This document shows, one piece after another, positions 1 through 64,000 of a stretch of 64,000 bases of DNA. Under the pieces are notes generated by a model. That model saw nothing but the letters and a program-made list of their open reading frames with translations. It had not been told where the DNA came from and made no database searches. The stretch is from positions 26,791-90,790 of the forward strand of contig JANQFL010000094.1 in the NCBI GenBank assembly GCA_028277845.1, in the 5' to 3' direction. Source of the DNA: Sneathiellales bacterium (GTDB lineage Bacteria > Pseudomonadota > Alphaproteobacteria > JANQFL01). The position numbers and the translations under genes are program-made. The number at the start of each line of letters is the position of its first letter. The first letter of the stretch is position 1.

Positions 1-945
1 AGGGCATGCTCGGCCGCGTCGCCGATCAGTTTTCCGTTGAAATACACCCGGCTGCCCCGGACGGAGACCTTGCCGATGACGGCTTCGCCCAGATACTGCC
101 CGACCTGAGCGGAATTCTTGTAGGCGCTGTCGCGGGCCGTATTGGCCGCAGACGAAGCCAGCGCGGCGTCCGTCGCCGAACCGGCGCTTGTCTGCGCGGT
201 CTCGCCGGCGGTTTTCAGGGCGGCTTTGGTGGCATCCGTTCCCGCCGACAGGATGGCCGCCGAGGCCGCGTTGTCGGCCGCAACGGCGGCTTGCGCCGAC
301 AAGGACGCCTTGTCCTTGGTGGTTCCGGCGTCATCGGCCGATTCGGCCAGGCTTTTTGCCTGCTGCGCCAGGGCGCTGATATTGGCTTCATCGGCGGCGG
401 CCGAATCGGATGCGGCCTTGGCGGTCTCGAAGTCGGCGACAGCGGTTTCAGCCGCGGCTTTCAAGGCGTCATCGGACGGGTCGGCCGCCGCGGCAGCGAG
501 CGCGGCATCCATGGCTGTTTGCTTTGTTGCCGTATCGGCTTCGAGTGTCGTGGTGATGGTGGCGGCTGCCGTTGCCGCGCTTTCCGCCGACGTTGCGGCA
601 GCCTTCGCCGCCGTCACCGCCGCCGTCGCTTTGTCGGCGGCCAAGACCGCCGATGACGCCGCCGAGGCGTCGGCATCGGGCCCACCCAGGTAATCGCGGG
701 GATCAACCTTGACGTCGAACGTCACTTCTTCGGGCACTTTGATGTCGTATCCGCCGTTCAGATCGGCGGGCACCACTTTCTTGCCGCGGACGTCCACCCC
801 AGGCGTGTATTCGACGCCCGGCATCGGCCTGTGTACGACCAGATTCCGGCATTCTTCGGCGGTAATGGTCACGGATTGCGCCTGGGCCGATCCGGACGAA
901 ACAAGAACCGCCAAGGCCAGCGTTGTATGTCCGAAAGAGTGCCGC
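1..945 (-). CDS. Partial (3' end beyond window) secreted protein with a small N-terminal domain followed by an alanine-rich low-complexity helical region
   Basis: The minus-strand frame is open from an ATG near 945 to the window edge. Its N-terminus MRHSFGHTTLALAVLVSSGSAQA reads as a signal peptide ending in AQA-Q, and a GGGAGA ribosome-binding site lies 7 nt upstream. It is not in the ORF track because there is no stop inside the window. The two overlapping plus-frame ORFs (6..656, 142..693) are its Gly/Arg- and Ala-rich antisense images. Confidence 0.45.
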
Positions 946-1258
946 ATACCGCTATTCTCCCGCCGGGCCGTTAACGAACGGTGAGATCAACAACCGAAAT
1001 ACCGGAACGAACCGAAAACATTAAAGCAATTCGGGATTTTTTCCTGTGAAATCAAGCTTTTCTGGTGACGGGCACCGATATATCGAGTATGAATATCGGC
1101 CAACAAAAAAGGGTTGTGGCCAACCGAAAGCAGCCCGAGTCTAGGGAGGGGCCGGTTAGGAGGTTGAGGCGCCAGGGAGCAGCCTCCCTCCAAGCCATTC
1201 CAGGACAGCCGGTAAGCGCAACAAAAAACCAGAAATGCGCCGCTGCCGGCCCTACAGG

Positions 1259-1295
1259 GCAAGATCCCGCGGGATCTTGCTTTTCTTTTTGCCGA
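1259..1295 (+). terminator. Orphan Rho-independent terminator in plus orientation
   Basis: A perfect 20-bp palindrome caagatcccgcgggatcttg is followed by cttttcttttt. The T-tract lies only on the plus strand, while both flanking genes are on the minus strand. Confidence 0.5.
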
Positions 1296-1309
1296 AAGCC
1301 GAAAAACTT

Positions 1310-1558
1310 CTAGCGGCGCTGAATGAAGGCGCGGAAATCGAACGGATCGTGTTCGATGACCTGCCAAATGATCACCCACAACAGTGAGGCAATCAGCGTG
1401 GTGATCAGGAACTTCAACCAGATGCGCGGTTTTTCAGGCGCGCTTTCCGGGGTGCCCGGCTCGGGATCGACCTGATTTCTGTGCCCCCAAGGCAGAACCG
1501 TGAACAGCACCAGCCACCAGACGATCACATAGACCAGGATGCCGGTAAACCAGTTCAC
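1310..1558 (-). CDS. DUF1467-family small membrane protein
   Basis: 82 aa with two hydrophobic helices (ILVYVIVWWLVLFTVLPW, LITTLIASLLWVIIW). It lies next to mce as in other alphaproteobacteria. Confidence 0.7.
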   Translation of the reverse strand: MNWFTGILVYVIVWWLVLFTVLPWGHRNQVDPEPGTPESAPEKPRIWLKFLITTLIASLLWVIIWQVIEHDPFDFRAFIQRR

Positions 1559-1560
1559 CG

Positions 1561-1965
1561 TCAGGCCTGCTCCAACTCGACCAGCGTGCCGCAGAAATCC
1601 TTGGGGTGCAGGAACAGGACCGGCTTCTTGTGTGCGCCGATCTTGGGTTCGCCATCGCCCAGAACACGGGCGCCCTCGGCCTTCAGCTTATCGCGGGCGG
1701 CGATGATGTCATCGACTTCGTAACAGACGTGATGGATGCCGCCGTTGGCGTTCTTGTCGAGAAATCCCTGGATCGGTGAGTTGTCGCCCAGGGGATAGAG
1801 CAGTTCGATCTTGGTGTTGGGCAATTCGACGAACACCACCGTCACGCCATGATCGGGTTCGTCCTGCGGCTCGGACACCGTGGCGCCCAGCGTGTTGCGG
1901 TAGGTTGCGGCGGCCGCGTCCAAATCGGGTACGGCAATGGCGACATGGTTGAGACGGCCAATCAT
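1561..1965 (-). CDS. mce: Methylmalonyl-CoA epimerase (VOC/glyoxalase fold)
   Basis: 134 aa beginning MIGRLNHVAIAVPDLDAA, with the GGIHHVCYEVDDI motif. Its start overlaps the rnj stop by 4 nt (ATGA). Confidence 0.85.
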   Translation of the reverse strand: MIGRLNHVAIAVPDLDAAAATYRNTLGATVSEPQDEPDHGVTVVFVELPNTKIELLYPLGDNSPIQGFLDKNANGGIHHVCYEVDDIIAARDKLKAEGARVLGDGEPKIGAHKKPVLFLHPKDFCGTLVELEQA

Positions 1966-3668
1966 ACGGATAACTGCTCCTCGCTGCTGTTCGCGGTCTC
2001 CTGGGCGTCTTTCAGGCGCACCACCTGGACTTCGGTGACCGGACGCTTTTGATAAGCCGAACGCACGGTGCGGCGCAAGGCCAGACGTGCCGCTTCCGCC
2101 ACCGCCTGGTCGTCCTTGGCGGCAAAGGCACTGAGTTCGGCGACGTCCCTGACGATGCGCGCGGCGATTTCCTTCCGCATGGGCCGCCCGCCCTCCTCGA
2201 CCGGCAAACCGAGCAAGGCAATTTGCGGCGGCTCCACGCAGGCGCCGGCCTCGTCGAGCACCAGGGTGACGAAGGCGGCGCCGTTGTGCAGCAGTTTGCG
2301 CCGGTCGTGAATCACCGCCCCGTCCATGGGCACCAACGCGGTGCCGTCCAGCGCCAGCCCGCCGGTCGCGATATTGCCGATGACCTCGCAGGCTTCGGGA
2401 TCGAGGCGCAGAATGTCGCCGTTGCGGATCTCGCGCACGGTCGCAACGCCCTCTTCCACCGCCAGGTCGGCATGACTCCCCAGGTGACGCGCCTCACCGT
2501 GGACCGGAACGGCAATTCGCGGCCGCAGCCATCGGTACAGGTCACGCAGTTCATCCCGAGACGGATGGCCGGAGACATGGACGAAGGCATCCTTCTCGGT
2601 AATCACGGCGATATCCCGTTCGACCAGTTGATTGTGCAGTTCGAACAGGGACCGCTCGTTTCCCGGAATGATCTTGGACGAGAAAATGACGCAATCGCCC
2701 GGCTTCAGGGTAACATGGGGATGCTGGCCGGTGACGATGCGCGACATGGCCCCGCGCCGCTCGCCCTGGCAGCCGGTGCACAGCAATAGGATCTTGTCGT
2801 CGGGCAGGTAACCGGCGTCACGCTCGGTCAGGAAGGCCGGAATGTCATCCAGTAAGCCGTTTTCTTCCGCCGCGCCGACGGTGCGCCACAGCGACCGACC
2901 GACCAGACAGACCCGGCGGCCATTGTCCTCGGCGGCCCGGGCAATGGTCTTGAGGCGGGCAACGTTGGAGGCGAAGGTTGTGACTGCCACCCGGCCCGAC
3001 TGCTCGCCGATCAACGCCGACAGGGAATCGCGCAACGCCCCTTCTGAACCGGAGCGTCCCTCGGTCACCGCATTGGTGGAGTCACAGATCAGGGCGAGCA
3101 CACCGTCGTCGCCCAAGGCCTCCAGTGTTTCGCGGTCGGCGGCCTCTCCGATCACAGGGTCGGGATCAAGCTTCCAGTCGCCGCTGTGAACGACCTTGCC
3201 CTCGGGACATTCGATCACCAGCGATGCGGGCTCGGGAATCGAATGGGTCATGCGTACATAACGCACAGTGAACGGGTCCAGGGTCACGGACCCGCCGAGG
3301 TCCACCTCGTGCAACGGAACCTCGTCCTGCCAATCCGTTTCGTCCAGTTTTGCCCGCAGGATCGACGCGGCATACGGCGTGGCGTAGACCGGGCATTGGA
3401 GCCTGGGCCATAGATACGGTACGGCGCCGAGGTGATCCTCGTGGGCGTGGGTCAATACGAGACCGACCAGCTTGTCCCTGCGCTCGGCGATATATGAGAG
3501 GTCGGGCAATACGATGTCGACGCCCGGCACGGATTCGCCGGCGAAGGTGATGCCCAGATCGACCATCAGCCAGCGCCCGCCATAGCCGTACAACGCCACG
3601 TTCATGCCGATCTCGCCGACCCCGCCCAATGGCAGGAAGACCAGGTCGTCGTAGGCCTCGGGCAGCAT
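1962..3668 (-). CDS. rnj: Ribonuclease J (metallo-beta-lactamase / beta-CASP fold)
   Basis: HAHEDHLGAVP MBL motif, 568 aa. The true start is MLPEAYDDL at 3668. The track ORF 1962..4781 (939 aa) is an upstream-extended artefact that runs through coaX and birA in another frame. Confidence 0.9.
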   Translation of the reverse strand: MLPEAYDDLVFLPLGGVGEIGMNVALYGYGGRWLMVDLGITFAGESVPGVDIVLPDLSYIAERRDKLVGLVLTHAHEDHLGAVPYLWPRLQCPVYATPYAASILRAKLDETDWQDEVPLHEVDLGGSVTLDPFTVRYVRMTHSIPEPASLVIECPEGKVVHSGDWKLDPDPVIGEAADRETLEALGDDGVLALICDSTNAVTEGRSGSEGALRDSLSALIGEQSGRVAVTTFASNVARLKTIARAAEDNGRRVCLVGRSLWRTVGAAEENGLLDDIPAFLTERDAGYLPDDKILLLCTGCQGERRGAMSRIVTGQHPHVTLKPGDCVIFSSKIIPGNERSLFELHNQLVERDIAVITEKDAFVHVSGHPSRDELRDLYRWLRPRIAVPVHGEARHLGSHADLAVEEGVATVREIRNGDILRLDPEACEVIGNIATGGLALDGTALVPMDGAVIHDRRKLLHNGAAFVTLVLDEAGACVEPPQIALLGLPVEEGGRPMRKEIAARIVRDVAELSAFAAKDDQAVAEAARLALRRTVRSAYQKRPVTEVQVVRLKDAQETANSSEEQLSV

Positions 3669-3685
3669 GACGGGAGGCTGTTCGT

Positions 3686-4462
3686 TCACGATCCGGCTTT
3701 CCTGTTGCGCTCGTAAAGCACCTGCATCCCCTTCAGGGTCAAATCGCCGTCCACGTGATCGAACATGTCGGTACTGTCGACGAACAGCGGCGTCAGCCCG
3801 CCGGTGGCGATGACCGTCATGTCGGCGCCATATTCTTCCTTGATCCGGGCGAGCACCCCTTCGAACAGGCCGACATAACCCCAGAACACGCCGGAACGCA
3901 TGGCCTCGACGGTGCTCTTGCCGATCACGTGAGGCGGCTTTTCGATGGAGATCTGCGGCAGTTTCGCCGCCGCCATGTAGAGCGCCTCGACACTGAGGTT
4001 GATGCCCGGCGCGATGACGCCGCCGGTGTAGTTGCCGTCCCGGTCGACCACATCGAACGTGGTGGCCGTGCCGAAATCCAGCACGATGGCCGGGCTGCCG
4101 TAGAAATGGTGGGCGGCAAAGGCATTGACCACCCGGTCCGCGCCCGCCTCTTCCGGCCGATCGATCAGCACCTTGATGCCGAGGTCGACGTTTTCGCCGA
4201 TGACGTACGGGTCGCAGCGGAAGTAGGTCCGGCACAGGCCGCGCAGATTGAACATCGCCTGGGGCACCACGGTGGCGATGATGACGTCGGCGATGTCGTC
4301 CGGCCGGATGCCCTTCAGCGCCATCAACTGGTTGAGCCAGACGAAGTATTCGTCCTTGGTCCGGTGCGGATCGGTGGCGATCTTCCATTCGTCGCGCAGT
4401 ACGTCCCCGTCGAACACGGCGAACTTGAAATTGGTGTTGTTGGCGTTGATGACGAGCAGCAT
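3686..4462 (-). CDS. coaX: Type III pantothenate kinase
   Basis: 258 aa with the MLLVINANNTNFKFAVF N-terminus and the DFGTATTFD and VIATGG motifs. Confidence 0.9.
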   Translation of the reverse strand: MLLVINANNTNFKFAVFDGDVLRDEWKIATDPHRTKDEYFVWLNQLMALKGIRPDDIADVIIATVVPQAMFNLRGLCRTYFRCDPYVIGENVDLGIKVLIDRPEEAGADRVVNAFAAHHFYGSPAIVLDFGTATTFDVVDRDGNYTGGVIAPGINLSVEALYMAAAKLPQISIEKPPHVIGKSTVEAMRSGVFWGYVGLFEGVLARIKEEYGADMTVIATGGLTPLFVDSTDMFDHVDGDLTLKGMQVLYERNRKAGS

Positions 4463-4470
4463 GGCCGTAC

Positions 4471-5226
4471 CTATGAAAAGAACACGTCGCCGGCGGTGAT
4501 GACCCGGCGCCCACCCTGACCGGTGTCCACGACAAGGCCACCGGTTTCGTCCAGCCCTTCAAACGTACCGTGTATGGTTTCGTTGGCAAGGCGGACACGG
4601 ATCGGCCGGCCCATGCCGACGGCGAAATCGAGCCATCGGCTGCGCACCGGATCGAAGCCCTTCTCCGTCCAGACGCCCAGCCATTGCGCGAAATTGGCGA
4701 CATAGCGTTCCAGGACCCTTTCCGCGGGTACATTGGTTTCCATGGCATGCAGGGATGTCGCCCCGGTTTCCACGGCGTCATCCGGCGGGTGGGCGGTCAC
4801 GTTGACGCCCGTACCGACGACGACCGAGTTCAGTACCTCTCCGGACGCCTGGGATTCGAGCAGGATACCGGCAATCTTGGCGCCATCGACCAGGATGTCG
4901 TTGGGCCATTTGCAGCCCACGGCACGATCCTGCCCGACGAGATCCTGCACGACCTCGGCCAGGGCAACGGCCGTGAGGAAGGATAATTGCGCCGCCTTGG
5001 CGATATCGCATGCCGGCCGCAACAGAACGGAACAATAGAGATTGCCGGGCGGCGATTCCCAGGCCCGTCCGTAGCGGCCACGGCCGGCGGTCTGCCGGCG
5101 GGCCCAGACGACGACATGATCGTCACGGGTATCCGCCGCCAGATTGCGGGCGTACTCGTTGGTGGAATTGACGGCGTCGAGCGCGATCAGCCGGTAGGGT
5201 GCAACCAGCTCGGGCAGATCGCTCAA
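4471..5226 (-). CDS. birA: Biotin--[acetyl-CoA-carboxylase] ligase (group I, no DNA-binding domain)
   Basis: WARRQTAGRGRYGRAWESPPGNLYCS and KWPNDIL motifs. The track ORF starts at 5271 and overlaps the nuoN stop by 35 nt. A TTG at 5226 with a GAGG ribosome-binding site avoids the overlap and gives about 251 aa. The start is uncertain. Confidence 0.75.
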   Translation of the reverse strand: MSDLPELVAPYRLIALDAVNSTNEYARNLAADTRDDHVVVWARRQTAGRGRYGRAWESPPGNLYCSVLLRPACDIAKAAQLSFLTAVALAEVVQDLVGQDRAVGCKWPNDILVDGAKIAGILLESQASGEVLNSVVVGTGVNVTAHPPDDAVETGATSLHAMETNVPAERVLERYVANFAQWLGVWTEKGFDPVRSRWLDFAVGMGRPIRVRLANETIHGTFEGLDETGGLVVDTGQGGRRVITAGDVFFS

Positions 5227-5236
5227 AGGCCGGGCC

Positions 5237-6691
5237 TCACTGCAGCAACGCCGCCGCCGCCACCCGCGCACCTTCGGTCAAAGGCGACGGGAAGACGAAG
5301 AACAGCAGCGTAAACAGGCCGGTTCCGGTCATGATCACGCCCATGGCCGGTCCGAAGGGTTTGGCGAACGGTTCGGCCGGTTCGTCGAAGAACATGATCT
5401 TGACGATGCGCAGGTAGTAGAACGCGCCGACCACGCTGGCGACCACGCCGATCACGGCCAACAGATAGAGCCCGGCATTGATGGCGGCCATGAACACATA
5501 CAGCTTGCCGAAGAATCCGGCCAACGGCGGCACGCCCGCGAGCGAGAACATGAACAATGCCATCACCACGCCCAACGCCGGGTGGCTGCGCGACAGGCCG
5601 GCCAGTTCGCCGATGTCCTCGACCATGCCTTCCTTGCGCCGCATGCACAGAATGACGGCGAAGGTGCCGGCGGTCATGGCCAGATAAATGGCCATGTAAA
5701 TCAACACGCCGCGCACGCCTTCCTCGGTGCCCGCGGCCAGGCCGACCAGGGCGTAACCCACATGGCCGATGGACGAATACGCCATCAGGCGCTTGATGTT
5801 GGTCTGGCCGATGGCGGCGAAGGCGCCCAGCACCATGGAAGCGATGGAGACGAAGACGATGATCTGCTGCCATTCCTGCGCCAGTTCCGGGAACGGGCCC
5901 AGCAGTGCCCGCATGAACAGGGCCATGGCGGCGATTTTCGGTGCGACGGCGAAGAACGCGGTAACCGGCGTCGGAGACCCTTCATAGACATCCGGCGTCC
6001 ACATATGGAACGGCACGGCGGAGACCTTGAAGGCCAGGCCGGCGGTGAGGAACACGATGCCGATGATCAGGCCGATGCCGACCTCGATGCGGCCCGACGA
6101 CAAGGCCTCGGCCAGGGCATCGAAATTGGTCGTGCCGGCGAAGCCGTAGATCATCGAACAGCCATAGAGCAGCATGCCCGAGGACAGGGCACCGAGGACG
6201 AAATACTTCAATCCCGCTTCGCTGGACCGCAGGCTGTCCCGCTTGAAGGCGGCGATGACATAGAGCGGCAGGCTCTGCATTTCCAGGCCGACATAGAGCG
6301 ACAGCAGGTCGTTGGCCGACACCATCATCAGCATGCCCATGGTCGCCAGCACGATCAGGATGGGATACTCGAACCGCTCCATGCCGTGATCGCGGATGTA
6401 GTTCAGCGACATGACGATGGCCAGGCCCGAACCCATGAGGATCAGCCCCTTCATGAAGTGGGCGAACATGTCCGTGCGGAACATGCCGGCCAGCACCACC
6501 GAGCCGTTGTCGGGGGCCGACAGCAGGAAGACGTAGGCGATCGCCAGCGCGGCGACGGACAGCCAGGAGATCAGCCGGGTCGACTGGTTGCCGCGGAAGA
6601 CGCCGAGCATCAACAGCGCCATGGCGGCGCAGGCGAGGAAGATCTCGGCGCCGGCGGGGGCGATTTCGCTCATCCAGTTGGAACTCATCAT
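5237..6691 (-). CDS. nuoN: NADH-quinone oxidoreductase subunit N
   Basis: 484-aa polytopic membrane protein, the last gene of the nuo operon, in the conserved order after nuoM. Confidence 0.9.
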
Positions 6692-6703
6692 TCGTGCTCC
6701 TGC

Positions 6704-8218
6704 CTACTTCGCCGCCAGTTCAAGGACTTGAACCGCCGCCATCGCCTTTTCGTGCTGGGCGATCAGGTTTTCCACCGAGACATGCATGACATCCAGGAAC
6801 GAGGACGGATAAACGCCCATCCACATGACCACCAGGGCGAGCGGCGTGAACACCAGCACTTCCCGTGGCCTGAGATCGAGAATGTCCTTGAGATCGTCCT
6901 TGGTCAGTTCACCGAAGATCACCCGGCGGTAGAGCCACAGCATGTAGGCCGCGCCGAGGACAACGCCCGTCGCCGCCAGGAAGGCGACCCAGGTATTGGC
7001 CTCGTAGGCGCCGACCAGCACCAGGAACTCGCCGACGAAGCCCGACGTGCCCGGCAGACCGACCGAGGCCAGCATGAAGACCATGAAGAAGAAGGCGTAT
7101 TTGGGCATGCGGTGCACCAGGCCGCCGTAACGGGCGATCTCGCGCGAATGCATGCGGTCGTAGACCACGCCGACCACCAGGAACAGGGCGGCGGAAACAA
7201 CGCCGTGGCTGAGCATCTGGATGATGCTGCCCTCGATGCCCTGATCGTTGAGGGCAAAGATGCCGATGGTGACGAAGCCCATGTGGGCGACCGACGAATA
7301 GGCGATCAGCTTCTTCATGTCCTCCTGCATCAGCGCCACCAGGGAGGTGTAGATGACGGCGATGACGCTGAGGGCGAAGACCATGGGCGCGAAGTACTCG
7401 CTGGCTTCCGGGAACATGGGCAGCGAGAAACGCAGGAAGCCGTATCCGCCCATTTTCAGCAGCACGCCGGCCAGGATGACCGAACCGGCGGTCGGCGCCT
7501 CGACATGGGCGTCGGGCAGCCAGGTATGCACCGGCCACATGGGCATCTTGACGGCGAACGAGGCGAAGAACGCCAGCCACAGCCATTTCTGCACGTCACC
7601 GTCGAAAGTGGTCGCCATGATGGTCGGGATGTCCGCCGTGCCGGCCTGGAAGTACATGGCCAGCATGGCCAGCAGCATCAGCACCGAACCGAGCAGCGTG
7701 TAGAGGAAGAACTTGAAGGCCGAATAGACCCGGCGCACGCCGCCCCAGACACCGATGATCAGGAACATCGGGATCAGGCCGCCCTCGAAGAACAGGTAGA
7801 ACAGGAACAGATCGAGGGCGCAAAAGACGCCGATCATCAGCGTTTCCAGCACCAGGAAGGCGATCATGTATTCCTTCACCCGGACCGTGATGGCTTCCCA
7901 GCTCGCCAGGATGCACAGCGGCATGAGGAAGGTGGTCAGGATGATGAACAGGACCGAAATGCCGTCGACACCCATGTGATAGGTGATGGTGTCGGAGATC
8001 CAGGGCACCCGCTCCTCGAACTGGAAGTCGGCCTTGGACGGGTCGAAGTTGATCCAGATGAACAGGCTGACGACGAACGTGACGACCGTAACGTTCAACG
8101 CGACCCAGCGGGCGTTGCGGGCGACAACGGCGGCGTCCTTGTCGCGGATCATCAAAATGATGAGGGCGCCGACCAGCGGGATAAAGGTGACGAGGGAGAG
8201 CAAGGGGACATCGACCAT
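6704..8218 (-). CDS. nuoM: NADH-quinone oxidoreductase subunit M
   Basis: 504-aa antiporter-like membrane subunit beginning [22 protein letters not shown]. Confidence 0.9.
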
Positions 8219-8222
8219 CGGA

Positions 8223-10157
8223 TCAGCCTCCCAACGCGAACATGTAGAAGGTGACCAGGAACGCCACTCCGATCAACATGGCGAAAGCGTAGTGGTAGAC
8301 GTAACCCGATTGCAGGAAGGTCGCCCGCCGCGCCAGGTTGAGCACCAGGGCGGAGATACCGTCGGGCCCGAAGCCGTCGATGATGCGGCCATCGCCCCCC
8401 TTCCACAGCACGCGCCCGAGCCACATGGCCGGCCGCACGAAGATCAGGTCGTAGAGTTCGTCGAAATACCACTTGTTCAGCAGGAACTGGTAGGCGCCGT
8501 GGTGCATCTTGGCGATGGCGCCGGGCAGGTCGCTGCGCATGGCGTACATATAGAAGGCCACCAGCATGCCGATGATGCCGGCGGCGATCGGCAGTGCCTT
8601 GACCCACCAGGGATACTGATGGTCCACCACCATCTGCACGGCCGGGTTCTCCGGCAGGATCAGGATCGAGTCGCCCCAGAACCCACCGGCGTTCCCGACA
8701 AAGAAGCCGCTAAACGCAAAACCCGCGCCGATCGCACCAGCCGCCAGAACCAGCAACGGCAGGATCATGACCTTGGGCGACTCGTGCACGTGGCTCATGA
8801 CTTCCTCGCTCGCCCGCGGCGTACCGTGGAACGTCATGATGATGAGGCGGATCGAGTAGAACGCCGTCAGCACCGCGCCTGCGACACCGAGCCAGAAGGC
8901 GTAATCGCCAACCGGGGTACCGGCGACATAAGCCGATTCGATGATGGCGTCTTTCGAATAAAAACCGGCCAGCAGCGGAAACCCGGTCAACGCCAAACTG
9001 CCGATCCACATCAATGCGTAGGTCACTTTCATATGGCGCCACAGGCCGCCCATCTTGCGCATGTCCTGTTCGTCCGACACGCCGTGAATGACCGAGCCGG
9101 AGCCCAGGAACAAGAGCGCCTTGAAGAAGGCATGAGTGAACAGGTGGAAGATGGCGATGGGATAGGCCGAAACGCCGGCGGCGAAGAACATGTAGCCGAG
9201 CTGCGAACAGGTCGAGTAGGCCACGACGCGCTTGATGTCGTTCTGCACCAGGCCGATGGTCGCCGCCATGAAGGCGGTGGAGGCACCGATAATGGTGACC
9301 ACCATCAGGGTGATCGGGGCGTATTCAAACAGCGGCGAGCAGCGCGCCACCATGAACACGCCGGCGGTGACCATGGTCGCGGCATGGATCAGGGCCGAAA
9401 CCGGCGTCGGGCCCTCCATGGCGTCGGGCAGCCAGGTGTGCAGGCCGATCTGCGCCGACTTGCCCATGGCGCCGATGAACAGCAGCAGGGTCATCACGGT
9501 CAGTAGGTCGACGTCCCAGGACAGGAAGTGGAAGGTCTCGCCCGCCTTGGTCGGCGCCGCGCGGAACACGGTGTCGAAGTCGATGGAACCGAACACCAGG
9601 AAGACGGTCAGGATGCCGAGGATGAAGCCGAAATCGCCGATGCGGTTAACGACGAAGGCCTTGATGGCGGCGGCGTTGGCCGAGGGCTTCTTGTACCAGA
9701 AGCCGATCAGCAGGTAGGAACACAGGCCCACGCCTTCCCAGCCGAAGAACATCTGCAGGAAGTTGTCCGCCGTCACCAGCATCAACATGGCGAAGGTGAA
9801 CAGGGACAGGTATGCGAAGAACCGCGCCCGGTGCGGATCGTGCGACATGTAGCCGATGGAGTAGATGTGCACCACGGCCGACACCAGATTGACCACCACC
9901 AGCATGACGGCCGTCAGGGTGTCGACACGGATCGACCAGGAAACGTCCAAGGCACCCGACTGGATCCAGGTAAAGAGGTCGATGGTGGTTGTCTGTTGCT
10001 GCAGGCCGACCTGGTAGAAGGCGACCAGGGACAGCAGCGCGGAGACCGAAACCAGCAGACAGGTCACGATCTCGGACGGGCGGTCACCGATAAACTTGCC
10101 GAGGAAACCGGCGATGGCGGCCCCGAGCAACGGAAGAAAGACGATGGCGACGTACAT
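8223..10157 (-). CDS. nuoL: NADH-quinone oxidoreductase subunit L
   Basis: 644-aa antiporter-like subunit with a long C-terminal helix region. Confidence 0.9.
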
Positions 10158-10165
10158 GGTGACGG

Positions 10166-10474
10166 CTAGCCCTTCATCAGATTGATGTCTTCGACTTCGA
10201 TCGAGCCGCGGTTACGGAAATAGACCACCAGGATGGCGAGGCCGATGGCCGCCTCGGCCGCGGCGACCGTCAGCACGAACATGGCGAACACCTGCCCGAC
10301 CAGGTCCTGCAGGAAGCTGGAAAACGCCACCAGGTTGATGTTGACCGCCAGCAACATAAGCTCGACGGACATCAGGATGATGATGACGTTCTTGCGGTTG
10401 AGAAAGATGCCGAACACGCCCAGGGTGAACAGGATGGCGGCGAGTGTCAGATAATGTCCGAGACCGATGTCCAT
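10166..10474 (-). CDS. nuoK: NADH-quinone oxidoreductase subunit K
   Basis: 102 aa with three transmembrane helices, sitting between nuoJ and nuoL. Confidence 0.9.
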
Positions 10475-10486
10475 GATAACGCTCCC

Positions 10487-11095
10487 CTACAGGCCCTGGC
10501 CGGACTTGACCTTGACCAGCGCGACGGCCTCGTCGCGGCGGCGGTGGACCTGGTCGGCGATTTTCTGTTTGCGCACGCCTTCCCGGACCCGATGGGTCAG
10601 CACGATGGCGCCGATCATGGCCACCAGCAGGATCATGCCGGCGGCCTGGAACAGGTAGATGTAGCGGGTATAAAGGACCCCGCCCAGCAACCGGGTGTTC
10701 TCCTGGTCCGCGGCGATCGGCGCGGCGGAGATCGTGTCGCCGGCCGGCGACAGGCTCCAGGCGCCCAGCACGGCCAACAGTTCGATGAGCAGGATGATAC
10801 CGATGGTCGCGCCAAGCGGCATGTACTGCAGGAAACCTTCCCGCAGTTCGACAAAATTGATGTCCAGCATCATGACGACGAACAGGAACAGCACGGCAAC
10901 GGCGCCGACATAGACGATGACCAGGATCATCGCCAGGAACTCGGCCCCCAGCAGCACAAACAGCCCGGCACTGTTGAAGAACGCCAGGATCAGGAACAGC
11001 ACCGAGTGCACCGGATTGCGAGCCGAAATCACCATCACGCCGGACGCAATGGTGATGAAAGCGAAAAGGTAAAAGCAGAAGGCCTGGACGATCAT
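10487..11095 (-). CDS. nuoJ: NADH-quinone oxidoreductase subunit J
   Basis: 202-aa membrane subunit. Confidence 0.85.
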   Translation of the reverse strand: MIVQAFCFYLFAFITIASGVMVISARNPVHSVLFLILAFFNSAGLFVLLGAEFLAMILVIVYVGAVAVLFLFVVMMLDINFVELREGFLQYMPLGATIGIILLIELLAVLGAWSLSPAGDTISAAPIAADQENTRLLGGVLYTRYIYLFQAAGMILLVAMIGAIVLTHRVREGVRKQKIADQVHRRRDEAVALVKVKSGQGL

Positions 11096-11105
11096 AAGAT
11101 GCCGC

Positions 11106-11594
11106 TCATCTGTAAGGGGCGTCGGCGCGCAAGTTGGCCGCGATTTCCCGCTCCCAACGGTCCCCGTTGGCGAGCAGTTTCTGTTTGTCGTACATCAGTT
11201 CCTCGCGGGTCTCGGTGGCGAACTCGTAATTCGGTCCCTCGACGATGGCGTCAACCGGGCAGGCCTCCTGACAGAAACCGCAGTAGATGCACTTGGTCAT
11301 ATCGATGTCGTAGCGGGTGGTGCGCCGGCTGCCGTCGGGACGCGGTTCCGCCTCGATGGTAATGGCCTGGGCCGGGCAGACCGCCTCACAAAGCTTGCAG
11401 GCGATGCAGCGTTCCTCGCCGGTGGCGTAACGGCGCAAAGCGTGTTCGCCGCGGAAACGTGGACTCAACGGGCCCTTCTCGTAGGGGTAGTTGATGGTCA
11501 CCCGCTTCTTGAACATGTAGCGGAACGTCAGCCACATGCCCGACACCAGTTCGGTCAGGAATATGGTTCGGGCCGCTCGATCGAAAAATGCCAT
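11106..11594 (-). CDS. nuoI: NADH-quinone oxidoreductase subunit I (2x[4Fe-4S] ferredoxin)
   Basis: Two CxxCxxCxxxCP motifs ([24 protein letters not shown]). Confidence 0.9.
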
Positions 11595-11623
11595 AGCTCT
11601 CGCCTATCCGCTCGCCTTATCCG

Positions 11624-12655
11624 TCAGCCGGCCTGAGGCACCAGGTCGAAGGCCACCAACACACCGGCCGTCAGTGCCACCCCGAACAACGACAAAGGCA
11701 GAAACACCTTCCAACCCAAACGCATCAACTGGTCGTAACGGTAACGGGGGAAGGTCGCCCGCACCCAAACGAAAAAGTAAAGCAGGATGAGGATCTTGCC
11801 GAAAAACCATATCCAGCCCGGTATCCAATTGAACGGTGCGATATCGATCGGCGGCAGCCAGCCACCCAGGAACAGCACCGCCGTCATGGCGCTCATCAAA
11901 ATGATGTTGGCGTTTTCACCCAGGAACAAAAGGGCGAAGGTCATGGACGAATATTCGACCTGATATCCAGCCACCAGCTCCGCTTCCGCTTCCGGCAAGT
12001 CGAAGGGATGGCGGTTGGTTTCCGCCAGGGCCGAGATGAAGAAAATAACGGCCATCGGGAACAGCGGGATGACGAACCACACGTTCCTCTGAGCCTCGAC
12101 GATGTCGCTCAGGTTCAGTGATCCGACAATCAACAGCACCGTAACGAGGATGAAACCGATCGAGACTTCGTAGGATACCATCTGGGCGGCGGATCGCATC
12201 GCGCCGAGAAAGGCATAGCGTGAGTTGGACGCCCAGCCCGACATGACAATGCCGTAAACACCAAGCGACGAAACGGCAAACAGGTACAAAACGCCGACAT
12301 TGATATTGGATAGCACCACGCCTTCATCGAACGGGATCACCGCCCACGCCACCAGGGCAAGCGTGAAGGTAATCATCGGCGCGATGATGAATACCACCTT
12401 GTTGGCACCGGACGGGACGATCGTTTCCTTGACGAACAATTTGAGACCATCGGCAAAGGCCTGCAAAAGACCGAATGGCCCGACCACGTTCGGTCCCATG
12501 CGCAGGTGCATGGCGGCCATGACCTTGCGCTCGAACCACGTGAACATGGCAACCGCCACCAAGAGTGGCACGACGATGGCCAGGACCAGCAGCAGCAGAA
12601 TGATCAGCGGCCAGAGGTAGTCGAACCAGAGAAGAGTCCAGGAAAACTCAGCCAT
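11624..12655 (-). CDS. nuoH: NADH-quinone oxidoreductase subunit H
   Basis: 343-aa membrane subunit that overlaps nuoG by 8 nt. Confidence 0.9.
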
Positions 12656-14711
12656 CGGTGCCCGTCGCCTTTTCGCTGTGATCGCCGATTTCGGCCGAAC
12701 ATTGCGCCATGGTGGCGCTCGCCCGGCAGATCGGGTTGGTCATGTAGTAGTCCGAGACGGGGCTGACGAACGGCTCGGCGGCCATGTCGCCGCTCAGTCC
12801 GAACGTTCCCCAATTCCCCGTGGCAATGACATCGGCATCCGCCAGATGAGCCGCATCCTGGGCCATGGCCGCCCGCAGTTGGGGCAGCGAGTCATAAGGC
12901 AGCGTGTGTCCGACCGCCGCCGACAAGGCCCGCACGATGGTCCAGTCCTCGCGGGCGTCGCCCGGTGGGAAGGCCGCCCGGTATCCCATCTGCACCCGGC
13001 CTTCCGTATTCACCCAGGTGGCGTTTTTCTCGGTGTAGGCGGCACCCGGCAATATGACGTCGGCCCGGTGTGCACCCGCGTCGCCGTGGCTGCCCAGGTA
13101 GATGACGAAGGCGTCGCCGAGACGGCCGGTATCGATCTCGTCGGCACCGAGCAGCCAGACCACGTCGATCCCGCCGCCGGCGGCGCCTTCGAGGATGGCG
13201 TTCGTGCCCTTGCCGCCCTCGCCCGGAACGAAGCCGATGTCCAGACCGCCGACCCGGGCCGCCGCCGTGTGCAGCACGTTGAAGCCGTTCCAGCCGTCGG
13301 CGATCATGCCGGTGTCCTCGGCGATCTTGCGCGCCGCAGCCAGCACGGCAGCGCCGTCGGTACGGGCCAACGCGCCCTGACCGACGATCAGCATCGGCCG
13401 TTCGGCGTTCTTCAGGGTCTCGATGAACGGATGATGTCCCGAGGCCAATTGCGACAGAGTTTCGGTGCCGTCGCCCAGATGATCGACTTTATAGGTCAAG
13501 TCGGCATCGGGGCCGACCGAGGCGATCGGGAAGCCGCCGGCCAGCCAGCGCTTGCGCAAGCGGGCGTTGATCAGCGCCGCTTCGTGCCGGGGATTGGTCC
13601 CGATCAACAGGCAGGCATCCGCCTCCTCGATCCCCGCGATGGTGGTGTTGAACAGATAGCTCGCCCGGCACGACGGATCCAGCGCCGCGCCATCCTGCCG
13701 GCAATCCATATTGGTCGAACCCAGGGCCGTCATCAGATCCTTCGCCGCCTTCATGGATTCGGTGCACGCCAAGTCGCCGGCAATGGCGCCGATCTTGCTG
13801 CCGTCAAGGCCCGCGAGTTTCCCGGCAATGGCGGCGAACGCTTCGTCCCAAGTGGCCGGCGCCAGCTTGCCGTTGGTCCGGACATACGGCCGATCGAGGC
13901 GCTGGCGCTTCAGACCGTCATAGGAAAAGCGGCCTTTGTCGGAAAGCCATTCCTCGTTCACGTCCTCGTTCAGACGCGGCAGAACCCGCATGACCTCGCG
14001 GCCACGGGTATCGACCCGGATATTGGAGCCGACCGCGTCGTGCACATCGACGGTTTCAGTCTTGCGCAGTTCCCATGACCGGGCCGTGAAGGCGTAGGGC
14101 TTGGACGTCAAGGCGCCGACCGGGCACAGGTCGATGACGTTGCCCGACAATTCCGACGCGATGGCCTTTTCCAGATAGGTCGTGATCTCGGTATCCTCGC
14201 CGCGTCCGACGGCGCCCATGTCGTCGACACCGGCGATTTCCGATGAAAACCGCACGCAGCGCATGCAGTGAATGCAGCGGGTCATCACCGTCTTGACGAG
14301 CGGCCCCATGTACTTCTCTTCGACCGCACGCTTGTTTTCGTCGAAGCGGCTCGAACCGCGGCCGTAGGCCATGGCCTGGTCCTGCAGGTCGCACTCGCCG
14401 CCCTGGTCGCAGATCGGGCAATCGAGGGGGTGGTTGATGAGCAGGAACTCCATCACCCCTTCGCGGGCCTTTTTCACGGTCTCGGTGTTGGTGTGGATCA
14501 CCATGCCGTCGCCGGCGGGCATGGCGCAGGACGCGACCGGCTTGGGCGCCTTTTCCATTTCCACCAGGCACATGCGGCAATTGCCGGCGATGGACAGGCG
14601 CTCGTGGTAACAGAACCGGGGAATTTCAGCTCCGGCTTCTTCGCACGCCTGTAGAACGGTGGCGCCCGGTTCGACCGTGACCTCTTTTCCGTCGACCGTA
14701 AGTGTCGGCAT
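12648..14711 (-). CDS. nuoG: NADH-quinone oxidoreductase subunit G (75 kDa Fe-S subunit)
   Basis: N-terminal 2Fe-2S and 4Fe-4S cysteine clusters ([28 protein letters not shown]), 687 aa. Confidence 0.9.
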
Positions 14712-14752
14712 TCGTTACTCCCTCAGTGCCCGGCCCGAGTACCCAGCGGGTA

Positions 14753-16032
<1,280 letters not shown>

Positions 16033-16033
<1 letters not shown>

Positions 16034-16638
16034 CAGGACGCCCCTTTCTGGTCCAGCAACGTGGTCGGACCACCGGCCGGTTCGGTCAGACGGCGGCTTC
16101 CCTGCGGACCGGGCTTGGGCGTCTCGCCCCGTTTCAGCGCATTCAGAACACGTTCGGTCGAATCGGCGTCCAGGTCCTCGTAATAGTCGTCGCCGATTTG
16201 CATCATCGGCGCGTTGACACAGGCGCCGAGGCACTCGGCCTCGACCAGCGTGAACTTACCGTCCGGTGTCGTGCCGCCGAGCGAGATACCAAGGGTTTTC
16301 TCGCAGGCCTTGACGATGTCGTCGGACCCACGCAGCCAGCATGGCGTCGTTGTGCACACCTCGACCAGGTTCTCACCGACCGGTTCCAGATTGTACATGG
16401 TGTAGAACGTGGCGACCTCGAGCGCACGGATCGACGGCATATCCAACATGTCGGCGACATATTCGATGGCCTTCCGGGGCAGCCAGCCGCCGTTCTGGCG
16501 CTGCGCCAGATCGAGCAGCGGCATCACCGCGCTGGCTTGGCGGCCATCCGGATATTTGGCGACGTGGGCCTTGGCCTTGTCCATGTATTCGGGCGTGAAG
16601 GCAAAGCTCGCCGGTTGATGGTCGGTCGTACTACTCAT
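16033..16638 (-). CDS. nuoE: NADH-quinone oxidoreductase subunit E (2Fe-2S)
   Basis: 201 aa with the [10 protein letters not shown] and CLGACVNAP cysteine motifs. Confidence 0.9.
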
Positions 16639-17813
16639 CGGTCTATCTCACCGAAAACGATGTCCTGGGTGCCGATCACCGCAACGGTGTCGGCCAGCAT
16701 GTGGCCCCGGGTCATGAAATCGAGGCCCTGCAGATGGGGGAAGCCCGGCGCCCGGATCTTGCAGCGATAGGGTTTATTGGAACCATCCGACACCAGATAG
16801 ACACCGAACTCACCTTTCGGCGCCTCGATGCCCGTGTAGGTCTCACCGGCCGGCACGTGCATGCCTTCGGTATACAGTTTGAAGTGATTGATCAGCGCTT
16901 CCATGGAGCGCTTCATTTCGCCCCGGCTGGGCGGGCCGATCTTGCCGTCCTCGATCATCACCGGACCGTCGGGCAGCTTATCGAGGCACTGGCGCATGAT
17001 GGAAAGGCTCTGACGCATCTCCTCGATGCGGCACAGATAACGGTCGTAGCAGTCGCCGTTCTTGCCGACGGGGACGTCGAATTCCAACTCGTCATAGACT
17101 TCGTAGGGCTGGGCCTTGCGCAAATCCCAGGCGGCGCCGGATCCGCGCAGCATGACGCCGGAAAAACCGCGTGAGATGGCGTCGTCGATGGACACCACAC
17201 CGATGTCCACGTTGCGCTGCTTGAAAATGCGGTTTTCCGTCAACAGGCCTTCGATGTCGTCGATGACCGCCGGGAACGTGTCGCAGAATTCATAGATGTC
17301 TTCCGCCAGGCCGCGCGGCATGTCCTGATGCACGCCGCCGATGCGGAAATAGGCCGCGTGCATACGGGCGCCGGAGACACGTTCATAGAACTCCATCAAC
17401 CGTTCGCGTTCCTCGAACCCCCACAGCACGGGCGTCATGGCGCCCACATCCATGCCCTGGGTGGTGACGTTGAGGATGTGATTGAGGATGCGGGTAATCT
17501 CGCTGAACAGCACCCGGATGAACCTGGCGCGGGGCGGAATCTCGGCGCCCAGGAGCTTCTCCGCCGCCAGAATAAAGGCATGCTCCTGGCACATCATTGA
17601 AACGTAATCGAGCCGGTCGAAATACGGAATCGACTGCAGATAGGTCTTGTGTTCGATCAGCTTCTCGGTGCCGCGGTGCAGCAGTCCGATATGCGGGTCG
17701 GCCCGTTCCACCACCTCGCCGTCCAGCTCGAGCACCAGGCGCAGAACGCCGTGGGCCGCCGGGTGCTGCGGTCCGAAGTTGAGGCTGTAGTTGCGGATTT
17801 CGACTTCTGCCAT
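16635..17813 (-). CDS. nuoD: NADH-quinone oxidoreductase subunit D
   Basis: Real start at [26 protein letters not shown] (17813). The track ORF is extended by 19 aa. 4-nt overlap with nuoE. Confidence 0.9.
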
Positions 17814-17817
17814 GGTC

Positions 17818-18438
17818 TCAGCCTTCCCCGCTTTCTGCCTGCTCGGCCTTCTCGTCGCCGGGCAGAACATATTGCGCGCCTTCCCACGGGCTCATGAAAT
17901 CGAATGAGCGGAATTCCTGGGTCAGTTTGACCGGTTCGTAGACCACGCGTTTCTGTTCGTCGTCGTAACGGACTTCGACATAGCCCGTCAGCGGGAAATC
18001 CTTCCGCATGGGGTGGCCGTCGAAACCATAGTCCGTCAGCAGCCGCCGCAAATCGGGGTGGTCCGAGAACATGATGCCGTACATGTCCCAGGCCTCGCGC
18101 TCGTACCAATCGGCGTTGACGAACACCGGGACAACCGACGGGACCGGTGTTTCCTCGTCGGTCCGGACCTTGACCCGCACCCGCTGGTTCACTGTGTGAG
18201 AGAGCAAGTTGTAAACCACCTCGAACCGTTGCGGCCGGTCCGGATAGTCGACCCCGCAAATGTCGACCAGGCTGCGAAACTGGCAATTGGAATCATCGCG
18301 CAGATAGGTCAGGACCCGGACAATGAACTCGGGCCGGGTAAGTATCATAAGTTCGCCGAAGGCTACATTGACCTCGATCACCTCTTGCGGCAGCGCCGCA
18401 CCGATGTAATCGCCAAGTTCGCTAAGCGCCTCGTCCAT
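17818..18438 (-). CDS. nuoC: NADH-quinone oxidoreductase subunit C
   Basis: 206 aa with an acidic C-terminal tail. Confidence 0.9.
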
Positions 18439-18463
18439 ACCGGTTCACTTGCTCTGGTAAACG

Positions 18464-19012
18464 TTATCGGGTGATGGTGCCGGTGCGGCGGATTTTCTTC
18501 TGCAACTGCAGAATTCCGTACACCAGCGCCTCGGCGGTCGGCGGACAGCCCGGAACATAGACATCCACCGGAACGATCCGGTCGCAACCCCGCACGACCG
18601 AATAGGAATAGTGATAGTAGCCGCCGCCATTGGCGCAACTGCCCATGGAGATGACATAGCGCGGCTCGGCCATCTGGTCGTAGACCTTGCGCAGCGCCGG
18701 CGCCATCTTGTTGGTCAGCGTACCGGCCACGATCATCAGATCGGACTGGCGCGGGCTGGCCCGGGGTACGACCCCGAAACGGTCCAGGTCATAGCGCGGC
18801 ATGGACGCATGCATCATCTCCACGGCGCAGCAGGCCAGTCCGAAGGTCATCCACCACAACGAACCCGTCCTGGCCCAGTTGACCGCCTTGTCCAGTTCTG
18901 TAACGAGAAAGCCCTTGTCGGCCAGTTCAGCCGAGAAGCCCTGCATCATCGGATCGGCGGAAGAGTCCTGCACAAAACCCGCGGCGCCGCCAGGTGCATC
19001 GGTTACTCCCAT
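18464..19012 (-). CDS. nuoB: NADH-quinone oxidoreductase subunit B (4Fe-4S N2)
   Basis: [10 protein letters not shown] and CPPTAEAL motifs. The start was chosen at MGVTDAPGG. The track ORF start at 19033 would overlap nuoA by 31 nt. Confidence 0.85.
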
Positions 19013-19368
19013 TCCAACGCTCCCTTCTTCCACTCGTAAATGAAGCCGATGGTGAGGATCCCGAGGAAGATCATCATCGACCAGAAGCCGAACACGCCGA
19101 TCTCCCCAAGCGATACGGCCCAGGGGAACAGAAAGGCGACTTCCAAATCAAATATGATGAAAAGAATCGCGACCAGATAGAACCGCACGTCGAACTGGCT
19201 GCGGGAATCGCCGAACGATTCGAACCCGCACTCGTAAGACGTCAGTTTTTCCTGATCGGGATGTTGCCGCGCGACGATATAGGACGCGACGACAATTACC
19301 AAAGAAAGACCGATTGCGACGGCCAGGAAAACCAAGAGCGGCAAGTACTCGCTCAACATCGCTTGCAT
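19003..19368 (-). CDS. nuoA: NADH-quinone oxidoreductase subunit A
   Basis: 121 aa with three transmembrane helices, the first gene of the operon, with an AGGGGTGA ribosome-binding site upstream. Confidence 0.9.
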
Positions 19369-19959
19369 CGTATCACCCCTGACCTGCCAGGACAGCCACC
19401 CAAAACCACCGGAAATCGTATATAGCGCGTGTTATTGGCTCCGATGGCCATAGATATTGGGCGCTTGAGCAGAATCGCGCGCAGTATAGGACTGGTTAGC
19501 CACAATTCAAGGACTGATTGCGCATTCCTCCCGCAGTCATTTCGCGCCACTCCGACTGCCCACCCAGGCACCCAAATATCGATCAAATTCCTCACCCCTT
19601 TGTGATGGCCGTCACTGCGGCAACGGCGCCGAAAGGGTGCAATAGGCTCACCAAGAAACGAACAATGTCGGTCCGGGAGCCATGCAGAATATTTCGAACA
19701 TCCGCTTTGAAGTCGTTGTCTTTAATCAAGAAGTGCAGCAGATGCTGAAAGATGGACAGCATCATCCGCATCTGGATGACCGATGGGCGTTGAAACAGAC
19801 CCATCACCTGTTTGCACACGATGAGACGGACGCCCGCAGCAAAGCCATTAGGCGCTACCCGCGCGCCAAGGGTTTCGTCATCGAGCGTTTGTCGCGGTGC
19901 TGACTTCGCGTACAAACACCGAAAACCGGCACAACATCTTCAAAGAAATGGGAAAAAGG

Positions 19960-20036
19960 TGGCGGGAGTGACGGGACTCGAACCCGCGGCCTCTGGCGTG
20001 ACAGGCCAGCGCTCTAACCAACTGAGCTACACCCCC
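19960..20036 (-). tRNA. tRNA-Asp: tRNA-Asp (anticodon GTC)
   Basis: Reverse complement reads GGGGGTGTAGCTCAGTTGGTTAGAGCGCTGGCCTGTCACGCCAGAGGCCGCGGGTTCGAGTCCCGTCACTCCCGCCA. It has a cloverleaf, a GTC anticodon loop and an encoded CCA. Confidence 0.85.
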
Positions 20037-20324
20037 TGGTAAGGAGACGCACGGTTTAGTCCTTCGGCCAACGGGTGTCAAGCGCGATCCCCAACTTCAA
20101 TCGATTTCAATAATTTTCCATCAAATCACGTTCGTTTTCACAATTTCCTAGTGTGAAACACATCCCTCGCGTAGAGTATGTGCATTGACGGCTCGGGGAT
20201 CGATTGTATCGCGTACCGAAGTCACCTTCCCCGGGCTCAATTAGCGGATGCGCAACCCCGCGCAATCCACCGGTGAAACAACACCTCATCGGATTAATCT
20301 ATTCCGCGAAGGGGGAGGAAACGA

Positions 20325-20630
20325 ATGAGACTACCTATATTTGCCGTCGTTCTCGCTGGGGCCGTCGGCATGAGTTTGATCTCCGGTCAAGCCACGGCCG
20401 ACAGCATGAACTCCACGATGCTGGCGAATCCATGCGCCGGGTGTCATGGCACCGACGGAAAAAGCAAGGGCGGCATGCCCTCGATCGCCGGGAAATCCGT
20501 GCGGTTCATTTCCAAGGCGCTCAAGGATTTCCGTGCCGGTAGCCGCAAGGGCACGGTGATGCAACGCATCGCCAAAGGTTATACCGACGCCCAGATCGAC
20601 GAACTTGCCAAATACTACAGCGGCAAATAG
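20325..20630 (+). CDS. fccA: Monoheme cytochrome c subunit of flavocytochrome c sulfide dehydrogenase (signal peptide)
   Basis: 101 aa with a signal peptide, a single CAGCHG heme-binding site, and a strong GGGGGAGGA ribosome-binding site. It sits directly upstream of the flavoprotein subunit. Confidence 0.75.
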   Translation: MRLPIFAVVLAGAVGMSLISGQATADSMNSTMLANPCAGCHGTDGKSKGGMPSIAGKSVRFISKALKDFRAGSRKGTVMQRIAKGYTDAQIDELAKYYSGK

Positions 20631-20645
20631 GACGGGAGAGCAATC

Positions 20646-21932
20646 ATGAAAAAAACCATTTCCCGCAGAACTTTCGGAAAAATCACCGGCGCCGCTGCGG
20701 CCACGTCGGCCATCGGATTGAACGCCTGCGCCGGCGGCAAAATGGCCAAAGCCAGGGTCGTCGTGATCGGCGGCGGTTTCGGCGGCGCGACGGCGGCCAA
20801 ATATGTCCGCAAGCTCGACCCGTCGATCGATGTCACGTTGATCGAGCCGAAGAAGAAATTTGCCACCTGCCCGTTCAGCAATACGGTCATTGCCGGCATG
20901 AACGACATGGAGTTCATTTCCCACGGCTATGACGCCCTGCGGAAGAACTCGGGTGTCAACGTGGTGCACGATATGGTGACGGCCGTCGATCCGGCGAAGA
21001 AGTCGCTGAAACTGGCCGGCGGTGGATCGATTCGATACGAGAAACTGATTATGTCGCCCGGGATCGACTTCAAGTACGGCGCTGTCGAGGGCTACAGCAT
21101 GGAAGCGTCGCTCAAGGCGCCGCATGCCTGGAACGGCGGGCCGCAGACTTTGTTGCTGCGTGATCAGTTGCACGCCATGCCCGACGGCGGAACCTTTATC
21201 ATGGCCCCACCGCCGAATCCGTTCCGCTGCCCGCCCGGGCCGTACGAACGGGTCAGCCTGGTTGCCCATTACCTGAAGACCAACAAGCCCAAGTCGAAGA
21301 TCCTGATCCTGGACGCCAAGGCCAAGTTCTCGAAACAGCCTCTGTTCATGGAAGGCTGGAATGCGCTCTATGGCGACATGATCGAATGGGTGTCACTCGA
21401 CAACGGCGGCAAGGTCATCAGAGTTGATACCAAGTCGATGTCTGTCGAAACCGACTTCGATACCCACAAGGGCGACGTCATCAACTTCATTCCGGCGCAA
21501 AAGGCGGCGGCGATCGCCCATGCGGCCGGCGTCACCGATGACAGCGGCTGGTGCCCGATCAACGGTGCGACCTTCGAGTCCAAGCTGCAAAAGGACATTC
21601 ACGTCATTGGCGACGCGTCCATCGCGTCGCCTTTGCCGAAGTCCGGTTTTGCCGCCAACAGCGAAGGCAAGGCCTGCGCCGCGGCCGTGGTTCGTGCGCT
21701 CGGCGGGAAGGACTACGGCGAGCCGTCGATGATCAATACGTGCTACAGCCTGGTGGCGCCCGACTACGGCATCTCGGTCGCCATGGTCTATGGTTTCGCC
21801 GACGGCAAGATCACCAAGGTCAAGGGCTCCGGCGGTGTCAGCCCGAAAGGCGCGGCCAAGTCGTTCCGCCGCGACGAAGCGCGCTATGCGCGCGGCTGGT
21901 ACGCCAGCATCGCGTCCGATATTTGGGGGTGA
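20646..21932 (+). CDS. fccB: Flavocytochrome c sulfide dehydrogenase flavoprotein subunit (FAD-binding, Tat signal)
   Basis: Twin-arginine signal SRRTFGKITGAAAATSAIG, FAD-binding fold VVVIGGGFGGATAAK, about 428 aa, typical of FccB/SoxF. Confidence 0.8.
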   Translation: MKKTISRRTFGKITGAAAATSAIGLNACAGGKMAKARVVVIGGGFGGATAAKYVRKLDPSIDVTLIEPKKKFATCPFSNTVIAGMNDMEFISHGYDALRKNSGVNVVHDMVTAVDPAKKSLKLAGGGSIRYEKLIMSPGIDFKYGAVEGYSMEASLKAPHAWNGGPQTLLLRDQLHAMPDGGTFIMAPPPNPFRCPPGPYERVSLVAHYLKTNKPKSKILILDAKAKFSKQPLFMEGWNALYGDMIEWVSLDNGGKVIRVDTKSMSVETDFDTHKGDVINFIPAQKAAAIAHAAGVTDDSGWCPINGATFESKLQKDIHVIGDASIASPLPKSGFAANSEGKACAAAVVRALGGKDYGEPSMINTCYSLVAPDYGISVAMVYGFADGKITKVKGSGGVSPKGAAKSFRRDEARYARGWYASIASDIWG

Positions 21933-21957
21933 TACGCACCGACAATCGGTTGGACGA

Positions 21958-21994
21958 TTGACGAAGGAAACGGGGGCCATGCTCCCGTTTCTTT
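21958..21994 (+). terminator. Rho-independent terminator after fccB
   Basis: gaaacgggggccatgctcccgtttcttttt. A 7-bp stem is followed by a T-tract. Confidence 0.55.
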
Positions 21995-22036
21995 TTGCCG
22001 CGATGTGCGAGACGCTGACGAATACCGAAGGGAAAA

Positions 22037-22112
22037 TGGTGGGCGGTGACAGGGTCGAACTGCCGACTTCCTCGGTGTAAACGAGGCGCTCTACCAGCTG
22101 AGCTAACCGCCC
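22037..22112 (-). tRNA. tRNA-Val: tRNA-Val (anticodon TAC)
   Basis: Reverse complement reads GGGCGGTTAGCTCAGCTGGTAGAGCGCCTCGTTTACACCGAGGAAGTCGGCAGTTCGACCCTGTCACCGCCCACCA. Confidence 0.85.
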
Positions 22113-22177
22113 AAAACGGGTCCGCAACGCGAGCCCCGATTCCGGTGTCTTATATCAACAACCGGAACAAAATAAAA

Positions 22178-22208
22178 TGCCGGCCGCCTTGCAGGCGGCC
22201 GGCATCTT
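22178..22208. terminator. Palindromic (bidirectional) terminator downstream of hupB
   Basis: ccggccgccttgcaggcggccgg, with AAAAT on one side and CTTTT on the other. Confidence 0.6.
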
Positions 22209-22226
22209 TTGATCTCGCAAAGAAAC

Positions 22227-22499
22227 TTAGTTCACGGAAGCCTTGAGGTTCTTGCCAGCTTTGAACTTGGGTTGCTTCGACGCCGGGATCTGAATCTTCT
22301 CACCGGTACGAGGATTGCGACCCTCGGATGCTGCGCGCTGAGTCACGCTGAATGTGCCGAAGCCGACCAAGCGGACTTCGTTGCCTTTGGCCAGTTCGCC
22401 GCTGATCGTATCGAAAACACAATCGACCGCCTTGGCGGCATCGGCTTTGGACAAATCGGCATTGTCGGCGACTTGCGCGATGAGATCATTTTTGTTCAC
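22227..22499 (-). CDS. hupB: DNA-binding protein HU
   Basis: 90 aa beginning MNKNDLIAQVAD, with the GFGTFSV and RNPRTGE motifs. Confidence 0.9.
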   Translation of the reverse strand: MNKNDLIAQVADNADLSKADAAKAVDCVFDTISGELAKGNEVRLVGFGTFSVTQRAASEGRNPRTGEKIQIPASKQPKFKAGKNLKASVN

Positions 22500-22652
22500 G
22501 TGGCGCCCCCTCTTAATTGGGATAAATGAAGACGAAAAAACTTTGGTGTTAGATCGCAGGCAGTCTAATGGGGCGCTCAGAACGCGTCAAAGGGAAATGC
22601 TTAATTATCCCCAGGTTTTTGCCGTTTCTGAGCGCCTTTTTGACGACTGTGA

Positions 22653-25073
22653 TTAATGTGTCACGACCCCGTCCAGATCGGATTCCGACTTTGCGCCGGC
22701 AACCTTGTCGACGTCCTCGCCTTCGGCATCGTCCTCGACCCACTCGATCGGAACGAGCGGACGAGTCAATGCCTGGTCGAGAACCTCATCAACGGTGGAC
22801 ACGGCAACGATTTCCAAACCCCGCTTCACGTTGTCGGGAATCTCCGCCAGATCTTTTTCATTGTCTTTTGGAATCAAGACTTTCTTGATGCCGCCGCGAT
22901 GGGCCGCGAGGAGTTTTTCCTTCAGTCCGCCGATGGGCAATACGCGCCCACGCAATGTGACCTCGCCGGTCATGGCAACATCCTTACGCACGGCAATTCC
23001 GGTCAATACCGACACGATCGACGTCACCATGCCGACACCTGCGGACGGTCCGTCCTTCGGCGTCGCCCCTTCGGGCACGTGGATGTGAATGTCGCGTTTG
23101 TCGAATACGGGCGGTTTGATTCCGAAGTCGATGGAGCGGGAACGTACGTAGGACGCCGCGGCCTGAATCGATTCCTGCATGACGTCACCCAGTTTGCCGG
23201 TAATCGTCATCTTGCCCTTGCCCGGCAGCATGACGGCTTCGATGGACAGCAATTCGCCGCCCACTTCCGTCCATGCCAGACCGGTGGTTACGCCGACCAG
23301 GTCTTCGAGTTCCGCTTCCCCGAACCGGAACCGGCGCACGCCGGCATACTTTTCGAGATTGCGGCTGGTGACTTTGACCGCCTTGGTCTTGCCGGTGAGG
23401 ATTTCCTTCACCGCCTTACGGGTCAGGTTGGCCAGTTCGCGCTCCAGATTACGTACGCCGGATTCACGGGTGTAGTACCGGATCAGATCCCGTAGCGCAC
23501 CGTCCGAGATCGACCATTCGCCCGTCTTCAGACCATGCCCCTTGACCTGCTTTTCCATCAGGTGGCGTTTGGCGATTTCGACCTTTTCGTCCTCGGTGTA
23601 ACCGCTGAGACGAATGATCTCCATGCGGTCCAACAACGGCCGGGCCATGTTCATGGTGTTGGCCGTGGTCACGAACATGACGTCGGAGAGGTCGTAGTCG
23701 ACTTCGAGATAATGGTCCTGGAACGTGCCGTTCTGTTCCGGATCGAGAACCTCGAGCAAGGCCGACGAAGGATCGCCGCGGAAGTCGGCGCCCAGTTTGT
23801 CGATCTCGTCGAGCAGGAACAACGGATTGCTCGTCTTGGCCTTTTTCATGCCCTGAATGACCTTGCCGGGCATGGATCCGATATAGGTCCTGCGGTGTCC
23901 GCGCACTTCGGCCTCGTCCCGCACGCCACCCAGGGACATGCGGACGAAATTCCGGCCGGTGGCCCGGGCAATGGACTTGCCAAGGCTGGTCTTACCGACA
24001 CCGGGCGGTCCGACCAGGCAGAGAATCGGGCCTTTCAGCTTGTTGGTCCGGGTTTGCACGGCGAGATATTCGAGGATCCGCTCCTTGACCTTCTCCAGAC
24101 CGTAATGGTCCTGATCGAGGATCTTGGCCGCGTTCTTGATGTCCTTCTTGATGCGGCTGCGCTTGCTCCACGGAATACCCAGCATCCAGTCGAGGTAATT
24201 GCGCACGACGGTGGCTTCGGCCGACATCGGGCTCATGTTGCGGAGCTTCTTCAGCTCGGCCATGGCCTTTTCGTTGGCTTCCTTGCTGAGTTTGGTTTCC
24301 TTGATGCGGTCTTCCAGCTCGCCGAGTTCGTCCTTGCCTTCCTCGGTCTCGCCCAGCTCCTTCTGAATGGCCTTGAGCTGTTCGTTCAGATAGTACTCGC
24401 GCTGGGTCTTCTCCATCTGCCGCTTGACCCGGCTACGGATCTTCTTCTCGACCTGCAGGACACCGATTTCGCCTTCCATCAGCGAATAGACCTTCTCCAG
24501 GCGTTCGGTCACGCTGGGCACTTCCAGCAGTTCCTGCTTCTCGGAAATCTTCAACGCCAGATGCGAGGCAACGGTATCGGCCAGCTTGGACGGGTCGTCG
24601 ATCTGGTTGAGCGAGACCAGCACTTCCGGCGGGACCTTGCGGTTCAGCTTCACGTACTGTTCGAAATGGGCCACGACGGAGCGGCCGAGGGCTTCCAGTT
24701 CCTCGTTCTGAACATCGGCTTCCTCGATCAGCGTCGCGTTGGCCTGGAAGAAGTCCTCGTTCTCGACATAGTCGACGATACGGGCCCGGCTGACGCCTTC
24801 GATCAGCACCTTGACCGTGCCATCCGGCAGTTTGAGCAACTGCAATACGGCCGCCACGGTACCGACGCCGTAAATGTCGTCCTGCCCGGGATCGTCGTCA
24901 CTGGCGTTCTTCTGTGCGACCAGGAGAATCTGCTTGTCCTCCTTCATCACGTCCTCGAGCGCCCGGACGGACTTCTCGCGTCCGACGAAAAGCGGAACGA
25001 TCATGTGCGGGAAAACCACGATATCCCGCAAAGGCAAAATCGGAAATACAGCCGTGTTTGTGGACTCTTGCAT
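22653..25073 (-). CDS. lon: ATP-dependent Lon protease
   Basis: 806 aa with Walker [10 protein letters not shown] and the catalytic serine in PKDGPSAG. Confidence 0.95.
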
Positions 25074-25222
25074 TTTTTTACTTCGCTATGGGCGCGATGG
25101 CGCGCCAGGAAAATCAATTGCTGAAGACCCGAATAGTCGACCGCAAGGTCTGAAGACATCACCAGTTACAATCTGGCGCGCGGTTACGAGCCCTTCAAGG
25201 GGGTGATCGTCGATCAATCGGA

Positions 25223-26491
25223 TCAAGCGCTGGTGCCGAGATCTTCGCGCTGCCGGTCGGCGTATATGTAGAGCGGCTGCGCACGTCCTTCGACGACTTC
25301 CTTGTTGATGACGATTTCCTCGACGCCATCCAGGCTGGGCAAATCGTACATGGAATCCAGCAGGATGTTTTCCATGATCGACCGCAGTCCTCGGGCACCG
25401 GTCTTGCGGGCGATGGCCCGGCCGGCCACGGCGCGCAAGGCGTCGTCCGAGAACGTCAGCTTGATGTCTTCCATGTCGTAGAGGCGCTGATACTGCTTCA
25501 CCAGGGCATTCTTCGGTTCGGACAGAATCTCGACAAGGGCTTCTTCGTTCAGATCCGACAGCGTGGCAATGACCGGCAGACGGCCGACGAATTCCGGGAT
25601 CAGGCCGAACTTGAGCAGGTCTTCCGGCTCGACGCTCTTGAGGATTTCACCGGTCTGGCGTTCGTCGGGCGCCCGGACATCGGCGCCGAAGCCGATGGAC
25701 GATCCCTTGCCGCGGCGAGAGATGATTTTCTCCAGGCCGGCGAACGCGCCGCCGACGATGAACAGGATATTCGTCGTATCGACCTGCAGGAACTCCTGCT
25801 GCGGATGCTTGCGGCCGCCCTGGGGCGGGACGCTGGCAACGGTGCCTTCCATGATCTTCAGCAAGGCCTGCTGCACGCCCTCCCCCGATACGTCACGGGT
25901 GATGGACGGGTTGTCGGACTTGCGGCTGATCTTGTCGACTTCGTCGATGTAGACGATGCCGCGCTGGGCCCGCTCAACATTGTAGTCGGCGGCCTGCAGT
26001 AGCTTGAGGATGATGTTCTCGACGTCTTCGCCGACGTAACCGGCTTCCGTCAGAGTCGTGGCGTCCGCCATGGTGAACGGCACATCGAGGATGCGGGCGA
26101 GAGTCTGGGCCAGCAGGGTCTTGCCGCAGCCGGTCGGGCCGATCAGCAGAATGTTCGACTTGGCCAACTCGACGTCGTTGTTCTTGTCGCCGTGGCTCAG
26201 CCGCTTGTAGTGGTTGTGCACGGCAACGGACAGAACGCGTTTGGCCAGTTCCTGGCCGACCACATAGTCGTTGAGGACACGGTTGATGTCGGCCGGGGTC
26301 GGAACGCCGTCGCGGGTCTTGACCAGGGCGCTCTTGTGCTCTTCACGGATGATATCCATGCAGAGCTCGACGCACTCGTCGCAGATAAACACGGTCGGCC
26401 CGGCAATGAGCTTGCGCACTTCGTGCTGACTCTTGCCGCAGAACGAGCAATACAACGTGTTTTTCGAGTCTCCGCCGCTAAGCTTGGTCAT
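25223..26491 (-). CDS. clpX: ATP-dependent Clp protease ATP-binding subunit ClpX
   Basis: Zinc finger [26 protein letters not shown] and Walker A GPTGCGKT. The true start is MTKLSGG at 26491. The track ORF is extended by 32 aa. Confidence 0.95.
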
Positions 26492-26674
26492 GGGAACTCC
26501 GTTCTTCGACCGTTCCGCTATCGTATCCTTGGGCCCTACCGTGTAACAACCGAAAACTACATATGGCGGTTGTTCGGAAAAAATCACCCAGAAGTTGACA
26601 GGTTATCCGATCAATACCCTCGTTTATGCCAGAATACTAGCCTTTGCCCGCATAACATTTCGTAAACAATCAGG

Positions 26675-27340
26675 CTACTGCGAATCGTTATCCGACCCTT
26701 CCTGGCCGCCTTCATCATCATCTTCCGTCGGCGGGCGGTTTTCCACGACGTCGTCGATCAAACCGAACTCCTTGGCCGCCTCCGCCGTCATGAATGTATC
26801 GCGCTCCATGACTTTTTCGACGTCCGCAAGAGTACGGCCCGTATGGTTAACATAGATTTCGTTCAGCCGCTCGCGGGTTTCCAGGATATTGCGGGCGTGG
26901 ATTTCGATATCCGTCGCCTGCCCCTGATAGCCGCCGGAAGGCTGATGGGTCATGACCCGGGCGTTCGGCAGGGCAAAGCGCATACCCGCGGCGCCTGCCG
27001 TCAGCAGCAACGAGCCCATCGACGCGGCCTGGCCGATGCACAGGGTCGAAATTTTCGGCCGAACATACTGCATGGTGTCATAGATCGCCATGCCGGACGT
27101 CACGATTCCGCCCGGCGAATTGATATAAATGGCGATGTCCTTCTTCGGATTTTCCGCTTCCAGGAACAGCAGCTGGGCTGTCACCAGGCTGGCGACGTTG
27201 TCGTCGATGCCGCCCGTCACAAAAATGATTCGCTCCTTCAGCAGGCGCGAATAGATGTCGTAAGCCCGCTCGCCCCGGTTGGTCTGTTCGACCACCATGG
27301 GCACCAGGGTGTTCATGTACGTCTCGATGATATCGGCCAT
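26675..27340 (-). CDS. clpP: ATP-dependent Clp protease proteolytic subunit ClpP
   Basis: GQAASMG catalytic-serine motif, His in HQP, 221 aa. Confidence 0.95.
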
Positions 27341-27468
27341 GTTTCGATCAATTCCGCTTTCAAATCAGGCTGGAAACGGTTTGTACCCGGCAAAGGTGAA
27401 CCGTTTCCCAATAAACGTCGTGAAGCTTTATATAGGGATTGCCGCCCCGGTCAAAACACCCGGCCGGC

Positions 27469-28917
27469 CTACTCGTCTGCTGTGTCGTCCTTCTTGGCCT
27501 TGGTTTTGGTGGTCTTGGCGGCTGCTTTCTTGGCGCCGGACTTGGCTGATTTGGATTTGGACTTCGGCTTGGCTTTGGCATCTTCCGACGCCTCCTCGTC
27601 CGGATCCTTCATCAGCTCCTCGCGGTTGACCGTCTTGTCGGTCACCTTCGCCATCTCGACGATGAAATCGACGACCTTGTCCTCGAAGATCGGCGCCCGC
27701 AGCTGATCGACCGCCTGTGGGTTTTTCTCGTAGAACTCCATGACCTGGCGTTCCTGGCCGGGATAGTTGCGGGCCTGTTCGAAGACCGCGCGCTGGAGTT
27801 CGTCCTGTTGGATCTCGATATTGTTGGCGCGCCCGACTTCGGCCAGCACCAGCCCGAGGCGGACACGGCGCTCGGCGATGGCCTGATATTCGGCCTTCAG
27901 TTCATCGTCCGACTTCTCGGCGTCGTCGTCTTCGCCGACGCCGCTCGCTTTGCGCTGTTCCTCGATCTGGCTCCATATGGCGTCGAACTCGCTCTTCACC
28001 ATGCCGTCCGGCACCGGGAAGTCGTGGCCGTCTTCCAGCTTGTCCAGCAGTTCCCGCTTCAGGCGGGCGCGGGAGAGATTGTTGTTCTCCTGCTCCATCT
28101 GCGGCTTGATGGCTTCGCGCAAGGCGGCCAGGTTTTCCAGGCCCATTTTGGTCGCCAGGTCGTCATCGATCGCGGCCTCGCTGGCCTCCTGGACTTCCTT
28201 GACGTCGACCTCGAACACGGCGTCCTTGCCGGCCAGTTCAGCCGCGCCGTAATCGTCGGGGAACGCGACCTTGACTTCGACCTGATCTCCGCCCTTGGCG
28301 CCGATCAACTGGTCTTCGAAGCCCGGAATGAACGTGTTGCTGCCCAGTTCGAGCTGGAAATCGGTGCCGGCGCCGCCTTCGAAGGCCTCGCCGTCCACCT
28401 TGCCGACAAAGTCGATGAGCAGGGCGTCACCAGCCTTGGATTTGCGGTTGCGGGCGACCTTGGTGAAGGATTTCTGGTGCTCTGCCAGCTGTTTCAGTGC
28501 CGCATCCACCTCGTCGTCCGTCACTTCGACCTTGAGCCGTTCGATTTCGAGCTTGGAAAAGTCCATGGGTTCGAAATCGGGCATGATCTCGACGCTCATG
28601 GTGTATTCCAGGTCGGTGCCTTCCTCGAACTTGGTGATTTCGATGGACGGCTGGGTGGCCGGACGCAGGTCGCGCTCCATGAGCGTCTGCTGCGAGGACG
28701 ACGTCACCGCCTCCTCGATCACTTCGCCGGTTACCGACGCGCCGAACCGCTTTTTCAGCAGGCCGACCGGGACCTTGCCCGGGCGAAAACCGGGGAGTTG
28801 CACCTGCTCGCTGAGGGTCTGGAGCTTCGAACTGATTTTCTCGTCGATTTCCTTCGCGGCCAATACGATCGTGTATTCGCGCTTGAGGCCTTCCGAGGCG
28901 GTTTCGGTAACTTGCAT
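27469..28917 (-). CDS. tig: Trigger factor
   Basis: Start MQVTETASEGLKREY at 28917, PPIase middle domain, Lys/Ala-rich C-terminal tail. The track ORF extension runs through tRNA-Leu. Confidence 0.9.
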   Translation of the reverse strand: MQVTETASEGLKREYTIVLAAKEIDEKISSKLQTLSEQVQLPGFRPGKVPVGLLKKRFGASVTGEVIEEAVTSSSQQTLMERDLRPATQPSIEITKFEEGTDLEYTMSVEIMPDFEPMDFSKLEIERLKVEVTDDEVDAALKQLAEHQKSFTKVARNRKSKAGDALLIDFVGKVDGEAFEGGAGTDFQLELGSNTFIPGFEDQLIGAKGGDQVEVKVAFPDDYGAAELAGKDAVFEVDVKEVQEASEAAIDDDLATKMGLENLAALREAIKPQMEQENNNLSRARLKRELLDKLEDGHDFPVPDGMVKSEFDAIWSQIEEQRKASGVGEDDDAEKSDDELKAEYQAIAERRVRLGLVLAEVGRANNIEIQQDELQRAVFEQARNYPGQERQVMEFYEKNPQAVDQLRAPIFEDKVVDFIVEMAKVTDKTVNREELMKDPDEEASEDAKAKPKSKSKSAKSGAKKAAAKTTKTKAKKDDTADE

Positions 28918-29002
28918 GAATGCCTTCGTTCTTTGTCGTCTGTGTTCCCTGGGCCGGAACCTTGAGCCGTCAGGCCGGTACCCGATCCGTTGCAATCCGC
29001 GA

Positions 29003-29089
29003 TGGTGCGGGCGGAGGGACTCGAACCCCCACGACAGTGAAGTCACCAGGACCTAAACCTGGCGCGTCTACCAGTTCCGCCACGCCCGC
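29003..29089 (-). tRNA. tRNA-Leu: tRNA-Leu (anticodon TAG), long variable arm
   Basis: Reverse complement reads GCGGGCGTGGCGGAACTGGTAGACGCGCCAGGTTTAGGTCCTGGTGACTTCACTGTCGTGGGGGTTCGAGTCCCTCCGCCCGCACCA. Confidence 0.8.
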
Positions 29090-29286
29090 GCGGCACGGGC
29101 CGTGAAATATGGGATTCCGCGGCCAATGTCACGAAGCCGCCTCTATAACACAACTATTTCTGCCAACACTAGAGCGCTTTTTGCCTGATTTTCAGGGGCA
29201 TGCGGATAGGTCGACCACTGTCGGCGGACAGTCCCGGGAGCGATCGGTCGCGGTTGGAGAGCAGTTGAAGAACAGGAGGCGGGAAA

Positions 29287-29613
29287 CTAGTGGGCCATCG
29301 CGGCCATGTCGGCCACGGGCGGGCGCTTGCCGGCGACTTCGGTGTACAGGCTGGAAAAGGATTCCAGCGCCAGCATCTTGGTGCCTTCGAATTCCTCCCG
29401 GTTGGGAGTCGAATAGGACACCCGGTAGCGCACATGGGGGATGCCGAATCCGTCATCGCCGATCCACAGCACTTCGACGCGCTCGATCATGTTACCGTTG
29501 TGGAGGCGCTCGTACCGCGCTCCCTCGGTAATCTCATTGGCTTTGGCTCGCTTAAAAAACATTAAGATACGATCTCGGTCCCGGAGACATTCGTTCTTGC
29601 TACCGGTTCGCAT
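29287..29613 (-). CDS. Hypothetical protein (108 aa), no recognisable family
   Basis: An ORF in AT-rich DNA between tRNA-Leu and the decarboxylase gene. No convincing ribosome-binding site at any candidate start. Confidence 0.3.
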   Translation of the reverse strand: MRTGSKNECLRDRDRILMFFKRAKANEITEGARYERLHNGNMIERVEVLWIGDDGFGIPHVRYRVSYSTPNREEFEGTKMLALESFSSLYTEVAGKRPPVADMAAMAH

Positions 29614-29702
29614 CTTGCAGTTGAGTTGTAAAAGAAAGCTTAACTAAAACAATGGATTTAGAGCTATTTTCTGACACTTTTCCTTGAGCACGGAACCACT
29701 GC

Positions 29703-31112
29703 TCACAGACGCAGCAGCCGCTTGACGGCGGTCGAGGCCGCCACCTGCCCCTTGCCGCGGTAGGCTTCGTGGTTCGCCTCGATATCTTCCAGCTTGTACC
29801 GGTAGTTCACCATCATGCCCGCCGACTGCGTCATTCCGGCCTTGGATACATTGGCCCGCCAGTTGATCCGCTCCACCCGCGCCCCATTCGACAGATGGAA
29901 ATGACCGACCCGGTCACGGGCGTATTCATGGCGTTTTTCATTGAGCAGGTAATGCGCGCACAGACGGAGTAACGGTGCCTCCAGCAACGAGACCAGCGCT
30001 TCATCCTGTATCCAATCGGGCCGGGCCAGCACGTCTGTCAATTTTGTGTCATCTACGAGCTGGGCCAGTTTTTCGGCCTCGACCGGTTTGAGCAACTCGG
30101 CACCCCCCGCCTCTTCCGCCTCCGAAAGCCATTTCATGAAGCCGGGAATGGGCGACAAGGTGGCGAAATTCTTCAGGTTGTGGAAATGGCCGGTTAAATC
30201 ATCGACGACGCGTTTGATGAGGAAGTCCCCGAAACTGACCCCGGCCAAACCCCGCTGGCAGTTGGATATGGAGTAGAATATCGCCGTATCGGCCTTGTGC
30301 GGGTCTTCCGCCGGCATGGATTCGTCCAGCAGGGTGTGGATGTTGTCCGAAATGCCGGTCACCAGGGCAACCTCGACGAAAATCAACGGCTCGTCGGGCA
30401 TGCGGGGATGAAAGAAGGCAAAGCAACGCCGATCGGAATCCAATCGGTTCTTGAGGTCGTCCCACGACCGGATCTGGTGCACCGCCTCGTAGGCGATGAG
30501 CTTTTCCAGCAACGCGGCCGGCGACTGCCAGTGAATGCGTTGCAGGTTGAGAAAGCCGACGTCGAACCAGGTGGCCAGGAGCTGTTTCAAATCCCGGTCC
30601 ATGGCGGCCATGGCGGCATCGCCGCGCGCGAGGGGCAACAGATCGGCCCGCATTTCCACCAAAAACTTAATACCTTCCGGCAATCCGTTGAATTGCGTGA
30701 ATAATTTGATTCTTGGTGATTCGAGCGCCTGGCGCAACTCCGATTGTGCCCGGTCCCGCTCATCATCGTTGCCGGCCGACCGGTACGCCTCGATGGCGAT
30801 ATCCACGGTGCGCCGCTCCGTGCCGAGTTCGTTGGCGACGATGCGGAGAAATCGCTCACGCCCCAGGGCATTGAGCGCCAGATAGCCCCGCCCCAGATCG
30901 GCGGCCCGGGCCCGGGCGGAAACCTCGCCCCCCGTGCCGCTGACGCACAGTTCGATGCGCCGGCGCACCAGGTCCTGATCCGCCTCCGGTAGGTCGGGAT
31001 GCAAAATACCGGACAAGTCGCCGTCCTTGGCGGCACCGGCCACATCGCGCCAGGCGCGGCGCAGGCTCCATAGGGTGCGGTCAATCAGGTTGCTGTTGGA
31101 CATTTCATTCAT
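29703..31112 (-). CDS. Malonyl-CoA decarboxylase family protein
   Basis: About 469 aa with MCD-family features (FHLSNGARVERINW, LSPIPGF). The start is uncertain: TTG at 31148, ATG at 31112 or ATG at 31103. Confidence 0.75.
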   Translation of the reverse strand: MNEMSNSNLIDRTLWSLRRAWRDVAGAAKDGDLSGILHPDLPEADQDLVRRRIELCVSGTGGEVSARARAADLGRGYLALNALGRERFLRIVANELGTERRTVDIAIEAYRSAGNDDERDRAQSELRQALESPRIKLFTQFNGLPEGIKFLVEMRADLLPLARGDAAMAAMDRDLKQLLATWFDVGFLNLQRIHWQSPAALLEKLIAYEAVHQIRSWDDLKNRLDSDRRCFAFFHPRMPDEPLIFVEVALVTGISDNIHTLLDESMPAEDPHKADTAIFYSISNCQRGLAGVSFGDFLIKRVVDDLTGHFHNLKNFATLSPIPGFMKWLSEAEEAGGAELLKPVEAEKLAQLVDDTKLTDVLARPDWIQDEALVSLLEAPLLRLCAHYLLNEKRHEYARDRVGHFHLSNGARVERINWRANVSKAGMTQSAGMMVNYRYKLEDIEANHEAYRGKGQVAASTAVKRLLRL

Positions 31113-31174
31113 AACGGGAACTCTGCAAGAGCCGCCACACGTTCGCAAGAGGCAATCCGTCGCGACGGTTTGGG

Positions 31175-32689
31175 TTACGCGGGATCAGATTGCAGCAAAT
31201 CCTTTAACATCATGAGTATCCCCGGCAGTTGATCCGGCAGGTCTTCGGCAATCAAGCCGGGGCCGAATGCCGAAGCGGCGGCGCCGTGCAGCCAGACGGC
31301 GGCGCAGGCGGCTTCGAACGGTGCCATGCCCTGAACCATCAGTCCCAGCACGAAGCCGGCCAGCACATCACCGGACCCTGCCGTCGCGAGGGTGGCAGGC
31401 GCGTTGTCATTGATTGCAACACGACCGTCGGGCGACGCGATCACGGTATCCGGTCCCTTGCGCACAATAACGGCGCCACTGCGCCGGGCCGCCGCGCGCG
31501 TACCGGCCAAGCGGTCCTCTTCGGTCAAGTCGGCGAACAAACGGGCGTATTCGCCGTCATGCGGGGTCATGACCGTGCTGGCGGAGACACGGTCGAACAA
31601 CTCCTCCGGTTCGTCCCCGAACACGGTCAACGCGTCGGCATCCAGCACCGCGGCCTTGCCGGTGTCCAGAAGCGCCACCGCACATTGCCTAGTCAGCGCG
31701 GTGACCCCGTGGCCGGGGCCGATCAGGAAGCCATGCCGCTTGCGGTCGGCGACAAAGGCCGTCAATTCGTCCACATGATTGTAAGGCTTGGTCATCACCG
31801 CGGTCAGGCCGGCCGCATACACCGGCAACGCGCCCGACGGGCAGGCCACCGTGACCAGCCCCGCCCCGGTCCGCAACGCCCCGCGCGCGGCCAACCTGGC
31901 GGCGCCGGTCATGGGCAATGCCCCGCCGCAAACGACACCATGTCCACGGGCATATTTATGGCCCTCGTCTCCCGGCCACGGAAACGCATCCAGCCAAAGG
32001 CCCGGGCCGTTTTTCCATTGCCGGGGCCGGATTTCGGACAGCACAGTCTCCGGAATGCCGATATCGACGACCAAGACCTCGCCACACCGGCCCCGCCCGG
32101 GGTACAGCAGATGGCCCGGCTTGGCCCGGAAAAACGTCACCGTCAGCGCGGCCTTGAACGCCGCGCCCATGACCTGGCCGGTCCCCCCATGAACGCCGCT
32201 CGGCACATCCACGGCGACGACCGGGATGGCATCGGCGGCGGCCCGTTCGATCAGGCCGGCAAGAAAGACCGGCACGTCACGGCCCAATCCGGCACCGAAT
32301 ACGGCGTCGACAATCAGTTCGGCGCCGCCGACGTCAACCGTTTCCAGTTCCTCGACCGGTCCTGCCCACCGTCCCGCCATGTGGGCGGCATCGCCCTTGA
32401 GGTTGGCGACCGGCCCCCACAGCGCAACCCGCACGGACCATCCGGCGTCCTGCAGCAGCCGGGCGATGACGAAACCGTCACCACCGTTGTTGCCGGGACC
32501 GCACAGGACAAAAACGTTTCTTGGCCGCCAGCGATCACAAATAGCCTCGGCGATACCGGCGCCGGCATTTTCCATGAGCACCTGCCCCGGCACGCCACCG
32601 TCGATGGTCAGGGAATCCGCCCGATACATCTCCTCGATGGTCAGCAGTGCCGCCGCATCGCGATCCGGCAGGTGGGAGGCACCGCTCAT
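31175..32689 (-). CDS. nnr: Bifunctional NAD(P)H-hydrate repair enzyme Nnr (epimerase + ADP-dependent dehydratase)
   Basis: VFVLCGPGNNGGDGFVIARLL YjeF-N motif and GPGLG carbohydrate-kinase C-domain. 4-nt overlap with the upstream amidase gene. Confidence 0.8.
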   Translation of the reverse strand: MSGASHLPDRDAAALLTIEEMYRADSLTIDGGVPGQVLMENAGAGIAEAICDRWRPRNVFVLCGPGNNGGDGFVIARLLQDAGWSVRVALWGPVANLKGDAAHMAGRWAGPVEELETVDVGGAELIVDAVFGAGLGRDVPVFLAGLIERAAADAIPVVAVDVPSGVHGGTGQVMGAAFKAALTVTFFRAKPGHLLYPGRGRCGEVLVVDIGIPETVLSEIRPRQWKNGPGLWLDAFPWPGDEGHKYARGHGVVCGGALPMTGAARLAARGALRTGAGLVTVACPSGALPVYAAGLTAVMTKPYNHVDELTAFVADRKRHGFLIGPGHGVTALTRQCAVALLDTGKAAVLDADALTVFGDEPEELFDRVSASTVMTPHDGEYARLFADLTEEDRLAGTRAAARRSGAVIVRKGPDTVIASPDGRVAINDNAPATLATAGSGDVLAGFVLGLMVQGMAPFEAACAAVWLHGAAASAFGPGLIAEDLPDQLPGILMMLKDLLQSDPA

Positions 32690-34086
32690 GACAAGTTCGG
32701 TGTCTTATCCGCCCACGGCCGCACCTGTTCGAATGCCCGGGCCGCAAGCAGGACCAAGCCATCGGCGTGCATGGGACCGACAATCTGCAGTCCGGCCGGC
32801 AACCCATCGGAGGTGAAGCCGCATGGCACCGTCGCCGCCGGTTGCTGGGTCAGGTTGAAGGGATAACTGAACGGCGTCCAGTTGGTCCAATCTTCGCCAT
32901 CCGACCCTTCCGGTTCCAGCCGGCCGACACCGAACGCGGGCACGGCCAGCGAGGGCGTCAGCAACAGATCGAACCGCGTGTGGAATTCGCACATGGTTAC
33001 GCCGAGTTCGCCGCGCGCGTTGACCGCCGCAGTATATTCGAGCGAGGTGTATTCCCGTCCCTTGCGCACGATGTTGACCAACGGCGCGTCGACCAGGTCC
33101 AGTTCACTATCCGACAGTGCCCGCAATCCATTGGCCGCGCCCGCATACCATAGCGTGTGAAATATCGGCTGCGGGTTTTCGAAGCCGGGGTCAACCTGCT
33201 CCACATGCGCGCCCAGGTCCTCGAACGCCTTGACGGCTTTGTCCACAAGGCCCGCGATTTCCGGATGCACGTCGGCATAGCCCAAGTCGGGACTGTAGGC
33301 GATCCGCAGCCCTTTGATCCCGTCATCGAGGCCGTCCCTGTAGTCGGCGTTGTCATAGGGCAAGGAAAACCAATCGCGATGATCGGGCCTGGCCAGGACA
33401 CTCAGCATCAGCGCGCCATCCGTCACCGTGCGCGACATGGGTCCGACATGCGACAGCGTGCCGAAGGGACTGAGCGGATACGCCGGCACGCGACCAAAGC
33501 TCGGCTTGTGGCCGAAAATGCCGGTGAATCCCGCGGGAATACGGATCGAACCGCCGCCGTCGGTGCCGATCGCCAGCGGACCCATGCCCGCGGCGACCTG
33601 CGCGGAAGCACCACCGCTGGATCCGCCGGGCGTTTTCTCCAGGTTCCAGGGGTTCCGGGTGATACCGGTGCGCGGGCTGTCGGTGACGCCTTTCCAGCCG
33701 AACTCCGGCGTCGTCGTCTTGCCCAGCAGGACCGCGCCGGCCTCCTTCAATCGGGCCGTCACCGGTGCATCAACGTCCCAGTCCTGGTTCTTGTCGATGG
33801 TCAGCGATCCGCGCAGCGTCGGCCAGCCCGTGGTCAGCACCAGGTCCTTGATGGACACCGGCACCCCGTCCAAGGGACCAACCGGTGTACCGGCGTGCCA
33901 GCGCTCCTGTGACAACCGCGCCGAATTCATCGCAGCCTCGTGGTCGACGAGGCAGTAGGCGTTTATTTGCCCGTTTACGGCGTCAATCCGGCCGAGGACG
34001 GCGGAGGTCACGTCGACCGGCGACAAGTCGCCCGACCGGTAATTCTCGACCATCTCGGAAGCGGGCATATAGATCAATTCGTTCAT
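32686..34086 (-). CDS. Amidase-signature family amidase
   Basis: GGSSGGASAQVAAGMGPLAIGTDGGGSIRIPA amidase-signature Ser-cisSer-Lys region, 466 aa. Confidence 0.8.
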   Translation of the reverse strand: MNELIYMPASEMVENYRSGDLSPVDVTSAVLGRIDAVNGQINAYCLVDHEAAMNSARLSQERWHAGTPVGPLDGVPVSIKDLVLTTGWPTLRGSLTIDKNQDWDVDAPVTARLKEAGAVLLGKTTTPEFGWKGVTDSPRTGITRNPWNLEKTPGGSSGGASAQVAAGMGPLAIGTDGGGSIRIPAGFTGIFGHKPSFGRVPAYPLSPFGTLSHVGPMSRTVTDGALMLSVLARPDHRDWFSLPYDNADYRDGLDDGIKGLRIAYSPDLGYADVHPEIAGLVDKAVKAFEDLGAHVEQVDPGFENPQPIFHTLWYAGAANGLRALSDSELDLVDAPLVNIVRKGREYTSLEYTAAVNARGELGVTMCEFHTRFDLLLTPSLAVPAFGVGRLEPEGSDGEDWTNWTPFSYPFNLTQQPAATVPCGFTSDGLPAGLQIVGPMHADGLVLLAARAFEQVRPWADKTPNLS

Positions 34087-34144
34087 CGGCTGTCGTCCCT
34101 ACCATTGCCGCCATACCATGCGACGGTTATAACGCGATTTCGGG

Positions 34145-35365
34145 ATGAGATCGAACAATCGCAGCGCGAGACGATCACAATCCCTTGGACTCGACCGGCT
34201 TCCCGCAACGTCTATCGAACGGTTCATTTTCGTGCACAAATTTGACTATCTCATCATCGGTGGCGGTATGGCTGGCGCATCCGCCGGTTATTTTCTGGCC
34301 GACCACGGTTCGGTCGCGCTTTTGGAGATGGAAAGCCAGCCGGGCTACCACACCACCGGACGTTCGGCGGCGTTTTACGCCCAATCCTACGGCAACGCGG
34401 CCATCCGCGCGCTGACCGTCGGGTGCAAGAGTTTTTTCGACGCACCGCCGCCGGGCTTCACGGACCAGCCGCTGCTCAGCGACTGCGGCGCCCTGTTTGT
34501 CGCCCGGGACGACCAAATGGATTCGCTGCACGCCCATTTCGAGGAAACCCGCGCGCTCATTCCGGATGTGCAATTGCTCACCAAGCAGGAGACCCGAGAC
34601 TGGGTGCCGGCCTTGCGGGAGGACTATGTCGCAGGCGGCCTGAAGGAGCCCCGGTCCATGAGCATCGATGTGCACGCTTTGCACCATGGCTTCCTGCGCG
34701 GTTTCAGGGAAAAGGGCGGAGTCATTGCCACGGACAATCAGGTTATCGGTCTCGGTCGGACAAACGGCGATTGGCTGGCCGAGAGCCGGTCGGGTACCTA
34801 CGCCGCGCCTGTTGTGATCAACGCAGCCGGGGCGTGGTGCGACCAGATTGGCCAACTGGCCGGCGCGCAGCCTATTGGCCTCGTCCCGAAACGGCGTACC
34901 GTGATCGTATTCGACAACTCCAGTCCCCATGACTCGGATTCCTGGCCACTCACGGTCGACGTGGACGAGCAGTTCTACCTAAAACCCGACTCAGGCCGTA
35001 TTTTGGGCTCTCCCGCCAATGAAGATCCCATGGCGCCGTGCGACGTACAGCCCGAGGACATCGATATCGCCACGGCCATGGACCGGCTGCAGAAGGCGAC
35101 GACCTTGGAAATCACATCGATCGTCAACAAATGGGCCGGGTTGCGCTCCTTCGTGGCCGACAAGTCGCCCGTGGTCGGTTTCGACCCCGATGCGCCGGGG
35201 TTTTTCTGGCTCGCGGGCCAGGGTGGCTACGGCATTCAGACCGCGCCGTCCATGGGACTGGTTTCGGCCTTGTTGGCGTCAGGCCGGGACTTTCCGTCCC
35301 ACCTCGTTGACTTGGGATTGACGGCGGCCGACCTGTCTCCCCAACGTCTGCGCGAAGTTGACTAA
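34145..35365 (+). CDS. FAD-dependent oxidoreductase (DadA/glycine-oxidase-like)
   Basis: DYLIIGGGMAGASAGYFLA Rossmann motif. The start is probably the GTG near 34232. The ATG at 34145 has no ribosome-binding site and would leave only 58 bp for divergent promoters. Confidence 0.7.
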   Translation: MRSNNRSARRSQSLGLDRLPATSIERFIFVHKFDYLIIGGGMAGASAGYFLADHGSVALLEMESQPGYHTTGRSAAFYAQSYGNAAIRALTVGCKSFFDAPPPGFTDQPLLSDCGALFVARDDQMDSLHAHFEETRALIPDVQLLTKQETRDWVPALREDYVAGGLKEPRSMSIDVHALHHGFLRGFREKGGVIATDNQVIGLGRTNGDWLAESRSGTYAAPVVINAAGAWCDQIGQLAGAQPIGLVPKRRTVIVFDNSSPHDSDSWPLTVDVDEQFYLKPDSGRILGSPANEDPMAPCDVQPEDIDIATAMDRLQKATTLEITSIVNKWAGLRSFVADKSPVVGFDPDAPGFFWLAGQGGYGIQTAPSMGLVSALLASGRDFPSHLVDLGLTAADLSPQRLREVD

Positions 35366-35427
35366 ACTGTTACGCGAATTCGGTTTGATCCGACCCTGCC
35401 TTCACGGGTTACAATGCCGCGAAAATC

Positions 35428-36252
35428 ATGAGTGAGGACAACATGGATCTGGATACATTTCGCGGCCGATTCGAAACGGAAATTCATTCCGTCAACGGCC
35501 GCAGGTGGGGTGTCATAGACTGCGGTGTCGATTCCGCCGGAAACAAGCCGGTGTTCATATTTCTTCCCGGCACCTTGGGAACCGCGGAAATCTTCTGGAA
35601 CCAGATCGTTGCCTTGTCCGACAGCCATCGGGTGTTGTCCCTGACGTATCCGGCATTGGCCGACGCGGAGGCGTTGGTCGACGACCTTGCCGATCTGATG
35701 AGCAAGTTCGAGCTTAAATCGGCGTCAATCCTGGGCAGTTCCCTGGGCGGGTTTCTCGCCCAGCTTTTTGCGATTCGCCACGCCGACCGCGTCGAACACA
35801 TATTCATCGCCAATTCATTGAGCGACCCAACCCCGTTCAAAACCCAGCAACCGCCGCCCTGGCAGATTTCGGCCATGCCGGCATCGATGCTGCGCAAGGT
35901 GATGGGTGATCGCGTTCAGTCCTGGTCGGCCAACGACGAGTCCATGAAGCCGTTGGTGGAACTGCTCATGCATCAGCTCAACAAGGCCATACCGGGACGT
36001 AATCTCAAGGCCCGGGTTCTGGCGCTGCTGAAATCCGACAACCTGCCCCATCTGCCGATACCCGATTCGCGCATTACCATTATCGACTCGGAGGATGATC
36101 CGTTGATACCCGAAACGGCCCGGGCCGAAGTGCGCCGGCGCTATCCCCAGGCCAGGCATTGCGGTTTCAAGTATGGCGGCCATTTTCCCTATGTCGTTCG
36201 CCCGGACGACTATACGGCCCATATCCGCACCAGCCTGGAACGAGCGGTATGA
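35428..36252 (+). CDS. Alpha/beta-hydrolase fold protein
   Basis: GSSLGG nucleophile elbow in VFIFLPGTLGTAEIF...ILGSSLGGFLAQ, 274 aa. Confidence 0.7.
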   Translation: MSEDNMDLDTFRGRFETEIHSVNGRRWGVIDCGVDSAGNKPVFIFLPGTLGTAEIFWNQIVALSDSHRVLSLTYPALADAEALVDDLADLMSKFELKSASILGSSLGGFLAQLFAIRHADRVEHIFIANSLSDPTPFKTQQPPPWQISAMPASMLRKVMGDRVQSWSANDESMKPLVELLMHQLNKAIPGRNLKARVLALLKSDNLPHLPIPDSRITIIDSEDDPLIPETARAEVRRRYPQARHCGFKYGGHFPYVVRPDDYTAHIRTSLERAV

Positions 36253-37289
36253 GCGGGCGCTGGACACACCGGCCGGACGGGTCCAACTGGGGCGACTTCG
36301 GCGCCGACGACCAGTTGGGCCGGCTCAACCTGCTCACGCCCGAAAAGGTCCGCCAGGGTGCGGCCGAAGTGCGTGAGGGCCTGTCCTTCTGCCTGAGCCT
36401 GCCGCTCGACTATCCCGGCGGCAACGCCCTCAATCCCTCCCGCTTTCCGCCCGAGCTGGGACCGACCTTTCACGACGGCAATCCGCGCATCAACTTTCCC
36501 TTGTCGATCATCGACGCAGCCAACACGGATGTAGTCAGCGACGACCGGGTCTCGATCACCCTGCAGTACTCGACCCAATGGGACAGCCTTGCCCACGTGG
36601 GATCGCACTTCGATGCCGACGGCGACGGCGTGGCCGAGAAGGTCTATTACAACGGTTACCGGGCCGGCGAAGCGGTGATCGGTCCCAAGGACTATGACGA
36701 CCCGTCATCCACCGGCGAACGCGCGCATGTCGGCGCCGTCGATCTGGGTATCGAAAACATGGCGGAGAAGGCCATCCAGGGCCGTGGCGTGCTGGTCGAT
36801 TTGTCACGCAGCTACGGGCGCGGCCGCACCCTGGTCGGCTATGACGAACTGATGCGCTGCATGGAGGAGACGGGCGCCGAAGTGGAGTCCGGCGACATGC
36901 TGGTCCTGCGCACGGGTTTTGCCGAAGTGGTGATGGAAATGCAGCGTCGACCGGACCCCGACACCCTGCACGACAGTTGCGCGGTCCTGAACGGCCGCGA
37001 CGACCGTTTGCTGCAATGGATCACCGACAGCGGCATCGCCGCAATCTGCGCCGACAACTACGCGGTGGAAGCCTATCCCGCCCCGCCCAAGGACGGCCCG
37101 CGCCCGGCACTGCCGATTCACGAACACTGTCTGTTCAAACTGGGCCTGCCCTTGGCCGAACTCTGGTATCTCAAGGACCTGGGGGAATGGCTGGCGGCCA
37201 ACGACCGGACCCGCTTCATGCTGACGGCCCCGCCCCTGCGGCTGCCCGGCGCCGTCGGATCGCCGGTCACGCCGGTGGCCACTGTTTAG
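36249..37289 (+). CDS. Cyclase-family protein (kynurenine formamidase-like fold)
   Basis: Start MSGRWTHRPDGSNWGDFGADDQLGRLN overlaps the previous stop (ATGA). SLAHVGSHFDA and other cyclase-family motifs. The track ORF from 36159 is an upstream extension. Confidence 0.65.
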   Translation: MSGRWTHRPDGSNWGDFGADDQLGRLNLLTPEKVRQGAAEVREGLSFCLSLPLDYPGGNALNPSRFPPELGPTFHDGNPRINFPLSIIDAANTDVVSDDRVSITLQYSTQWDSLAHVGSHFDADGDGVAEKVYYNGYRAGEAVIGPKDYDDPSSTGERAHVGAVDLGIENMAEKAIQGRGVLVDLSRSYGRGRTLVGYDELMRCMEETGAEVESGDMLVLRTGFAEVVMEMQRRPDPDTLHDSCAVLNGRDDRLLQWITDSGIAAICADNYAVEAYPAPPKDGPRPALPIHEHCLFKLGLPLAELWYLKDLGEWLAANDRTRFMLTAPPLRLPGAVGSPVTPVATV

Positions 37290-37290
37290 G

Positions 37291-37668
37291 TCAGGCTTTC
37301 AGCCGCAACGCCAACGCGATCACCAGGCCGAACGACGCCGCCACATCGATCCACATCACCTTGCGGATCGCCGGGTTGTCGATCCCCATCGACAGGACCA
37401 GGGCGATGAAGGCGGCCATGGCAATCAGACCGACGACGATGCCGGTCACGTGCAGTTCGGGCCGGAACGCCGTCCAACACATGTAGCCGCCCAGCAGCCC
37501 GAACAGGACGGCCCTATGGCGCAACAGCAGGACGATATCGCTGTCCCCGGCATCGATCCTGTAGAGATTCGCCAGCGTCTCGCCCGACCAGACCCCGATG
37601 ACCGGCAAGGCGTTGATGATCCCGGCGATCAGGATAAACCCGGTGATCCACTTGTTGGCCATGACCAT
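37291..37668 (-). CDS. Hypothetical 4-TM membrane protein (125 aa)
   Basis: Four hydrophobic helices, convergent with the preceding gene with a 1-nt gap. Confidence 0.5.
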   Translation of the reverse strand: MVMANKWITGFILIAGIINALPVIGVWSGETLANLYRIDAGDSDIVLLLRHRAVLFGLLGGYMCWTAFRPELHVTGIVVGLIAMAAFIALVLSMGIDNPAIRKVMWIDVAASFGLVIALALRLKA

Positions 37669-37760
37669 CCCCTCGTCGTTGTTCCGAGGGTTAGTCCTAG
37701 CCCGGCCAGGAACGCGAAGAAATTACCCGCCAGGTAATGGCGGCCGTTACCGCGATCCGC

Positions 37761-38540
37761 CTAAAGCGCGGTGATCATGCCGCCATCGGCGACCAGCAGA
37801 TGGCCGTTGACGTAAGACGACGCCTCCGACGCCAGGAAAACCGCAACGGGTCCCAGTTCCTCTTCGCGGCCCCAGCGCCCCAATGGCGTGCGGCCGGTGA
37901 CGAGAGCGTTGAACTCCGGGTTGTTGACCAGGGCGGCGTTCAGTTCGGTGGCGAAATAGCCGGGACAGATGGCGTTGGACGTGACGCCCTTCGGACCGAG
38001 CTCCACGGCCAGGGCCTTGGTCAGGCCGGCCAGGGCGTGCTTGGTGGCCACGTAGGGCGGGATGGTCGGCCGGGCGACGATGGACATGATCGAGGCCGTG
38101 TTGATGATGCGGCCCCAGCCCTGCCCGACCATGGACTTGGCCGCCTCCCGCGCCAGGACGAAGCAGGACGTCAGATTACAGTCCAGCACGCGCTGCCAGT
38201 CGGCGGTTTCCAATTCGGTGACTGCCTGACGGTGGACCATGCCGGCGTTGTTGACGAGGATATCGAGCTTGCCGTGAAAGGCGGCGATTTCCTTGACGGC
38301 ATCGACGGCGGCCGCTTCATCGGTCACATCGAATGCGGCAACCGACGCCTCCAGGCCATCCTGCTTCAACTCGGACTCCCGGCCCGCCAGAGCCTTTTCG
38401 TCACGGGCATTCAGCACTACGTGGGCGCCCGCCTGGGCCAGCGCCTGGGCCATGGCCCAGCCCAATCCGCGCGATGCGCCCGTGATCAGCGCCGTGCGGC
38501 CTTCGAGTGAAAACGTGTCCAGTACGGAACCGTTCGTCAT
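37761..38540 (-). CDS. SDR-family oxidoreductase (gluconate 5-dehydrogenase-like)
   Basis: TGASRGLGWAMAQ glycine motif and a YxxxK active site (PYVATKHAL). The true start is MTNGSVLDTF at 38540. The track ORF is extended by 41 aa. Confidence 0.8.
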   Translation of the reverse strand: MTNGSVLDTFSLEGRTALITGASRGLGWAMAQALAQAGAHVVLNARDEKALAGRESELKQDGLEASVAAFDVTDEAAAVDAVKEIAAFHGKLDILVNNAGMVHRQAVTELETADWQRVLDCNLTSCFVLAREAAKSMVGQGWGRIINTASIMSIVARPTIPPYVATKHALAGLTKALAVELGPKGVTSNAICPGYFATELNAALVNNPEFNALVTGRTPLGRWGREEELGPVAVFLASEASSYVNGHLLVADGGMITAL

Positions 38541-38749
38541 ACCTGTACTCCCAACGTCAAGATTGCGCTTCATGATAGCCGCGAGCGCTTGTCCGGCAAG
38601 CCATGGAAACCTACATGTAGAAAGAAGAATCCCGCCGCGAGAGGGCGTGTCACCGCGACGCATTGACCGGACTTGTCACTCCGTTAACCTCTTTGCTCCA
38701 CCCTGCGCAGGCGCACGCCGTGTCATCGGGGGATGGAGATCGGAAGGCC

Positions 38750-39208
38750 ATGACCCTGGTGCTGAATTCGCAGGACCGAACCGACAGCGATCCGTACCGC
38801 CCGATAACCGGGCTGGCACGGTATGCCCTGATTGCGTTCGGATTTCTCAATGTCGCGGTCGGGACCGCGGGCATATTCCTGCCGCTGTTGCCGACCACCG
38901 TATTTCTGCTGATCGCCTTGTGGGCGTTCGCCAGAAGCTCGCCGCGCTTTCACAATTGGCTTTATCACCATCCCAGACTGGGGCCACCCGTCCGCGCCTG
39001 GCACCAGCACCGGGCGATCGCCACATCGGCAAAGATTTTGGCCGTGACCGTGATGACGCTCAGTCTGGTCTACACGACTTTGTTCGTGGCCGACGATTGG
39101 GTGCTGCCGGTGATCATCGGAGTCATACTCGCCCCCATCGCCGCGTGGATCGTTACGCGACCCAATACGGCCGCTCTGGCATCGGTTCGGACCGAAGACG
39201 TCGAATAG
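38750..39208 (+). CDS. YbaN/DUF454-family inner-membrane protein
   Basis: YALIAFGFLNVAVGTAGIFLPLLPTTVFLLIALWAFARSSPRFHNWL is the DUF454 signature. The start was chosen at MTLVLNS. The track ORF begins at 38663. Confidence 0.65.
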   Translation: MTLVLNSQDRTDSDPYRPITGLARYALIAFGFLNVAVGTAGIFLPLLPTTVFLLIALWAFARSSPRFHNWLYHHPRLGPPVRAWHQHRAIATSAKILAVTVMTLSLVYTTLFVADDWVLPVIIGVILAPIAAWIVTRPNTAALASVRTEDVE

Positions 39209-39225
39209 CGAATCTTGAGGGAAAA

Positions 39226-39303
39226 TGGGGCGAGAGAGGGGAGTCGAACCCCCGACCTCCTGGACCACAACCAGGCGCTCTAACCAACTGAGCTACTCCC
39301 GCC
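39226..39303 (-). tRNA. tRNA-His: tRNA-His (anticodon GTG) with encoded G-1
   Basis: Reverse complement reads GGCGGGAGTAGCTCAGTTGGTTAGAGCGCCTGGTTGTGGTCCAGGAGGTCGGGGGTTCGACTCCCCTCTCTCGCCCCA. Confidence 0.8.
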
Positions 39304-39373
39304 ACCGGGAGACGCCCTATCTAATCCCCGGCGCCCTTGGGGTCAAGCGCCGTTTCCGCCGTTTCCGGCCCAA

Positions 39374-40534
39374 TCAGCCGGCAAAATGCCGGGCCAGGCG
39401 TTCGATCGCCTGTTCCAGCACCTGGTCCTCCTTGCAGAAGCAGAACCGGGCGACGCCGCTGTCTCCGCCCTGGTTGTAGAAAGCGCTGACAGGAATGGCG
39501 GTGACGCCGGCTTCGACGGTGATATGACGGCAGAAATCCACGTCGGAGCCGTTGAAGCCCAGGGGCTTGAAGTCGGCATTGAGGAAATAGGTGCCATGGC
39601 AGGCCGCCGTGGCCATGCCGATGCCTTCCAGCCCCGAGCGCAGCACATCACGCTTATGCTGCATATCGGCCGCCAACGCGTCGAAATAGGCGTCATCCTT
39701 GCGCAAACCGAAGGCGACGGCCCGCTGCAGATTGGGCGGCGTCGTGAACGTCACGAACTGATGCGCCTTGGCGACGATGGAGAGAAGCCCGGCGCAAGCG
39801 GTGATGTAGCCCACCTTCCAGCCTGTCAGGGAAAAGGTTTTGCCGGCCGAACCGATACGCAGGCAGCGTTCGCGCATGCCGGGCTGGGTCATCAGCGGAA
39901 TATGGTTCCAGCCGTCGAACTTGATGTGTTCATAAACCTCGTCGCACACCGCATAGGCATCGTACCGTTCGACCAGGCCGGCGATAAAGGCGATTTCATC
40001 GGCGTCGAAGACCTTGCCGGTGGGATTCATCGGCGTGTTGAACAGGATCAACTTTGTCTTGTCGGAAAAGGCCGCTTCCAGGGCTTCGCGCGGGACGTCC
40101 CAGTTCGGCGGCTCCAAGCGCACAATTTTCGGCATCGCACCGGCCCGGCGGATGATCGGGATGTAGGAGTCATAAAGTGGCTCGAACACCACGACCTCGT
40201 CGCCCGGATTGATCAAGGCGAACAGGCAGTCCGCCAGGGCTTCGGTGGCGCCCGATGTCACCATGACTTCCGTCTGCCAATCCACATCCAAACCGTAGAA
40301 GCGCTTGTCGTGGTCGGCCACGGCCTGGCGCAATTCCGGCACGCCCAGCATGGGCGGATATTGATTGGGCTGGTCGCCCAGGCACTCGGCCGCCTTGGCG
40401 CGCACGTCCTCGGGGCCGTTGCCGCTGGGAAACCCCTGCCCCAGGTTGATGGAATTATGCTCGATCGCCAGTCGCGACATGACCTCGAACACGGTCGTGC
40501 CATAGCCGGCGAATATCTCGTTGGCCGATTTCAT
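39374..40534 (-). CDS. PLP-dependent aminotransferase (methionine/kynurenine aminotransferase YbdL-like, fold type I)
   Basis: Start MKSANEIFAGYG at 40534, PLP-lysine in SAGKTFSLTGWKVGY. The track ORF is extended by 101 aa. Confidence 0.8.
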   Translation of the reverse strand: MKSANEIFAGYGTTVFEVMSRLAIEHNSINLGQGFPSGNGPEDVRAKAAECLGDQPNQYPPMLGVPELRQAVADHDKRFYGLDVDWQTEVMVTSGATEALADCLFALINPGDEVVVFEPLYDSYIPIIRRAGAMPKIVRLEPPNWDVPREALEAAFSDKTKLILFNTPMNPTGKVFDADEIAFIAGLVERYDAYAVCDEVYEHIKFDGWNHIPLMTQPGMRERCLRIGSAGKTFSLTGWKVGYITACAGLLSIVAKAHQFVTFTTPPNLQRAVAFGLRKDDAYFDALAADMQHKRDVLRSGLEGIGMATAACHGTYFLNADFKPLGFNGSDVDFCRHITVEAGVTAIPVSAFYNQGGDSGVARFCFCKEDQVLEQAIERLARHFAG

Positions 40535-40877
40535 GCGCCGTTCCCCGAAAAAGAGCCGCAGAATGGCAAAAGCCCTTGCCGGGTGCAAGATCGCGCCGGG
40601 ATTTTCGCTAGAGCAATTCCTCCTCAGATGGAACCATTCTGTTTCTCGAGCGGCCTGCCCATCCACCAGCAAGACGGGGCAGCGCGATGTGGTGCATCGC
40701 GCAAGCCGTCTGACGCCGTGGGGGGCGGCCGCTCGGAAACCCGGAGGGACGGGCGTCTTGGCGCCAAATCCGGCGGGTGCCGTCTCGGCCATACCGCCAG
40801 GTATGGCCGCCGCCGCCAGCCTTGGCCTTGGCGCCAATACGCCCCGTCAGAATGCTTCCATCTAAAGAGGAACTGCT

Positions 40878-41954
40878 CTAGTTCATGAGACTCCCGACCG
40901 CCGTCTCGTCCCATGCGATGCCGAGGCCGGGGCCGCGCGGCGTGATGGTGCCGTCCACCACCCGCGCCGGTTCCTGCAAAATGGCCGAGGCGATGTCGAG
41001 ATGTTCGAGCCAGTGCGCCGTCGGCGTCACCGCCTGAACGTGGGCCGAGGCTTCGTCGAACAGATGGGACGAGACGGGCAGCGACGCGGCTTCCGCCTGG
41101 CCCATGGCCCGCAGCCAGCCGGTGACGCCACCGATCTTCATGATGTCGAGCATGGCGAAGTCGCTGGCCCCGGCCTGGACCGACAGGGCCATGCCTTCGG
41201 GGAACCACCAGTTCTCGCCGGTCTGGATGGGTACCGGAGAGCGTTCGCGGATGCGGGCGTGGCCCGCCAGGTCTTCCGCCGGCACCGGTTCCTCGATCCA
41301 GCCGATGTCGTACTCGGCGATGGCCTTGATGCAATCGAGGGCATCGGGAACGGTCTGCGACTGGTTGAAGTCGACCATCAGCGCCACGTCGTCGCCGATG
41401 ATGCGGCGCACCGCCGCGACGTTGGCCGCGATGTCGGCGCGGCCGCCCAGCCCCACCTTGATCTTGACCGCCTTGAAGCCCTTCTCGAGCGAGGCTTCGA
41501 GCAGGCCGGCGTCCGCCGCCGGGTCGATCATGCCGTGACTGTCGTAGGCCGGCAGCGGCCGGACCGTGCCACCCAGCAGTTCGACGACGGGCAAGCCGTG
41601 CAGTTTGCCGAGGGCGTCCCACAGGGCCATGTCGATGCCGGCCAGCGCCATGCCCACCAGGCCCTGCCGGCCCATCAGCCGGAACATGTCTTCGGTTTCG
41701 GCCATGATCGCCGCCGGCGCCACCGGACGGCCGGTCAGTTGCGGCGCCAGATTGTCGGTGAAGGCGACGACCGGCGCCATGGTCAGGGCACTGTAGGTGA
41801 AGACATAGGCGTGGCCGGTGACGCCTTCGCTGGTGGCGACGTCGAACAGCACCAGCGGTGCCGCCGGAATGGTGCCCGAGGCGGATTTGAGCGGCACCGC
41901 CAGTGGGGCGATAACGGGGCGGGCGGTGATGGCGCGGATGGTGGCGTCGGTCAT
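40878..41954 (-). CDS. Mandelate racemase/muconate lactonizing enzyme family (enolase superfamily) protein
   Basis: KIKVG (KxK), DFNQ, EEP and the other metal-ligand positions are present. The start was chosen at MTDATIRAI. The track start at 42062 is GTG. Confidence 0.75.
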   Translation of the reverse strand: MTDATIRAITARPVIAPLAVPLKSASGTIPAAPLVLFDVATSEGVTGHAYVFTYSALTMAPVVAFTDNLAPQLTGRPVAPAAIMAETEDMFRLMGRQGLVGMALAGIDMALWDALGKLHGLPVVELLGGTVRPLPAYDSHGMIDPAADAGLLEASLEKGFKAVKIKVGLGGRADIAANVAAVRRIIGDDVALMVDFNQSQTVPDALDCIKAIAEYDIGWIEEPVPAEDLAGHARIRERSPVPIQTGENWWFPEGMALSVQAGASDFAMLDIMKIGGVTGWLRAMGQAEAASLPVSSHLFDEASAHVQAVTPTAHWLEHLDIASAILQEPARVVDGTITPRGPGLGIAWDETAVGSLMN

Positions 41955-41997
41955 GGCGGCAACTCCTTGTGCTGTCCGCCGATCAGAGTACTCTTGC

Positions 41998-42039
41998 CCC
42001 GTCCCATGTATACTCACTCGTCGGTATACATGGGACGGG
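41998..42039. promoter_or_regulatory. Perfect 16-bp inverted repeat (candidate TetR operator) in the divergent intergenic region
   Basis: cccgtcccatgtatac-N10-gtatacatgggacggg. The right arm abuts the ribosome-binding site of the tetR gene. Confidence 0.6.
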
Positions 42040-42046
42040 AGAGGCC

Positions 42047-42610
42047 ATGCCGAAGCAGGCACACGACAGCAGGACCCGGATTCTCGATGCGGCCTACGAC
42101 CTGTTCTATCAGGAAGGCTTCGCCCGGGTCGGTGTCGACGAAATCGCCGACAGGGCCGGCTTCACCAAGCGCACGCTGTACTACCATTTCGACAGCAAGG
42201 ACGCCCTGCTGGCGGCGGTGCTGGACAACCGGGCCGGCCTGTCGCTCGCCCGAATCGAGCAATGGGCCAAAACCGGCGCCGCGACGACGGAGGAAGTGAT
42301 CGACAATCTGTTCACGGCCCTGAAGCGGTGGGTCGAAACGCCGCGCTGGAAGGGTTCGGGTTTCACCCGCCTGGCTATGGAACTGGCCGACCTGAAGGGC
42401 CATCCGGCCCGCACGGTCGCCCGCACCCACAAGGCCGCCATCGAAACCATGCTGACGGATATTCTGCGCGATACGGGCGCGGCGGAACCGGAAAATCTGG
42501 CGATCCAGATCGCCCTGATGTTCGAGGGCGCGCAGGTCCTGACCCTGATCCATGGCGACGTGTCCTACGTCGACCGGGCCCACGCCGCGGCCCGGCGTCT
42601 GGCGTCATGA
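42047..42610 (+). CDS. TetR/AcrR-family transcriptional regulator
   Basis: N-terminal helix-turn-helix RILDAAYDLFYQEGFARVGVDEIADRAGFTKRTLYYHF. The start was chosen at MPKQAHDS with a GGGAGAGG ribosome-binding site. The track ORF starts at 41969. Confidence 0.8.
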   Translation: MPKQAHDSRTRILDAAYDLFYQEGFARVGVDEIADRAGFTKRTLYYHFDSKDALLAAVLDNRAGLSLARIEQWAKTGAATTEEVIDNLFTALKRWVETPRWKGSGFTRLAMELADLKGHPARTVARTHKAAIETMLTDILRDTGAAEPENLAIQIALMFEGAQVLTLIHGDVSYVDRAHAAARRLAS

Positions 42611-43908
42611 CGGAGACCGCCACCCTGCCCCGGCCGGTTCGGCAGTCGGACGCCCTGTTGGCCGAGCGGGAACGCAAAGGCGTGCGCACTCTGACCTTCG
42701 TCCGGGCCGTCGCCCTCGCCATCATCGCCGTCAGCCATTGGGTGGTCGGCGCCAGCGTATTCGAAAAGGTGGCCGCCACGGCCCTGGCCGCCATCGCCGC
42801 CGTCGCCATCGTCGTGTCCGTGGTTCTGCTGGCCCGCAAACGCCATGTCGGCGCCGTCGGTGTCGCCGGCAGCCTCATCGATATCGCCATCCTCGCCGCG
42901 TTGCCGGTCATCTGGTACGTGTCCGTGGGCGGCCAGGCGGTCCCGCCGGCCTATATGCTGAAAACCCAGCTCTCCATCATGTCGCTGACCCTGGTGGCGT
43001 TGAACGCGCTGGCGCTGCGCCCGCTCTATCCCATCCTGGTCGCGGCCGGGGCCGTCGCCGTGCATGGTGCACTGATGGCCTACATCCTGGCCGACGAGCG
43101 TACCGTCGTCGGCGGCTATCTCGACGCCATCATGGGACCGGCCTTGAGCGCCGAATTCACCCTGACCGCCATGATGACGATCGGCCTGGTCGGGCTGATC
43201 ACCGGATACATGGCCTACACCGCCCGCCGCACGGTGGTGCAGGGCGTGCAGCTCGAGGTCTCCAACGCCCGGCTCGGCCGCTACTTCTCACCGGGCGTGG
43301 TCGCCCGCATCGCCGACGAGGGCGGCGGCGTCACGGGTCTGGGCGGCCGCACCCAGGACGTGGCGGTGATGTTCCTCGACATCCGCGGTTTCACGGCGAT
43401 GACCGAGAAACTGGCGCCGTCGGACGCCGTCGCCCTGCTGTCGCAGTACCACGAGCGCATGGTGCAGGAGATCTTCCGCTTCGGCGGCACCATCGACAAG
43501 TTCATCGGCGACGCCATCATGGTCACCTTCGGCACGCCCGACCCGGCAAACGACGATGCCGAACGGGCGGTGCGGGCCGGCCTGGCCATGAACCGGGCGC
43601 TCGCCGACCTCAATGCGGACCGGTCGGCAGCCGGCCAACCGGCGATCCGCCACGGTATCGGCATCCACTACGGGCCGGTCATCGCCGGCAATATCGGCAC
43701 GGAATCCCGGCTGGAATATACCGTCATCGGCGATACCGTGAACGTGGCCAGCCGGGTCGAGGACGCCTGCAAGGCGACCGGCGAGACATTCCTGATCTCG
43801 GACGCGGTCCAGGCCCGGATTCCCGCCGACATCGCCGTGCGCGCCCTGGCCGAACATCAGGTCAAGGGCCGGCAGGCCCCAGTCCGTCTGTTTGCCGTCG
43901 ACGGCTAA
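42607..43908 (+). CDS. Membrane-anchored class III adenylate cyclase (6 TM + cyclase homology domain)
   Basis: Start MTETATL overlaps the tetR stop (ATGA). Six hydrophobic helices. Cyclase-homology-domain motifs FLDIRGFT and KFIGDAIMVTFG, with the adenine-specifying Lys. The track ORF 41818..43908 is an upstream-extended artefact. Confidence 0.8.
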   Translation: MTETATLPRPVRQSDALLAERERKGVRTLTFVRAVALAIIAVSHWVVGASVFEKVAATALAAIAAVAIVVSVVLLARKRHVGAVGVAGSLIDIAILAALPVIWYVSVGGQAVPPAYMLKTQLSIMSLTLVALNALALRPLYPILVAAGAVAVHGALMAYILADERTVVGGYLDAIMGPALSAEFTLTAMMTIGLVGLITGYMAYTARRTVVQGVQLEVSNARLGRYFSPGVVARIADEGGGVTGLGGRTQDVAVMFLDIRGFTAMTEKLAPSDAVALLSQYHERMVQEIFRFGGTIDKFIGDAIMVTFGTPDPANDDAERAVRAGLAMNRALADLNADRSAAGQPAIRHGIGIHYGPVIAGNIGTESRLEYTVIGDTVNVASRVEDACKATGETFLISDAVQARIPADIAVRALAEHQVKGRQAPVRLFAVDG

Positions 43909-44015
43909 GGATTTCGGCCTGACGCCGGCGCCGGCCGCCGCCCGACCAAATCCGGCTGCTTGCCGACGATGTTTAGAACCGAGGCTTTGAAACCCACGCG
44001 AAAGAAGAGCTGCCG

Positions 44016-44774
44016 TTATATTAGTTTGTGTTCTTCCCGAAAGCGGTCGAACCATTGACGACTGGTGCCGTCCGCCATTTTTGCGACATCAGGTTTCACG
44101 CCATAGGCGGCTTCGCGATCCAGCCCAAGGAAATCCAGTACCGTGCCCAATGTCTTCTCAGGAGCGTCAGATAGCGCTTCGTAGGTAATGCGAAGTGGCT
44201 CGATCTGTTCGCGATCGAACCATGTATTCCAATCTCGATCGTAGGCCAGGAACCGCTCAAGTTGGTCATTTATCCTGTCCGCGTCATATGTCGGTGCCCG
44301 GGGGGAAGCCAGCCGTTCCAACTCCGTCCCGTCCGATGACACATGCCACAGCCCGGATTGGTCCGCTTTCACATACGAAATCGCTTGTTCCAGCTTGTCA
44401 CGCCGCGTCAAATGAATGAACGATACTCTTCCGAACACTGCGGCGAGACGCTGGGAATCTCTTGAAAGCGACGGCTGCAGGACAGCCAGTTTCTCGAGGA
44501 AAAAGTCGAAGCTGTGCCTTTGCAGTCTAAGGCCAAAGATACCGGTGTTTCCGCTCCCCTCGGCGATTGCCGCCCGGAAGACTCCATCCAGAAGCTCCCG
44601 TTCCGATCCCGTGGACGTGATCGGCAGGTCATAATAGCCGAGCCACGACTTCAACGACGGTTCATGAAAATACGAACCTGGATGTCCCGCCACACCCGTC
44701 TGAGAAAGCAGCCGGCACAGCAGCGTGCTGCCGCTGCGCGGTGACGTGCAAATGATATAAGAGTCGACGGCCAT
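44016..44774 (-). CDS. Stf0-type sulfotransferase (P-loop, PAPS-binding)
   Basis: ICTSPRSGSTLL 5'-PSB motif and LTRRD 3'-PB-like motif, 252 aa. The local GC is about 55-58% against about 68% in the flanks. Confidence 0.65.
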   Translation of the reverse strand: MAVDSYIICTSPRSGSTLLCRLLSQTGVAGHPGSYFHEPSLKSWLGYYDLPITSTGSERELLDGVFRAAIAEGSGNTGIFGLRLQRHSFDFFLEKLAVLQPSLSRDSQRLAAVFGRVSFIHLTRRDKLEQAISYVKADQSGLWHVSSDGTELERLASPRAPTYDADRINDQLERFLAYDRDWNTWFDREQIEPLRITYEALSDAPEKTLGTVLDFLGLDREAAYGVKPDVAKMADGTSRQWFDRFREEHKLI

Positions 44775-44871
44775 AAGGGGTAGGGTACAGCAATCGAAAC
44801 AGCACCGCGATGCGTTCCGAAACCGACGACTTCAACTCATTGAGCATGTCCTGATTTGCGGGACATACGAA

Positions 44872-45144
44872 CTAATCCACGTTTGCATTGTCCGGGTGCG
44901 TGTCGACGAAGTGTCTCAGGGTCATCTTCAGGCACAATACGCGCTCGATGTCCTTGCGCCGTTTCGCGTCGGCAATGTCGTCCAGGATCATGCGCTTGAT
45001 CATGCGCACGCCGTCGTCGGTGTGCACCAGATATTCGCCCAGTTCCAGCGCCGCCATCTCGGGGATGTGTTCGTGTTGCGCGATGGCGTCGATTTCGTCT
45101 TGGGTCAGTTCACACAGGCCGAGGCAGTCTTCGAACGTCAACAT
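44872..45144 (-). CDS. Hypothetical small acidic protein (90 aa)
   Basis: MLTFEDCLGLCELTQDEIDAIAQHEHIP... has no recognisable family. Confidence 0.45.
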   Translation of the reverse strand: MLTFEDCLGLCELTQDEIDAIAQHEHIPEMAALELGEYLVHTDDGVRMIKRMILDDIADAKRRKDIERVLCLKMTLRHFVDTHPDNANVD

Positions 45145-45236
45145 CGTGTCACCGCCTTTCCGCTCGTTTTCCTCCTGTCATCAGGCTGCCACGGAACGGT
45201 AACGTTTGCATTGACGGGGCTCAACGGCGGCGCCGA

Positions 45237-46097
45237 CTACAACCAGTCCTCGCGCCACGTGTCGTAGTCGGCCTGACAGGTGATGGCCTGCATCAACTCG
45301 GCCGATGCCTTGCCCGCGATGTCTTCCGGCTCGACGCCGTCGCGCAGCGCTTTCATGGTGGCGTAGACCGCCTGCACCGCCGCCGGGAAGGTCTGGTGGC
45401 CGCGCAGCAGGAAGCGGACGCCGTGGCCGGCGAGCCAGGCCGGGTCGCGCAGGTCCTTCGACCCGCCGCCCAGCAGCAGCGGCACGTTGACGTCCGCCGC
45501 GATGGTTTCAAGATCATCGCGGGATCGCACGCCGACCAGGAACAGGGCGTCGACGCCGGCGGCTTCGTAGGCCTTGCAGCGGGCGACGGCGTCTTCGACC
45601 GACGTCAGATGCGCGGCGGAGGTGCGGCCGGCGATGACCATGTCCGCGTCGCGCCGCGCGGCCAGGGCCGCCTTCATCTTGCCCACCCCTTCCTCGATGC
45701 CGAGCAGCCGCGCCTGGCCGCCCGAGCCGTAGGGCTGCGGCAGGTCGGTGTCCTCGATGGTCAGGCCGGCGATACCGGCGGCTTCCAGTTCCTCCACCGT
45801 GCGCATGACGTTCAGCGCGTTGCCGTAGCCGTGATCGGCATCGGCGAACAGCGGCAGCTCGGACGCCCGGCCCATGCGCATGGCCTGGTCGGCGAATTCG
45901 GACAGGGTCAGCACGATCAAGTCCGGCGCCGCCAATACGGCCAGCGAGGCCAGAGAACCGGCATACATGCCCATCTCGTAGCCCAAATGCTCGGCGATGC
46001 GCACCGAGGCCGGATCGTAGACCGAGGCCGGGTAGACACAGTGCTCGGTGCTGAGGATTTCACGGAAACGGCGGCGGCGGTCGGTCCAGCGCGGCAT
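45237..46097 (-). CDS. Isocitrate lyase/PEP mutase superfamily protein (oxaloacetate decarboxylase / methylisocitrate lyase-like)
   Basis: YDPASVRIAEHLGYEMGMYAGSL, FADADHGYGNA and TIEDT motifs, 286 aa. Confidence 0.7.
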   Translation of the reverse strand: MPRWTDRRRRFREILSTEHCVYPASVYDPASVRIAEHLGYEMGMYAGSLASLAVLAAPDLIVLTLSEFADQAMRMGRASELPLFADADHGYGNALNVMRTVEELEAAGIAGLTIEDTDLPQPYGSGGQARLLGIEEGVGKMKAALAARRDADMVIAGRTSAAHLTSVEDAVARCKAYEAAGVDALFLVGVRSRDDLETIAADVNVPLLLGGGSKDLRDPAWLAGHGVRFLLRGHQTFPAAVQAVYATMKALRDGVEPEDIAGKASAELMQAITCQADYDTWREDWL

Positions 46098-46172
46098 GGC
46101 GGGCTCCCTGCGAATCTGTTTTGCAGAGACTAGCGTTTCCGGCGCGCCGATGCCACGGATGGCGCGGGCCGG

Positions 46173-46619
46173 TCAGCCGCCGGACACCATCTCCGTGTAG
46201 CGCCGCTGCATTTCCTCCGTCGTCACGTCTTCGATGGAATGGCCGATCAGCCAGTCATAGCCGAACGGGTCGCGGATGGTGCCCGACCTTTCGCCGTAGA
46301 AATGATCCTGTGGCGGGCGGACGAGCTTGGCACCCGCCGCCACCGCTTTGTCGAGCAGGGCGTCGGCATCGTCCACGTGCAGATGGATGACGAAGGTGCC
46401 GGGGCCGTCCGGCGCCGGTGCGTGGATATCGTATTCGGGAAATTCGTTGCTGACCATCAGCGTGGTACCGGCGAGGGACAATTCGGCATGGCCGATGCGG
46501 CCGCCCGGTTCGACCAGACGGAAGGATTCCTCGGCGCCGAACACGTCCTTGTAATAGGCGATGGCGGCCTCGGCGTCCTTGAAGCGCAGATAGACGAACA
46601 GTTCGTGGATCGACATCAC
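46173..46619 (-). CDS. VOC-family (glyoxalase/bleomycin-resistance fold) protein
   Basis: 148 aa with the paired beta-alpha-beta-beta-beta module pattern (GHAELSL, PFGYDW). Confidence 0.65.
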   Translation of the reverse strand: MMSIHELFVYLRFKDAEAAIAYYKDVFGAEESFRLVEPGGRIGHAELSLAGTTLMVSNEFPEYDIHAPAPDGPGTFVIHLHVDDADALLDKAVAAGAKLVRPPQDHFYGERSGTIRDPFGYDWLIGHSIEDVTTEEMQRRYTEMVSGG

Positions 46620-46691
46620 ACATCCTCGTTTAGTTTCGATGGACCGCCAGCCTGCCCGCGATGGCCCACGCGGGTCTTGATGAAATTTGAC

Positions 46692-47528
46692 CTAAATCGC
46701 GCGGCGGCGGTCAACACTTATCGGAATATGGCGCGGCGCGGACGGAGACACGCGCCGGTACTGACCCGGCGTTACCCCGGCGAAGGCGCGGAATTCCCGG
46801 CTCAGATGGGCCTGGTCGGCATAACCTTCCGCCGCCGCGATATCCGCCCACGGGTTTTCCGGCGTTGCCTGGAACCGCTCCAGCACCCGGCCGAAACGGC
46901 GCAACCGGCAATAGGTCTTGGGTGTCAGGCCGGCGGCCTGTTCAAACGTACGCACCACATGGCGATGGCTGTAGCCGCTGTCCGCCACCACGGCACCGAC
47001 AGCGTCCCCCGCATCGAACCGGGCCAATGCCCGGGCGATCAGAGGGCTGACGCTAAGCTCCTCCCGCACCCGCGCTGCCAGGAAATCCTCTGTGATGGCC
47101 ATCCGTTCGCGGCATGACGGTGCCGACAAAAGCCGCCCGCGCAGTTCGGCCAAGTCGGTCGGGAGCCAGACATCCTCGAGAGGGGTGTGAGCACCCGCCA
47201 GGACAGCGGCGGGTGTGCCGGTCAACGGCTCGGCCGCCCCGGAGCGCAACATGACGCCGACCATCGGTTCGGGCGCGGAGAGAGCCTTCACATACGGCGC
47301 GGCACGGACACCGCCGATGATGGACATGCCCACCGTGGAGCCCACGGCGTCGCCGGCACCGGCAAACAGGCGCAACGGCGTGCCGCCGAGGCGGAACACC
47401 AAATGCATGGCGCCGGTGGGCAGGACCAGTTCACGCGCCGCCTGCTGGGCGTGACCGGTCCCGCCGCCTGCCCAGATCAGCGACACGAACGGCCGTAGTA
47501 TAGGTTTGGATGGGCGCCGCAGCATCAT
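46692..47528 (-). CDS. AraC-family transcriptional regulator
   Basis: C-terminal AraC helix-turn-helix (AGLTPKTYCRLRRF...LSREFRAFAGVTPGQYRR). The start was chosen at MMLRRPS. The track ORF begins at 47573. Confidence 0.7.
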   Translation of the reverse strand: MMLRRPSKPILRPFVSLIWAGGGTGHAQQAARELVLPTGAMHLVFRLGGTPLRLFAGAGDAVGSTVGMSIIGGVRAAPYVKALSAPEPMVGVMLRSGAAEPLTGTPAAVLAGAHTPLEDVWLPTDLAELRGRLLSAPSCRERMAITEDFLAARVREELSVSPLIARALARFDAGDAVGAVVADSGYSHRHVVRTFEQAAGLTPKTYCRLRRFGRVLERFQATPENPWADIAAAEGYADQAHLSREFRAFAGVTPGQYRRVSPSAPRHIPISVDRRRAI

Positions 47529-47627
47529 GCCCGGAACCTTCCGGCGTTGAACACCCGAGAAGCGTACAGGCAAAACCTCGACGTTTGAATGCGGATCCGA
47601 CCGGGGGTTCGGGGCGATGTCCGCCGC

Positions 47628-47846
47628 TCAGCGCCCCGACCAGGTGGTCCAAAGATTCACCGCCGTGGAGCCCGCATCGTTGGCCGGCGCTATGTCGAAG
47701 CCGACGCGCTGGCGTTCGGCCAGTTGGCCGAGGCCCGCGGCGGCGACCGCCGCCGGGGTGACGGGGATCGGCGCGGCGCCGCTGTCGGGCGCAATCAAAC
47801 CACGTCCGGTATCGGGGCTGTACGATACGACCGTACCGAAATTCAT
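47628..47846 (-). CDS. Cold-shock-domain protein (divergent)
   Basis: MNFGTVVSYSPDTGRGLIAPDSG matches the CSD pattern GTVKWFNxxKGFGFIxPDDG. It ends in ...VGFDIAPANDAGSTAVNL. The start was chosen at MNFGTV. The track ORF adds 26 aa. Confidence 0.5.
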   Translation of the reverse strand: MNFGTVVSYSPDTGRGLIAPDSGAAPIPVTPAAVAAAGLGQLAERQRVGFDIAPANDAGSTAVNLWTTWSGR

Positions 47847-48040
47847 GACCGGCATTCCTTTTCCTGCAATCCTTGCTGACCGCTTCCCGCCGGGCCCTTG
47901 AGGCCGGCCGGACCGGATGACCATGACCGAAAAATGTGACCGGCCGGTGACGGAGGCGAAAAATCCTCAATCCGGTTGACGCAGGTCCGGAATCGGCGTT
48001 AGTTCGGGCCGAAACTCCCACCTGAACCGAGGCCAAGTCC

Positions 48041-49330
48041 GTGACCGTCCAAGCCTATGCCGATATGGATGCCGCCGCCCTCAGTGCCGCGGCGGAGACC
48101 CTCAGCGAACGCCACCGCGAGCTGGCCAAACGCAACACCCAGATCGACATGACCCGGGGCAAGCCGGCGCCCGAACAGCTCGACCTGAGCAACGCTATCC
48201 TCACCATCGTCGGGCCCGACGACGTGTTCGGCGACGACGGCACCGATTACCGCAATTACGGTCTGGGTACGGGCACCCCCGAGGCCAAAAAGTTCTTCGC
48301 CGAATACATGGAGGTGACGCCGAAGGAGATCATCGTCGGCGGTAATTCCAGCCTCAACCTGATGTACGACACCCTGGCCGGCGCCGTGCTCTACGGCATG
48401 CCCGGCGGCAGCGAGCCGTGGGGCAAGGTGCCGGGCGGCGCCAAGGTGCTGTGCCCGGTACCGGGCTACGACCGCCATTTTGCCGTGTGCGAAACCCTGG
48501 GCATCGAAATGATCACCGTCGATCTGGACGACGACGGCCCCGACATGGACCGGGTCGAGGATTTGGCGGCCAACGACGCCGCCATCAAGGGGATCTGGTG
48601 CGTGCCGAAATATTCCAACCCCACCGGCATCACCTACTCGGACGCGGTTGTCGACCGGCTCGCCGGCATGAAAACCGCGGCGGCCGATTTCCGCATCCTG
48701 TGGGACAACGCCTACGCGGTGCATCACCTGGGCGGCGGCGTTGCCACGGTGAAGAATATCCTGGCGGCGTGCCGCGCCGCCGGCAACGAGGACCGGGCGC
48801 TGATGTTCGGCTCCACGTCCAAAATCACCCACGCCGGGTCGGGCATCGCCGTCCTGGCGGCGTCGGAGAGCAACATCGCCGATGCGTCGAAAAAGATGGG
48901 CGTGGCCACCATCGGGCCGGACAAGATCAACCAGGCGCGGCATGTGAAATTTTTCGGCGACCTGGACGGCCTGCGCGCCCACATGGACCGGCACGCCGCG
49001 ATCATCGCGCCCAAGTTCGCCGCCGTGCTGGATGCCCTGGAAAACCACCTGGGCGGCAAGGGCCTGGCGACGTGGAGCAAACCGCAGGGCGGTTACTTCG
49101 TCAGCGTCGACGTGCCGGACGGCTGCGCCAAGCGCGTGGTCGCATTGGCCGCCGAAGCGGGCGTCAAGATGACCGGCGCCGGCGCCACGTTCCCGTACGG
49201 CAAGGACCCGCGCGACCGCAATCTGCGCATCGCCCCGACCATGCCGTCACCGGACGACATCGCCAAGGCCATGGACGTGATCTGCGCGAGTATCGAGCTG
49301 GCGGCGGTGGAGAAGCTGCGGGCGGGTTAA
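48041..49330 (+). CDS. PLP-dependent aminotransferase class I/II family protein
   Basis: 429 aa with a candidate PLP-lysine in GSTSKITHAGSG. The exact subfamily is unclear. Confidence 0.6.
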   Translation: MTVQAYADMDAAALSAAAETLSERHRELAKRNTQIDMTRGKPAPEQLDLSNAILTIVGPDDVFGDDGTDYRNYGLGTGTPEAKKFFAEYMEVTPKEIIVGGNSSLNLMYDTLAGAVLYGMPGGSEPWGKVPGGAKVLCPVPGYDRHFAVCETLGIEMITVDLDDDGPDMDRVEDLAANDAAIKGIWCVPKYSNPTGITYSDAVVDRLAGMKTAAADFRILWDNAYAVHHLGGGVATVKNILAACRAAGNEDRALMFGSTSKITHAGSGIAVLAASESNIADASKKMGVATIGPDKINQARHVKFFGDLDGLRAHMDRHAAIIAPKFAAVLDALENHLGGKGLATWSKPQGGYFVSVDVPDGCAKRVVALAAEAGVKMTGAGATFPYGKDPRDRNLRIAPTMPSPDDIAKAMDVICASIELAAVEKLRAG

Positions 49331-49704
49331 GCCTCGAGGCGTCCCCGCCATGCCAGCAAAAAGGCGCCGCCGAACGCCACTTCGATGACGACGGCGAACC
49401 AGATGCCGGGCCCCGCGTGGCCACGGACAAACTCGAATACGCCCATGCAGGCCAATCCCGCCATCGCCACGGCCATGCCGGCGCTCACGGCCCGGCGGGC
49501 CTCCGACGGTGGCGCGGTGCGAATCAACAGATTGACGGTACCGAGGCCGAGAAACAGCATCGCCGCCCGTTTCGCCAACAGGTCCGAGGTGTCCGTTTGC
49601 ACCATCGCAAACAGCCGGTAGACGATTTCCGGAAGAAACAGCAGACAGGCGGACAGCAGAAAGCACAGCACGGCAGCGGCCGTGCTCAAGCTACGGAACG
49701 ACAT
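49327..49704 (-). CDS. DUF4345-like small membrane protein
   Basis: Four hydrophobic segments. The start was chosen at MSFRSLSTAAAVLCF. The track ORF begins at 49803. Confidence 0.5.
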   Translation of the reverse strand: MSFRSLSTAAAVLCFLLSACLLFLPEIVYRLFAMVQTDTSDLLAKRAAMLFLGLGTVNLLIRTAPPSEARRAVSAGMAVAMAGLACMGVFEFVRGHAGPGIWFAVVIEVAFGGAFLLAWRGRLEA

Positions 49705-49799
49705 GATCGGACCTTTTTTTCGTCGAACGCCATACGCTATCGCACCGCCGGCAGTCCCGCCATGTGGCGAAGTGGCGCGAGCCGCAAGGAGCGGGCTCC

Positions 49800-50552
49800 T
49801 CAAGCGATCAGCAGCCCGCCGTTCACCGGCAGCACGGCGCCGGTCATGTAGGACGAGAGGTCGGAGGCCAGGAACAGGCAGACATTAGCGACGTCGTCCG
49901 AGGTGCCCAGGCGCCCCATGGGCACCGTCGCGGCGATGGCGTCCTTGTCTGCGCGGGTCATGGCGCCCCTGGTGAAGTCGTTGTCGATGACGCCGGGCGC
50001 GACGGCGTTGGCGCGGATGCCGTCCGGCGCCAGTTCGCGGGCCAGGGCCCTGGCCAGGCCAAAGAGGCCCGACTTGGCGGCGGCGTAGTGGGAGCGGCCG
50101 AACAACCCGCCGCCGGCCTGGCCGGCGATGGACGACATGAGGACGATCGACCCGTTGCCCGCCGTCTTCATGTGCGGGATAACCGCCTGGGCCATGTTGA
50201 AGTTGCCCCGCAGGTTGACGTCGAGCACCTCGTCGTACTCGTCCCGGCCGATGTCCAGCACCGGCGTGCCGTGGACCACGCCGGCATTGCCGACGAGGAT
50301 ATCGGGAGCCCCAAACGCCGCGGCGGCGTGGTCGACGGCGGCAAGGCACGCCGCCTTGTCCCGCACGTCGCAGGCGATCCCCAGGCTATCGCCATCCAAA
50401 TCGGCGGCCGCCGAAGCGGAATCGGTCTCCGGCAAATCGAGCACGGCGACACGGGCGCCATGACGGACGAACAGCCGCGCCGTCGCGAACCCGATACCGG
50501 AACGGGTGCCGCCGCCCGTGATCACCGCGCTGCGGCCCTCGAGTAGTGCCAT
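49800..50552 (-). CDS. SDR-family oxidoreductase
   Basis: ITGGGTRSGIGFATA glycine motif and a YAAAK active site. The true start is MALLEGRSAV at 50552. Confidence 0.8.
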   Translation of the reverse strand: MALLEGRSAVITGGGTRSGIGFATARLFVRHGARVAVLDLPETDSASAAADLDGDSLGIACDVRDKAACLAAVDHAAAAFGAPDILVGNAGVVHGTPVLDIGRDEYDEVLDVNLRGNFNMAQAVIPHMKTAGNGSIVLMSSIAGQAGGGLFGRSHYAAAKSGLFGLARALARELAPDGIRANAVAPGVIDNDFTRGAMTRADKDAIAATVPMGRLGTSDDVANVCLFLASDLSSYMTGAVLPVNGGLLIA

Positions 50553-50709
50553 GGATGCATTCTCCCGCTGTCCATCCCCAGGCAGGCGCAATGCCACCGC
50601 CCCCATCGACTTTCCCCGGCATTCAGGGCCTTTGTTGCGCGATCTGTCACGAAAAATCTTCGTATTAACCCTAATTGTTGGTTACCACGCCATTTGGTAA
50701 TGCTAATCT

Positions 50710-50722
50710 GTTGATATTCAAC
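50710..50722. promoter_or_regulatory. 13-bp palindrome GTTGA-TAT-TCAAC in the AT-rich promoter region of the giant gene
   Basis: Inverted 5-bp arms with a 3-bp spacer about 95 bp upstream of the ATG. Nearby TTGGT(T/A)A direct repeats. Confidence 0.35.
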
Positions 50723-50815
50723 GTTAGGTGGGCAAGCGCTCACTGACGAAAATGTCCGGATACCTGGTCGTGGGTAGGTCAAAACCGGCGTAGTTTATGG
50801 GGGTAGGAGATCTCG

Positions 50816-53800
50816 ATGACTTCGAGACTGTTTGCGTTCGCGGCCAGTGCGTTTTCCGGCGAGTACGATTGGTGGCAATGGCGGGCCGGCGCGGGTGAGT
50901 TCCATTCGCCGTTCGGTTGGCGGCCGGGCGGTGTGTCAGCCACAGTCGGCACCTTCGAAGTCGCCGGCAGCATGGCGGCCCTGCCGACGGATCCCCGCTT
51001 CTCCGATCAGTGGCATCTTCAGAACACCGGCCAGAACGGCGGCACGGCGGGTGTCGACATCAACGTCGTACCGGTCTGGGACGATTATACCGGCCAGGGC
51101 GTCACCATCGGTATCGTCGATTCCGGTGTGCAGTACACCCATCCGGACCTCGCGCCCAACTACAACACATCGATCGACTACGATGCCTGGGGGCGGGATG
51201 ACGACCCGGCGCCCAACAGCAGCGAAGATCACGCGACGGCGACCACCGGCACCGCGGCCGCCGCGGCCAATAACGGCACCGGCGTGGTCGGTGTCGCCCA
51301 TGGTGCCGAGGTGGCCGGCTTCCGCATGGACTTCGACAGCGGCACCCAGGGGCAGATCGCCGACAACATGGCCCGGCAGGTGGACGTCGACATCTCCAAC
51401 AACAGTTGGGGTTACGGCGGCTACTTTTTCGACGATTTCGACTCCAGCACTTTCGCCGCGTCGGCGGCCGGCATCGAAAACGCCGTCTCCGCGGGGCGCG
51501 GCGGCTTGGGCACGGTGTTCGTCTTCGCCGCCGGCAACGACGGCGACAGCGGCCAGGACGTCAATTATCACAGCTTCCAGAACTCGCCGTATACCATCGC
51601 CGTCGGCGCCGTCGACAATACGGGCGCCCGGGCCGATTTCAGCACGCCCGGCGCGGCACTGCTGGTCTCGGCCCCCGGTGTGGATATCGTCACCACGGAC
51701 AAGACCGGCAGCGGCGGGTACGTCTCCGGCGATTACGTCACCATCGACGGCACGTCGTTCTCGTCGCCCATCGTCGCGGGCACCGTGGCGCTCATGCTCG
51801 AAGCCAACCCGAACCTGGGTTACCGCGACGTCCAGGAAATCCTCGGCTATTCGGCCAGGTCGGACAAGCTGACCGGCTCGTCGTGGCAGATCAACGGCGC
51901 CGAAAACTGGAACGGGGGCGGCCTGCATGTCAGTCACGATTTCGGCTTCGGCCTGGTCGACGCCCACGCGGCGGTCCGGCTGGCCGAAACGTGGACCCTG
52001 CAGCACACCTACAGCAACCTCGCCTCCCATTCGACGGTCGCGCAGGTCAATCAGGCGATCAACGACTTCCAGCCCGTCTATTCGACCATCACCGTCGCGG
52101 ACACCGGGGCGCTGCAAATCGATCACGTCAGGGTCGACCTGGACATCGATCACACCTGGGTCGGCGACCTCCACATCACGCTGACGTCCCCCGACGGCAC
52201 CGAGAGCGTCCTGATCAACCGGCCGGGCAAGACGTCGTACAATCGATACGGCACCAGCCGGGACGACATCAAATTCGAGGTGACCAGCACCCAGTATTGG
52301 GGCGAAAACGGCGTCGGCGACTGGACCCTGAGAGTGAACGATGCCGTGTCCGGCGATCAGGGCACATTCAACGATTGGACCCTGACGCTGGAAGGCGATC
52401 CGGTCACCGACGATGACCTCTATGTCATCACCGACGAGTTCGTCGCCGCCGGCAATTCCGGTTTCACCATCGACGACAGCGCCGGAACCGATACGGTCAA
52501 CGCCGCCGCCGTGACGACGGATACGGTCCTCAATCTCACGCCCGGGCTCATGAGCAGTATCGCCAACGGCAGCTTCTATCTCGACCCGGCGACACTGATC
52601 GAAAACGCTTACACCGGCGACGGCAACGACCAGCTCATCGGCAACACCGCCGACAACGTCTTGGACGGCGGCCGGGGCGACGACAATCTGTTCGGCGGCC
52701 TCGGTAATGACGAACTGATCGGCGGCGCCGGCGACGACGTCATGGAAGGTGGCGAGGGAGAGGACGTCGCCGTTTTCTCGGGCAACCTCGCCGATTACGA
52801 CATCGTCGTCGACAACGCCATTATCACCGTCACCGATCTGAACGCCGGCGATCGCGATGACGGCACCAATACCCTGACCGGCATCGAGGGCGCCCAGTTC
52901 GCCGATCAATACGTCTCGTTCAATTTCGAGCCGCCGGACAATGTCCCACCGGTCGCGGTCGACGACGCATTGGCGGCCACTGAAGACACGGCCCTGACAT
53001 TCGGCGCCACGGATCTGCTGGCCAACGACAGCGATGCCAATGGCGACGGCCTGTCGCTGACATATTTCACCCAGCCGGCCCATGGCGCGTTGGCGGACAA
53101 TGGCGACGGCACGCTGACCTACACCCCGGACGCCGATTATTTCGGCAGCGATAACTTCACGTACACCGTATCGGACGGCTACGTCACCGACACCGGCACC
53201 GTGGCCATCACCGTCGCCCCGGTCAATGACCAGCCGGTCGCCGCGGACGACAGTACTTATACCCATGAAAATACGCCGCTGGTGATCGATACCTCCAGCC
53301 TGCTTGGCAACGACACCGATGTGGACGGTGACACACTCTCCATTACTGCCTTGTCACAGCCGGGTAATGGAAGCGTGGTCGACAACGGCGACGGCACGCT
53401 CACATACACACCAAACGCGGAATACTTCGGCGACGACAGTTTTACCTATACCGTTTCCGACGGTCAGGGGGCATCGGACACGGCCACCGTCGACGTCAGA
53501 GTCATATTCGTCAACAACCCGCCGGTCGCGGTTGATGACACCGCGACGACCGATGAAGACCAAACCATCACTATTCCGATCGCGACCCTGCTTGGAAACG
53601 ACAGCGACGCCGATGGGCATGCGCTTGAGATATATAGCCTCAGCAATCCGAACAACGGAAGCGTATACAAGAACACCTCCGCCGGTACCGTCGTATATCG
53701 CCCCAACCCGGACTTTAACGGCACGGACACATTCACATACAAAGCGTTTGACGGCTACAACACTAGCAATACAGCCACCGTTACCATAACAGTCAACCCA

Positions 53801-56800
53801 GTCAATGACGCACCGACGGCGAACGCCGACAGTATCGTCACCGACGAAGACACGCCGGTGGCTTTCTCATCGGTCGCCTTGCTGGCCAACGATACCGATG
53901 CCGAAGGAGACAACCTGATCATCGTCGGTGTCAGCGATGGATCCGACGGCACGGTCAGCGACAATGGTGACGGCACGTACACCTACACGCCGAACGCAGA
54001 TTTCGCTGGCCTTGACACGCTGACCTACAGCGTTGAAGACGGTCGGGGCGGCGTCAGCAACGGCACGATCACCGTCACGGTGAACAGTATCAATGATAAG
54101 CCGGTTGCCGTTGACGACAACCTAGTCACCGACGAGGACACCGCCTTTGTCATCGCCGCTGCTGATTTGCTGGCAAACGACAGTGATCCCGACGGCGATA
54201 CCTTGACGCTGACCAGCATCTCGACGGCAACCAATGGCCACCTCCATGACTTTGGCGACGGGACGTATAATTACCGGCCGAGCCAGGATTTTTACGGCAC
54301 CGATCAACTGACCTATACGGTCAGCGATAGTCAAGGCAACTCCGATACCGCCACGGTCACCATCACGGTCAATTCAGTTAACGACAGGCCGTATACCCAA
54401 GACGATGCCTTCGTCACCCATCAAAACGATCCGGTAACATTCACCAACGCCCAACTGCTCGCCAATGATATCGACCGGGAGGGTGACACGCTTGAAGTAA
54501 CCTATGTGCATCTGGTTGCACACGGAGAATTGGTTGACAACGGGGACGGCACATACACCTACACACCGGCCTATGGCTTTTCGGGAGAAGACTGGGCTTG
54601 GTACGGCATCGTCGACAGCAATGGAGGCACGAATTTCGACTCAGGCCGTGTTTCCTTCGATGTCCAATTGGATCAGAACAATATCGAACCGGTTGCCGGC
54701 GACGACTTCTTCGTCACCAACAAGGACGCGGCACTGGTCATCAGTGCTGCCGACTTGCTTTCCAATGATACGGATGCGGACGTCAATGACGCACTCACCG
54801 TTTGGAGCCACATGCAACCGAACAACGGTAGCGTGGTCGATAACGAGGACGGCACGTTCACGTACACCCCGAATGCGGGATTTGTCGGCACGGACCAGTT
54901 CGAATACTGGCTGTTTGACGGCAACCATGTCCTGAACGGCAAAAGCATTGGACGCGTCTTCGTTACAATCAATCCGGACAACATCACGCCGGTAGCTGGT
55001 GATGACACCGTCACCACGGACGAAGACACACCCATTATCATCGCAACAGCCGACCTGCTGGCCAATGATGGTGACGGCGATGGCGATGCGCTGTCCATCA
55101 CTACGATCTCACAAGGACAGAACGGCTCGCTGACGGACAATGGCGACGGCACGTTTACCTATACGCCAAACGCCCATTTCCATGGCTCCGACAACCTGAC
55201 TTACAACGTCACCGATGGCAAGGGTGGCAACGACACGGCAACGGTCGACATTACCGTCAACTCGGTCAACGATATTCCTGTCGCCGTCGACGATACATAC
55301 GGATCCGAAGAAGATACACCGCGAACCCTGTATGCCGCTCAATTCACGCATAATGATGTGGACGATGATGGTGATCCGCTGACGATCACGTTCTTATCAC
55401 AGGGCGAGCACGGCACCATTATCGACAATGGAGACGGCACATACACCTACACGCCCGACGCCGACTATTACGGACCGGAGACGTTCACCTACATCGTATC
55501 CGACGGCAATGGCGGCAGTGATACCGGCACGATGACCTACACTGTGTATGCAGTCAACGACTACCCGGTCGCCGTGGATGACACTTTCTCCACGTACAAG
55601 AATACCTCTCTGGGCTTCACTGCCAATGATCTGTTGGCCAACGACTACGACATCGAAGGCGACCCGCTGTCGATTGAACACATCTGGACACCTCCCAATG
55701 GGTCGATAGTCGACCATGGCGACGGAACCTATACATACACCCCCAATAATGGTTTTGTCGGAAACGACACCTTCCGCGTTCGTGTATCGGAGATCAACGA
55801 CGACCATTTAACCAACGACTCGTTCATCACCGTCGTTGTCACACCGGAACCTCCCGCGGTATCGGCAGCGGACGATACCGTCAGAACCGAAGAAGATTCA
55901 TCGGTCATCATCGCCGCGGCCGACCTGCTGACCAACGACGTCGATCTCGAGGGCGACGATTTATCGATCACCGATCTTACATCAACCAGCAATGGCACGC
56001 TGATCGACAATGGCAATGGCACCTACACCTACACGCCAATTGCCGATTTCAACGGCAGCGACAGCTTTACCTATACTGCCTCGGACGGTAATGGCAACAG
56101 CGACACCGCCACCGTCCGTATCACGATCGACCCCGTCAACGACGTACCGGTCGCCGCCGACGACGCGGTCACGACGGACGAAGACACGCCGCTGATCATG
56201 GCCGCCGCCACACTGACCGGCAACGACAGCGATGCCGACGGCGACGCGCTGACGATTACCGCGGTATCGGACGGGGCCAACGGCAGCGTCGCGCTGAACG
56301 GTGACGGTTCGGTGACATACACCCCCGACGCCAACTTCAACGGCAGCGACAGCTTCTCGTACACGGTGTCCGACGGCAATGGCGGCGCCGACACGGCCAC
56401 GGTCTCGGTCACAATCAACCCGGTCAACGACGCCCCCATCGTGCCGGACGTGTACCTGACGGTGGATGAAGACCAGTTCAACTACGTTTCGGCCGCCGAC
56501 CTGCTGGCGAACGTCACCGATATCGAAGGCGACGTGGACCCCGGCGACTGGCAGCCGATCACCTGGTCCGAACCGGCGCACGGCACCATATGGACGTCCA
56601 CCACAAGCGGCAGCGGGAGCGGAAGCGGCTACGGTGGTCAGTTTGATTACGGAGGCGTAGGCGGTATCGGCAGCTGGGACGGGATCGGCAGCGGGCTCGG
56701 ATTCGGCGGAAGCATAGGCGGAAGTACCGATGTCTTTATCCCGTCGGAAATCGTAAGTCTCGGTTTCGGACCGCGTGAACAAGACCAGGCGGACGCGGGC

Positions 56801-59800
56801 CAGGGGGAATTGCGGGCCATGGACGCGTCCCCCTTGTACATCAACTATTCGCCGGACCCGGATTACAACGGCACGGATCAATACACCTTCACGGTGACCG
56901 ACGCCAATGGCGCCTCGGGCAGCGGCACCGTGTACATCACCATCAATCCGGTCAACGACGCGCCGGTGGCGGCGGACGACACCGTGACCACCCAGCAGGG
57001 CGCGGCCGTGATCGCCACGCCGCTGGCCAACGACGGCGATGTCGACGGCGACGCGCTGAACATCAGCGGCTTCACCCAGGCGGCCAACGGCACCGTCGCC
57101 GACAACGGGGACGGCACGCTCACCTATACGCCCTACGCCGACTTCTTCGGGCTCGACAGTTTCACCTACACGATTTCCGACGGTCAGGGCGGCAGCGATA
57201 CCGCCACCGTCGGTGTCACCGTCGACGAGTTGCCGCCCAACACGGTCAGCTACGCCGACGAGGGCGCCGGCCTCACCGCCACATTGACCAGCGATGCGTT
57301 CGTCATGTCGACGAACGGTGTCGGCAATACCCCCCTCACCGGCGAGTTCCGGGAAGATGACCTGGTCGTCTGGGACGGTTCGACCCATAACCGTTTTCTC
57401 AACGCAGACGACATCGGCCTCGACGCCAACATCGATGCCCTGTTCGTCCGATCCAATGGCAATATCGTTTTCTCCACGTCAAGCTCCGGCAATCTGAACG
57501 GCATCGGCAATTTCGGCGACGAAGACCTGATCGAATGGGACGGCACGGCGTTTTCCATGTGGTTCGACGCCGGCGCCAACGGCATCGACACCGGCGAGGA
57601 CATCGACGCCGTTCATGTGCTCGAAAACGGCAATCTGATCCTGTCGACCACCGGCGGCGCCAGCGTCGACCAGAACGGCGGCGGCACCCTCGGTCTCGAG
57701 GACGGCGATCTGTTCGAATTCAACCCCGGCACCACCACGGTCGACGGACTGGCGGCGAAGACCGCCCGCCTGGTCTTCTCGGAGGACGATTTCCTCGGCA
57801 ACGAGGATATCGATGCCACCTCGCAATTGGCCGACGGCACCACGGTCCTTTCGACCATGGGTTCCGCCACCCTGCCCGTCTCGCAATCCTTCGCCGATGA
57901 AGACCTGGTGCAATGGGACGGCACGGCGGCCGGCAAGCTGTTCGACGGCGGCGGCAATGACCTCGAGACCTACACCGAAGACATCGACGCCGTGCACATG
58001 CTGGTCAACACCGGCGCGGCGGCGGGCGCCGATTACGCCGGCATCAACAATCTGATCGGCACGGCCTTCGACGATACCCTCGTCGGCCACGACGCCGAGA
58101 ACCGGCTGGAAGGCGGCGGCGGCGACGACATTCTGATCGGCGGCGGCGGCAACGACATTCTCGTCGGCGGCGCGGGGGCCGATATTCTCATCGGTGGCCT
58201 GGGGGCCGACACGTTCGTCTTCACCGCCGCCGACCTCGGCACCGGTCTCGACAAGATCTACCGCTACGACCAGACCGGCGTTCCCGTCGAGCAAAGCGAC
58301 AACCTGGATTTGAGCGGCCTCTTCCTGGGCGGGCCCGTGCCCGACCGGGATACGATCGACCAGTTCCTCAGATTTCAGGACGACGGCGACTGGGTGATCA
58401 TGCAGGTCGATACCGACGGCAGCGGCGGCTCCGCCGGCTTCCAGGACCTCGCCCATTTCACCGTCCGGCCGTTTGCCATTAGCGACCTGCCGGGTCTGAT
58501 GGACAACGGCAAGATCATCGTCGGCACGCCCAACGAAAACCCGGTGGCGGGGAACGACACGGCGGCGACCGACGAAGATACCCCGCTGATCATCGCCGCC
58601 GCCGATCTGCTGGCCAACGACAGCGACGGAGACGGCGACAGCCTGTCGGTCACGGCCATCTCGAACGGCGCCCACGGGAACCTGAGCGACAACGGCAACG
58701 GCACGTTCACCTATACGCCCGATGCCAACTACAACGGGGCCGACAGCTTCACCTACACGGTATCCGATGGCCGTGGTGGTAGCGATACCGGCACGGTTGA
58801 TATTTCGGTTGTGTCGGTCAACGACGCACCATCGGCAGAGAACGACATCCACTACACAGACGAAAACGTCCCTATAATCATAAGTATCGCCGATCTGCTG
58901 TCCAACGACTCGGACATCGACGGCGGGACTCTGTCTGTCGTCAGTTTCACACAAGGCGTTATTGGCAGTGTCGTCGACAATGGCGACGGCACGATAACCT
59001 ATACGCCCGAACCGAACCGATGGGGCGCCGACCGCTTCACCTACACCGTTTCGGACAATCAGGGCGGCAGCGATACGGCAGAGGTCATTGTCGACATCAC
59101 CATGGTCAATTATCGGCCGACTGCGGTTGACGACAGTGTTTCAACCGACGAGGACACGGGGATTGTCATTACCTACGCCAGCCTGCTTGCCAACGATTAC
59201 GATGTCGATGGCGATTCGCTGGGATTCCGTTGGTATGACCAGCCGCAGAACGGACATATCGTTGATGACCATTACGGGACCCTGACATACACGCCCGACG
59301 CCAACTTCTTCGGCACCGATACATTCGTCTACTACGCCAACGATGGCAGGGTGTTCAGTAATCCGGCCATCGTGACGGTGACCGTCAACCCCATCGACGA
59401 CGCGCCAGTCGCCACCGATGACAGTGTTTCCACCCTCGAAGACAGGCCATTGATCATCGGTGCCAATGTTTTGGCAAACGACATCGACGTCGACGGCGAC
59501 GGGTTAACCATCACCGGCGTGTCACAAGGAAACCATGGAACCGTTTCCAACAACGGTGATGGCACGTACACCTACACCCCGGATGCCGACTATGCCGGTC
59601 CGGACACAGTTACATACACGGTGTCAGATGGTCAGGGTGGCAGCGATATAGCCACTGTCGACATCACGTTGGATTCGGTTAATGACGAACCGGTCGCTGC
59701 AGACGACAACTTCTCAACGGACGAAGACCTTCCCTTGCTTGTCACCGTTGTCGATTTGTTGGCCAACGACAGTGATACAGAAGGCGACGGACTTAGTATT

Positions 59801-62800
59801 GCCGCGGTAACACAAGGCGTAAACGGCAGCGTTATCGACAATGGCGACGGCACATTCACCTACACGCCGAATGCCGACTTCCATGGATCCGACAGCTTCT
59901 CTTACACCGTTTCCGATGGTAATGGCGGCAGCGATACAGCGACCGTCGCCATCACAGTCAATCCGGTCAACGACGCGCCAGTGGCTGCAGACGACGCCTT
60001 GTGGCTCGACGAAGATACGACGCTGACCATCACTACGGCTGATTTAATCGGCAACGACGGCGACGCCGAAGGTGACAGCCTGACCGTAACGTCGGTATCC
60101 CAAGGCACGCATGGCAGCGTCACCAACAATGGCGACGGCACCTTCACATATAGCCCCGGCATCAATTACAACGGCGCCGACAGCCTGACCTACACGGTCT
60201 CCGACAGCAATGGTGGCGAAGCTACTGCAAGCATCTCCATCACCGTAGACCCTGTCAACGACGCGCCTGTAGCGGCGGATAATTCCTTCTTCTCGCAAGA
60301 GGACGTCCCGACTTCATTGTCGCTCGGCCTACTGCTTGCGGGAGCAACCGACGTTGACGGAGATAACTTGATACTCGCCGGGTATACGCAACCGGTCTAC
60401 GGCACCCTCACCGAAAATAGTCATGGCCATTTCGTCTATCTGACGAACGCCAATTTCTACGGCACCGACAGTTTCACTTACACCGTTTCTGACGGCAACG
60501 GTGGCAGCGACACCGCCACAATGACCGTCAATGTTCTCCCGGTAAACGACTGGCCAATTCCGACTGACGATGACGTGGTGGCTGACGAGGACACGCCGCT
60601 GATTATTGCTACGGCCGATCTTCTCGCCAATGACACAGATATCGAGGGTGACAGCCTTTCATTCGGTAGCCTCATTGAAGGCTCGTACGGAACCGTCGTC
60701 AACAATGGCGATGGCACGATCACGTATACGCCGGATTCCAACTTCAATGGTTTCGATTCGTTCCGATACTTTGTCCGCGATCACAGCAGCACACAGATCG
60801 GCACTGTTAATGTCACTGTCAATCCAGTCAACGATGCACCGACGGCAGAAATCGATTCGTTCTTAACGCCGACGAATACGTCTGCAATCATCAGCGCGGC
60901 GCAACTTGTTTCCAACGACACCGATATTGACGGTGACAGCCTGTCGGTGACCGGATACACGCAAGGATCCAATGGCAACATCACCGACAACGGGGACGGA
61001 ACGTTCACATATACCCCGGACACGGATTTCGTCGGCTTCGACACTTTCGATTACACCGTTTCGGATGGCAGTGACAGCAGCACGGCAACGGTCACCGTAA
61101 CTGTCGGGCTTGGCAACTTTGCGCCTGTTGCAAACGACGATTCATTTACGACCGACGAGGATTCGCCGTTCATCTTTACGAAAGCGGACTTGCTCGCCAA
61201 CGACGTCGACCTCAACGGCGACTTCCTAAATCACGCCGGTTTCCGTTCGCCTCTGCCCCGCGACTTTGATTTGGAATGGATTGAAGGCCACACTTGGTCC
61301 TTCGTCCCGGATGCCGATTTCGCCGGCGTCGCACACTTTTATTATCAAATCTATGACTCGTCCGGAGAATGGAATGAAGGCCAGGTCACCGTCACCGTCA
61401 ACCCGGTCAACGACGCACCCGTCGCTGTCGACGACATTGTCAAAGCTCAAATTGACACGCCACTCGTCATCGACGGTACAGATCTTGTTGCCAATGACAG
61501 CGATATTGACGGTGACGACCTGACGGTCGCCGGTTTCACACAAGCAGCCAACGGAAGTGTTACGGACAATGGCAACGGCACATTAACCTACACCGCAAAT
61601 ACCGGATTTAGCGGCACTGATGTCTTTACCTATTCTACCTCCGACGGTAACGGCGGCAGTGATGTCGCCACAGTCAATGTCCTAGTAAGTGCGATCGACG
61701 CAGTCGATGATAACGTTACTACAAACGAAGATGCCCCACTGGTCATCGCCTTTGCCGATCTACTGGCCAATGACGACGGGAATGGCAATGACCTGACGCT
61801 GACCGATTTCTCTCAAACTTCCAACGGCACCCTCACTGACAATGGCGACGAAACCTTCACCTACACGCCGGACGCCGATTACTACGGGTCCGACAACTTC
61901 ACCTACACCGTCTTTGACGGCAGCGATATCAGTTTCGCCACCGTCGCTGTCACCGTCGACCCAGTTAATGACGCGCCGGTTGCGGTGGACGCCCTTCTCA
62001 CCGCGATTGAAGATTCGACACGCACGATTCAGCCGTTCAGATTCTTACACAACGACACCGATCCCGATGGCGACAGCCTAACAATAGTCGACGTTACCCA
62101 AGCACAGCACGGCAGTGTCACCCTCAATGCTGACGGCACGGTCACATACATTTCGGATGCCGACTACAGCGGCCCCGACACCTTCACCTATACGATTTCG
62201 GATGGTGAGCTGACCTCCACTGCCAACGCTTTTGTTGACGTGCAGGCCCGCAATGATCGGCCGGTGGCAGCCGACGACAGTGTCACAACCAACGAAAACG
62301 CACCGGTTACCTTCAGTGCAGCAAGCCTGCTGGCCAACGATACCGATGTCGACGGCGACGCCTTAAGCATCATTGGGTTCAGTCAAGCCACGGGCGGATC
62401 GGTCAGCAATAATGGCGACGGCACGCTGACCTATACGCCGAACTCCGGCTTTACCGGGACTGACAGCTTCACTTACACCGTCTCCGACGGCAATGGCGGG
62501 TCGGATACGGCGACGGTTCATGTGACCGTCGGGCCGGCCGGCGGGCGGATCGATGACGAGACGTTCTCCTATGTCGATGCCAGTACCGGCGTCACCGCCA
62601 ATCTGGGCAGCGAGGCGTTTGTCTTCTCGACCTACCGCGGCGGTTCGGTCGACGGTGTCGGCGGCTTCGCCGACGAGGACCTGTTGCTGTGGGACGGTTC
62701 CGAATACAGCAAATTGCTGGACGGCGGATCGGTGGGGCTGAGTGCGTCGGATGAAAACATCGATGCCCTGTTCGTCCGCGCCAACGGCAATATCGTGTTC

Positions 62801-63826
62801 TCGACCACCGGCGCCGGCAGTGTGGCCGGTCTCGGCGCCTTCGCCGACGAGGACCTGATCGAATGGGACGGCACAAGCTTCTCCATGCTGTTCGACGGCA
62901 GCGAAAGTAGCCTGGGCAGCGCCGTGGATATCGACGGCGTGCATATTCTGGACAACGGCAACCTCGTTCTCTCCACCGTGTCCGATCACGCCCTGCCGGA
63001 CGGCGCCGGCGGTACGCTGGCCGCGCTGGATGGCGACCTGATCGAGTACAATCCGGGATCGGCCGCCGTCGACGGACTGGCGCCGCAAGCGGCGCGCATC
63101 GTCTTCGCCGAGGACACCTTCGTCAGCAGCGATGATATCGATGGTGCCTCGATGCTGTCCGACGACACCATGGTCATAACGGTCAAGGGCTCGGAAGGCC
63201 TGCCCGGCTTGGGTTCGTTCTACGACGAAGACCTGGTTTCCTGGGACGGCGTCACGGGCGATCTGTACTTCGACGGCAGCACCCACGGATTGTCGTCGTC
63301 GAGCGAAGACACCGACGCTGTGCACGTGCTCGATAACAGCGGCGAGGCCGTGGGCGACGACTTCTCCGGCCTCATCAATCTGATCGGTTCGGACCATGGC
63401 GACATTCTGGTCGGCAACGGCGCCGGCAATACCCTGACGGGCGGCGGCGGCGGCGACATCCTGATCGGCGGTCTCGGCGCGGACATTTTGGCCGGCGGCG
63501 CCGGCGGCGACACGCTGATCGGCGGGCTGAACGGCGATACCTACGCCTTTGCCGCCAGCGACGGCGTGGACACCGTCATCGGCTTCGACCGGGCCGAGGG
63601 CGACGTGCTCGACTTCCGCGACCTGTTCGACGGCGGCCCCGCCCCGGACGCCGCGACCGTCGGTCAATTCCTCGACGTCGCGGTGGGGGACGACAGCGCG
63701 ACCCTGCGTGTCGACATGGACGGCGGCGGCAACGGCTTTACCGATCTGGCCACTTTCGCCGGCGTGCCGTTCGGCAACGCGGATCTCGCGTCCATGCTGC
63801 AGGACGGGACGATCCTGGTGATCTGA
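50816..63826 (+). CDS. Giant (4336 aa) secreted multidomain protein: kexin-like S8 peptidase + P-domain, RTX repeats, about 28 VCBS/cadherin-like tandem repeats, two T1SS-type C-terminal modules
   Basis: A single uninterrupted frame with a GGAG ribosome-binding site 8 nt upstream. The N-terminus has DPRFSDQWHLQN, GIVDSG (Asp), DHATATTGTAAA (His) and GTSFSSP (Ser), followed by a proprotein-convertase P-domain (DLHITLTSPDGTES...WTLTLEG). Then come RTX GGxGxD nonapeptides and about 95-aa repeats with the ANDxDxDGDxL...DNGDGTxTYTPxxxFxGxDSFTYTVSDGxGGSDTATV...VNDAPVA pattern. The C-terminus resembles a type I secretion target domain. Confidence 0.85.
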   Translation: MTSRLFAFAASAFSGEYDWWQWRAGAGEFHSPFGWRPGGVSATVGTFEVAGSMAALPTDPRFSDQWHLQNTGQNGGTAGVDINVVPVWDDYTGQGVTIGIVDSGVQYTHPDLAPNYNTSIDYDAWGRDDDPAPNSSEDHATATTGTAAAAANNGTGVVGVAHGAEVAGFRMDFDSGTQGQIADNMARQVDVDISNNSWGYGGYFFDDFDSSTFAASAAGIENAVSAGRGGLGTVFVFAAGNDGDSGQDVNYHSFQNSPYTIAVGAVDNTGARADFSTPGAALLVSAPGVDIVTTDKTGSGGYVSGDYVTIDGTSFSSPIVAGTVALMLEANPNLGYRDVQEILGYSARSDKLTGSSWQINGAENWNGGGLHVSHDFGFGLVDAHAAVRLAETWTLQHTYSNLASHSTVAQVNQAINDFQPVYSTITVADTGALQIDHVRVDLDIDHTWVGDLHITLTSPDGTESVLINRPGKTSYNRYGTSRDDIKFEVTSTQYWGENGVGDWTLRVNDAVSGDQGTFNDWTLTLEGDPVTDDDLYVITDEFVAAGNSGFTIDDSAGTDTVNAAAVTTDTVLNLTPGLMSSIANGSFYLDPATLIENAYTGDGNDQLIGNTADNVLDGGRGDDNLFGGLGNDELIGGAGDDVMEGGEGEDVAVFSGNLADYDIVVDNAIITVTDLNAGDRDDGTNTLTGIEGAQFADQYVSFNFEPPDNVPPVAVDDALAATEDTALTFGATDLLANDSDANGDGLSLTYFTQPAHGALADNGDGTLTYTPDADYFGSDNFTYTVSDGYVTDTGTVAITVAPVNDQPVAADDSTYTHENTPLVIDTSSLLGNDTDVDGDTLSITALSQPGNGSVVDNGDGTLTYTPNAEYFGDDSFTYTVSDGQGASDTATVDVRVIFVNNPPVAVDDTATTDEDQTITIPIATLLGNDSDADGHALEIYSLSNPNNGSVYKNTSAGTVVYRPNPDFNGTDTFTYKAFDGYNTSNTATVTITVNPVNDAPTANADSIVTDEDTPVAFSSVALLANDTDAEGDNLIIVGVSDGSDGTVSDNGDGTYTYTPNADFAGLDTLTYSVEDGRGGVSNGTITVTVNSINDKPVAVDDNLVTDEDTAFVIAAADLLANDSDPDGDTLTLTSISTATNGHLHDFGDGTYNYRPSQDFYGTDQLTYTVSDSQGNSDTATVTITVNSVNDRPYTQDDAFVTHQNDPVTFTNAQLLANDIDREGDTLEVTYVHLVAHGELVDNGDGTYTYTPAYGFSGEDWAWYGIVDSNGGTNFDSGRVSFDVQLDQNNIEPVAGDDFFVTNKDAALVISAADLLSNDTDADVNDALTVWSHMQPNNGSVVDNEDGTFTYTPNAGFVGTDQFEYWLFDGNHVLNGKSIGRVFVTINPDNITPVAGDDTVTTDEDTPIIIATADLLANDGDGDGDALSITTISQGQNGSLTDNGDGTFTYTPNAHFHGSDNLTYNVTDGKGGNDTATVDITVNSVNDIPVAVDDTYGSEEDTPRTLYAAQFTHNDVDDDGDPLTITFLSQGEHGTIIDNGDGTYTYTPDADYYGPETFTYIVSDGNGGSDTGTMTYTVYAVNDYPVAVDDTFSTYKNTSLGFTANDLLANDYDIEGDPLSIEHIWTPPNGSIVDHGDGTYTYTPNNGFVGNDTFRVRVSEINDDHLTNDSFITVVVTPEPPAVSAADDTVRTEEDSSVIIAAADLLTNDVDLEGDDLSITDLTSTSNGTLIDNGNGTYTYTPIADFNGSDSFTYTASDGNGNSDTATVRITIDPVNDVPVAADDAVTTDEDTPLIMAAATLTGNDSDADGDALTITAVSDGANGSVALNGDGSVTYTPDANFNGSDSFSYTVSDGNGGADTATVSVTINPVNDAPIVPDVYLTVDEDQFNYVSAADLLANVTDIEGDVDPGDWQPITWSEPAHGTIWTSTTSGSGSGSGYGGQFDYGGVGGIGSWDGIGSGLGFGGSIGGSTDVFIPSEIVSLGFGPREQDQADAGQGELRAMDASPLYINYSPDPDYNGTDQYTFTVTDANGASGSGTVYITINPVNDAPVAADDTVTTQQGAAVIATPLANDGDVDGDALNISGFTQAANGTVADNGDGTLTYTPYADFFGLDSFTYTISDGQGGSDTATVGVTVDELPPNTVSYADEGAGLTATLTSDAFVMSTNGVGNTPLTGEFREDDLVVWDGSTHNRFLNADDIGLDANIDALFVRSNGNIVFSTSSSGNLNGIGNFGDEDLIEWDGTAFSMWFDAGANGIDTGEDIDAVHVLENGNLILSTTGGASVDQNGGGTLGLEDGDLFEFNPGTTTVDGLAAKTARLVFSEDDFLGNEDIDATSQLADGTTVLSTMGSATLPVSQSFADEDLVQWDGTAAGKLFDGGGNDLETYTEDIDAVHMLVNTGAAAGADYAGINNLIGTAFDDTLVGHDAENRLEGGGGDDILIGGGGNDILVGGAGADILIGGLGADTFVFTAADLGTGLDKIYRYDQTGVPVEQSDNLDLSGLFLGGPVPDRDTIDQFLRFQDDGDWVIMQVDTDGSGGSAGFQDLAHFTVRPFAISDLPGLMDNGKIIVGTPNENPVAGNDTAATDEDTPLIIAAADLLANDSDGDGDSLSVTAISNGAHGNLSDNGNGTFTYTPDANYNGADSFTYTVSDGRGGSDTGTVDISVVSVNDAPSAENDIHYTDENVPIIISIADLLSNDSDIDGGTLSVVSFTQGVIGSVVDNGDGTITYTPEPNRWGADRFTYTVSDNQGGSDTAEVIVDITMVNYRPTAVDDSVSTDEDTGIVITYASLLANDYDVDGDSLGFRWYDQPQNGHIVDDHYGTLTYTPDANFFGTDTFVYYANDGRVFSNPAIVTVTVNPIDDAPVATDDSVSTLEDRPLIIGANVLANDIDVDGDGLTITGVSQGNHGTVSNNGDGTYTYTPDADYAGPDTVTYTVSDGQGGSDIATVDITLDSVNDEPVAADDNFSTDEDLPLLVTVVDLLANDSDTEGDGLSIAAVTQGVNGSVIDNGDGTFTYTPNADFHGSDSFSYTVSDGNGGSDTATVAITVNPVNDAPVAADDALWLDEDTTLTITTADLIGNDGDAEGDSLTVTSVSQGTHGSVTNNGDGTFTYSPGINYNGADSLTYTVSDSNGGEATASISITVDPVNDAPVAADNSFFSQEDVPTSLSLGLLLAGATDVDGDNLILAGYTQPVYGTLTENSHGHFVYLTNANFYGTDSFTYTVSDGNGGSDTATMTVNVLPVNDWPIPTDDDVVADEDTPLIIATADLLANDTDIEGDSLSFGSLIEGSYGTVVNNGDGTITYTPDSNFNGFDSFRYFVRDHSSTQIGTVNVTVNPVNDAPTAEIDSFLTPTNTSAIISAAQLVSNDTDIDGDSLSVTGYTQGSNGNITDNGDGTFTYTPDTDFVGFDTFDYTVSDGSDSSTATVTVTVGLGNFAPVANDDSFTTDEDSPFIFTKADLLANDVDLNGDFLNHAGFRSPLPRDFDLEWIEGHTWSFVPDADFAGVAHFYYQIYDSSGEWNEGQVTVTVNPVNDAPVAVDDIVKAQIDTPLVIDGTDLVANDSDIDGDDLTVAGFTQAANGSVTDNGNGTLTYTANTGFSGTDVFTYSTSDGNGGSDVATVNVLVSAIDAVDDNVTTNEDAPLVIAFADLLANDDGNGNDLTLTDFSQTSNGTLTDNGDETFTYTPDADYYGSDNFTYTVFDGSDISFATVAVTVDPVNDAPVAVDALLTAIEDSTRTIQPFRFLHNDTDPDGDSLTIVDVTQAQHGSVTLNADGTVTYISDADYSGPDTFTYTISDGELTSTANAFVDVQARNDRPVAADDSVTTNENAPVTFSAASLLANDTDVDGDALSIIGFSQATGGSVSNNGDGTLTYTPNSGFTGTDSFTYTVSDGNGGSDTATVHVTVGPAGGRIDDETFSYVDASTGVTANLGSEAFVFSTYRGGSVDGVGGFADEDLLLWDGSEYSKLLDGGSVGLSASDENIDALFVRANGNIVFSTTGAGSVAGLGAFADEDLIEWDGTSFSMLFDGSESSLGSAVDIDGVHILDNGNLVLSTVSDHALPDGAGGTLAALDGDLIEYNPGSAAVDGLAPQAARIVFAEDTFVSSDDIDGASMLSDDTMVITVKGSEGLPGLGSFYDEDLVSWDGVTGDLYFDGSTHGLSSSSEDTDAVHVLDNSGEAVGDDFSGLINLIGSDHGDILVGNGAGNTLTGGGGGDILIGGLGADILAGGAGGDTLIGGLNGDTYAFAASDGVDTVIGFDRAEGDVLDFRDLFDGGPAPDAATVGQFLDVAVGDDSATLRVDMDGGGNGFTDLATFAGVPFGNADLASMLQDGTILVI
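52940..57240 (+). repeat. Tandem array 1 of about 14 VCBS/cadherin-like repeats of about 95 aa (protein-coding) inside the giant gene
   Basis: A recurrent (P)VAxDD...LLANDxDxDGDxL...VNDxP period is visible in the translation. The repeats have diverged at the DNA level. Confidence 0.8.
58535..62540 (+). repeat. Tandem array 2 of about 14 VCBS/cadherin-like repeats of about 95 aa inside the giant gene
   Basis: The same repeat family as array 1, with GC about 47-55%, clearly below the protease and RTX segments. Confidence 0.8.
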
Positions 63827-63851
63827 CGCGCCGCCCGGTTGGCTCCGGCGT

Positions 63852-64000
63852 TCAAATCTCCAGCGGTGCGTTGTCGACGACTTCCTTCATGACGAAAAAC
63901 GTGCGGGTCTGGCGCACGCCGGGCAGGGCGATCAACTCCTCGCCGTGCAGGCGCTTGAAATCGGCGATGTCGCGGGCGCGGATCTTGAGGAAATAGTCGA
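63852..64000 (-). CDS. Lrp/AsnC-family transcriptional regulator, C-terminal (RAM domain) fragment; N-terminus beyond window
   Basis: The reverse-strand translation ends ...IRARDIADFKRLHGEELIALPGVRQTRTFFVMKEVVDNAPLEI*. Confidence 0.6.
   Translation of the reverse strand, partial: DYFLKIRARDIADFKRLHGEELIALPGVRQTRTFFVMKEVVDNAPLEI

What the first reader, a model, noticed from the sequence alone, without database searches (positions are those of the whole stretch)
41955..43908. TetR regulator translationally coupled to a membrane adenylate cyclase, behind a perfect 16-bp palindrome
tetR (42047-42610) and a 6-TM class III adenylate cyclase (42607-43908) overlap by ATGA and so appear to form one operon. 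The 92-bp divergent spacer to the enolase-superfamily/aminotransferase operon contains cccgtcccatgtatac-N10-gtatacatgggacggg (41998-42039), an ideal operator for a homodimeric TetR. A small-molecule-sensing repressor directly gating cAMP synthesis is an uncommon wiring, with the ligand possibly a product or substrate of the divergent operon.
Basis: partly seen in the sequence, partly recalled or inferred. Interest (0 to 1): 0.55.

Follow-up and report, generated by a model that had tools for sequence, protein, structure and literature searches.

The report
TetR operator; cyclase is a lineage-specific passenger
The palindrome is the conserved binding site of a widespread, unstudied TetR-type repressor whose usual target is the neighbouring mandelate-racemase-like gene, and the adenylate cyclase fused behind the repressor gene is found only in this genome, so the 'repressor gates cAMP' wiring is physically real but probably incidental.

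Summary
A perfect 16-N10-16 inverted repeat lies at 41998-42039 in the 92-bp spacer. tetR (42047-42610) overlaps a membrane class III cyclase gene (42607-43908) by ATGA.

Among 85 relatives of this TetR (48-74% identity), 77 carry a near-invariant 24-26-bp pseudo-palindrome, aTGTAAACTCACTAGTCGGTATACAt, 6-31 nt before the tetR start. The window's copy (42006-42031) scores 41 bits and is the only site in 64 kb. Only the outer CCCGTCCC/GGGACGGG arms are peculiar to this genome.

The conserved partner of this TetR is the divergent gene, not the cyclase. That gene is an MR-type racemase in 37 of 61 loci, or else an FAD- or FMN-dependent oxidoreductase of families that include alpha-hydroxy-acid enzymes. 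None of 7 cyclase-orthologue loci has an upstream tetR. No TetR relative has a cyclase directly downstream, and downstream genes vary widely.

The most likely mechanism is a ligand-released repressor of the racemase gene and of its own transcript, which here also carries the cyclase. S. meliloti CycR-CyaC is a published TetR/cyclase pairing, but it is not homologous. The finding is ordinary to modestly interesting.

The parts
41998..42039 (.). Perfect 16-nt inverted repeat with a 10-nt centre (42 bp in all). It consists of the family operator plus genome-specific outer arms, CCCGTCCC (41998-42005) and GGGACGGG (42032-42039).
   Evidence: The outer 9-bp extension is unique among 57 non-redundant family sites, except for L102, which has a different sequence.
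42006..42031 (+). Family-conserved TetR operator core, ATGTATACTCACTCGTCGGTATACAT. The family consensus is aTGTAAACTCACTAGTCGGTATACAt, a pseudo-palindrome centred on ACT|AGT.
   Evidence: It matches the consensus at 22 of 24 positions. The PWM score is 41.3 bits against a training median of 42.6, and the next unrelated site in 64 kb scores -0.1.
42047..42610 (+). tetR: a 187-aa TetR/AcrR-family regulator of an uncharacterised subfamily. A GGGAGAGG Shine-Dalgarno lies at 42037-44.
   Evidence: Pfam TetR_N, 9e-20. There are 1561 homologues, and the recognition helix TKRTLYYHF is almost invariant. A PDB profile hit to 3jsj covers residues 5-170.
42607..43908 (+). Membrane class IIIb adenylate cyclase, 433 aa, with about 6 TM helices plus a catalytic domain. 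Its start codon overlaps the tetR stop (ATGA), and it has no Shine-Dalgarno of its own.
   Evidence: D258, K298, D302, T372 and N379 are invariant, and R383 is nearly invariant (at least 90%), in 31 homologues.
40878..41954 (-). Divergent mandelate-racemase-type enolase-superfamily gene (358 aa). It is the conserved partner, and the probable primary target, of the TetR. An AAGGAG Shine-Dalgarno lies at 41964-41969.
   Evidence: Pfam. PDB hits are 3toy at 431 bits and P. putida mandelate racemase 1mdr at 321 bits over the full length. The KxK motif, the D/E/E metal ligands, the His-Asp dyad and the Glu317 equivalent are all aligned. The divergent pairing is seen in 39 of 59 related loci.
41985..42012 (-). 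Inferred promoter of the MR-type gene. The -35 is TATACA, the reverse complement of the left operator half-site (42007-42012). A 16-nt spacer follows, then the -10 TACTCT (reverse complement of 41985-41990).
   Evidence: This is inference from sequence. The family left half-site reads TTTACA on the minus strand. Conserved A/T positions lie 18-23 nt to its left, and the same TACTCT is present in the closest relative, L087. The generic consensus scanner did not detect it.
39374..40534 (-). Class I/II aminotransferase (PRK08912-like). The start is revised to ATG 40534.
40751..40844 (.). Long imperfect hairpin in the 343-bp gap between the MR-type gene and the aminotransferase. It may be a terminator or a processing or stabilising element.
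   Evidence: 45-nt arms, 71% complementary. (141 nt, -75.5 kcal/mol, z = -4.2).

Best explanation
The palindrome is the operator of a local TetR-family repressor.

- Shown: the central 24-26 bp (42006-42031) is a motif conserved in sequence, orientation and position (6-31 nt before the tetR ATG) across a large, uncharacterised TetR subfamily.
- Shown: that subfamily's conserved neighbour is a divergently transcribed gene for a mandelate-racemase-type enzyme. Less often the neighbour is an FAD-linked oxidase or a member of the FMN-dependent dehydrogenase family.
- Inferred: TetR dimers bind this site. The 24-bp conserved span suggests two dimers, as with QacR. Binding would occlude the -35 of the racemase promoter, which overlaps the left half-site, and also the tetR promoter, so that tetR is autoregulated.
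- Inferred: a small ligand releases the repressor. It is most likely an aryl or alkyl alpha-hydroxy or alpha-keto acid handled by the racemase.
- Shown for this genome only: the autoregulated tetR message runs straight into a 6-TM class IIIb adenylate cyclase through an ATGA overlap, with no separate ribosome-binding site.
- Inferred: the cyclase is made by termination-reinitiation, in proportion to TetR, and rises when the pathway inducer is present.

Transcription would set only the amount of cyclase. Its activity would still depend on its own membrane sensor domain. The junction is a recent, lineage-specific gene juxtaposition rather than a conserved signalling module. The extra-perfect outer arms are a genome-specific extension. 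They may come from quasipalindrome correction, or they may serve as extended contacts.
For: The palindrome and the gene geometry are confirmed.

Operator motif:
- 77 of 85 evaluable TetR-relative loci have at least 16 of 24 matches to the motif. Many positions are invariant.
- These loci were collected by protein similarity, not by the motif.
- The window site scores 41.3 bits in the same orientation as the family, and it is the only site in the window.
- The DNA-recognition helix is nearly invariant in the subfamily, which explains the invariant operator.

Divergent partner:
- An MR_MLE gene lies divergently upstream in 39 of 59 loci with enough flank.
- Other upstream partners are an FAD-linked oxidase (8 loci) and an FMN-dependent dehydrogenase (6 loci).
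- The window's enzyme aligns over its full length with P. putida mandelate racemase, with all catalytic residues aligned.
- The 92-bp divergent spacer satisfies the experimentally derived '<200 bp' rule for TetR targets. A few TetR-family genes are known with both a divergent and a co-transcribed neighbour (PMC3511530).

Cyclase:
- It has no Shine-Dalgarno sequence.
- No promoter-like site lies inside tetR.
- In cyclase-orthologue loci the gene is preceded by an upstream gap of 13 to about 460 bp. That gap is absent here.
Against: - No transcript data exist. A weak promoter inside tetR cannot be excluded, and the consensus scanner is blind to non-sigma-70 and alphaproteobacterial promoters.
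- The tetR promoter itself could not be located.
- Neither the ligand nor the repressor (as opposed to activator) role is tested for any member of this subfamily.
- The perfect 9-bp outer extension (p about 1e-5 by chance) is not explained by the family motif. It could have a separate function.
- The sample of relatives is the first 600 pattern matches of a metagenome scan and contains duplicates. Percentages are therefore approximate.
Confidence: 0.65

Rival explanations
1. The TetR exists chiefly to gate cAMP synthesis: it is a dedicated small-molecule-to-cAMP switch, and the cyclase is its main regulated output.
For: The ATGA overlap and the lack of a cyclase Shine-Dalgarno sequence. The operator sits directly upstream of the bicistron.
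Against: The pairing is not conserved. None of 7 cyclase-orthologue contexts has a tetR. No cyclase follows tetR directly in any sampled TetR relative, including the closest ones at 74% identity, which have a convergent 90-aa gene instead. The subfamily's conserved partner is the divergent enzyme gene.
Confidence: 0.1
2. This is a protein-complex model by analogy with S. meliloti CycR-CyaC. The TetR docks physically on the cyclase. Translational coupling serves to make the two in fixed stoichiometry. This would link metabolite sensing and cAMP output at the protein level.
For: Klein et al. 2023 (PMC10463352) show that a TetR-type regulator encoded next to the membrane cyclase CyaC binds it with a KD of about 100 nM. 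That TetR is the RutR-type pathway regulator, and it too is divergent from catabolic genes, so the topology is parallel. Translational coupling is typical of complex partners (general knowledge).
Against: There is no homology beyond the generic domains. The window TetR and CycR share only the HTH (38% over 55 aa), and their C-terminal domains differ (TetR_C_3 in CycR). The two cyclases share only the catalytic domain (32% over 186 aa), and CyaC has a different anchor plus a Fer2 domain. In the S. meliloti record the two genes are convergent, not co-transcribed. This TetR subfamily normally lives without any cyclase.
Confidence: 0.1
3. The adjacency is incidental and there is no shared regulation. 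The cyclase would be transcribed from its own promoter inside the 3' part of tetR, and the overlap would be a by-product of a deletion or rearrangement.
For: In other genomes the cyclase neighbourhoods are unrelated to one another and most show a clear upstream gap, consistent with the gene being independently expressed there. High-GC genomes often have short overlaps.
Against: No promoter-like site lies in 42047-42610. There is no Shine-Dalgarno sequence before the cyclase ATG, so independent translation initiation would be inefficient. Both proteins are full length, with a precise ATGA junction.
Confidence: 0.15
4. The 42-bp perfect palindrome acts mainly as a nucleic-acid structure rather than as a protein-binding site. 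It could be an RNA hairpin that masks the tetR Shine-Dalgarno sequence, a 5' stabiliser of either divergent mRNA, or a DNA cruciform.
For: The hairpin is very stable: -40.7 kcal/mol on the + strand (z = -6.9) and -46.4 kcal/mol on the - strand (z = -5.9). Its base extends into the tetR Shine-Dalgarno. A second family member, L102, has 9 of 10 complementary outer pairs with a different sequence, which hints at selection or mutation acting on structure.
Against: In the family as a whole the flanks are no more complementary than shuffled controls (mean 2.93 against 2.87 of 10). The central sequence, including its asymmetric positions, is conserved as sequence, which is the signature of a protein-binding site. 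Whether the hairpin is transcribed at all depends on unmapped start sites. No Rfam family matches there.
Confidence: 0.1

Closest known systems
Classical TetR-family local repressors with a divergent target under 200 bp away (TetR/tetA, QacR/qacA, and the enzyme-linked TetR-family regulators of Ahn, Cuthbertson & Nodwell 2012, PMC3511530)
   Same: It has the N-terminal TetR_N HTH and is about 190 aa long. The divergent neighbour is 92 bp away. A pseudo-palindromic operator lies in the shared spacer, close to the regulator's own start, which implies autoregulation. The target is an enzyme, as for 60% of predicted TetR-family targets. The 24-26-bp conserved span resembles the long QacR-type operators bound by two dimers (my knowledge; not tested).
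   Different: The subfamily is uncharacterised. The best PDB relative is a structural-genomics entry, 3jsj, and no NCBIfam equivalog reaches its cutoff. Its operator is unusually invariant across about 50%-identical proteins. In this genome the regulator also has a co-directional overlapping gene. Ahn et al. found that combination in only a handful of TetR-family genes per genome.
S. meliloti CycR (SMc01819, a RutR-type TetR) and the membrane adenylate cyclase CyaC (Klein et al. 2023, PMC10463352)
   Same: A pathway-type TetR regulator sits between a divergent catabolic gene cluster and a 6-TM class III (Lys/Thr, IIIb-type) adenylate cyclase gene. A functional link between the two proteins has been shown there: direct binding and a proposed CyaC-CycR-cAMP-Clr complex.
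   Different: The modules are not homologous. The two TetRs share only the HTH region, and their ligand domains differ (TetR_C_3/YcdC in CycR). CyaC has a different membrane anchor, reported as dihaem-B, plus a Fer2 domain, and it is 557 aa against 433 aa here. In the S. meliloti record the genes are convergent, and in strain Ak57 they are separated by two IS elements. Here they overlap co-directionally.
Class IIIb bacterial adenylate cyclases (Spirulina CyaC 1wc1, P. aeruginosa CyaB 3r5g, the Synechocystis Cya2-derived domain 2w01/6fht) and 6-TM cyclases such as M. tuberculosis Rv1625c (7yzk)
   Same: The catalytic domain is most similar to these (E 1e-24 to 1e-35). The metal-binding Asp pair, the Lys298/Thr372 substrate pair and Asn379/Arg383 are all present (residue roles from my knowledge of class III cyclases). 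The predicted topology is six helices with a cytoplasmic catalytic domain.
   Different: The membrane domain matches no Pfam family. It has its own conserved motifs (LPVIWYxSVGG..VPPAYMLKTQ and NALAxRPLYP). Its signal is unknown.
Mandelate pathway regulation by the LysR-type MdlR (TFBMiner study, PMC10204090)
   Same: The probable regulated gene here is a close homologue of mandelate racemase. The alternative partner families of the TetR subfamily include alpha-hydroxy-acid oxidoreductases, which fits the chemistry of mandelate and other 2-hydroxy acids.
   Different: The characterised mandelate sensor is a LysR activator that responds to S-mandelate and phenylglyoxylate. No TetR-type regulator of an MR-type gene was found in the literature searches.

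Membership tests
TetR/AcrR family transcriptional regulator | N-terminal three-helix HTH DNA-binding domain (Pfam TetR_N) | tested here: met
   PF00440 at E = 9.2e-20, residues 12-58, covering the full model.
TetR/AcrR family transcriptional regulator | All-alpha C-terminal ligand-binding and dimerisation domain in a protein of about 190-220 aa | tested here: inconclusive
   TetR_C_13_2 scores 22.7 bits, below its cutoff of 27. Profile matches to solved TetR structures span residues 5-170 (3jsj, 4e-26). No structure was predicted.
TetR/AcrR family transcriptional regulator | Binds a (pseudo)palindromic operator near its own gene or the divergent target | not testable with these tools
   Binding was not assayed. 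Indirect support is strong: a conserved 24-26-bp pseudo-palindrome lies upstream of 77 of 85 relatives, and the window site scores 41.3 bits.
TetR/AcrR family transcriptional regulator | Divergent neighbour under 200 bp away, a predictor of direct regulation (Ahn et al. 2012) | tested here: met
   The spacer is 92 bp. The rule comes from PMC3511530. The divergent MR_MLE partner is conserved in 39 of 59 loci.
tetR-cyclase operon as a conserved module | Overlapping stop and start codons, with no independent ribosome-binding site on the distal gene | tested here: met
   ATGA at 42607-42610. The 25 nt upstream contain no GGAGG-like element.
tetR-cyclase operon as a conserved module | The gene pair is conserved in relatives of either gene | tested here: not met
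   None of 7 cyclase-orthologue contexts has it. No co-directional upstream tetR occurs in 86 cyclase-family loci. No cyclase follows tetR directly in any sampled TetR-relative locus; the 62 downstream ORFs fall into 49 clusters and are mostly convergent.
tetR-cyclase operon as a conserved module | A single transcript spans both genes | not testable with these tools
   No expression data are available. The scanner finds no promoter-like site inside tetR, which is weak evidence.
Class III (IIIb) adenylate cyclase | Cyclase homology domain with two metal-binding Asp, a substrate-specifying Lys plus Thr (IIIb), and transition-state Asn and Arg | tested here: met
   PF00211 at 7e-26. D258, K298, D302, T372 and N379 are invariant and R383 nearly invariant in 31 homologues. 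The nearest solved domains are IIIb cyclases. Residue roles are assigned from my knowledge of mammalian AC2 and CyaC numbering.
Class III (IIIb) adenylate cyclase | Six-helix membrane anchor | tested here: inconclusive
   Six Kyte-Doolittle peaks lie at about 34-52, 57-75, 84-102, 122-140, 143-161 and 180-198. No dedicated topology predictor or structure was used.
Mandelate racemase subgroup of the enolase superfamily (the divergent gene) | KxK motif, Asp/Glu/Glu metal ligands, His-Asp dyad and the Glu317 equivalent | tested here: met
   The alignment to P. putida MR (1mdr, 321 bits) shows VKIKVG, VDFNQS, IEEP, GENW, LDIMK, SSHLF and WLEHLD aligned to the MR catalytic positions. Substrate specificity was not tested, and the NCBIfam equivalogs fall below their cutoffs.
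S. meliloti CycR-CyaC signalling module | RutR/YcdC-type TetR (TetR_C_3 C-terminal domain) | tested here: not met
   CycR/RutR has PF08362 at 2e-52. The window TetR aligns with it only over the HTH (38% over 55 aa).
S. meliloti CycR-CyaC signalling module | CyaC-type cyclase (dihaem 6-TM anchor plus a [2Fe-2S] Fer2 domain) | tested here: not met
   Only the catalytic domains align (32% over 186 aa). The window protein has no Fer2 domain. No His in the membrane region is invariant among the 31 aligned homologues.
S. meliloti CycR-CyaC signalling module | Direct TetR-cyclase protein binding | not testable with these tools
   This needs two-hybrid or SPR assays, as in PMC10463352.

The most novel reading that the evidence does not exclude
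In this lineage a metabolite-specific TetR, probably sensing an alpha-hydroxy or alpha-keto acid, has captured a membrane adenylate cyclase into its own autoregulated, translationally coupled message. Availability of one catabolic substrate would then be converted into cAMP-signalling capacity. TetR and cyclase might also form a physical complex, as the non-homologous CycR-CyaC pair does in S. meliloti. Two further observations bear on this. An unrelated relative (L159) has a PAS-PAS-cyclase placed directly behind the TetR-controlled racemase gene. S. meliloti has the parallel RutR/CycR-CyaC topology. Together these would point to repeated, independent recruitment of class III cyclases into TetR regulons as a way to give individual cyclases pathway-specific inputs in bacteria that carry dozens of them.
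Probability: 0.12. Interest if true: 0.55.

Novelty: new member of a known kind. Interest (0 to 1): 0.3.

Why it matters
For the window itself the result is mostly clarifying. The striking palindrome is an ordinary TetR operator, and the racemase-like gene is its probable primary target. The cyclase link is a single-genome juxtaposition.

Two things have some wider value. First, the comparative data define, without any experiment, the operator of a very large unstudied TetR subfamily, with consensus TGTAAACTCACTAGTCGGTATACA. More than 1500 homologues were detected. The data also tie that subfamily to mandelate-racemase-type, FAD-linked-oxidase and FMN-dependent-dehydrogenase genes. That is a ready-made candidate repressor/operator pair for biosensors of 2-hydroxy or 2-oxo acids. 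The only characterised mandelate sensor is a LysR protein that does not respond to the R-enantiomer (PMC10204090).

Second, bacteria with tens of class III cyclases face an unsolved specificity problem. Cases where a cyclase is wired to a pathway-specific regulator are natural entry points to it. S. meliloti CycR-CyaC is the studied example, and this window and L159 may be further ones.

Tried and rejected
- Genome-collection scan with the cyclase alignment. Only distant paralogues (29-50% identity) came back, so it gave no orthologue contexts. I used it only to show that none of those 80 loci has a co-directional upstream tetR.
- Exact look-up of the window's own cyclase and cluster-name look-ups. 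It is probably an alphaproteobacterial MAG, judging from named homologues and plasmid hits.
- Megablast of 40000-46000 against plasmids: no match.
- Consensus promoter and terminator scans. They found nothing in the spacer or in tetR. The promoter proposed for the racemase gene is my own reading and falls below that tool's threshold.
- Rfam over the whole window. It found only four tRNAs, with no riboswitch or known RNA at the palindrome or in the 343-bp gap.
- The GC-rich palindrome just after the cyclase stop (43914-43945) as a terminator. It folds no better than shuffles (z = 0.33).
- The idea that shared contig lengths (P0094/P0201 and P0076/P0174) meant further tetR-cyclase pairs. I rejected it. 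P0201 sits next to MR_MLE with no cyclase nearby, and P0076 has no tetR within 5 kb.
- The cyclase-domain hit near tetR in L162. It is an unrelated SAM-cyclase-ATPase protein 2 kb away, beyond two opposite-strand genes, so I rejected it as linked.
- Annotated plasmid cyclase paralogues (Skermanella, R. leguminosarum, S. meliloti pSymA). None has an adjacent TetR.
- The S. meliloti and Azospirillum plasmid TetR hits (40-48% identity). They pair with a crotonase, so they belong to a neighbouring subfamily and were not used.
- Literature searches for a TetR regulating a mandelate racemase, or a TetR-cyclase operon. Apart from CycR-CyaC they found nothing.
Full report
**Observation**

The sequence at the given coordinates is as described. 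Arms CCCGTCCCATGTATAC (41998-42013) and GTATACATGGGACGGG (42024-42039) are perfectly complementary, with 10 nt between them. This is the only perfect inverted repeat of 14 nt or more with 40 nt or less of spacing in the 64-kb window. My arithmetic gives a chance expectation below 1e-3.

The repeat lies in the 92-bp spacer between a minus-strand gene (ATG at 41954, AAGGAG Shine-Dalgarno) and tetR (ATG at 42047, GGGAGAGG Shine-Dalgarno). The tetR stop and the next gene's ATG overlap as ATGA at 42607-42610.

Pfam confirms TetR_N, the class III cyclase catalytic domain, MR_MLE N and C domains, and a class I/II aminotransferase. Both start codons fit the N-termini of homologues.

**The cyclase**

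- D258, K298, D302, T372 and N379 are invariant, and R383 is nearly invariant, across 31 homologues.
- By my knowledge of class III cyclases these are the metal pair, the Lys/Thr substrate pair of class IIIb, and the transition-state Asn/Arg.
- The closest solved catalytic domains are IIIb enzymes.
- Six hydrophobic peaks precede the catalytic domain.
- The membrane part matches no Pfam family but has strongly conserved motifs of its own.

**What the palindrome is**

I collected relatives of the TetR by protein similarity only, in two ways:
- Contigs encoding the closest database relatives (74% and 60% identity).
- A metagenome scan with a TetR alignment (80 loci, 48-57% identity).

Printing the DNA upstream of each tetR start revealed a nearly invariant motif, aTGTAAACTCACTAGTCGGTATACAt. 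Of 85 evaluable loci, 77 match at least 16 of 24 positions, and most match 21-24. Many columns are invariant. The motif always has the same orientation and ends 6-31 nt before the tetR ATG.

The motif is a pseudo-palindrome, symmetric at 18 of 24 positions by my count, and centred on ACT|AGT. The window sequence ATGTATACTCACTCGTCGGTATACAT (42006-42031) matches 22 of 24 positions. A weight matrix built from 57 non-redundant sites scores it at 41.3 bits, against a training median of 42.6. The same site read on the opposite strand scores 20.7 bits, and the next unrelated position in the window scores -0.1.

The inner 7-9 nt of each 'arm' are the conserved outer half-sites. Only the outermost 8 bp on each side (CCCGTCCC/GGGACGGG) are specific to this genome.

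The recognition helix (TKRTLYYHF) is almost invariant in the subfamily, which accounts for the invariant site. A conserved protein-type site of this kind, in a 92-bp divergent spacer, is what the experimentally derived TetR '<200 bp' rule predicts for a direct target (PMC3511530).

**What the TetR normally controls**

In relatives with at least 400 nt of upstream sequence, 39 of 59 have a divergent MR_MLE gene 82-151 bp away in all but one case. Clustering the upstream divergent ORFs gives the following:

| Upstream partner | ORFs (of 61) |
|---|---|
| MR_MLE | 37 |
| FAD-linked oxidase (FAD_binding_4 / FAD-oxidase_C) | 8 |
| FMN-dependent dehydrogenase (FMN_dh) | 6 |
| YCII | 2 |
| Singletons | 8 |

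A complete 5.4-Mb genome shows the same MR_MLE/tetR pair.

The window's MR_MLE protein aligns end to end with P. putida mandelate racemase (321 bits). The KxK motif, the three metal ligands, the His-Asp dyad and the Glu317 equivalent are all in place.

From my knowledge, the FAD-oxidase and FMN_dh families include D- and L-2-hydroxy-acid dehydrogenases such as S-mandelate dehydrogenase. I therefore infer a common alpha-hydroxy/alpha-keto-acid theme, and a ligand of that class. This is inference; nothing about the ligand was tested.

On the minus strand, the family's left half-site reads TTTACA, a near-consensus -35. About 16 nt further on there are conserved A/T positions compatible with a -10. 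In the window this gives TATACA-N16-TACTCT, and the closest relative has the same TACTCT. I therefore propose that the operator overlaps the -35 of the racemase promoter. The generic scanner does not call this promoter. I could not locate the tetR promoter.

**Is the cyclase part of the system?**

Physically it is. The genes overlap by 4 bp. The 25 nt before the cyclase ATG contain no Shine-Dalgarno-like element. No promoter-like site lies inside tetR. Co-transcription with termination-reinitiation is the simplest reading.

Evolutionarily it is not.
- Seven contexts of cyclase orthologues (58-67% identity) have unrelated upstream genes and no tetR.
- None of 86 cyclase-family loci has a co-directional upstream tetR.
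- Three annotated plasmid paralogues lack one as well.
- Downstream of tetR in relatives, 62 ORFs fall into 49 unrelated clusters, mostly convergent.
- The 74%-identical relatives have a convergent 90-aa gene there.

The junction is therefore unique to this genome as far as the databases reach. The database contains no closer relative of either protein.

One independent hint of a link exists. In L159 a PAS-PAS-cyclase gene follows the TetR-associated MR_MLE gene after 55 nt on the same strand. Class III cyclases are abundant in these bacteria (28 in S. meliloti, PMC10463352). One such case among about 87 loci is about what chance predicts, by my rough estimate.

**Comparison with what is known**

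The system is a typical TetR-family local repressor with a divergent enzyme target. It is unusual only in also having a co-directional overlapping gene. Ahn et al. found that combination in a few TetR-family genes per Streptomyces genome.

The closest published TetR/cyclase pairing is S. meliloti CycR (SMc01819) and CyaC. There the TetR-type protein binds the membrane cyclase with a KD of about 100 nM and is proposed to form a complex with cAMP-Clr.

I located that locus in record CP090106.1. The TetR there is annotated as RutR. It is divergent from dihydropyrimidinase and hydrolase genes and lies beside cyaC. However, the two genes are convergent, and in that strain they are separated by two IS elements.

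Direct comparison shows the two pairs are not homologous as modules:
- The TetRs share only the HTH (38% over 55 aa), and CycR has a TetR_C_3 domain.
- The cyclases share only the catalytic domain (32% over 186 aa).
- CyaC has a Fer2 domain and a different anchor.

The parallel in topology keeps a protein-level link possible, but it gives no evidence for one here.

**The outer arms**

The 9-bp perfect extension on each side is not a family feature. Flanks in the family are no more complementary than in mismatched controls (2.93 against 2.87 of 10). Only one other locus, L102, shows a comparable extension (9 of 10), and its sequence is different.

The window also has TGTATAC in both half-sites, whereas the family's left half is usually TGTAAAC. 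This makes the arms perfect. Possible explanations are mutational 'quasipalindrome correction' (my knowledge; untested), extended contacts for a second dimer, or a structural role.

As RNA the element would be a -41 to -46 kcal/mol hairpin whose base reaches the tetR Shine-Dalgarno. Whether it is transcribed is unknown.

**Corrections to the surroundings**

The aminotransferase gene most likely starts at 40534. That leaves 343 bp after the racemase gene's stop. The gap contains a long hairpin at 40751-40844, folding at -75.5 kcal/mol with z = -4.2. A tRNA-His gene follows the aminotransferase directly. The aminotransferase is not a conserved neighbour in the family. The 'enolase/aminotransferase operon' is therefore uncertain.

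**Verdict**

The operator interpretation is well supported by phylogenetic footprinting. The racemase-type gene, not the cyclase, is the conserved target. The tetR-cyclase coupling is real in sequence but lineage-specific and of unproven significance.

I classify the finding as a new member of a known kind, with interest of about 0.3. The more novel reading is repeated recruitment of cyclases into TetR regulons, possibly with protein complexes. It is not excluded, and I rate it at about 12%.

Noticed in passing
window 40751-40844 (gap 40535-40877): A long imperfect inverted repeat (45-nt arms, 71% complementary) sits just downstream of the MR-type gene's stop, inside a 343-bp non-coding gap before the aminotransferase. 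As RNA on the minus strand, 141 nt folds at -75.5 kcal/mol (z = -4.2). It may be a terminator, a mRNA stabiliser or a repeat element. No Rfam family matches.
   Followed up: partly
window 39374-40837 (-): The maximal aminotransferase ORF (487 aa, TTG start) is about 100 codons too long. The NCBIfam PRK08912 alignment starts at ORF residue 103, and ATG 40534 (MKSANEIF...) is the likely start.
   Followed up: yes
window 39226-39302 (-); also 19960-20036, 22037-22112 and 29003-29089 (-), and 24570-24662 (+): A tRNA-His gene lies immediately downstream of the aminotransferase and overlaps the Pfam-less 181-aa ORF 38723-39268, which is therefore probably spurious. Further tRNA genes are Asp, Val and Leu. 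ARAGORN alone calls a tRNA-Thr at 24570-24662, which Rfam did not report.
   Followed up: partly
L094-L173, L087-L093, L174-L175 (upstream of each tetR): A large uncharacterised TetR subfamily shares one nearly invariant 24-26-bp operator (TGTAAACTCACTAGTCGGTATACA). Members pair divergently with MR-type racemase, FAD-linked oxidase or FMN-dependent dehydrogenase genes. This is a candidate 2-hydroxy/2-oxo-acid repressor-operator set that could be mined for biosensors.
   Followed up: partly
L159 112-1743 (-): A 543-aa PAS-PAS-class III cyclase gene starts 55 nt after the stop of the TetR-associated MR_MLE gene, on the same strand, with a GGGAGG ribosome-binding site. This is a second, architecturally different cyclase next to this TetR regulon. 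It may be chance.
   Followed up: partly
L102, operator flanks: One other family member has an extended palindrome around the operator (ccgggccgaa...tacggcccgg, 9 of 10 outer pairs). Its sequence differs from the window's CCCGTCCC/GGGACGGG. Such sporadic extension suggests a mutational process such as quasipalindrome correction, or a structural role.
   Followed up: no
L184 (CP090106.1 2724412-2734963): The PLSDB record CP090106.1 is labelled 'S. meliloti plasmid pSymB' but is 3.72 Mb long. It carries genes with chromosomal SMc designations (rutR/cycR and cyaC) and looks like a mislabelled chromosome. In this strain two IS4-family elements lie between rutR (CycR) and cyaC, and the two genes are convergent.
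   Followed up: partly
window 44016-46097 (-): Downstream of the cyclase, on the opposite strand, lie an Stf0-type sulfotransferase (Pfam 5e-88) and a PEP-mutase/methylisocitrate-lyase-family gene. Their relation to the cyclase or the TetR was not examined.
   Followed up: no
window 42607-43260 (cyclase residues 85-145): The cyclase membrane domain has highly conserved loop and helix motifs across homologues down to 40% identity (D92, W103, K119, R138, Y141 and P142 are invariant; LPVIWYxSVGG..VPPAYMLKTQ; NALAxRPLYP). It matches no Pfam family. This suggests a specific but unknown sensory function for this 6-TM anchor.
   Followed up: no
L113/L114 1605-2051 (+): In one TetR relative a 148-aa ORF with no Pfam match starts at a TTG that overlaps the tetR stop (TTGA). 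This is another possible co-directional coupled gene, but the weak start codon makes it doubtful.
   Followed up: partly

What the first reader, a model, noticed from the sequence alone, without database searches (positions are those of the whole stretch)
50816..63826. 13-kb single gene: a kexin-like proprotein convertase fused to an RTX/VCBS giant adhesin-like T1SS substrate
One 4336-aa ORF combines a complete eukaryote-type subtilisin S8B (kexin/furin-like) catalytic domain and P-domain with about 28 calcium-binding VCBS/cadherin-like repeats and RTX nonapeptide blocks. Giant RTX adhesins are common, but a proprotein-convertase head on one is not an architecture I can place in a described family. 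The catalytic triad and oxyanion residues (D in GIVDSG, H in DHATATTG, N in NNSWGYGG, S in GTSFSSP) are all intact, which suggests an active secreted or surface-tethered protease. No ABC, membrane-fusion or TolC genes lie within the window, and the downstream neighbour is an Lrp/AsnC regulator.
Basis: partly seen in the sequence, partly recalled or inferred. Interest (0 to 1): 0.8.

Follow-up and report, generated by a model that had tools for sequence, protein, structure and literature searches.

The report
Giant secreted furin-like protease-adhesin
One intact 13-kb gene encodes a 450-kDa calcium-binding secreted protein with a furin-like serine protease at its tip, but such protease-headed giants occur in many bacteria and were catalogued in 2010, so it is an unusually large member of a known, unstudied family.

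Summary
ORF 50816-63826 (+) is uninterrupted and encodes 4336 aa. It has an S8 catalytic domain and a P-domain, with furin and Kex2 as best solved relatives. It also has three RTX blocks, exactly 28 tandem-95/Big_9 repeats and a C-terminal type I secretion (T1SS) target domain. No T1SS genes lie in the window.

The novelty claim does not hold. The S8+P+RTX head has over 3,100 homologues and 8,220 50%-identity clusters at E<=1e-30. Many relatives are also giants of 2,600-6,100 aa with the same head. One 3,315-aa homologue sits directly after a T1SS ABC transporter and HlyD gene. A 2,911-aa Beijerinckia example next to T1SS genes is listed in the supplement of a 2010 RTX review.

- The oxyanion Asn is N241 (FAAGNDG), not the N in NNSWGYGG.
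- There is no prodomain.
- Seven of eight acidic substrate-pocket residues of furin are replaced, so dibasic specificity is unlikely.
- The repeats are tandem-95, not VCBS.

Newly seen: the gene has two units. A complete propeller + RTX + secretion-domain module sits internally (aa 2141-2570), about 50% identical to the terminal one. Verdict: a real but ordinary new member of a known kind.

The parts
50816..63826 (+). Whole gene: 4336 aa, 449.8 kDa, pI about 4.05, no Cys
50816..50983 (+). N-terminal leader, aa 1-56. Trp-rich, predicted disordered, no family hit; not a subtilase prodomain.
   Evidence: pLDDT <50 for aa 1-53; no Pfam hit; weakly alignable from Met1 with relative P0244; family N-termini vary from 0 to about 280 aa
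50984..51985 (+). S8 catalytic domain, aa 57-390. D102 (51119-51121), H139 (51230-51232), oxyanion N241 (51536-51538), S314 (51755-51757).
   Evidence: Pfam 5e-46; furin 1p8j 1.4e-56, Kex2 9e-55; invariant residues; model TM 0.87-0.89 to furin
51986..52405 (+). P / Homo-B domain, aa about 391-530
   Evidence: PF01483 1.7e-24, aa 435-525; aligned through furin residue 465 of the chain
52406..52933 (+). Beta-roll linker plus RTX block 1, aa 531-706; canonical nonapeptides at aa 618-644
   Evidence: HemolysinCabind; serralysin C-terminal-like match aa 531-679; regex; beta-roll strands in the model
52934..57235 (+). Tandem-95/Big_9 repeats 1-14, aa 707-2140
56558..56800 (+). Gly/Ser-rich insertion of about 75 aa splitting repeat 13, aa about 1915-1995
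57236..58015 (+). Four-repeat beta-propeller-like module, copy 1, aa 2141-2400; no Pfam or NCBIfam family
   Evidence: (D10-D13); by homology to copy 2, which was modelled
58016..58525 (+). RTX block 2 (aa 2433-2468) plus the INTERNAL T1SS C-terminal-target-like domain (aa about 2471-2570). It ends ...MDNGKIIV and runs in frame into repeat 15 after only Gly-Thr.
   Evidence: TIGR03661 24.8 bits, above cutoff 17.6; 50% identity to the terminal module; DNA of the junction
58526..62533 (+). Tandem-95/Big_9 repeats 15-28, aa 2571-3906
62534..63331 (+). Four-repeat beta-propeller-like module, copy 2, aa 3907-4172
63332..63826 (+). RTX block 3 (aa 4209-4235) plus the terminal T1SS C-terminal target domain and stop codon

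Best explanation
The gene encodes a very large, acidic, cysteine-free, calcium-dependent exoprotein. It is probably exported C-terminus first by a type I secretion system (T1SS) encoded elsewhere in the genome.

Shown: the domain order. It runs short disordered leader, furin-like S8 catalytic domain, P-domain, RTX beta-roll; then two consecutive units, each of 14 tandem-95/Big_9 repeats, a four-repeat beta-propeller-like module, an RTX block and a T1SS C-terminal target domain.

Inferred:
- The terminal domain is the secretion signal.
- Extracellular Ca2+ folds the RTX blocks and repeats as they emerge.
- The protease head emerges last and folds without a prodomain, supported by its P-domain and the adjacent RTX roll, as in serralysin- or LipA-type T1SS enzymes.
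- The product is an active serine endopeptidase held on a stalk roughly 100 nm long. Its two propeller modules bind a ligand or surface and so localise proteolysis.
- P1 preference is probably not Arg/Lys.
- The two-unit layout arose by an old in-frame duplication or fusion of the [repeats-propeller-RTX-secretion domain] unit.
For: - Intact ORF and domains.
- Furin/Kex2 are the best solved relatives (E 1e-56; model pLDDT 90.4, TM 0.87-0.89).
- Triad and oxyanion Asn are invariant across 66 family members.
- T1SS hallmarks: TIGR03661 above cutoff; three RTX blocks, pI about 4.05 and 0 Cys; C-terminal model matches T1SS-secreted LipA, CyaA block V and AlgE R-modules.
- Comparative support: a 3,315-aa homologue (L008, head 51% identical) lies directly downstream of a C39-type T1SS ABC transporter and a HlyD protein. 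Beijerinckia Bind_3695 (2,911 aa, 'proprotein convertase P') is next to a T1SS ATPase and HlyD in the 2010 RTX survey.
- No prodomain: furin's mature N-terminus PTDPKFPQQWYL aligns to aa 57 PTDPRFSDQWHL. Some family members start at that motif. aa 1-53 are disordered.
- Specificity: furin D154, E230, D233, E236, E257, D258 and D306 align to S103, S175, Q178, I181, G201, G202 and H252; only D264 aligns to an acidic residue, D209. H252 is at least 90% conserved in the family.
- Duplication: the modules are 50% identical over 421 aa. Repeat 1 pairs best with 15 (61%) and repeat 14 with 28 (70%), against a mean of about 49%.
Against: - No T1SS ABC, MFP or TolC gene was found in the 64-kb window. 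Only 3 of 80 related loci have an ABC exporter within 10 kb. Linkage evidence for this gene is therefore indirect.
- Nothing shows expression, secretion or activity.
- A Sec signal peptide at MTSRLFAFAASAF could not be formally excluded, because no predictor was available.
- The specificity inference rests on one pairwise profile alignment at about 30% identity.
- The ligand of the propeller modules is unknown.
- The middle repeats of the two halves are not clearly colinear, so duplication and fusion of paralogous neighbours cannot be told apart.
Confidence: 0.7

Rival explanations
1. Cell-surface-retained adhesin, LapA/MpIBP-like. The N-terminal protease head is made minutes before the C-terminal signal, folds in the cytoplasm and plugs the T1SS channel. 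The stalk and propellers then project outward, and the protease is not exposed, or acts only after release.
For: The layout resembles a giant RTX adhesin: long Ig-like repeat extender, then putative ligand-binding modules, then RTX and a secretion domain. The T1SS ABC next to the giant homologue L008 carries a C39-like domain, as do LapB-type exporters and also HlyB.
Against: There is no LapA-type retention module and no AA[G/V] LapG-type site in the first 150 aa. No LapG/LapD-like gene was found in the window. Short family members of 700-1,200 aa carry the same head and look like ordinary secreted enzymes. An invariant catalytic triad argues that the head works outside the cell.
Confidence: 0.15
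2. Self-processing polyprotein. The S8 head, or another protease, cuts the chain, for example after the internal secretion-domain copy, and releases two or more products.
For: A complete module that normally ends a protein sits internally and passes the TIGR03661 cutoff. It joins the next repeat through only Gly-Thr. Autoprocessing by a built-in protease is known for MARTX toxins (established knowledge, not tested here).
Against: There is no sequence evidence for a cleavage site. The chain has no dibasic pair (about 1.6 expected by chance, so this is uninformative). Among the 482 fetched proteins and the related loci scanned with my narrow two-sequence HMM, no other protein has a similar internal copy, so no conserved processing logic is visible.
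Confidence: 0.1
3. Artefact: two adjacent genes merged by an assembly or sequencing error at the internal secretion domain.
For: The internal module looks exactly like a protein C-terminus.
Against: No stop codon or frameshift is present. The second half starts in the normal register of a repeat, with no start codon or ribosome-binding context. The same 4336-aa product is on record from NCBI and from a Logan contig, although both may derive from the same reads. The two modules are only 50% identical at protein level, and DNA repeats are at most about 84% identical over at most 60 nt, so collapse is implausible.
Confidence: 0.04

Closest known systems
Bacterial S8 + P-domain + RTX exoproteases. 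An unnamed, uncharacterised family, annotated 'S8 family serine peptidase' or 'subtilisin-like proprotein convertase family protein / Ca2+-binding RTX toxin-like protein'. Example: Beijerinckia indica Bind_3695.
   Same: The head is 47-63% identical over about 650 aa, with the same order S8, P-domain, RTX roll and no prodomain. Many members are giants with tandem-95 repeats. Some lie next to T1SS genes.
   Different: This protein forms a singleton 90%-identity cluster. Among the sequences fetched, it alone combines the head with the four-repeat propeller module and an internal second secretion module.
Eukaryotic proprotein convertases furin and Kex2 (MEROPS S8B)
   Same: They are the best solved relatives by sequence and fold, covering both the catalytic domain and the P-domain. 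The triad and oxyanion Asn are conserved.
   Different: It has no prodomain and no Cys or disulfides. Seven of eight acidic subsite residues are replaced. It is fused to RTX blocks and repeats and is predicted to use T1SS rather than the secretory pathway.
Aeromonas sobria serine protease ASP (PDB 3hjr), a bacterial kexin-like subtilase
   Same: A bacterial S8 with a P-domain-like C-terminal domain.
   Different: It is a much weaker match (E 3e-28 against 1e-56; TMt 0.71). From my own knowledge, ASP has a signal peptide and needs the ORF2 chaperone; the PDB title of 3wqb supports the chaperone complex. It has no RTX.
Serralysin-type metalloproteases and family I.3 lipases (AprA, PrtA/ZapA, Serratia LipA)
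   Different: The catalytic class differs (zinc metalloprotease or lipase against serine S8). They are 50-65 kDa enzymes without a repeat stalk.
Giant RTX adhesins (LapA, MpIBP, SiiE, Aeromonas hydrophila RTX adhesin)
   Different: The N-terminus here is a protease, not a retention module with a LapG site. No LapG/LapD-like gene was found in the window.

Membership tests
Kexin/furin-type subtilases (S8B) | Subtilase catalytic domain with Asp-His-Ser triad and oxyanion Asn | tested here: met
   D102, H139, N241 and S314 align to furin D153, H194, N295 and S368. They are invariant or nearly invariant in 66 homologues.
Kexin/furin-type subtilases (S8B) | P / Homo-B domain directly after the catalytic domain | tested here: met
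   PF01483 E 1.7e-24. The model superposes on furin catalytic plus P domains with TMt 0.87-0.89.
Kexin/furin-type subtilases (S8B) | N-terminal prodomain acting as intramolecular chaperone and removed autocatalytically | tested here: not met
   Only 56 residues precede the position of furin's mature N-terminus. They have no Pfam hit and are disordered in the model. Some family members have no extension at all.
Kexin/furin-type subtilases (S8B) | Acidic S1/S2/S4 subsites that select basic residues | tested here: not met
   Furin D154, E230, D233, E236, E257, D258 and D306 align to S, S, Q, I, G, G and H. Only D264 is kept as D209. This rests on an alignment, not on activity.
Kexin/furin-type subtilases (S8B) | Cleavage after paired basic residues | not testable with these tools
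   Needs an enzyme assay.
RTX / T1SS substrates | Blocks of GGxGxDxUx nonapeptides | tested here: met
   PF00353 hits. Ten canonical nonapeptides lie in three blocks, at aa 618-644, 2433-2468 and 4209-4235.
RTX / T1SS substrates | Uncleaved C-terminal secretion domain | tested here: met
   TIGR03661 scores 35.4 bits against a cutoff of 17.6 at the extreme C-terminus. The fold matches the RTX caps of LipA, CyaA and AlgE.
RTX / T1SS substrates | Acidic, Cys-poor polypeptide without a Sec signal peptide | tested here: inconclusive
   pI about 4.05 and 0 Cys. No signal-peptide predictor was available. The N-terminus is not conserved as a signal in the family.
RTX / T1SS substrates | Cognate ABC transporter, membrane-fusion protein and TolC-like channel | tested here: inconclusive
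   None was found in the 64-kb window. They are present next to the giant homologue L008 and next to Beijerinckia Bind_3695. The rest of this genome was not available.
LapA-type retained RTX adhesins | N-terminal retention module with a LapG di-alanine cleavage site, plus LapG/LapD | tested here: not met
   There is no AA[G/V] in the first 150 aa. The N-terminus is the protease. No such genes were found in the window.
Tandem-95 repeat / Big_9 proteins | Tandem repeats of about 95 aa matching NF012211 / PF17963 | tested here: met
   NF012211 E 1.3e-19, PF17963 E 7e-22. A self-built HMM finds 28 copies.
   The NCBIfam and Pfam scans of segments containing repeats returned tandem-95, Big_9 and Cadherin_4/5 and no VCBS model. 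Only some repeats were scanned against the libraries.

The most novel reading that the evidence does not exclude
The internal, complete copy of the secretion module (propeller + RTX + TIGR03661-type domain, aa 2141-2570) is functional rather than a relic. It might act as a second, internal T1SS recognition or Ca2+-ratchet element that helps export a 450-kDa chain in stages. Alternatively it might mark a site where the built-in furin-like protease cuts the chain, so that one gene yields two extracellular products. Under the same reading, this family would show how a kexin-like subtilase folds with no prodomain, with the RTX roll as cis-chaperone.
Probability: 0.1. Interest if true: 0.6.

Novelty: new member of a known kind. 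Interest (0 to 1): 0.3.

Why it matters
The gene itself adds little. It is a large, cleanly assembled example of a family that is abundant in Alphaproteobacteria and cyanobacteria, for which my limited literature searches found no experimental study. That family is closer in sequence and fold to eukaryotic furin and Kex2 than to Aeromonas ASP, the only bacterial kexin-like protease among the solved-structure hits. It lacks a prodomain and is apparently exported unfolded through T1SS. A specialist might use it to ask how a kexin-like fold forms without its intramolecular chaperone, and what a protease on a stalk roughly 100 nm long is for. The internal duplicate secretion module is a minor curiosity about how giant T1SS substrates grow.

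Tried and rejected
- Assembly or frameshift artefact: rejected.
- Recent tandem duplication: rejected. The two units are only about 50% identical, and only the end repeats pair up.
- T1SS genes in the window: searched among the likely genes; none found.
- Getting the rest of the source contig (116,715 bp in NCBI): failed. The giant is on record only on a 13.9-kb Logan contig, and the Lon protein has no gene position on record.
- Exact look-ups of four neighbouring proteins: not in the collection, perhaps because of start-codon choice.
- Organism: not in the GTDB representative set; the best head match is 58%. Lon places it among unnamed Alphaproteobacteria. The best hit from another organism is 86% identical and unnamed. 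Named relatives are at about 80%: Marinibaculum pumilum, Sneathiellaceae, Ferrovibrio.
- Orthologue with a split or unsplit junction: the metagenome scan found only other tandem-95 giants, with no match to the internal secretion domain or the propeller.
- Pfam and NCBIfam for the propeller module and the N-terminal leader: nothing.
- The afdb50 fold library was unavailable.
- Sigma-70-type promoter or intrinsic terminator upstream of the gene: none found by the simple scan of 50400-51000. The 3' end was not scanned.
- Absence of dibasic pairs: not meaningful, since about 1.6 are expected.
- Literature: the main text of the 2010 RTX review does not discuss S8-type RTX proteases. Four searches found no paper that experimentally characterises the family. 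This is a limited search, not proof of absence.
Full report

Yes. Window 50816-63826 (+) is one uninterrupted reading frame of 4336 codons. AGGAG lies 6 nt upstream of the ATG. GC3 is 0.76, typical of the real genes in this window.

Pfam finds the following:
- Peptidase_S8, aa 93-379, E 5e-46.
- P_proprotein, aa 435-525, E 1.7e-24.
- HemolysinCabind.
- Big_9, Cadherin_5 and Cadherin_4 repeats.

NCBIfam finds the tandem-95 repeat NF012211. At the extreme C-terminus it finds the T1SS C-terminal target domain TIGR03661, at 35.4 bits against a cutoff of 17.6.

The protein is 449.8 kDa with pI about 4.05. It has no cysteine and three short RTX blocks.

The identical 4336-aa product is on record from NCBI and from a Logan assembly contig. 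DNA repeats within the gene are only about 60-84% identical, so an assembly collapse or mis-join is unlikely.

**2. Genomic context**

The window is core chromosome. It holds a nuo operon, tig-clpP-clpX-lon and assorted metabolic genes and regulators. No ABC exporter, HlyD-type protein or TolC was found. The 3' neighbour on the minus strand reads like the C-terminal end of an Lrp/AsnC regulator; this was judged by eye only.

Lon identifies the host as an unnamed alphaproteobacterium. The best hit from another organism is 86% identical and unnamed. Named relatives are at about 80%: Marinibaculum pumilum, Sneathiellaceae and Ferrovibrio.

**3. The head**

Among solved structures, furin (1p8j, E 1.4e-56, aa 57-527) and Kex2 (E 9e-55) are far better matches than the bacterial kexin-like protease ASP (E 3e-28) or the subtilisins (about 1e-20).

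An AlphaFold model of aa 1-700 has pLDDT 90.4 and pTM 0.90. It superposes on furin with TMt 0.87-0.89 at 30% identity.

D102, H139 and S314 align to furin D153, H194 and S368. They are invariant or nearly invariant in 66 homologues.

The oxyanion Asn is N241, in FAAGNDG, which aligns to furin N295.

Two defining convertase features are missing:
- **No prodomain.** Furin's mature N-terminus PTDPKFPQQWYL aligns to aa 57 PTDPRFSDQWHL. The 56 residues before it are disordered in the model and match no family. In relatives this extension varies from nothing to about 280 aa.
- **No acidic subsites.** The acidic residues that bind basic P1/P2/P4 side chains in furin (their roles are from my own knowledge) are mostly replaced. 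D154 aligns to S103, E230 to S175, D233 to Q178, E236 to I181, E257 to G201, D258 to G202 and D306 to H252. Only D264 is kept, as D209. H252 is conserved in at least 90% of the family.

So the head is furin-like in fold and domain organisation. It is probably not a dibasic-specific convertase.

**4.

After the P-domain comes a beta-roll with RTX block 1, at aa 531-706. Two consecutive units follow:
- Unit 1: repeats 1-14 (aa 707-2140), a module of about 250 aa (aa 2141-2400), RTX block 2, and a domain that passes the TIGR03661 cutoff at 24.8 bits (aa about 2471-2570).
- Unit 2: repeats 15-28 (aa 2571-3906), a second copy of the module (aa 3907-4172), RTX block 3, and the terminal TIGR03661 domain.

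The internal and terminal modules are 50% identical over 421 aa. The internal one ends ...MDNGKIIV. It runs in frame, through only Gly-Thr, into the normal start of repeat 15. The terminal one ends ...QDGTILVI-stop.

Repeat 1 is most similar to repeat 15 (61%) and repeat 14 to repeat 28 (70%). The overall mean is about 49%. This points to an old in-frame duplication, or a fusion, of the whole [14 repeats-module-RTX-secretion domain] unit. It is neither a recent event nor an artefact.

The 250-aa module consists of four repeats of about 60 aa, with the motif DEDLxxWDG...EDIDAVHVLxNGNIxxST. It has no Pfam or NCBIfam family. It also occurs as stand-alone PEP-CTERM proteins of about 336 aa.

Repeat 13 carries a Gly/Ser-rich insertion of about 75 aa.

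**5. Is the architecture unusual?**

No. The evidence:
- The first 700 aa have over 3,100 homologues at E<=1e-10. The best 120 are 46-67% identical in the best local alignment. All carry Peptidase_S8, and all but one also carry P_proprotein, mostly with HemolysinCabind and often Peptidase_M10_C. About ten also carry Big_9/Cadherin_5.
- Against 1.84 billion cluster representatives, 8,220 clusters reach E<=1e-30. The top 150 include many giants with an N-terminal head, such as P0245 (4,354 aa), P0257 (4,848), P0261 (6,126), P0270 (3,710), P0314 (3,455) and P0318 (3,267). In some the head is internal or near the C-terminus (P0249, 7,932 aa; P0278; P0322).
- In one genome per species, at least 531 loci encode a relative. 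They are mostly Alphaproteobacteria (Rhodospirillales and related groups, Elioraea, Inquilinus, Minwuia, Bradyrhizobium, Sphingomonas) and cyanobacteria (Leptolyngbya, Nostoc), with a few Betaproteobacteria and Pseudodesulfovibrio.
- Of the best 80 loci, 13 have an open frame over 1,800 aa through the head. Several carry 8-19 tandem-95 repeats: L008, L067, L009, L034, L055 and L003.
- L008, from an uncultured Rhodospirillaceae genome, encodes a 3,315-aa homologue directly downstream of a C39-type ABC transporter and a HlyD-family protein.
- A 2008 survey of prokaryotic serine proteases already lists Subtilisin-P_proprotein architectures with haemolysin-type Ca-binding repeats (PMC2605481).
- The supplement of the 2010 RTX review lists Beijerinckia indica Bind_3695, 'proprotein convertase P', 2,911 aa with 44 RTX repeats. 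It lies next to a T1SS ATPase and a HlyD protein. S8-type RTX proteins from Granulibacter, Silicibacter, Methylobacterium and Trichodesmium are listed too (PMC3034196).

Four searches found no paper that characterises any member experimentally. That search was limited.

What is particular to this gene: it forms a singleton 90%-identity cluster. Among the 482 proteins and about 155 related loci fetched, it alone joins the head to the propeller module and carries an internal secretion-domain copy. My HMMs for those parts were built from two sequences and are narrow. The closest head, P0244 (1,493 aa, 55% identical by BLASTP), shares the Trp-rich leader and a similar ...NGNLIV C-terminus, but has different repeats.

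**6. How it most likely works**

Shown: the domain order, the intact active site and the T1SS-type C-terminus.

Inferred from what is established for RTX/T1SS substrates:
- Export is post-translational and C-terminus first, through an ABC/MFP/TolC system encoded elsewhere.
- Extracellular Ca2+ folds the RTX blocks and the Asp-rich repeats, which ratchets the chain outward.
- The protease head emerges last and folds without a prodomain, with its P-domain and the adjoining RTX roll as scaffold, as in serralysins and family I.3 lipases.

The 28 repeats would form a stalk on the order of 100 nm; this is my estimate from about 4-5 nm per Ig-like domain. The two propellers are plausible ligand-binding modules. 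The likely role is proteolysis localised to whatever the stalk binds.

Rivals:
- Surface retention with the head acting as a plug. There is no LapA-type retention module and no LapG site.
- Self-processing into two or more products. There is no direct evidence.
- A merged-gene artefact. The evidence is against it.

**7. Verdict**

The gene is a real, single, giant T1SS-type protein with a furin-like head. That architecture is common and already catalogued. It lacks two defining convertase features, and one catalytic assignment was wrong. It is a new member of a known kind, and its interest is modest.

Noticed in passing
window 57236-58015 and 62534-63331 (aa 2141-2400 and 3907-4172): A module of four repeats of about 60 aa each (DEDLxxWDG...EDIDAVHVLxNGNIxxST) has no Pfam or NCBIfam family. 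It is predicted to be a small beta-propeller. It also occurs as stand-alone PEP-CTERM proteins of about 336 aa, one of them named as from Phycisphaerae. It looks like an undescribed extracellular domain family.
   Followed up: partly
window ~56558-56800 (aa ~1915-1995): A Gly/Ser-rich low-complexity insertion of about 75 aa splits tandem-95 repeat 13 into two halves. It could be a flexible hinge or an extruded loop.
   Followed up: partly
L046; proteins P0249, P0278, P0322: In some giant relatives the S8-P head is not N-terminal. In L046 the Ser motif is at aa about 3794 of a 4,880-aa open frame. In P0249 (7,932 aa) the head is at aa 1364-1973. In P0278 and P0322 it lies near the C-terminus. 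The head therefore behaves as a mobile module within giant RTX proteins.
   Followed up: no
L008 1975-5545: A C39-domain ABC transporter (722 aa) and a HlyD-family protein (482 aa) lie immediately upstream of a 3,315-aa S8-P-headed homologue. Upstream of them is a TPR + tubulin-tyrosine-ligase-family protein.
   Followed up: partly
window 52000-62000: Inside the giant gene, G+C drops to 0.55-0.60 against 0.62-0.67 in the surrounding genes. GC skew is about -0.1 and AT skew up to +0.18. The Asp/Asn/Thr-rich composition is a likely cause; foreign origin was not tested.
   Followed up: no
window 42552-43922 (+), 49327-49803 (-), 6-656 (+), 2049-2789 (+), 37291-37668 (-): These ORFs have no Pfam hit at E<=1e-4. 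Some, such as 42552-43922, may not be real genes in this high-GC sequence.
   Followed up: no
window 5237-19368 (-) and 22653-29046 (-): A nuo (complex I) operon and a tig-clpP-clpX-lon cluster. This is ordinary core chromosome, so the giant gene is not on an obvious mobile element.
   Followed up: partly

Follow-up and report, generated by a model that had tools for sequence, protein, structure and literature searches.

Our analyses identify, on the forward strand of a 64 kb stretch of DNA (the window), a segment (50981-52399) that encodes a true kexin/furin-fold subtilase (S8B-type), with a catalytic domain followed by a P domain. This segment lies wholly inside a single ORF, where it forms the N-terminal head of a giant protein of 4,336 aa (~450 kDa, pI ~4.05, 13.6% Asp; Table 1). 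We consider it probable that this giant is exported by a type I secretion system (T1SS) as a calcium-dependent extracellular protease carried on an adhesin-like stalk, cutting at sites other than dibasic ones, in a composite resembling AvxA of Avibacterium paragallinarum, and a calcium-activated extracellular protease tethered to such a stalk is its most likely role. Judged from its sequence, the head appears to be a variant lacking the acidic pocket of furin rather than a proprotein convertase like those of eukaryotes.

Table 1 Features of the giant ORF and of its protease head (positions are those of the window)
Feature	Position	Strand	Basis
Predicted giant type I secretion substrate carrying the protease head	50816..63826	+	ORF, composition, Logan copy, AGGAG
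N-terminal leader, aa 1-52, disordered	50816..50971	+	pLDDT ~30, no Pfam match at E<=1
Kexin/furin-type subtilase catalytic domain, aa 56-396	50981..52003	+	Pfam, phmmer, Foldseek
Catalytic D102	51119-51121	+	Aligned to furin triad
Catalytic H139	51230-51232	+	Aligned to furin triad
Catalytic S314	51755-51757	+	Aligned to furin triad
Oxyanion N241	51536-51538	+	Aligned to furin
Remodelled pocket residue S103	51122-51124	+	
Remodelled pocket residue A140	51233-51235	+	
Remodelled pocket residue Q247	51554-51556	+	
Remodelled pocket residue H252	51569-51571	+	
Remodelled pocket residue T277	51644-51646	+	
P domain (beta-sandwich), aa 397-528, conserved GDL and WTL motifs	52004..52399	+	Pfam, furin alignment, model, Foldseek
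RTX nonapeptide beta-roll block, serralysin C-terminal domain-like, aa 550-698	52463..52909	+	HemolysinCabind, Peptidase_M10_C
First array, ~14 tandem-95 / Cadherin_5 / Big_9 repeats, aa 711-2140	52946..57235	+	Profile matches
Internal full secretion cassette, aa 2142-2569	57239..58522	+	Identity to C-terminal cassette, TIGR03661
Second array, ~14 tandem-95 / Cadherin_5 / Big_9 repeats, aa 2575-3905	58538..62530	+	Profile matches
C-terminal cassette, aa 3915-4336: propeller-like domain, RTX repeats, target domain	62558..63826	+	
Type I secretion C-terminal target domain, aa 4252-4332	63569-63811	+	TIGR03661

Profile, sequence and structural comparisons agree on the family of the head. Two Pfam models are matched over their full length, Peptidase_S8 (aa 93-379, model 1-288, E 2.5e-46) and P_proprotein (PF01483; aa 435-525, model 1-86, E 1.1e-24). 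When the PDB is searched with phmmer, furin (1p8j) comes first (196 bits, E 1e-56) and Kex2 scores 189 bits, both alignments running end to end through the catalytic and P domains (query 4-474/477) at ~33% identity over ~470 aa, after which come Aeromonas ASP at 102 bits and subtilisin BPN' at 75 bits. The AlphaFold2 model of the head (pLDDT 88, pTM 0.88) is confident through the active site and exceeds a pLDDT of 90 in the P domain; all of its top 25 Foldseek matches are furin or Kex2 (target TM 0.85-0.89, rmsd ~2.8-3.6 A, both domains), followed by ASP and then by one-domain S8A enzymes. Agreement of this kind far exceeds chance expectation. An earlier note on this DNA had proposed a kexin catalytic domain and P domain at 50990-52400, and this proposal is borne out: the peptides it quoted are reproduced exactly on translation, and the matches are not confined to generic S8A subtilases with no P domain.

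The giant ORF carries an AGGAG Shine-Dalgarno motif 6 nt upstream of its ATG, an identical copy of the protein exists on an independent Logan contig of 13.9 kb, and its best relative in GTDB (58% identity) belongs to a Hyphomicrobiales MAG. Behind the head, the first RTX block (HemolysinCabind, E 1.2e-13; Peptidase_M10_C, E 7.9e-6, 26.2 bits against a cutoff of 20.7) occupies a position directly C-terminal of the P domain that the family consensus shows to be conserved, with PF08548/PF00353 present in most homologues. Two arrays follow, together comprising ~28 tandem-95 repeats, and one repeat of the first is interrupted by a Gly/Ser-rich loop (aa ~1925-2005). The internal cassette (model pLDDT 84.7) consists, in order, of a ~270-aa beta-propeller-like domain, RTX repeats and a T1SS_VCA0849-type target domain, and is 50% identical over 431 aa to its C-terminal counterpart (E 2e-115). 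A Foldseek search with the ~270-aa domain returned only loose beta-propeller matches (TM <=0.41), and TRF found no long-period array among the repeats, only 27-nt RTX repeats in the C-terminal cassette (63398-63525). Collapse or chimerism of the repeats during assembly was also considered and was rejected, given the divergence of the 95-aa units at the DNA level and the identical ORF in an independent assembly.

The catalytic machinery of the head is intact: D102, H139, S314 and N241 line up with furin D153, H194, S368 and N295, preserving both the triad and the oxyanion Asn, and furin positions H194, T196 and S368 are invariant in 120/120 homologues. The head shares these residues with furin and Kex2, together with the P-domain GDL motif, yet differs from them in lacking the acidic residues of the S1, S2 and S4 subsites. 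Six furin acids are relevant here (D154, D191, E236, D258, D264 and D306; for their roles in the specificity pocket see Table 1 of PMC2820236), of which only D258 is retained (D206 of the window protein), while D154 is replaced by S103, E236 by A/I, D264 by T/A and D306 by H252, and the loop of D191 is shorter. The residue at furin position 306 is His in 115 of 120 close homologues and in 112 of 135 representatives. More distant relatives, from Marine Group II archaea and some Planctomycetota/Verrucomicrobiota, carry the full furin acidic signature; since the archaeal sequences keep all of the pocket acids, the alignment is valid, and the loss is genuinely specific to this clade and no artefact of alignment.

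With these acids replaced, there is no basis for expecting dibasic cleavage. We consequently regard it as very unlikely that the head is a genuine dibasic-specific proprotein convertase, acting on some other precursor that is cut after KR/RR, even though, among solved structures, furin and Kex2 come closest to it by sequence and by fold, and the Asp at position 258 of the S1 pocket is kept. Calcium site II, beneath S1, likewise speaks against a convertase, as only one of its three ligands remains (D206; D301 is replaced by Q247 and E331 by T277). A carrier without KR/RR sites might seem to favour such an enzyme, and the earlier note, which had rightly reported that such sites are essentially missing from the giant protein, took their absence to mean that the substrate is another protein. 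However, the 0 sites observed in 4,336 aa compare with 1.6 expected (P(0) ~0.2), and depletion of dibasic sites was rejected as evidence on the substrate, because zero is expected from so low a K+R content (1.9%). The description kexin-like holds for the fold but not for the specificity pocket. Separately, some preference for basic P1 residues is conceivable, given that D258 is retained.

The substitutions next to the catalytic residues could also be taken as signs of an inactive pseudo-protease, kept only as a binding or scaffold module: HGT has become HAT beside the catalytic His, and D154 has become Ser beside the catalytic Asp. We judge this extremely unlikely, given the intact triad and oxyanion Asn and the confidence of the model through the active site. 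Moreover, six relatives, at 55-65% identity, likewise combine A195 with Ser, Thr or Gly at position 154. Because Ala195 always co-occurs with a residue other than Asp at 154 (7/7), the change of subsite is a conserved one, presumably functional and not decay. The change from HGT to HAT next to the catalytic His is nonetheless unusual (7/121 sequences: the window protein and 6/120 homologues) and could lower activity.

The earlier note had drawn attention to the calcium-binding residues, and in the alignment these are kept at two of the three furin sites (as defined in PMC12649860), with the side-chain ligands of site I (D59, D111, N153) and the ligands of site III (D123, D128, D130) retained, but not for site II, which is largely lost. 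A further departure from furin and Kex2 is that the window protein has no prodomain, signal peptide or membrane anchor. In eukaryotic convertases, which require it, the N-terminal prodomain serves as an intramolecular chaperone and inhibitor, and is removed autocatalytically. Neither a prodomain nor a signal peptide was detected in the leader of the window protein, and its homologues either begin directly at the catalytic domain or bear unrelated short leaders.

Unlike furin and Kex2, the window protein is predicted to leave the cell by type I secretion, within a 4,336-aa repeat protein. It possesses the features of a type I secretion substrate, namely GGxGxD nonapeptide repeats ahead of a C-terminal target domain (TIGR03661, 37.9 bits against a cutoff of 17.6, with matches to this profile in 2 stretches of the whole protein and to HemolysinCabind in 4) and an acidic pI. 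No T1SS ABC, MFP or TolC genes were found among the ~45 ORFs (chosen by GC3) of the window, so we infer type I export from the substrate itself. LapG/LapD and activator genes were likewise not found among these ORFs, which yielded nothing but housekeeping genes; the giant gene has nuo, tig-clpP-clpX-lon, aminotransferases, SDRs and an AraC regulator as its neighbours. Neither does the carrier resemble an RTX toxin, as NF033943 stays at 48 bits, far below its cutoff of 1000, and acyltransferase and BD genes were not found among the same ORFs.

A plausible sequence of events under the preferred reading of an exported, calcium-dependent protease is as follows. The protein would be made without signal peptide or prodomain and would stay unfolded and inactive in the low-calcium cytoplasm, from which an unlinked ABC/MFP/TolC system would export it C-terminus first by means of its C-terminal RTX repeats and target domain. 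Extracellular calcium would then drive progressive folding, and the head, the last part to emerge and fold, would be nucleated by calcium sites I and III together with the adjoining RTX beta-roll. Outside the cell, the head may act as a calcium-dependent endoprotease on a stalk of ~28 beta-sandwich repeats, which also bears two propeller-like putative binding domains, and may cleave neighbouring extracellular proteins, its own carrier, or both, at non-dibasic sites.

Giant acidic proteins that combine tandem Ig/cadherin-like extenders with a C-terminal beta-roll and a T1SS signal are familiar from RTX adhesins such as LapA and MpIBP, in which the N-terminus carries a retention module (bioRxiv 10.1101/2025.09.30.679566). 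The head occupies this same N-terminal position, and its two bulky domains might therefore serve as a retention plug, halting secretion and holding the adhesin in the outer-membrane channel, proteolysis being secondary. We give this structural role little credence. Retention modules fold without calcium (bioRxiv 10.1101/2025.09.30.679566), whereas the head keeps two furin calcium sites; the invariance of its catalytic residues argues for selection on catalysis; and there are short stand-alone relatives that are clearly not adhesin anchors. The window protein further differs from these adhesins in having a second, internal cassette and in lacking adjacent LapG/LapD or T1SS genes, and its N-terminus gave no match to a retention-module family. 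Canonical RTX adhesins hold their N-terminus at the cell surface, an arrangement that would place the protease near the cell and not at a distal tip.

The earlier note pointed to the occurrence of this module in a bacterium. A module of S8 and P domains is common in prokaryotes, and belongs to a large family that is already annotated in databases: the head has at least 2,397 close homologues among bacteria and archaea, cluster representatives that match it at E<=1e-30 number at least 5,276, and many homologues are named 'subtilisin-like proprotein convertase family protein'. Typical relatives are stand-alone S8+P+RTX (+Peptidase_M10_C) proteins of ~0.7-1.3 kaa, and these short relatives are secreted proteases in their own right. 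Those from Alphaproteobacteria and cyanobacteria (the latter being abundant among homologues of the window head) are 50-65% identical to it, likewise carry His at furin position 306, have no prodomain and bear a Peptidase_M10_C-like RTX block immediately behind the P domain. They differ in usually measuring 700-850 aa and ending soon after the RTX block, whereas the window protein has ~3,600 more residues between this block and its secretion signal. The layout nevertheless recurs in further giants (4,354, 4,848, 6,126 and 3,710 aa, in addition to two proteins of 1,804 and 2,269 aa).

Published bacterial examples also exist, in ASP and AvxA. Aeromonas sobria ASP is a kexin-like subtilase that has a P domain but lacks a propeptide, and forms the second-best structural class for the head, but is far more distant from it than furin (23-24% identity) and is a stand-alone enzyme of 600 aa. 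It leaves the cell by another route, and it requires an external chaperone, ORF2. Anabaena PrcA is a calcium-dependent protease and a prokaryotic member of the kexin family, for which propeptide-assisted folding has been reported; as predicted for the head, it is a calcium-dependent subtilase, in this case from a cyanobacterium, but it is annotated as a 'precursor', whereas the window clade has no propeptide.

A published parallel in architecture is AvxA (~250 kDa), encoded in an avxCABD operon, which joins an N-terminal S8 + P protease to a large RTX moiety; a T1SS exports it, it undergoes proteolytic processing, and its C-terminal part is a pore-forming RTX cytotoxin activated by AvxC (PMC6950323). 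The likeness lies in an N-terminal S8+P module on a large RTX carrier. In the window, this carrier is instead an adhesin-like array of 28 tandem-95 repeats that has two secretion cassettes, and neither activator nor T1SS genes lie next to it. In the literature on protease-headed RTX adhesins, we found nothing beyond AvxA. By analogy with its processing to a 95 kDa RTX fragment (PMC6950323), the main substrate of the head might be its own carrier, cut after export into functional pieces, for example by release of the stalk or by separation of the two cassette-terminated halves. This is compatible with the favoured explanation, and we view it as possible but doubtful. A carrier built of two units, each ending in a full secretion cassette, would suit such a role, as would the covalent joining of the head to giants in many lineages. 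However, no cleavage site can be predicted, most members of the family, being short stand-alone proteases, have nothing to process, and even in AvxA the S8 head is not known to make the cut. In a bolder form, which seems improbable, cutting of the 450 kDa carrier would be the head's real job, independent of a prodomain and gated by calcium, with the internal cassette (aa 2142-2569) as the processing boundary, such that one gene would yield two T1SS-type adhesin/propeller units and a free protease; the clade with His for Asp306 would then be an unrecognised specificity class derived from archaeal or planctomycete ancestors with the full signature.

Nothing in these results is unexpected enough to change current views, although a bacterial dibasic convertase, an attractive but wrong conclusion, is now corrected, and the prokaryotes that do keep a full furin-like pocket are Marine Group II archaea and some Planctomycetota. 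If the proposed explanation holds, this clade shows the furin/kexin scaffold working without a prodomain, with secretion-coupled, calcium-triggered folding standing in for the chaperone and inhibitor roles of that domain. It would also imply that a few substitutions in the pocket can rewire the specificity of a convertase (Asp306 being replaced by His in >80% of relatives), and would add a tethered enzyme to the known types of cargo on giant RTX repeat proteins.

The segment at 50990-52400, which the earlier note described as an intact kexin-type catalytic and P-domain module, reproduces the quoted peptides exactly when translated on the forward strand, and lies near the start of a giant ORF whose ATG is preceded, six bases upstream, by an AGGAG motif. 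An independent Logan assembly contig of 13.9 kb also yields an identical protein call. Pfam returns full-length matches to Peptidase_S8 (aa 93-379, E 2.5e-46) and to the proprotein-convertase P domain (aa 435-525, E 1.1e-24), and among all PDB sequences this N-terminal head best matches furin (196 bits, E 1e-56) and Kex2 (189 bits), both of which align end to end with its catalytic and P domains, with far weaker matches following (the Aeromonas kexin-like protease ASP, 102 bits; classical subtilisins, approximately 75 bits). Moreover, an AlphaFold2 model of the head built from 50 homologues is confident (pLDDT 88, pTM 0.88), and furin or Kex2 accounts for every one of its 25 best Foldseek matches in the PDB (target-normalised TM 0.85-0.89). 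The kexin-type label is therefore confirmed, and neither profiles nor PDB matches place the head among generic S8A subtilases lacking a P domain. A 776-aa antisense ORF over the head is probably not a gene but a shadow ORF, as it failed the third-position GC screen used to choose likely genes in this high-GC window.

Features of the giant protein and its surroundings (window coordinates)
Feature	Nucleotides	Strand	Residues	Remarks
Giant ORF	50816-63826	+		4,336 aa
RTX block			550-698	serralysin C-terminal domain-like; after P domain; conserved across family
Gly/Ser-rich loop	56588-56830		~1925-2005	low complexity, ~80 aa; SGSGSGSGYGGQFDYGGVGGIGSWDGIGSGLGFGGSIGG...
Internal secretion cassette	57239-58522		2142-2569	mid-ORF
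C-terminal secretion cassette	62558-63823		3915-4336	ORF end
Uncharacterised cassette domain	57239-58060 and 62558-63388			~270 aa; 4-5 repeats of ~55 aa
Antisense ORF	50936-53266	-		776 aa
Adenylate/guanylate cyclase	41818-43908			696 aa
Stf0-type sulfotransferase adjoining PEP-mutase-family protein	44016-46097	-		sulfotransferase E 5e-88
AraC-family regulator	46692-47573

The bacterial origin of the module is less notable than was supposed, as it belongs to a large prokaryotic family with existing annotation, many homologues bearing the name 'subtilisin-like proprotein convertase family protein'. A word-indexed search recovered 2,397 homologues of the head at E<=1e-10, the top matches being typically S8+P+RTX proteins (+Peptidase_M10_C) of 700-850 aa from Rhodospirillaceae, Minwuia, Roseomonas, Leptolyngbya and other cyanobacteria, and an exhaustive search of 1.84 billion representatives returned 5,276 at E<=1e-30 and 28,032 at E<=1e-10. 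Among the 135 newly retrieved sequences of the best 150 representatives, median length is 1,098 aa, with 35 reaching at least 1,500 aa and 15 at least 2,000 aa; in 10 of these 15 the head is N-terminal. The S8+P+RTX+Cadherin_5/Big_9 layout of the window protein is shared by two scanned giants (4,354 and 4,848 aa), and by a 1,804-aa Hyphomicrobiales and a 2,269-aa Sphingomonadales MAG protein. Prokaryotic subtilase P domains had already been catalogued in 2008 (PMC2605481), and an N-terminal S8+P protease joined to RTX has been described experimentally in AvxA of Avibacterium paragallinarum, a protein of approximately 250 kDa that is exported by a type I secretion system (T1SS) and yields a 95 kDa RTX fragment by proteolytic processing (PMC6950323). 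Two further groups of giants were encountered. ORFs of at least 3,200-4,040 aa at four Planctomycetota MAG loci (L006, L008, L009, L035), which run off the fetched sequence, open with the same kexin-like head; they lack RTX motifs and D258/D306, and may represent a separate line of protease-headed giants. Three representative proteins, P0122 (3,332 aa), P0168 (5,423 aa) and P0136 (4,495 aa), match the module in 10, 6 and 3 stretches respectively, and could be built from arrayed degenerate or pseudo-protease modules; the best-matching copy in P0168 is at the extreme C-terminus, with several triad positions substituted in the aligned copy.

Residues were compared using mouse furin, reconstructed from the PDB-search alignment with numbering verified at known residues, aligned with the window protein and 120 homologues; a second alignment included 80 genomic relatives. 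The triad (D102, H139, S314) and oxyanion asparagine (N241) are intact, and the head is a kexin fold with predicted catalytic competence. The calcium ligands survive in part: following published site definitions (PMC12649860), the furin ligands of sites I (D115, D162, N208) and III (D174, D179, D181) are conserved, giving two predicted binding sites, whereas site II, beneath S1, is largely lost, with only D258 kept (window D206) and D301 and E331 replaced by Q247 and T277. That the head serves as a retention plug is less likely, fitting poorly with both the conserved calcium sites and the strictly conserved catalytic residues.

Most residues that confer basic specificity on furin and Kex2 (PMC2820236, Table 1) are replaced. 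His252 stands in for D306 at the base of S1 (histidine occupies this position in 115 of 120 homologues and 112 of 135 wider representatives), D154 is Ser103, small or hydrophobic residues take the place of E236 and D264 in S4, and the D191 loop is shorter than in furin. Furthermore, HAT replaces HGT beside the catalytic histidine in the window protein and its six closest relatives, always paired with a non-Asp at position 154 (7/7), which looks like coordinated reshaping of the S2 subsite, not decay. This conserved subclade signature, together with the intact triad, contradicts a pseudo-enzyme, which is consequently a less likely reading. The loss of pocket residues in this clade is real, because the alignment has no gaps across the critical 295-314 stretch, with anchors on either side, and because relatives at 38-46% identity, approximately 64 from Marine Group II archaea and several from Planctomycetota and Verrucomicrobiota, keep the full furin signature (D154, E236, D258, D/E264, D301, D306, Y308, E331). 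A true dibasic convertase is thus contradicted by the pocket and less likely; the convertase-style functional reading loses its footing, and the residues give no ground for expecting dibasic specificity. The full specificity and calcium II signature occurs in proteins of approximately 1,150 aa at Poseidoniales/Marine Group II loci (L005, L007, L010-L081), and in proteins of other lengths from Tepidisphaerales, Verrucomicrobiota and Planctomycetaceae (L018, L033, L060). These are approximately 40% identical to furin, and are better candidates than the window protein for prokaryotic basic-residue-specific convertases.

Beyond the RTX block, the carrier comprises two arrays of approximately 14 tandem-95/Cadherin_5/Big_9 repeats, each closing with the same cassette of approximately 430 aa (all-beta repeat domain, RTX nonapeptides and TIGR03661 type I secretion target domain). 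The C-terminal cassette closes at the stop codon and the internal one continues directly into the next tandem-95 repeat; this read-through, and the 50% identity of the copies over 431 aa (E 2e-115), suggest that two secretion-competent T1SS units were fused in frame, or duplicated, long ago. The all-beta cassette domain (repeat consensus NGNIxLST...ATLGG..F.D.DL.EYD..T.TA.L.FD....E.IDA) has no Pfam match, and a search of 5.8 billion proteins yielded only 26 homologues, most of them stand-alone, hypothetical and 250-340 aa long, with PEP-CTERM (PF07589) in three. Its AF2 model, predicted with confidence (pLDDT 84.7), is all-beta and finds only loose beta-propeller matches in Foldseek (TM <=0.41). 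A Gly/Ser-rich loop splits one tandem-95 repeat, at a position where RTX adhesins sometimes hold inserted ligand-binding domains.

The whole protein (~450 kDa, pI 4.05, 13.6% Asp) contains no KR/RR site, in line with the earlier note, which argued from this that any substrate is probably another protein. However, Lys and Arg make up only 1.9% of residues, such that 1.6 dibasic sites are expected and zero has a probability of approximately 0.2; their absence is therefore uninformative about substrate. No prodomain was found in aa 1-52, a region disordered in the AlphaFold2 model and without a family match, and several homologues start right at the 'P-x-D-P-x-F' opening of the catalytic domain. 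In this the protein differs from eukaryotic convertases, which possess a prodomain, and resembles ASP, described as propeptide-deficient in a title cited in PMC5638518.

The gene lies in 64 kb of ordinary chromosome (nuo operon, tig-clpP-clpX-lon, RNase J, aminotransferases, SDRs, AraC regulator, nucleotide cyclase), with a sulfotransferase adjoining a PEP-mutase-family protein, and no T1SS, LapG/LapD or acyltransferase genes were found within it. Modestly new are the architecture of 28 repeats, twin cassettes and an uncharacterised propeller-like domain, and, from alignment, the clade-wide Asp306-to-His change with the window subclade's Ser154/Ala195 pair; we found no discussion of the repeat and cassette architecture or of either substitution in the searchable literature.

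The protein combines T1SS-substrate features, a kexin fold with an intact active site, a remodelled pocket and no prodomain. The most likely explanation is that in the cytoplasm, where calcium is low, the polypeptide would remain unfolded, so that an inhibitory prodomain would be unnecessary, and is exported C-terminus first by an unlinked T1SS, folding domain by domain on extracellular calcium; the head would consequently fold last, beside its RTX beta-roll. It would then act as a stalk-tethered, calcium-dependent endoprotease, and the long repeat stalk would also bear two propeller-like putative binding domains. Its putative substrates may be external proteins, its own carrier, or both, and with AvxA as a precedent, self-processing of the carrier is a live option.

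Follow-up and report, generated by a model that had tools for sequence, protein, structure and literature searches.

The analysed window, a stretch of 64,000 nt from a Sneathiellales bacterium, contains a giant open reading frame (ORF) in which the C-terminal module of the encoded protein is present a second time, in the middle of the chain. The internal copy (module A) is, judged from its alignment, a true paralogue of the C-terminal module (module B), and it most likely acts as a calcium-driven folding module and second binding head and not as an independent export signal. As a whole explanation, an origin by duplication combined with this folding role is given a probability of roughly 60%.

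Architecture of the giant open reading frame

The reading frame is uninterrupted across 13 kb and encodes an acidic (710 D+E vs 84 K+R residues), cysteine-free protein, the features of which are listed in Table 1. It is probably a single protein of the type I secretion type, composed of a subtilisin (S8)/kexin-like protease with a beta-roll, followed by two copies of a duplicated unit of repeat array plus cassette. The N-terminus was matched by the Pfam models for peptidase S8 (PF00082, 4.9e-46) and for the proprotein-convertase P-domain (PF01483, 1.7e-24). No copy of the end domain was detected in the first RTX region; the C-terminal target (CT) profile matches just two stretches in the whole protein. 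A Gly/Ser-rich insertion is located inside unit 13 of array A, and the protein terminates, at the end of module B, with the residues QDGTILVI. The RTX nonapeptide model PF00353 matched module A and the N-terminal region (2.7e-11), with a weaker match in module B (17.9 bits, under the gathering score of 23).

Table 1. Features of the giant ORF (nucleotide positions are those of the window; residue numbers are those of the encoded protein).
Feature	Position	Strand	Basis or remark
Giant single ORF	50816..63826	+	4336 aa, stop included
N-terminal subtilisin-type peptidase S8 (aa 93-379) and proprotein-convertase P-domain (aa 435-525)	51092..52390	+	Pfam
First RTX beta-roll region, serralysin-C-terminal-like (aa ~531-705)	52406..52930	+	PF00353, NF035945 matches
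Array A, 14 tandem-95 / Cadherin_5 / Big_9 units (aa 709-2139)	52940..57232	+	phmmer unit map, Pfam and NCBIfam matches
Module A, propeller-like beta domain, four ~58-aa repeats (aa 2142-2405)	57239..58030	+	52% identity to module B copy
Module A, linker and RTX nonapeptide block (aa 2405-2467)	58028..58216	+	PF00353 1.3e-10; beta-roll strands in model m629b97c4f01e
Module A, internal T1SS C-terminal-target-like domain (aa 2465-2572), ends MDNGKIIVGTP	58208..58531	+	TIGR03661
Array B, 14 tandem-95 units (aa 2573-3908)	58532..62539	+	phmmer unit map
Module B, propeller-like beta domain (aa 3908-4170)	62537..63325	+	alignment to module A
Module B, RTX block and true C-terminal T1SS target domain (aa 4170-4336; end domain aa 4241-4336)	63323..63823	+	TIGR03661

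The scanned ORFs of the upstream 50 kb included no type I secretion ABC, MFP or OMF gene, and only 174 nt of the window remain beyond the stop codon of the giant ORF; it is therefore solely from its domains that we infer the export route of the protein. Promoter, terminator and Rfam scans of the flanks of the gene found nothing.

The internal and terminal modules and their origin

Modules A (aa 2142-2572, nt 57239-58531) and B (aa 3908-4336) each consist of a propeller-like beta domain with four repeats, followed by an RTX block and then by a domain which passes TIGR03661, the NCBIfam type I secretion C-terminal target model (91 profile positions, curated cut-off 17.6 bits). The range given for module A in the earlier note, 57240-58535, starts one base out of frame and gives stops on translation. 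The two modules were aligned using BLASTP over 431 columns (50% identity, 64% positives, 13 gaps, E = 6e-116), collinearly from the opening blade through to the final residues and far above chance, which bears out the parallel that had been drawn between the internal module and the C-terminus; the strings quoted in support of it, one in the RTX block (aa 2433) and one in each end segment (internal, aa 2531; terminal, aa 4299), were all found. The claim of a type I secretion (T1SS) C-terminal-target-like domain in mid-protein also held, the internal copy scoring 24.0 bits against TIGR03661 over profile positions 9-63 only, and the terminal copy 35.3 bits over positions 1-89, ending 4 residues before the stop. 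The two end domains are 43% identical, and the internal one keeps every family-conserved position plus the terminal G-x-[IL]-[IL]-V motif (as NGKIIV). Three FxDEDL[VIL]xWDG units had been counted in module A; two of these are exact (aa 2233 and aa 2359; module B has three exact copies), a third copy is one substitution off the pattern (FREDDLVVWDG) and a fourth blade is degenerate (LEDGDLFEFNPG).

The two arrays are equal in size, with 14 tandem-95 units ahead of each module (28 in total), and each unit of array A tended, when averaged over the array, to be most similar to its equally numbered counterpart in array B (permutation test, P = 0.0075). This signal came solely from a diagonal test on the double-centred unit score matrix, in which the A_i/B_i diagonal had a mean residual of +13.8, with 11 of the 14 residuals positive. 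The collinearity is weak (unrestricted best-diagonal test, P = 0.10); raw best-partner lists revealed no order among the 28 units, and "consensus-likeness" along array A was not significantly correlated with that along array B. As the protein halves align by BLASTP at 45-47% identity in several registers, that alignment cannot prove a duplication of the arrays. The equal unit counts and weak collinearity fit the duplication of one block of ~1766 aa, in keeping with the earlier proposal of two units of repeat array plus module in tandem. On balance, module A is probably a tandem duplicate of the C-terminal cassette, old and in frame, and the event would most likely have taken the whole array-plus-cassette block with loss of the stop codon. 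The age of the copies is indicated by the nucleotide identity of modules A and B, which is 66%; no DNA repeat pair in the gene exceeds 77%.

Two other origins were weighed against duplication. Short-read assemblies of giant, repetitive adhesin genes are often wrong (bioRxiv 10.1101/2025.09.30.679566), and the internal module might on that account be an assembly or sequencing artefact, in the form of a chimeric join or a collapsed repeat. At the identities given above, however, the assembler had nothing to confuse, and copies of such age argue against an artefact; moreover, the frame is open for 13 kb, and an independent assembly (Logan contig L001, run SRR20820740) is base-for-base identical over 13,916 nt (~13.9 kb), which leaves this explanation with a negligible probability. 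A gene fusion, in which two neighbouring paralogous type I substrate genes were joined via loss of the upstream stop and the intergenic DNA, is a more serious proposal. The unit counts and collinearity are equally compatible with a duplicated gene pair, and module A resembles a complete gene end. Type I substrates do not require an N-terminal signal, so the downstream gene could have opened with a tandem-95 unit. The junction itself argues against fusion: the first unit of array B begins right after the internal end domain, the KIIV motif lying three residues upstream (NENPVAGNDTAATDED...), with the residues GTP alone between the end motif and the start of a full-consensus tandem-95 unit, and the junction shows no trace of a former start codon, ribosome-binding site or spacer. 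An equally tight junction arose independently in three relatives (P0176, P0179 and P0195), and the split arrangement was found in no relative, though close relatives are absent from the collections searched. Fusion is thus considered unlikely, and in-frame duplication is retained as the preferred origin.

Predicted fold and role of the internal cassette

The internal RTX+CT segment was predicted by AF2 as one compact unit (pLDDT 91, pTM 0.88) from an alignment of 39 family segments; a first AF2 model of the end domain, made from a shallow alignment, had a pLDDT <50 and was dropped. In the predicted structure the RTX beta-roll runs on into a beta-rich C-terminal part, like that of solved R-modules, and the last strand of the internal end domain belongs to the fold. 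The best Foldseek matches were R-modules R1, R3 and R2 of AlgE6 (2ml1, 2ml3 and 2ml2; TM 0.58-0.66, E about 1e-6, 28-30% identity), and further solved matches were CyaA RTX block V, the serralysin/PrtC C-domains and MIS38 lipase. There was no significant match for the end domain alone in a profile search against PDB sequences. By its predicted fold and its multi-copy occurrence, the segment would qualify as an AlgE-type R-module, or capped RTX beta-roll.

The propeller-like domain of module A was predicted with a pLDDT >90 over module residues 20-255. Foldseek matched it exclusively to beta-propellers, at low TM values (0.2-0.3), and it has neither a Pfam match nor a sequence relative in the PDB. 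In nature, this uncharacterised surface domain is found together with anchors of several types, T1SS and PEP-CTERM among them.

On the strength of these models, the target domain is best understood as forming the C-terminal half of a folding unit of the R-module kind; the last strand of the domain would be an export tag only if terminal. The ABC transporter would read only the true C-terminus of the full-length protein, which, as a type I substrate, would exit C-terminus first and unfolded. As the internal cassette emerged, calcium would fold its RTX roll against the end domain, which would serve as C-terminal cap, and the folded cassette could then act as a second ratchet against backsliding, midway along a very long chain, while also supplying a rigid joint and giving the stalk a second ligand-binding head. 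RTX blocks do not fold without a C-terminal cap, and secretion is ratcheted by vectorial folding driven by calcium (PMC6891781, citing Bumba et al. 2016).

An intact internal end domain with NGKIIV would also look like a still-functional signal, and the internal copy could be imagined as a working second signal, with cleavage or truncation exporting the N-terminal half (protease, array A and module A) alone, or with the transporter re-engaging during export. Such a role would suit its passing of the curated C-terminal model, the retention of all conserved positions and of the motif, the resemblance of each unit to the full C-terminal part of a type I substrate and the presence of a protease domain within the same protein; in addition, truncated CyaA ending inside the RTX repeats can use the repeats as alternative signals (Sebo & Ladant 1993, as listed in PMC3034196). 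The conservation is nevertheless accounted for, without a signal role, by the place of the last strand in the predicted fold, and the 2-4 close copies present in relatives would be pointless as separate export units. Cleavage would also need to precede export, in the cytoplasm, where RTX proteins are kept unfolded (PMC6891781), and the junction has no spacer or recognisable processing site. Dibasic sites are absent from the entire protein, the junction offers no internal start that has a ribosome-binding site, and [TAP]AA[GV] strings, as for LapG-like cleavage, occur only at aa 563, 2370 and 2401, outside any N-terminal plug. Self-processing of the FrpC/ApxIVA type is not indicated either, with no Asp-Pro bond in aa 2100-2700 and no self-processing module among the Pfam and NCBIfam matches of module A. 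No evidence was therefore obtained for the suggestion, made earlier, that the protein is cut into two independently exportable pieces, and a second working signal is regarded as quite improbable.

We are similarly very doubtful of a broader proposal of "poly-substrates", whereby internal end domains stay competent signals, and truncation, frameshift (envisaged as phase-variable) or proteolysis at a unit boundary frees shorter products that can still be exported, or the transporter re-engages. If it were true, re-engagement at each internal signal would explain the threading of chains of several thousand residues, and conservation of the "terminal" motif in internal copies of many unrelated proteins would reflect selection for the signal as well as the fold. 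Under the preferred folding-module reading, the secretion signal appears to correspond to the final strand of a capped RTX module that folds as a unit, which would tie recognition of the substrate to the calcium ratchet during export. The giant protein, with a ~1766-aa unit of stalk, head and roll doubled behind a secreted protease, is an extreme case of an internal end domain, and provides a natural construct for asking whether an internal end domain still drives export.

Relatives and comparison with known systems

Terminal together with internal copies of the end domain were present in 19 of the 83 CT-family representatives of at least 400 aa. Within-protein identities between the copies ranged from about 26 to 84%, and 2-3 copies were recovered in 7/7 multi-copy relatives re-tested with TIGR03661. 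Many relatives have 2-4 closely spaced copies with a period of about 190-280 aa (e.g. P0076 and P0165), and, as in the giant protein, a tandem-95-like unit begins only a few residues after the internal copy in P0172, P0176, P0179 and P0195. The propeller + (RTX) + CT cassette forms the true C-terminus in P0009, P0136 and the L006 ORF. On these counts the view of the earlier note, that a target domain in mid-protein is unexpected, is not supported, and the fold matches RTX modules that are known internally (AlgE R-modules and CyaA blocks). As about a quarter of the longer relatives sampled share it, with the "terminal" motif intact, the internal copy is real but only moderately unusual. The "type I secretion C-terminal target" domain is not confined to C-termini, and an internal match to it should not be taken in annotation to mean a gene end, a frameshift or a fusion error.

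Homologue searches with the whole module were swamped by RTX repeats and were redone with the propeller-like domain alone. A scan of genome contigs for orthologues yielded six loci, all distant, and two metagenome scans yielded nothing; the giant protein forms a singleton cluster, with no close orthologue in any collection searched.

As in the giant protein, a functional module plus an RTX module is repeated in the calcium-dependent, secreted AlgE mannuronan C-5-epimerases of Azotobacter vinelandii, with RTX modules both internal and terminal. Each AlgE enzyme has 1-7 R-modules, AlgE1 being A1-R1-R2-R3-A2-R4 (PMC12269086), and in AlgE6 an additional signal is predicted on the last R-module only (PMC3049221), whereas the internal copy described here retains the entire end domain. 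Where AlgE has a catalytic A-module, the repeated unit of the giant protein (~1766 aa) has 14 cadherin-like units and a propeller-like head. Blocks of RTX repeats plus cap are also iterated within one type I substrate in the RTX domain of CyaA (Bordetella pertussis), which comprises five blocks, each with a C-terminal flanking/capping segment; calcium does not induce folding unless such a cap is present, and folding that proceeds vectorially from C to N ratchets export (PMC6891781). The CyaA blocks are contiguous in one RTX domain, whereas the cassettes of the giant protein are 1766 aa apart, each with its own extender array and head.

The giant protein has both the C-terminal TIGR03661 match and the RTX repeats of type I substrates (TIGR03661 / VC_A0849 class). 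It shares a long Ig/cadherin-like extender array and a C-terminal RTX/T1SS end with the giant RTX adhesins (LapA, MpIBP, FrhA and those of Aeromonas/Vibrio/Legionella), which have ligand-binding domains near the C-terminal end, internal RTX beta-rolls and a C-terminal RTX block with a T1SS signal (bioRxiv 10.1101/2025.09.30.679566; PMC12077191). Internal beta-rolls are mentioned in published work on these adhesins, but no description of an internal copy of the C-terminal target domain was found in the papers retrieved. The name adhesin, used in the earlier note, is apt for the extender (28 tandem-95 units) and the C-terminal end but not for the N-terminus, where a subtilisin/kexin-like S8 protease with P-domain is found instead of a retention module with a LapG-cleavable di-alanine site. 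A further difference from these adhesins is the doubling of the whole extender, head and end cassette.

Over its first 700 aa the giant protein shares 47-67% identity with a large family of RTX-type subtilisin/kexin-like exoproteases (S8 + P-domain + RTX), which are mostly 700-1200 aa in length. Among the 120 members listed in a local profile search (lengths up to ~1.75x the query), the propeller-like domain occurred in none and an end-domain match, single and terminal, in one (P0341). A few members of this group carry 1-3 tandem-95 units.

Duplication within the giant open reading frame

The giant ORF carries a real and ancient internal duplication of a cassette of stalk, head and capped RTX block, within a protein of the type I secretion type. 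BLASTP of the internal module (module A) against the C-terminal one (module B) returned one collinear alignment (50% identity, 64% positives, 431 columns, E = 6e-116), which confirmed, far above chance, the parallel drawn in the earlier note; the peptide strings quoted there were all found in the protein. The interval proposed there for the internal module (57240-58535) does hold it, but is one base out of frame and gives stops on translation. Three F-x-DEDL-[VIL]-x-WDG units had been described in module A; the exact motif is present there twice, beside a copy with one substitution and a degenerate fourth blade, and module B has three exact copies.

Features of the window, with coordinates on the nucleotide sequence and in the giant protein
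Feature	Nucleotides	Strand	Residues	Remarks
Core chromosome	1962-29046			RNase J, nuo complex I operon, Lon, ClpX, trigger factor
Adenylate/guanylate cyclase-domain ORF	41818-43908	+
Stf0-type sulfotransferase	44016-44774	-
PEP-mutase-family protein	45237-46097	-
Giant ORF	50816-63826	+	4336 aa	Contains both modules
N-terminal head	50816-52930	+		Subtilisin-type S8 peptidase and proprotein-convertase P-domain, then serralysin-like RTX region
Array A			709-2139	14 tandem-95 / Cadherin_5 units
Module A	57239-58531	+	2142-2572	Beta domain, RTX nonapeptide block, end domain (~100 aa)
Beta domain of module A	57239-58030			~260 aa, four ~58-aa repeats
Array B			2573-3908	14 further tandem-95 units
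Module B			3908-4336	C-terminal; same three parts as module A
Beta domain of module B	62537-63325			~260 aa, four ~58-aa repeats

Judged from sequence, the internal module is old and not an artefact: nucleotide identity between the modules was 66%, identity at four-fold sites was 63% against a composition-based expectation of ~40%, no repeat pair within the gene exceeded 77% identity, and a Logan assembly of run SRR20820740 contained the same 13,916 nt, identical throughout. Raw best-partner lists of the 28 extender units showed no order, and the two protein halves align in several registers. After row and column effects had been removed from the unit scores, pairing of equally numbered units of the two arrays (unit i with unit i) was enriched (mean residual +13.8, 11 of 14 positive, permutation P = 0.0075), while an unrestricted scan of all diagonals between the arrays was not significant (P = 0.10). 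The i-to-i enrichment, together with the equal number of units (14 and 14), lends modest support to duplication of a single block of ~1766 aa, array plus module. One array A unit, the thirteenth, contains a Gly/Ser-rich low-complexity insertion of ~90 aa (SGSGSGSGYGGQFDYGGVGGIGSWDGIGSGLGFGGSIGGS...; aa ~1905-1992, window ~56528-56791) which is lacking in the matching array B unit.

The protein lacks cysteine altogether, and its acidic residues far outnumber the basic ones (710 D+E against 84 K+R, the latter 19 K and 65 R); such a make-up is usual among RTX proteins. Its 700-aa head shares 47-67% identity with a large family of S8 + P + RTX proteins of 700-1200 aa, a few of which have 1-3 tandem-95 units. 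The annotated ATG at 50816 would give an odd 53-residue leader, and Met54 may therefore be the real start.

The upstream 50 kb, occupied by the nuo operon, lon, clpX, trigger factor and metabolic genes, contains no type I secretion genes, and the window stops 174 nt past the stop codon of the giant ORF. Several long overlapping ORFs at 39.4-43.9 kb and 46.2-49.9 kb had no Pfam match. No close orthologue of the giant protein was found in the collections searched; Lon and NuoG from the window were both singletons at 90% identity in a collection of 15 billion proteins, and the lineage is therefore poorly sampled.

Domains of the duplicated module

The beta domain, marked by the motifs F-x-DEDL-x-x-WDG and DIDA-x-H-x-L-x-NGN-x-x-x-ST, belongs to no Pfam family and has no sequence relative in the PDB. 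AlphaFold2 predicted an all-beta repeat structure for module residues 20-255 (pLDDT above 90), for which Foldseek matches in the PDB were beta-propellers without exception, at low TM scores (0.2-0.3); the domain is accordingly termed propeller-like, and is probably four-bladed. It was absent from all 120 S8 + P + RTX homologues among the matches listed; in such lists the homologues reach at most ~1.75 times the length of the query (758 aa from a query of 433 aa, 434 from 264 and 1222 from 700), so that giant relatives fall outside their scope. Elsewhere (proteins P0121-P0161 and genomic loci L002-L007), it is found in small PEP-CTERM-anchored proteins, internally in unrelated giant surface proteins from several diverse MAGs and, with RTX and/or the end domain, as the true C-terminus of P0009, P0136 and a Kiloniellaceae MAG locus (L006). 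It is a mobile surface domain, and looks like an undescribed mobile extracellular one.

Both end domains scored above the 17.6-bit cut-off of TIGR03661, a curated NCBIfam model ("type I secretion C-terminal target domain"), with 24.0 bits for the internal copy and 35.3 bits for the terminal one. The internal RTX block and end domain (aa 2405-2572), modelled with AlphaFold2 on a 39-sequence family alignment, formed one compact unit (pLDDT 91, pTM 0.88) in which a beta-roll leads on to additional strands, a short helix and, at the end, a short strand made by the KIIV motif. The best solved matches were three R-modules (R1, R3 and R2) of AlgE6, an alginate epimerase (TM 0.58-0.66), followed by CyaA RTX block V, the serralysin and PrtC C-terminal domains, and MIS38 lipase: exactly the known cases of iterated or internal capped RTX modules. 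In its architecture the giant protein represents this known theme (AlgE, CyaA) in a large-scale variant, and the arrangement recurs in the end-domain family. In AlgE6 a secretion signal is predicted only on the last R-module (PMC3049221), and internal RTX beta-rolls have also been noted in RTX adhesins (bioRxiv 10.1101/2025.09.30.679566).

Internal end domains and export

A profile built from the two end domains was searched against 1.84 billion representative proteins, with all protein lengths covered, and every copy was mapped locally; many matches were short metagenomic fragments. Among the best 150 proteins, the domain was at the extreme C-terminus only in 119, terminal with at least one internal copy in 19 and internal only in 9. 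Although the earlier note had called an internal copy unexpected, terminal plus internal copies were present in 19 of the 83 proteins of at least 400 aa and in 9 of the 35 of at least 1000 aa, fractions which are upper estimates because the ranking favours multi-copy proteins. An independent re-test of seven multi-copy proteins with TIGR03661 recognised 2-3 stretches in each of them. Identity between copies within one protein ranged from about 26% to 84%, and such duplications therefore arose repeatedly, at different times. No published description of internal copies of this type of end domain was found in the open-access literature searched.

Cutting of the protein into two independently exportable pieces had also been raised as a possibility, and truncated CyaA is able to use internal repeats as alternative signals (Sebo & Ladant 1993, cited in PMC3034196). 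However, several relatives have 2-4 closely spaced end-domain copies, a spacing at which separate export units are hardly plausible in general. In the window protein, three residues (GTP) lie between the internal end domain (...MDNGKIIV) and a tandem-95 unit whose start matches the full consensus (NENPVAGNDTAATDED), and this junction shows neither a spacer nor a start codon or ribosome-binding site; no Asp-Pro bond near it, self-processing domain match or internal start was found, and the 4336 aa contain no dibasic site, an absence not significant alone because only about 1.6 are expected by chance. The same junction, with a tandem-95/cadherin-like unit within a few residues of the internal copy, was seen in four relatives (P0172, P0176, P0179 and P0195).

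We favour a single export event, in which the C-terminus would lead by way of the true C-terminal signal. A C-terminal cap is required for folding of RTX blocks, and as export proceeds, folding from the C- towards the N-terminus, driven by calcium, works as a Brownian ratchet (PMC6891781). On emergence, the internal cassette would fold with calcium, its end domain serving as the cap; it would act as another ratchet point and as a rigid node, and would display a second propeller-like head midway along the stalk. Internal copies retain the "terminal" motif of the family (G-x-[IL]-[IL]-[VLF]), which its predicted place as the last strand of the fold would explain.

Internal copies were also observed with other enzyme classes. 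P0163 (730 aa) has an alginate lyase and a Big_9 unit followed by two cassettes of RTX and end domain, 64% identical, and in P0113 (754 aa, a JGI 'serralysin') a segment resembling the end domain lies at aa 269-384, distant from the C-terminus of that protein.
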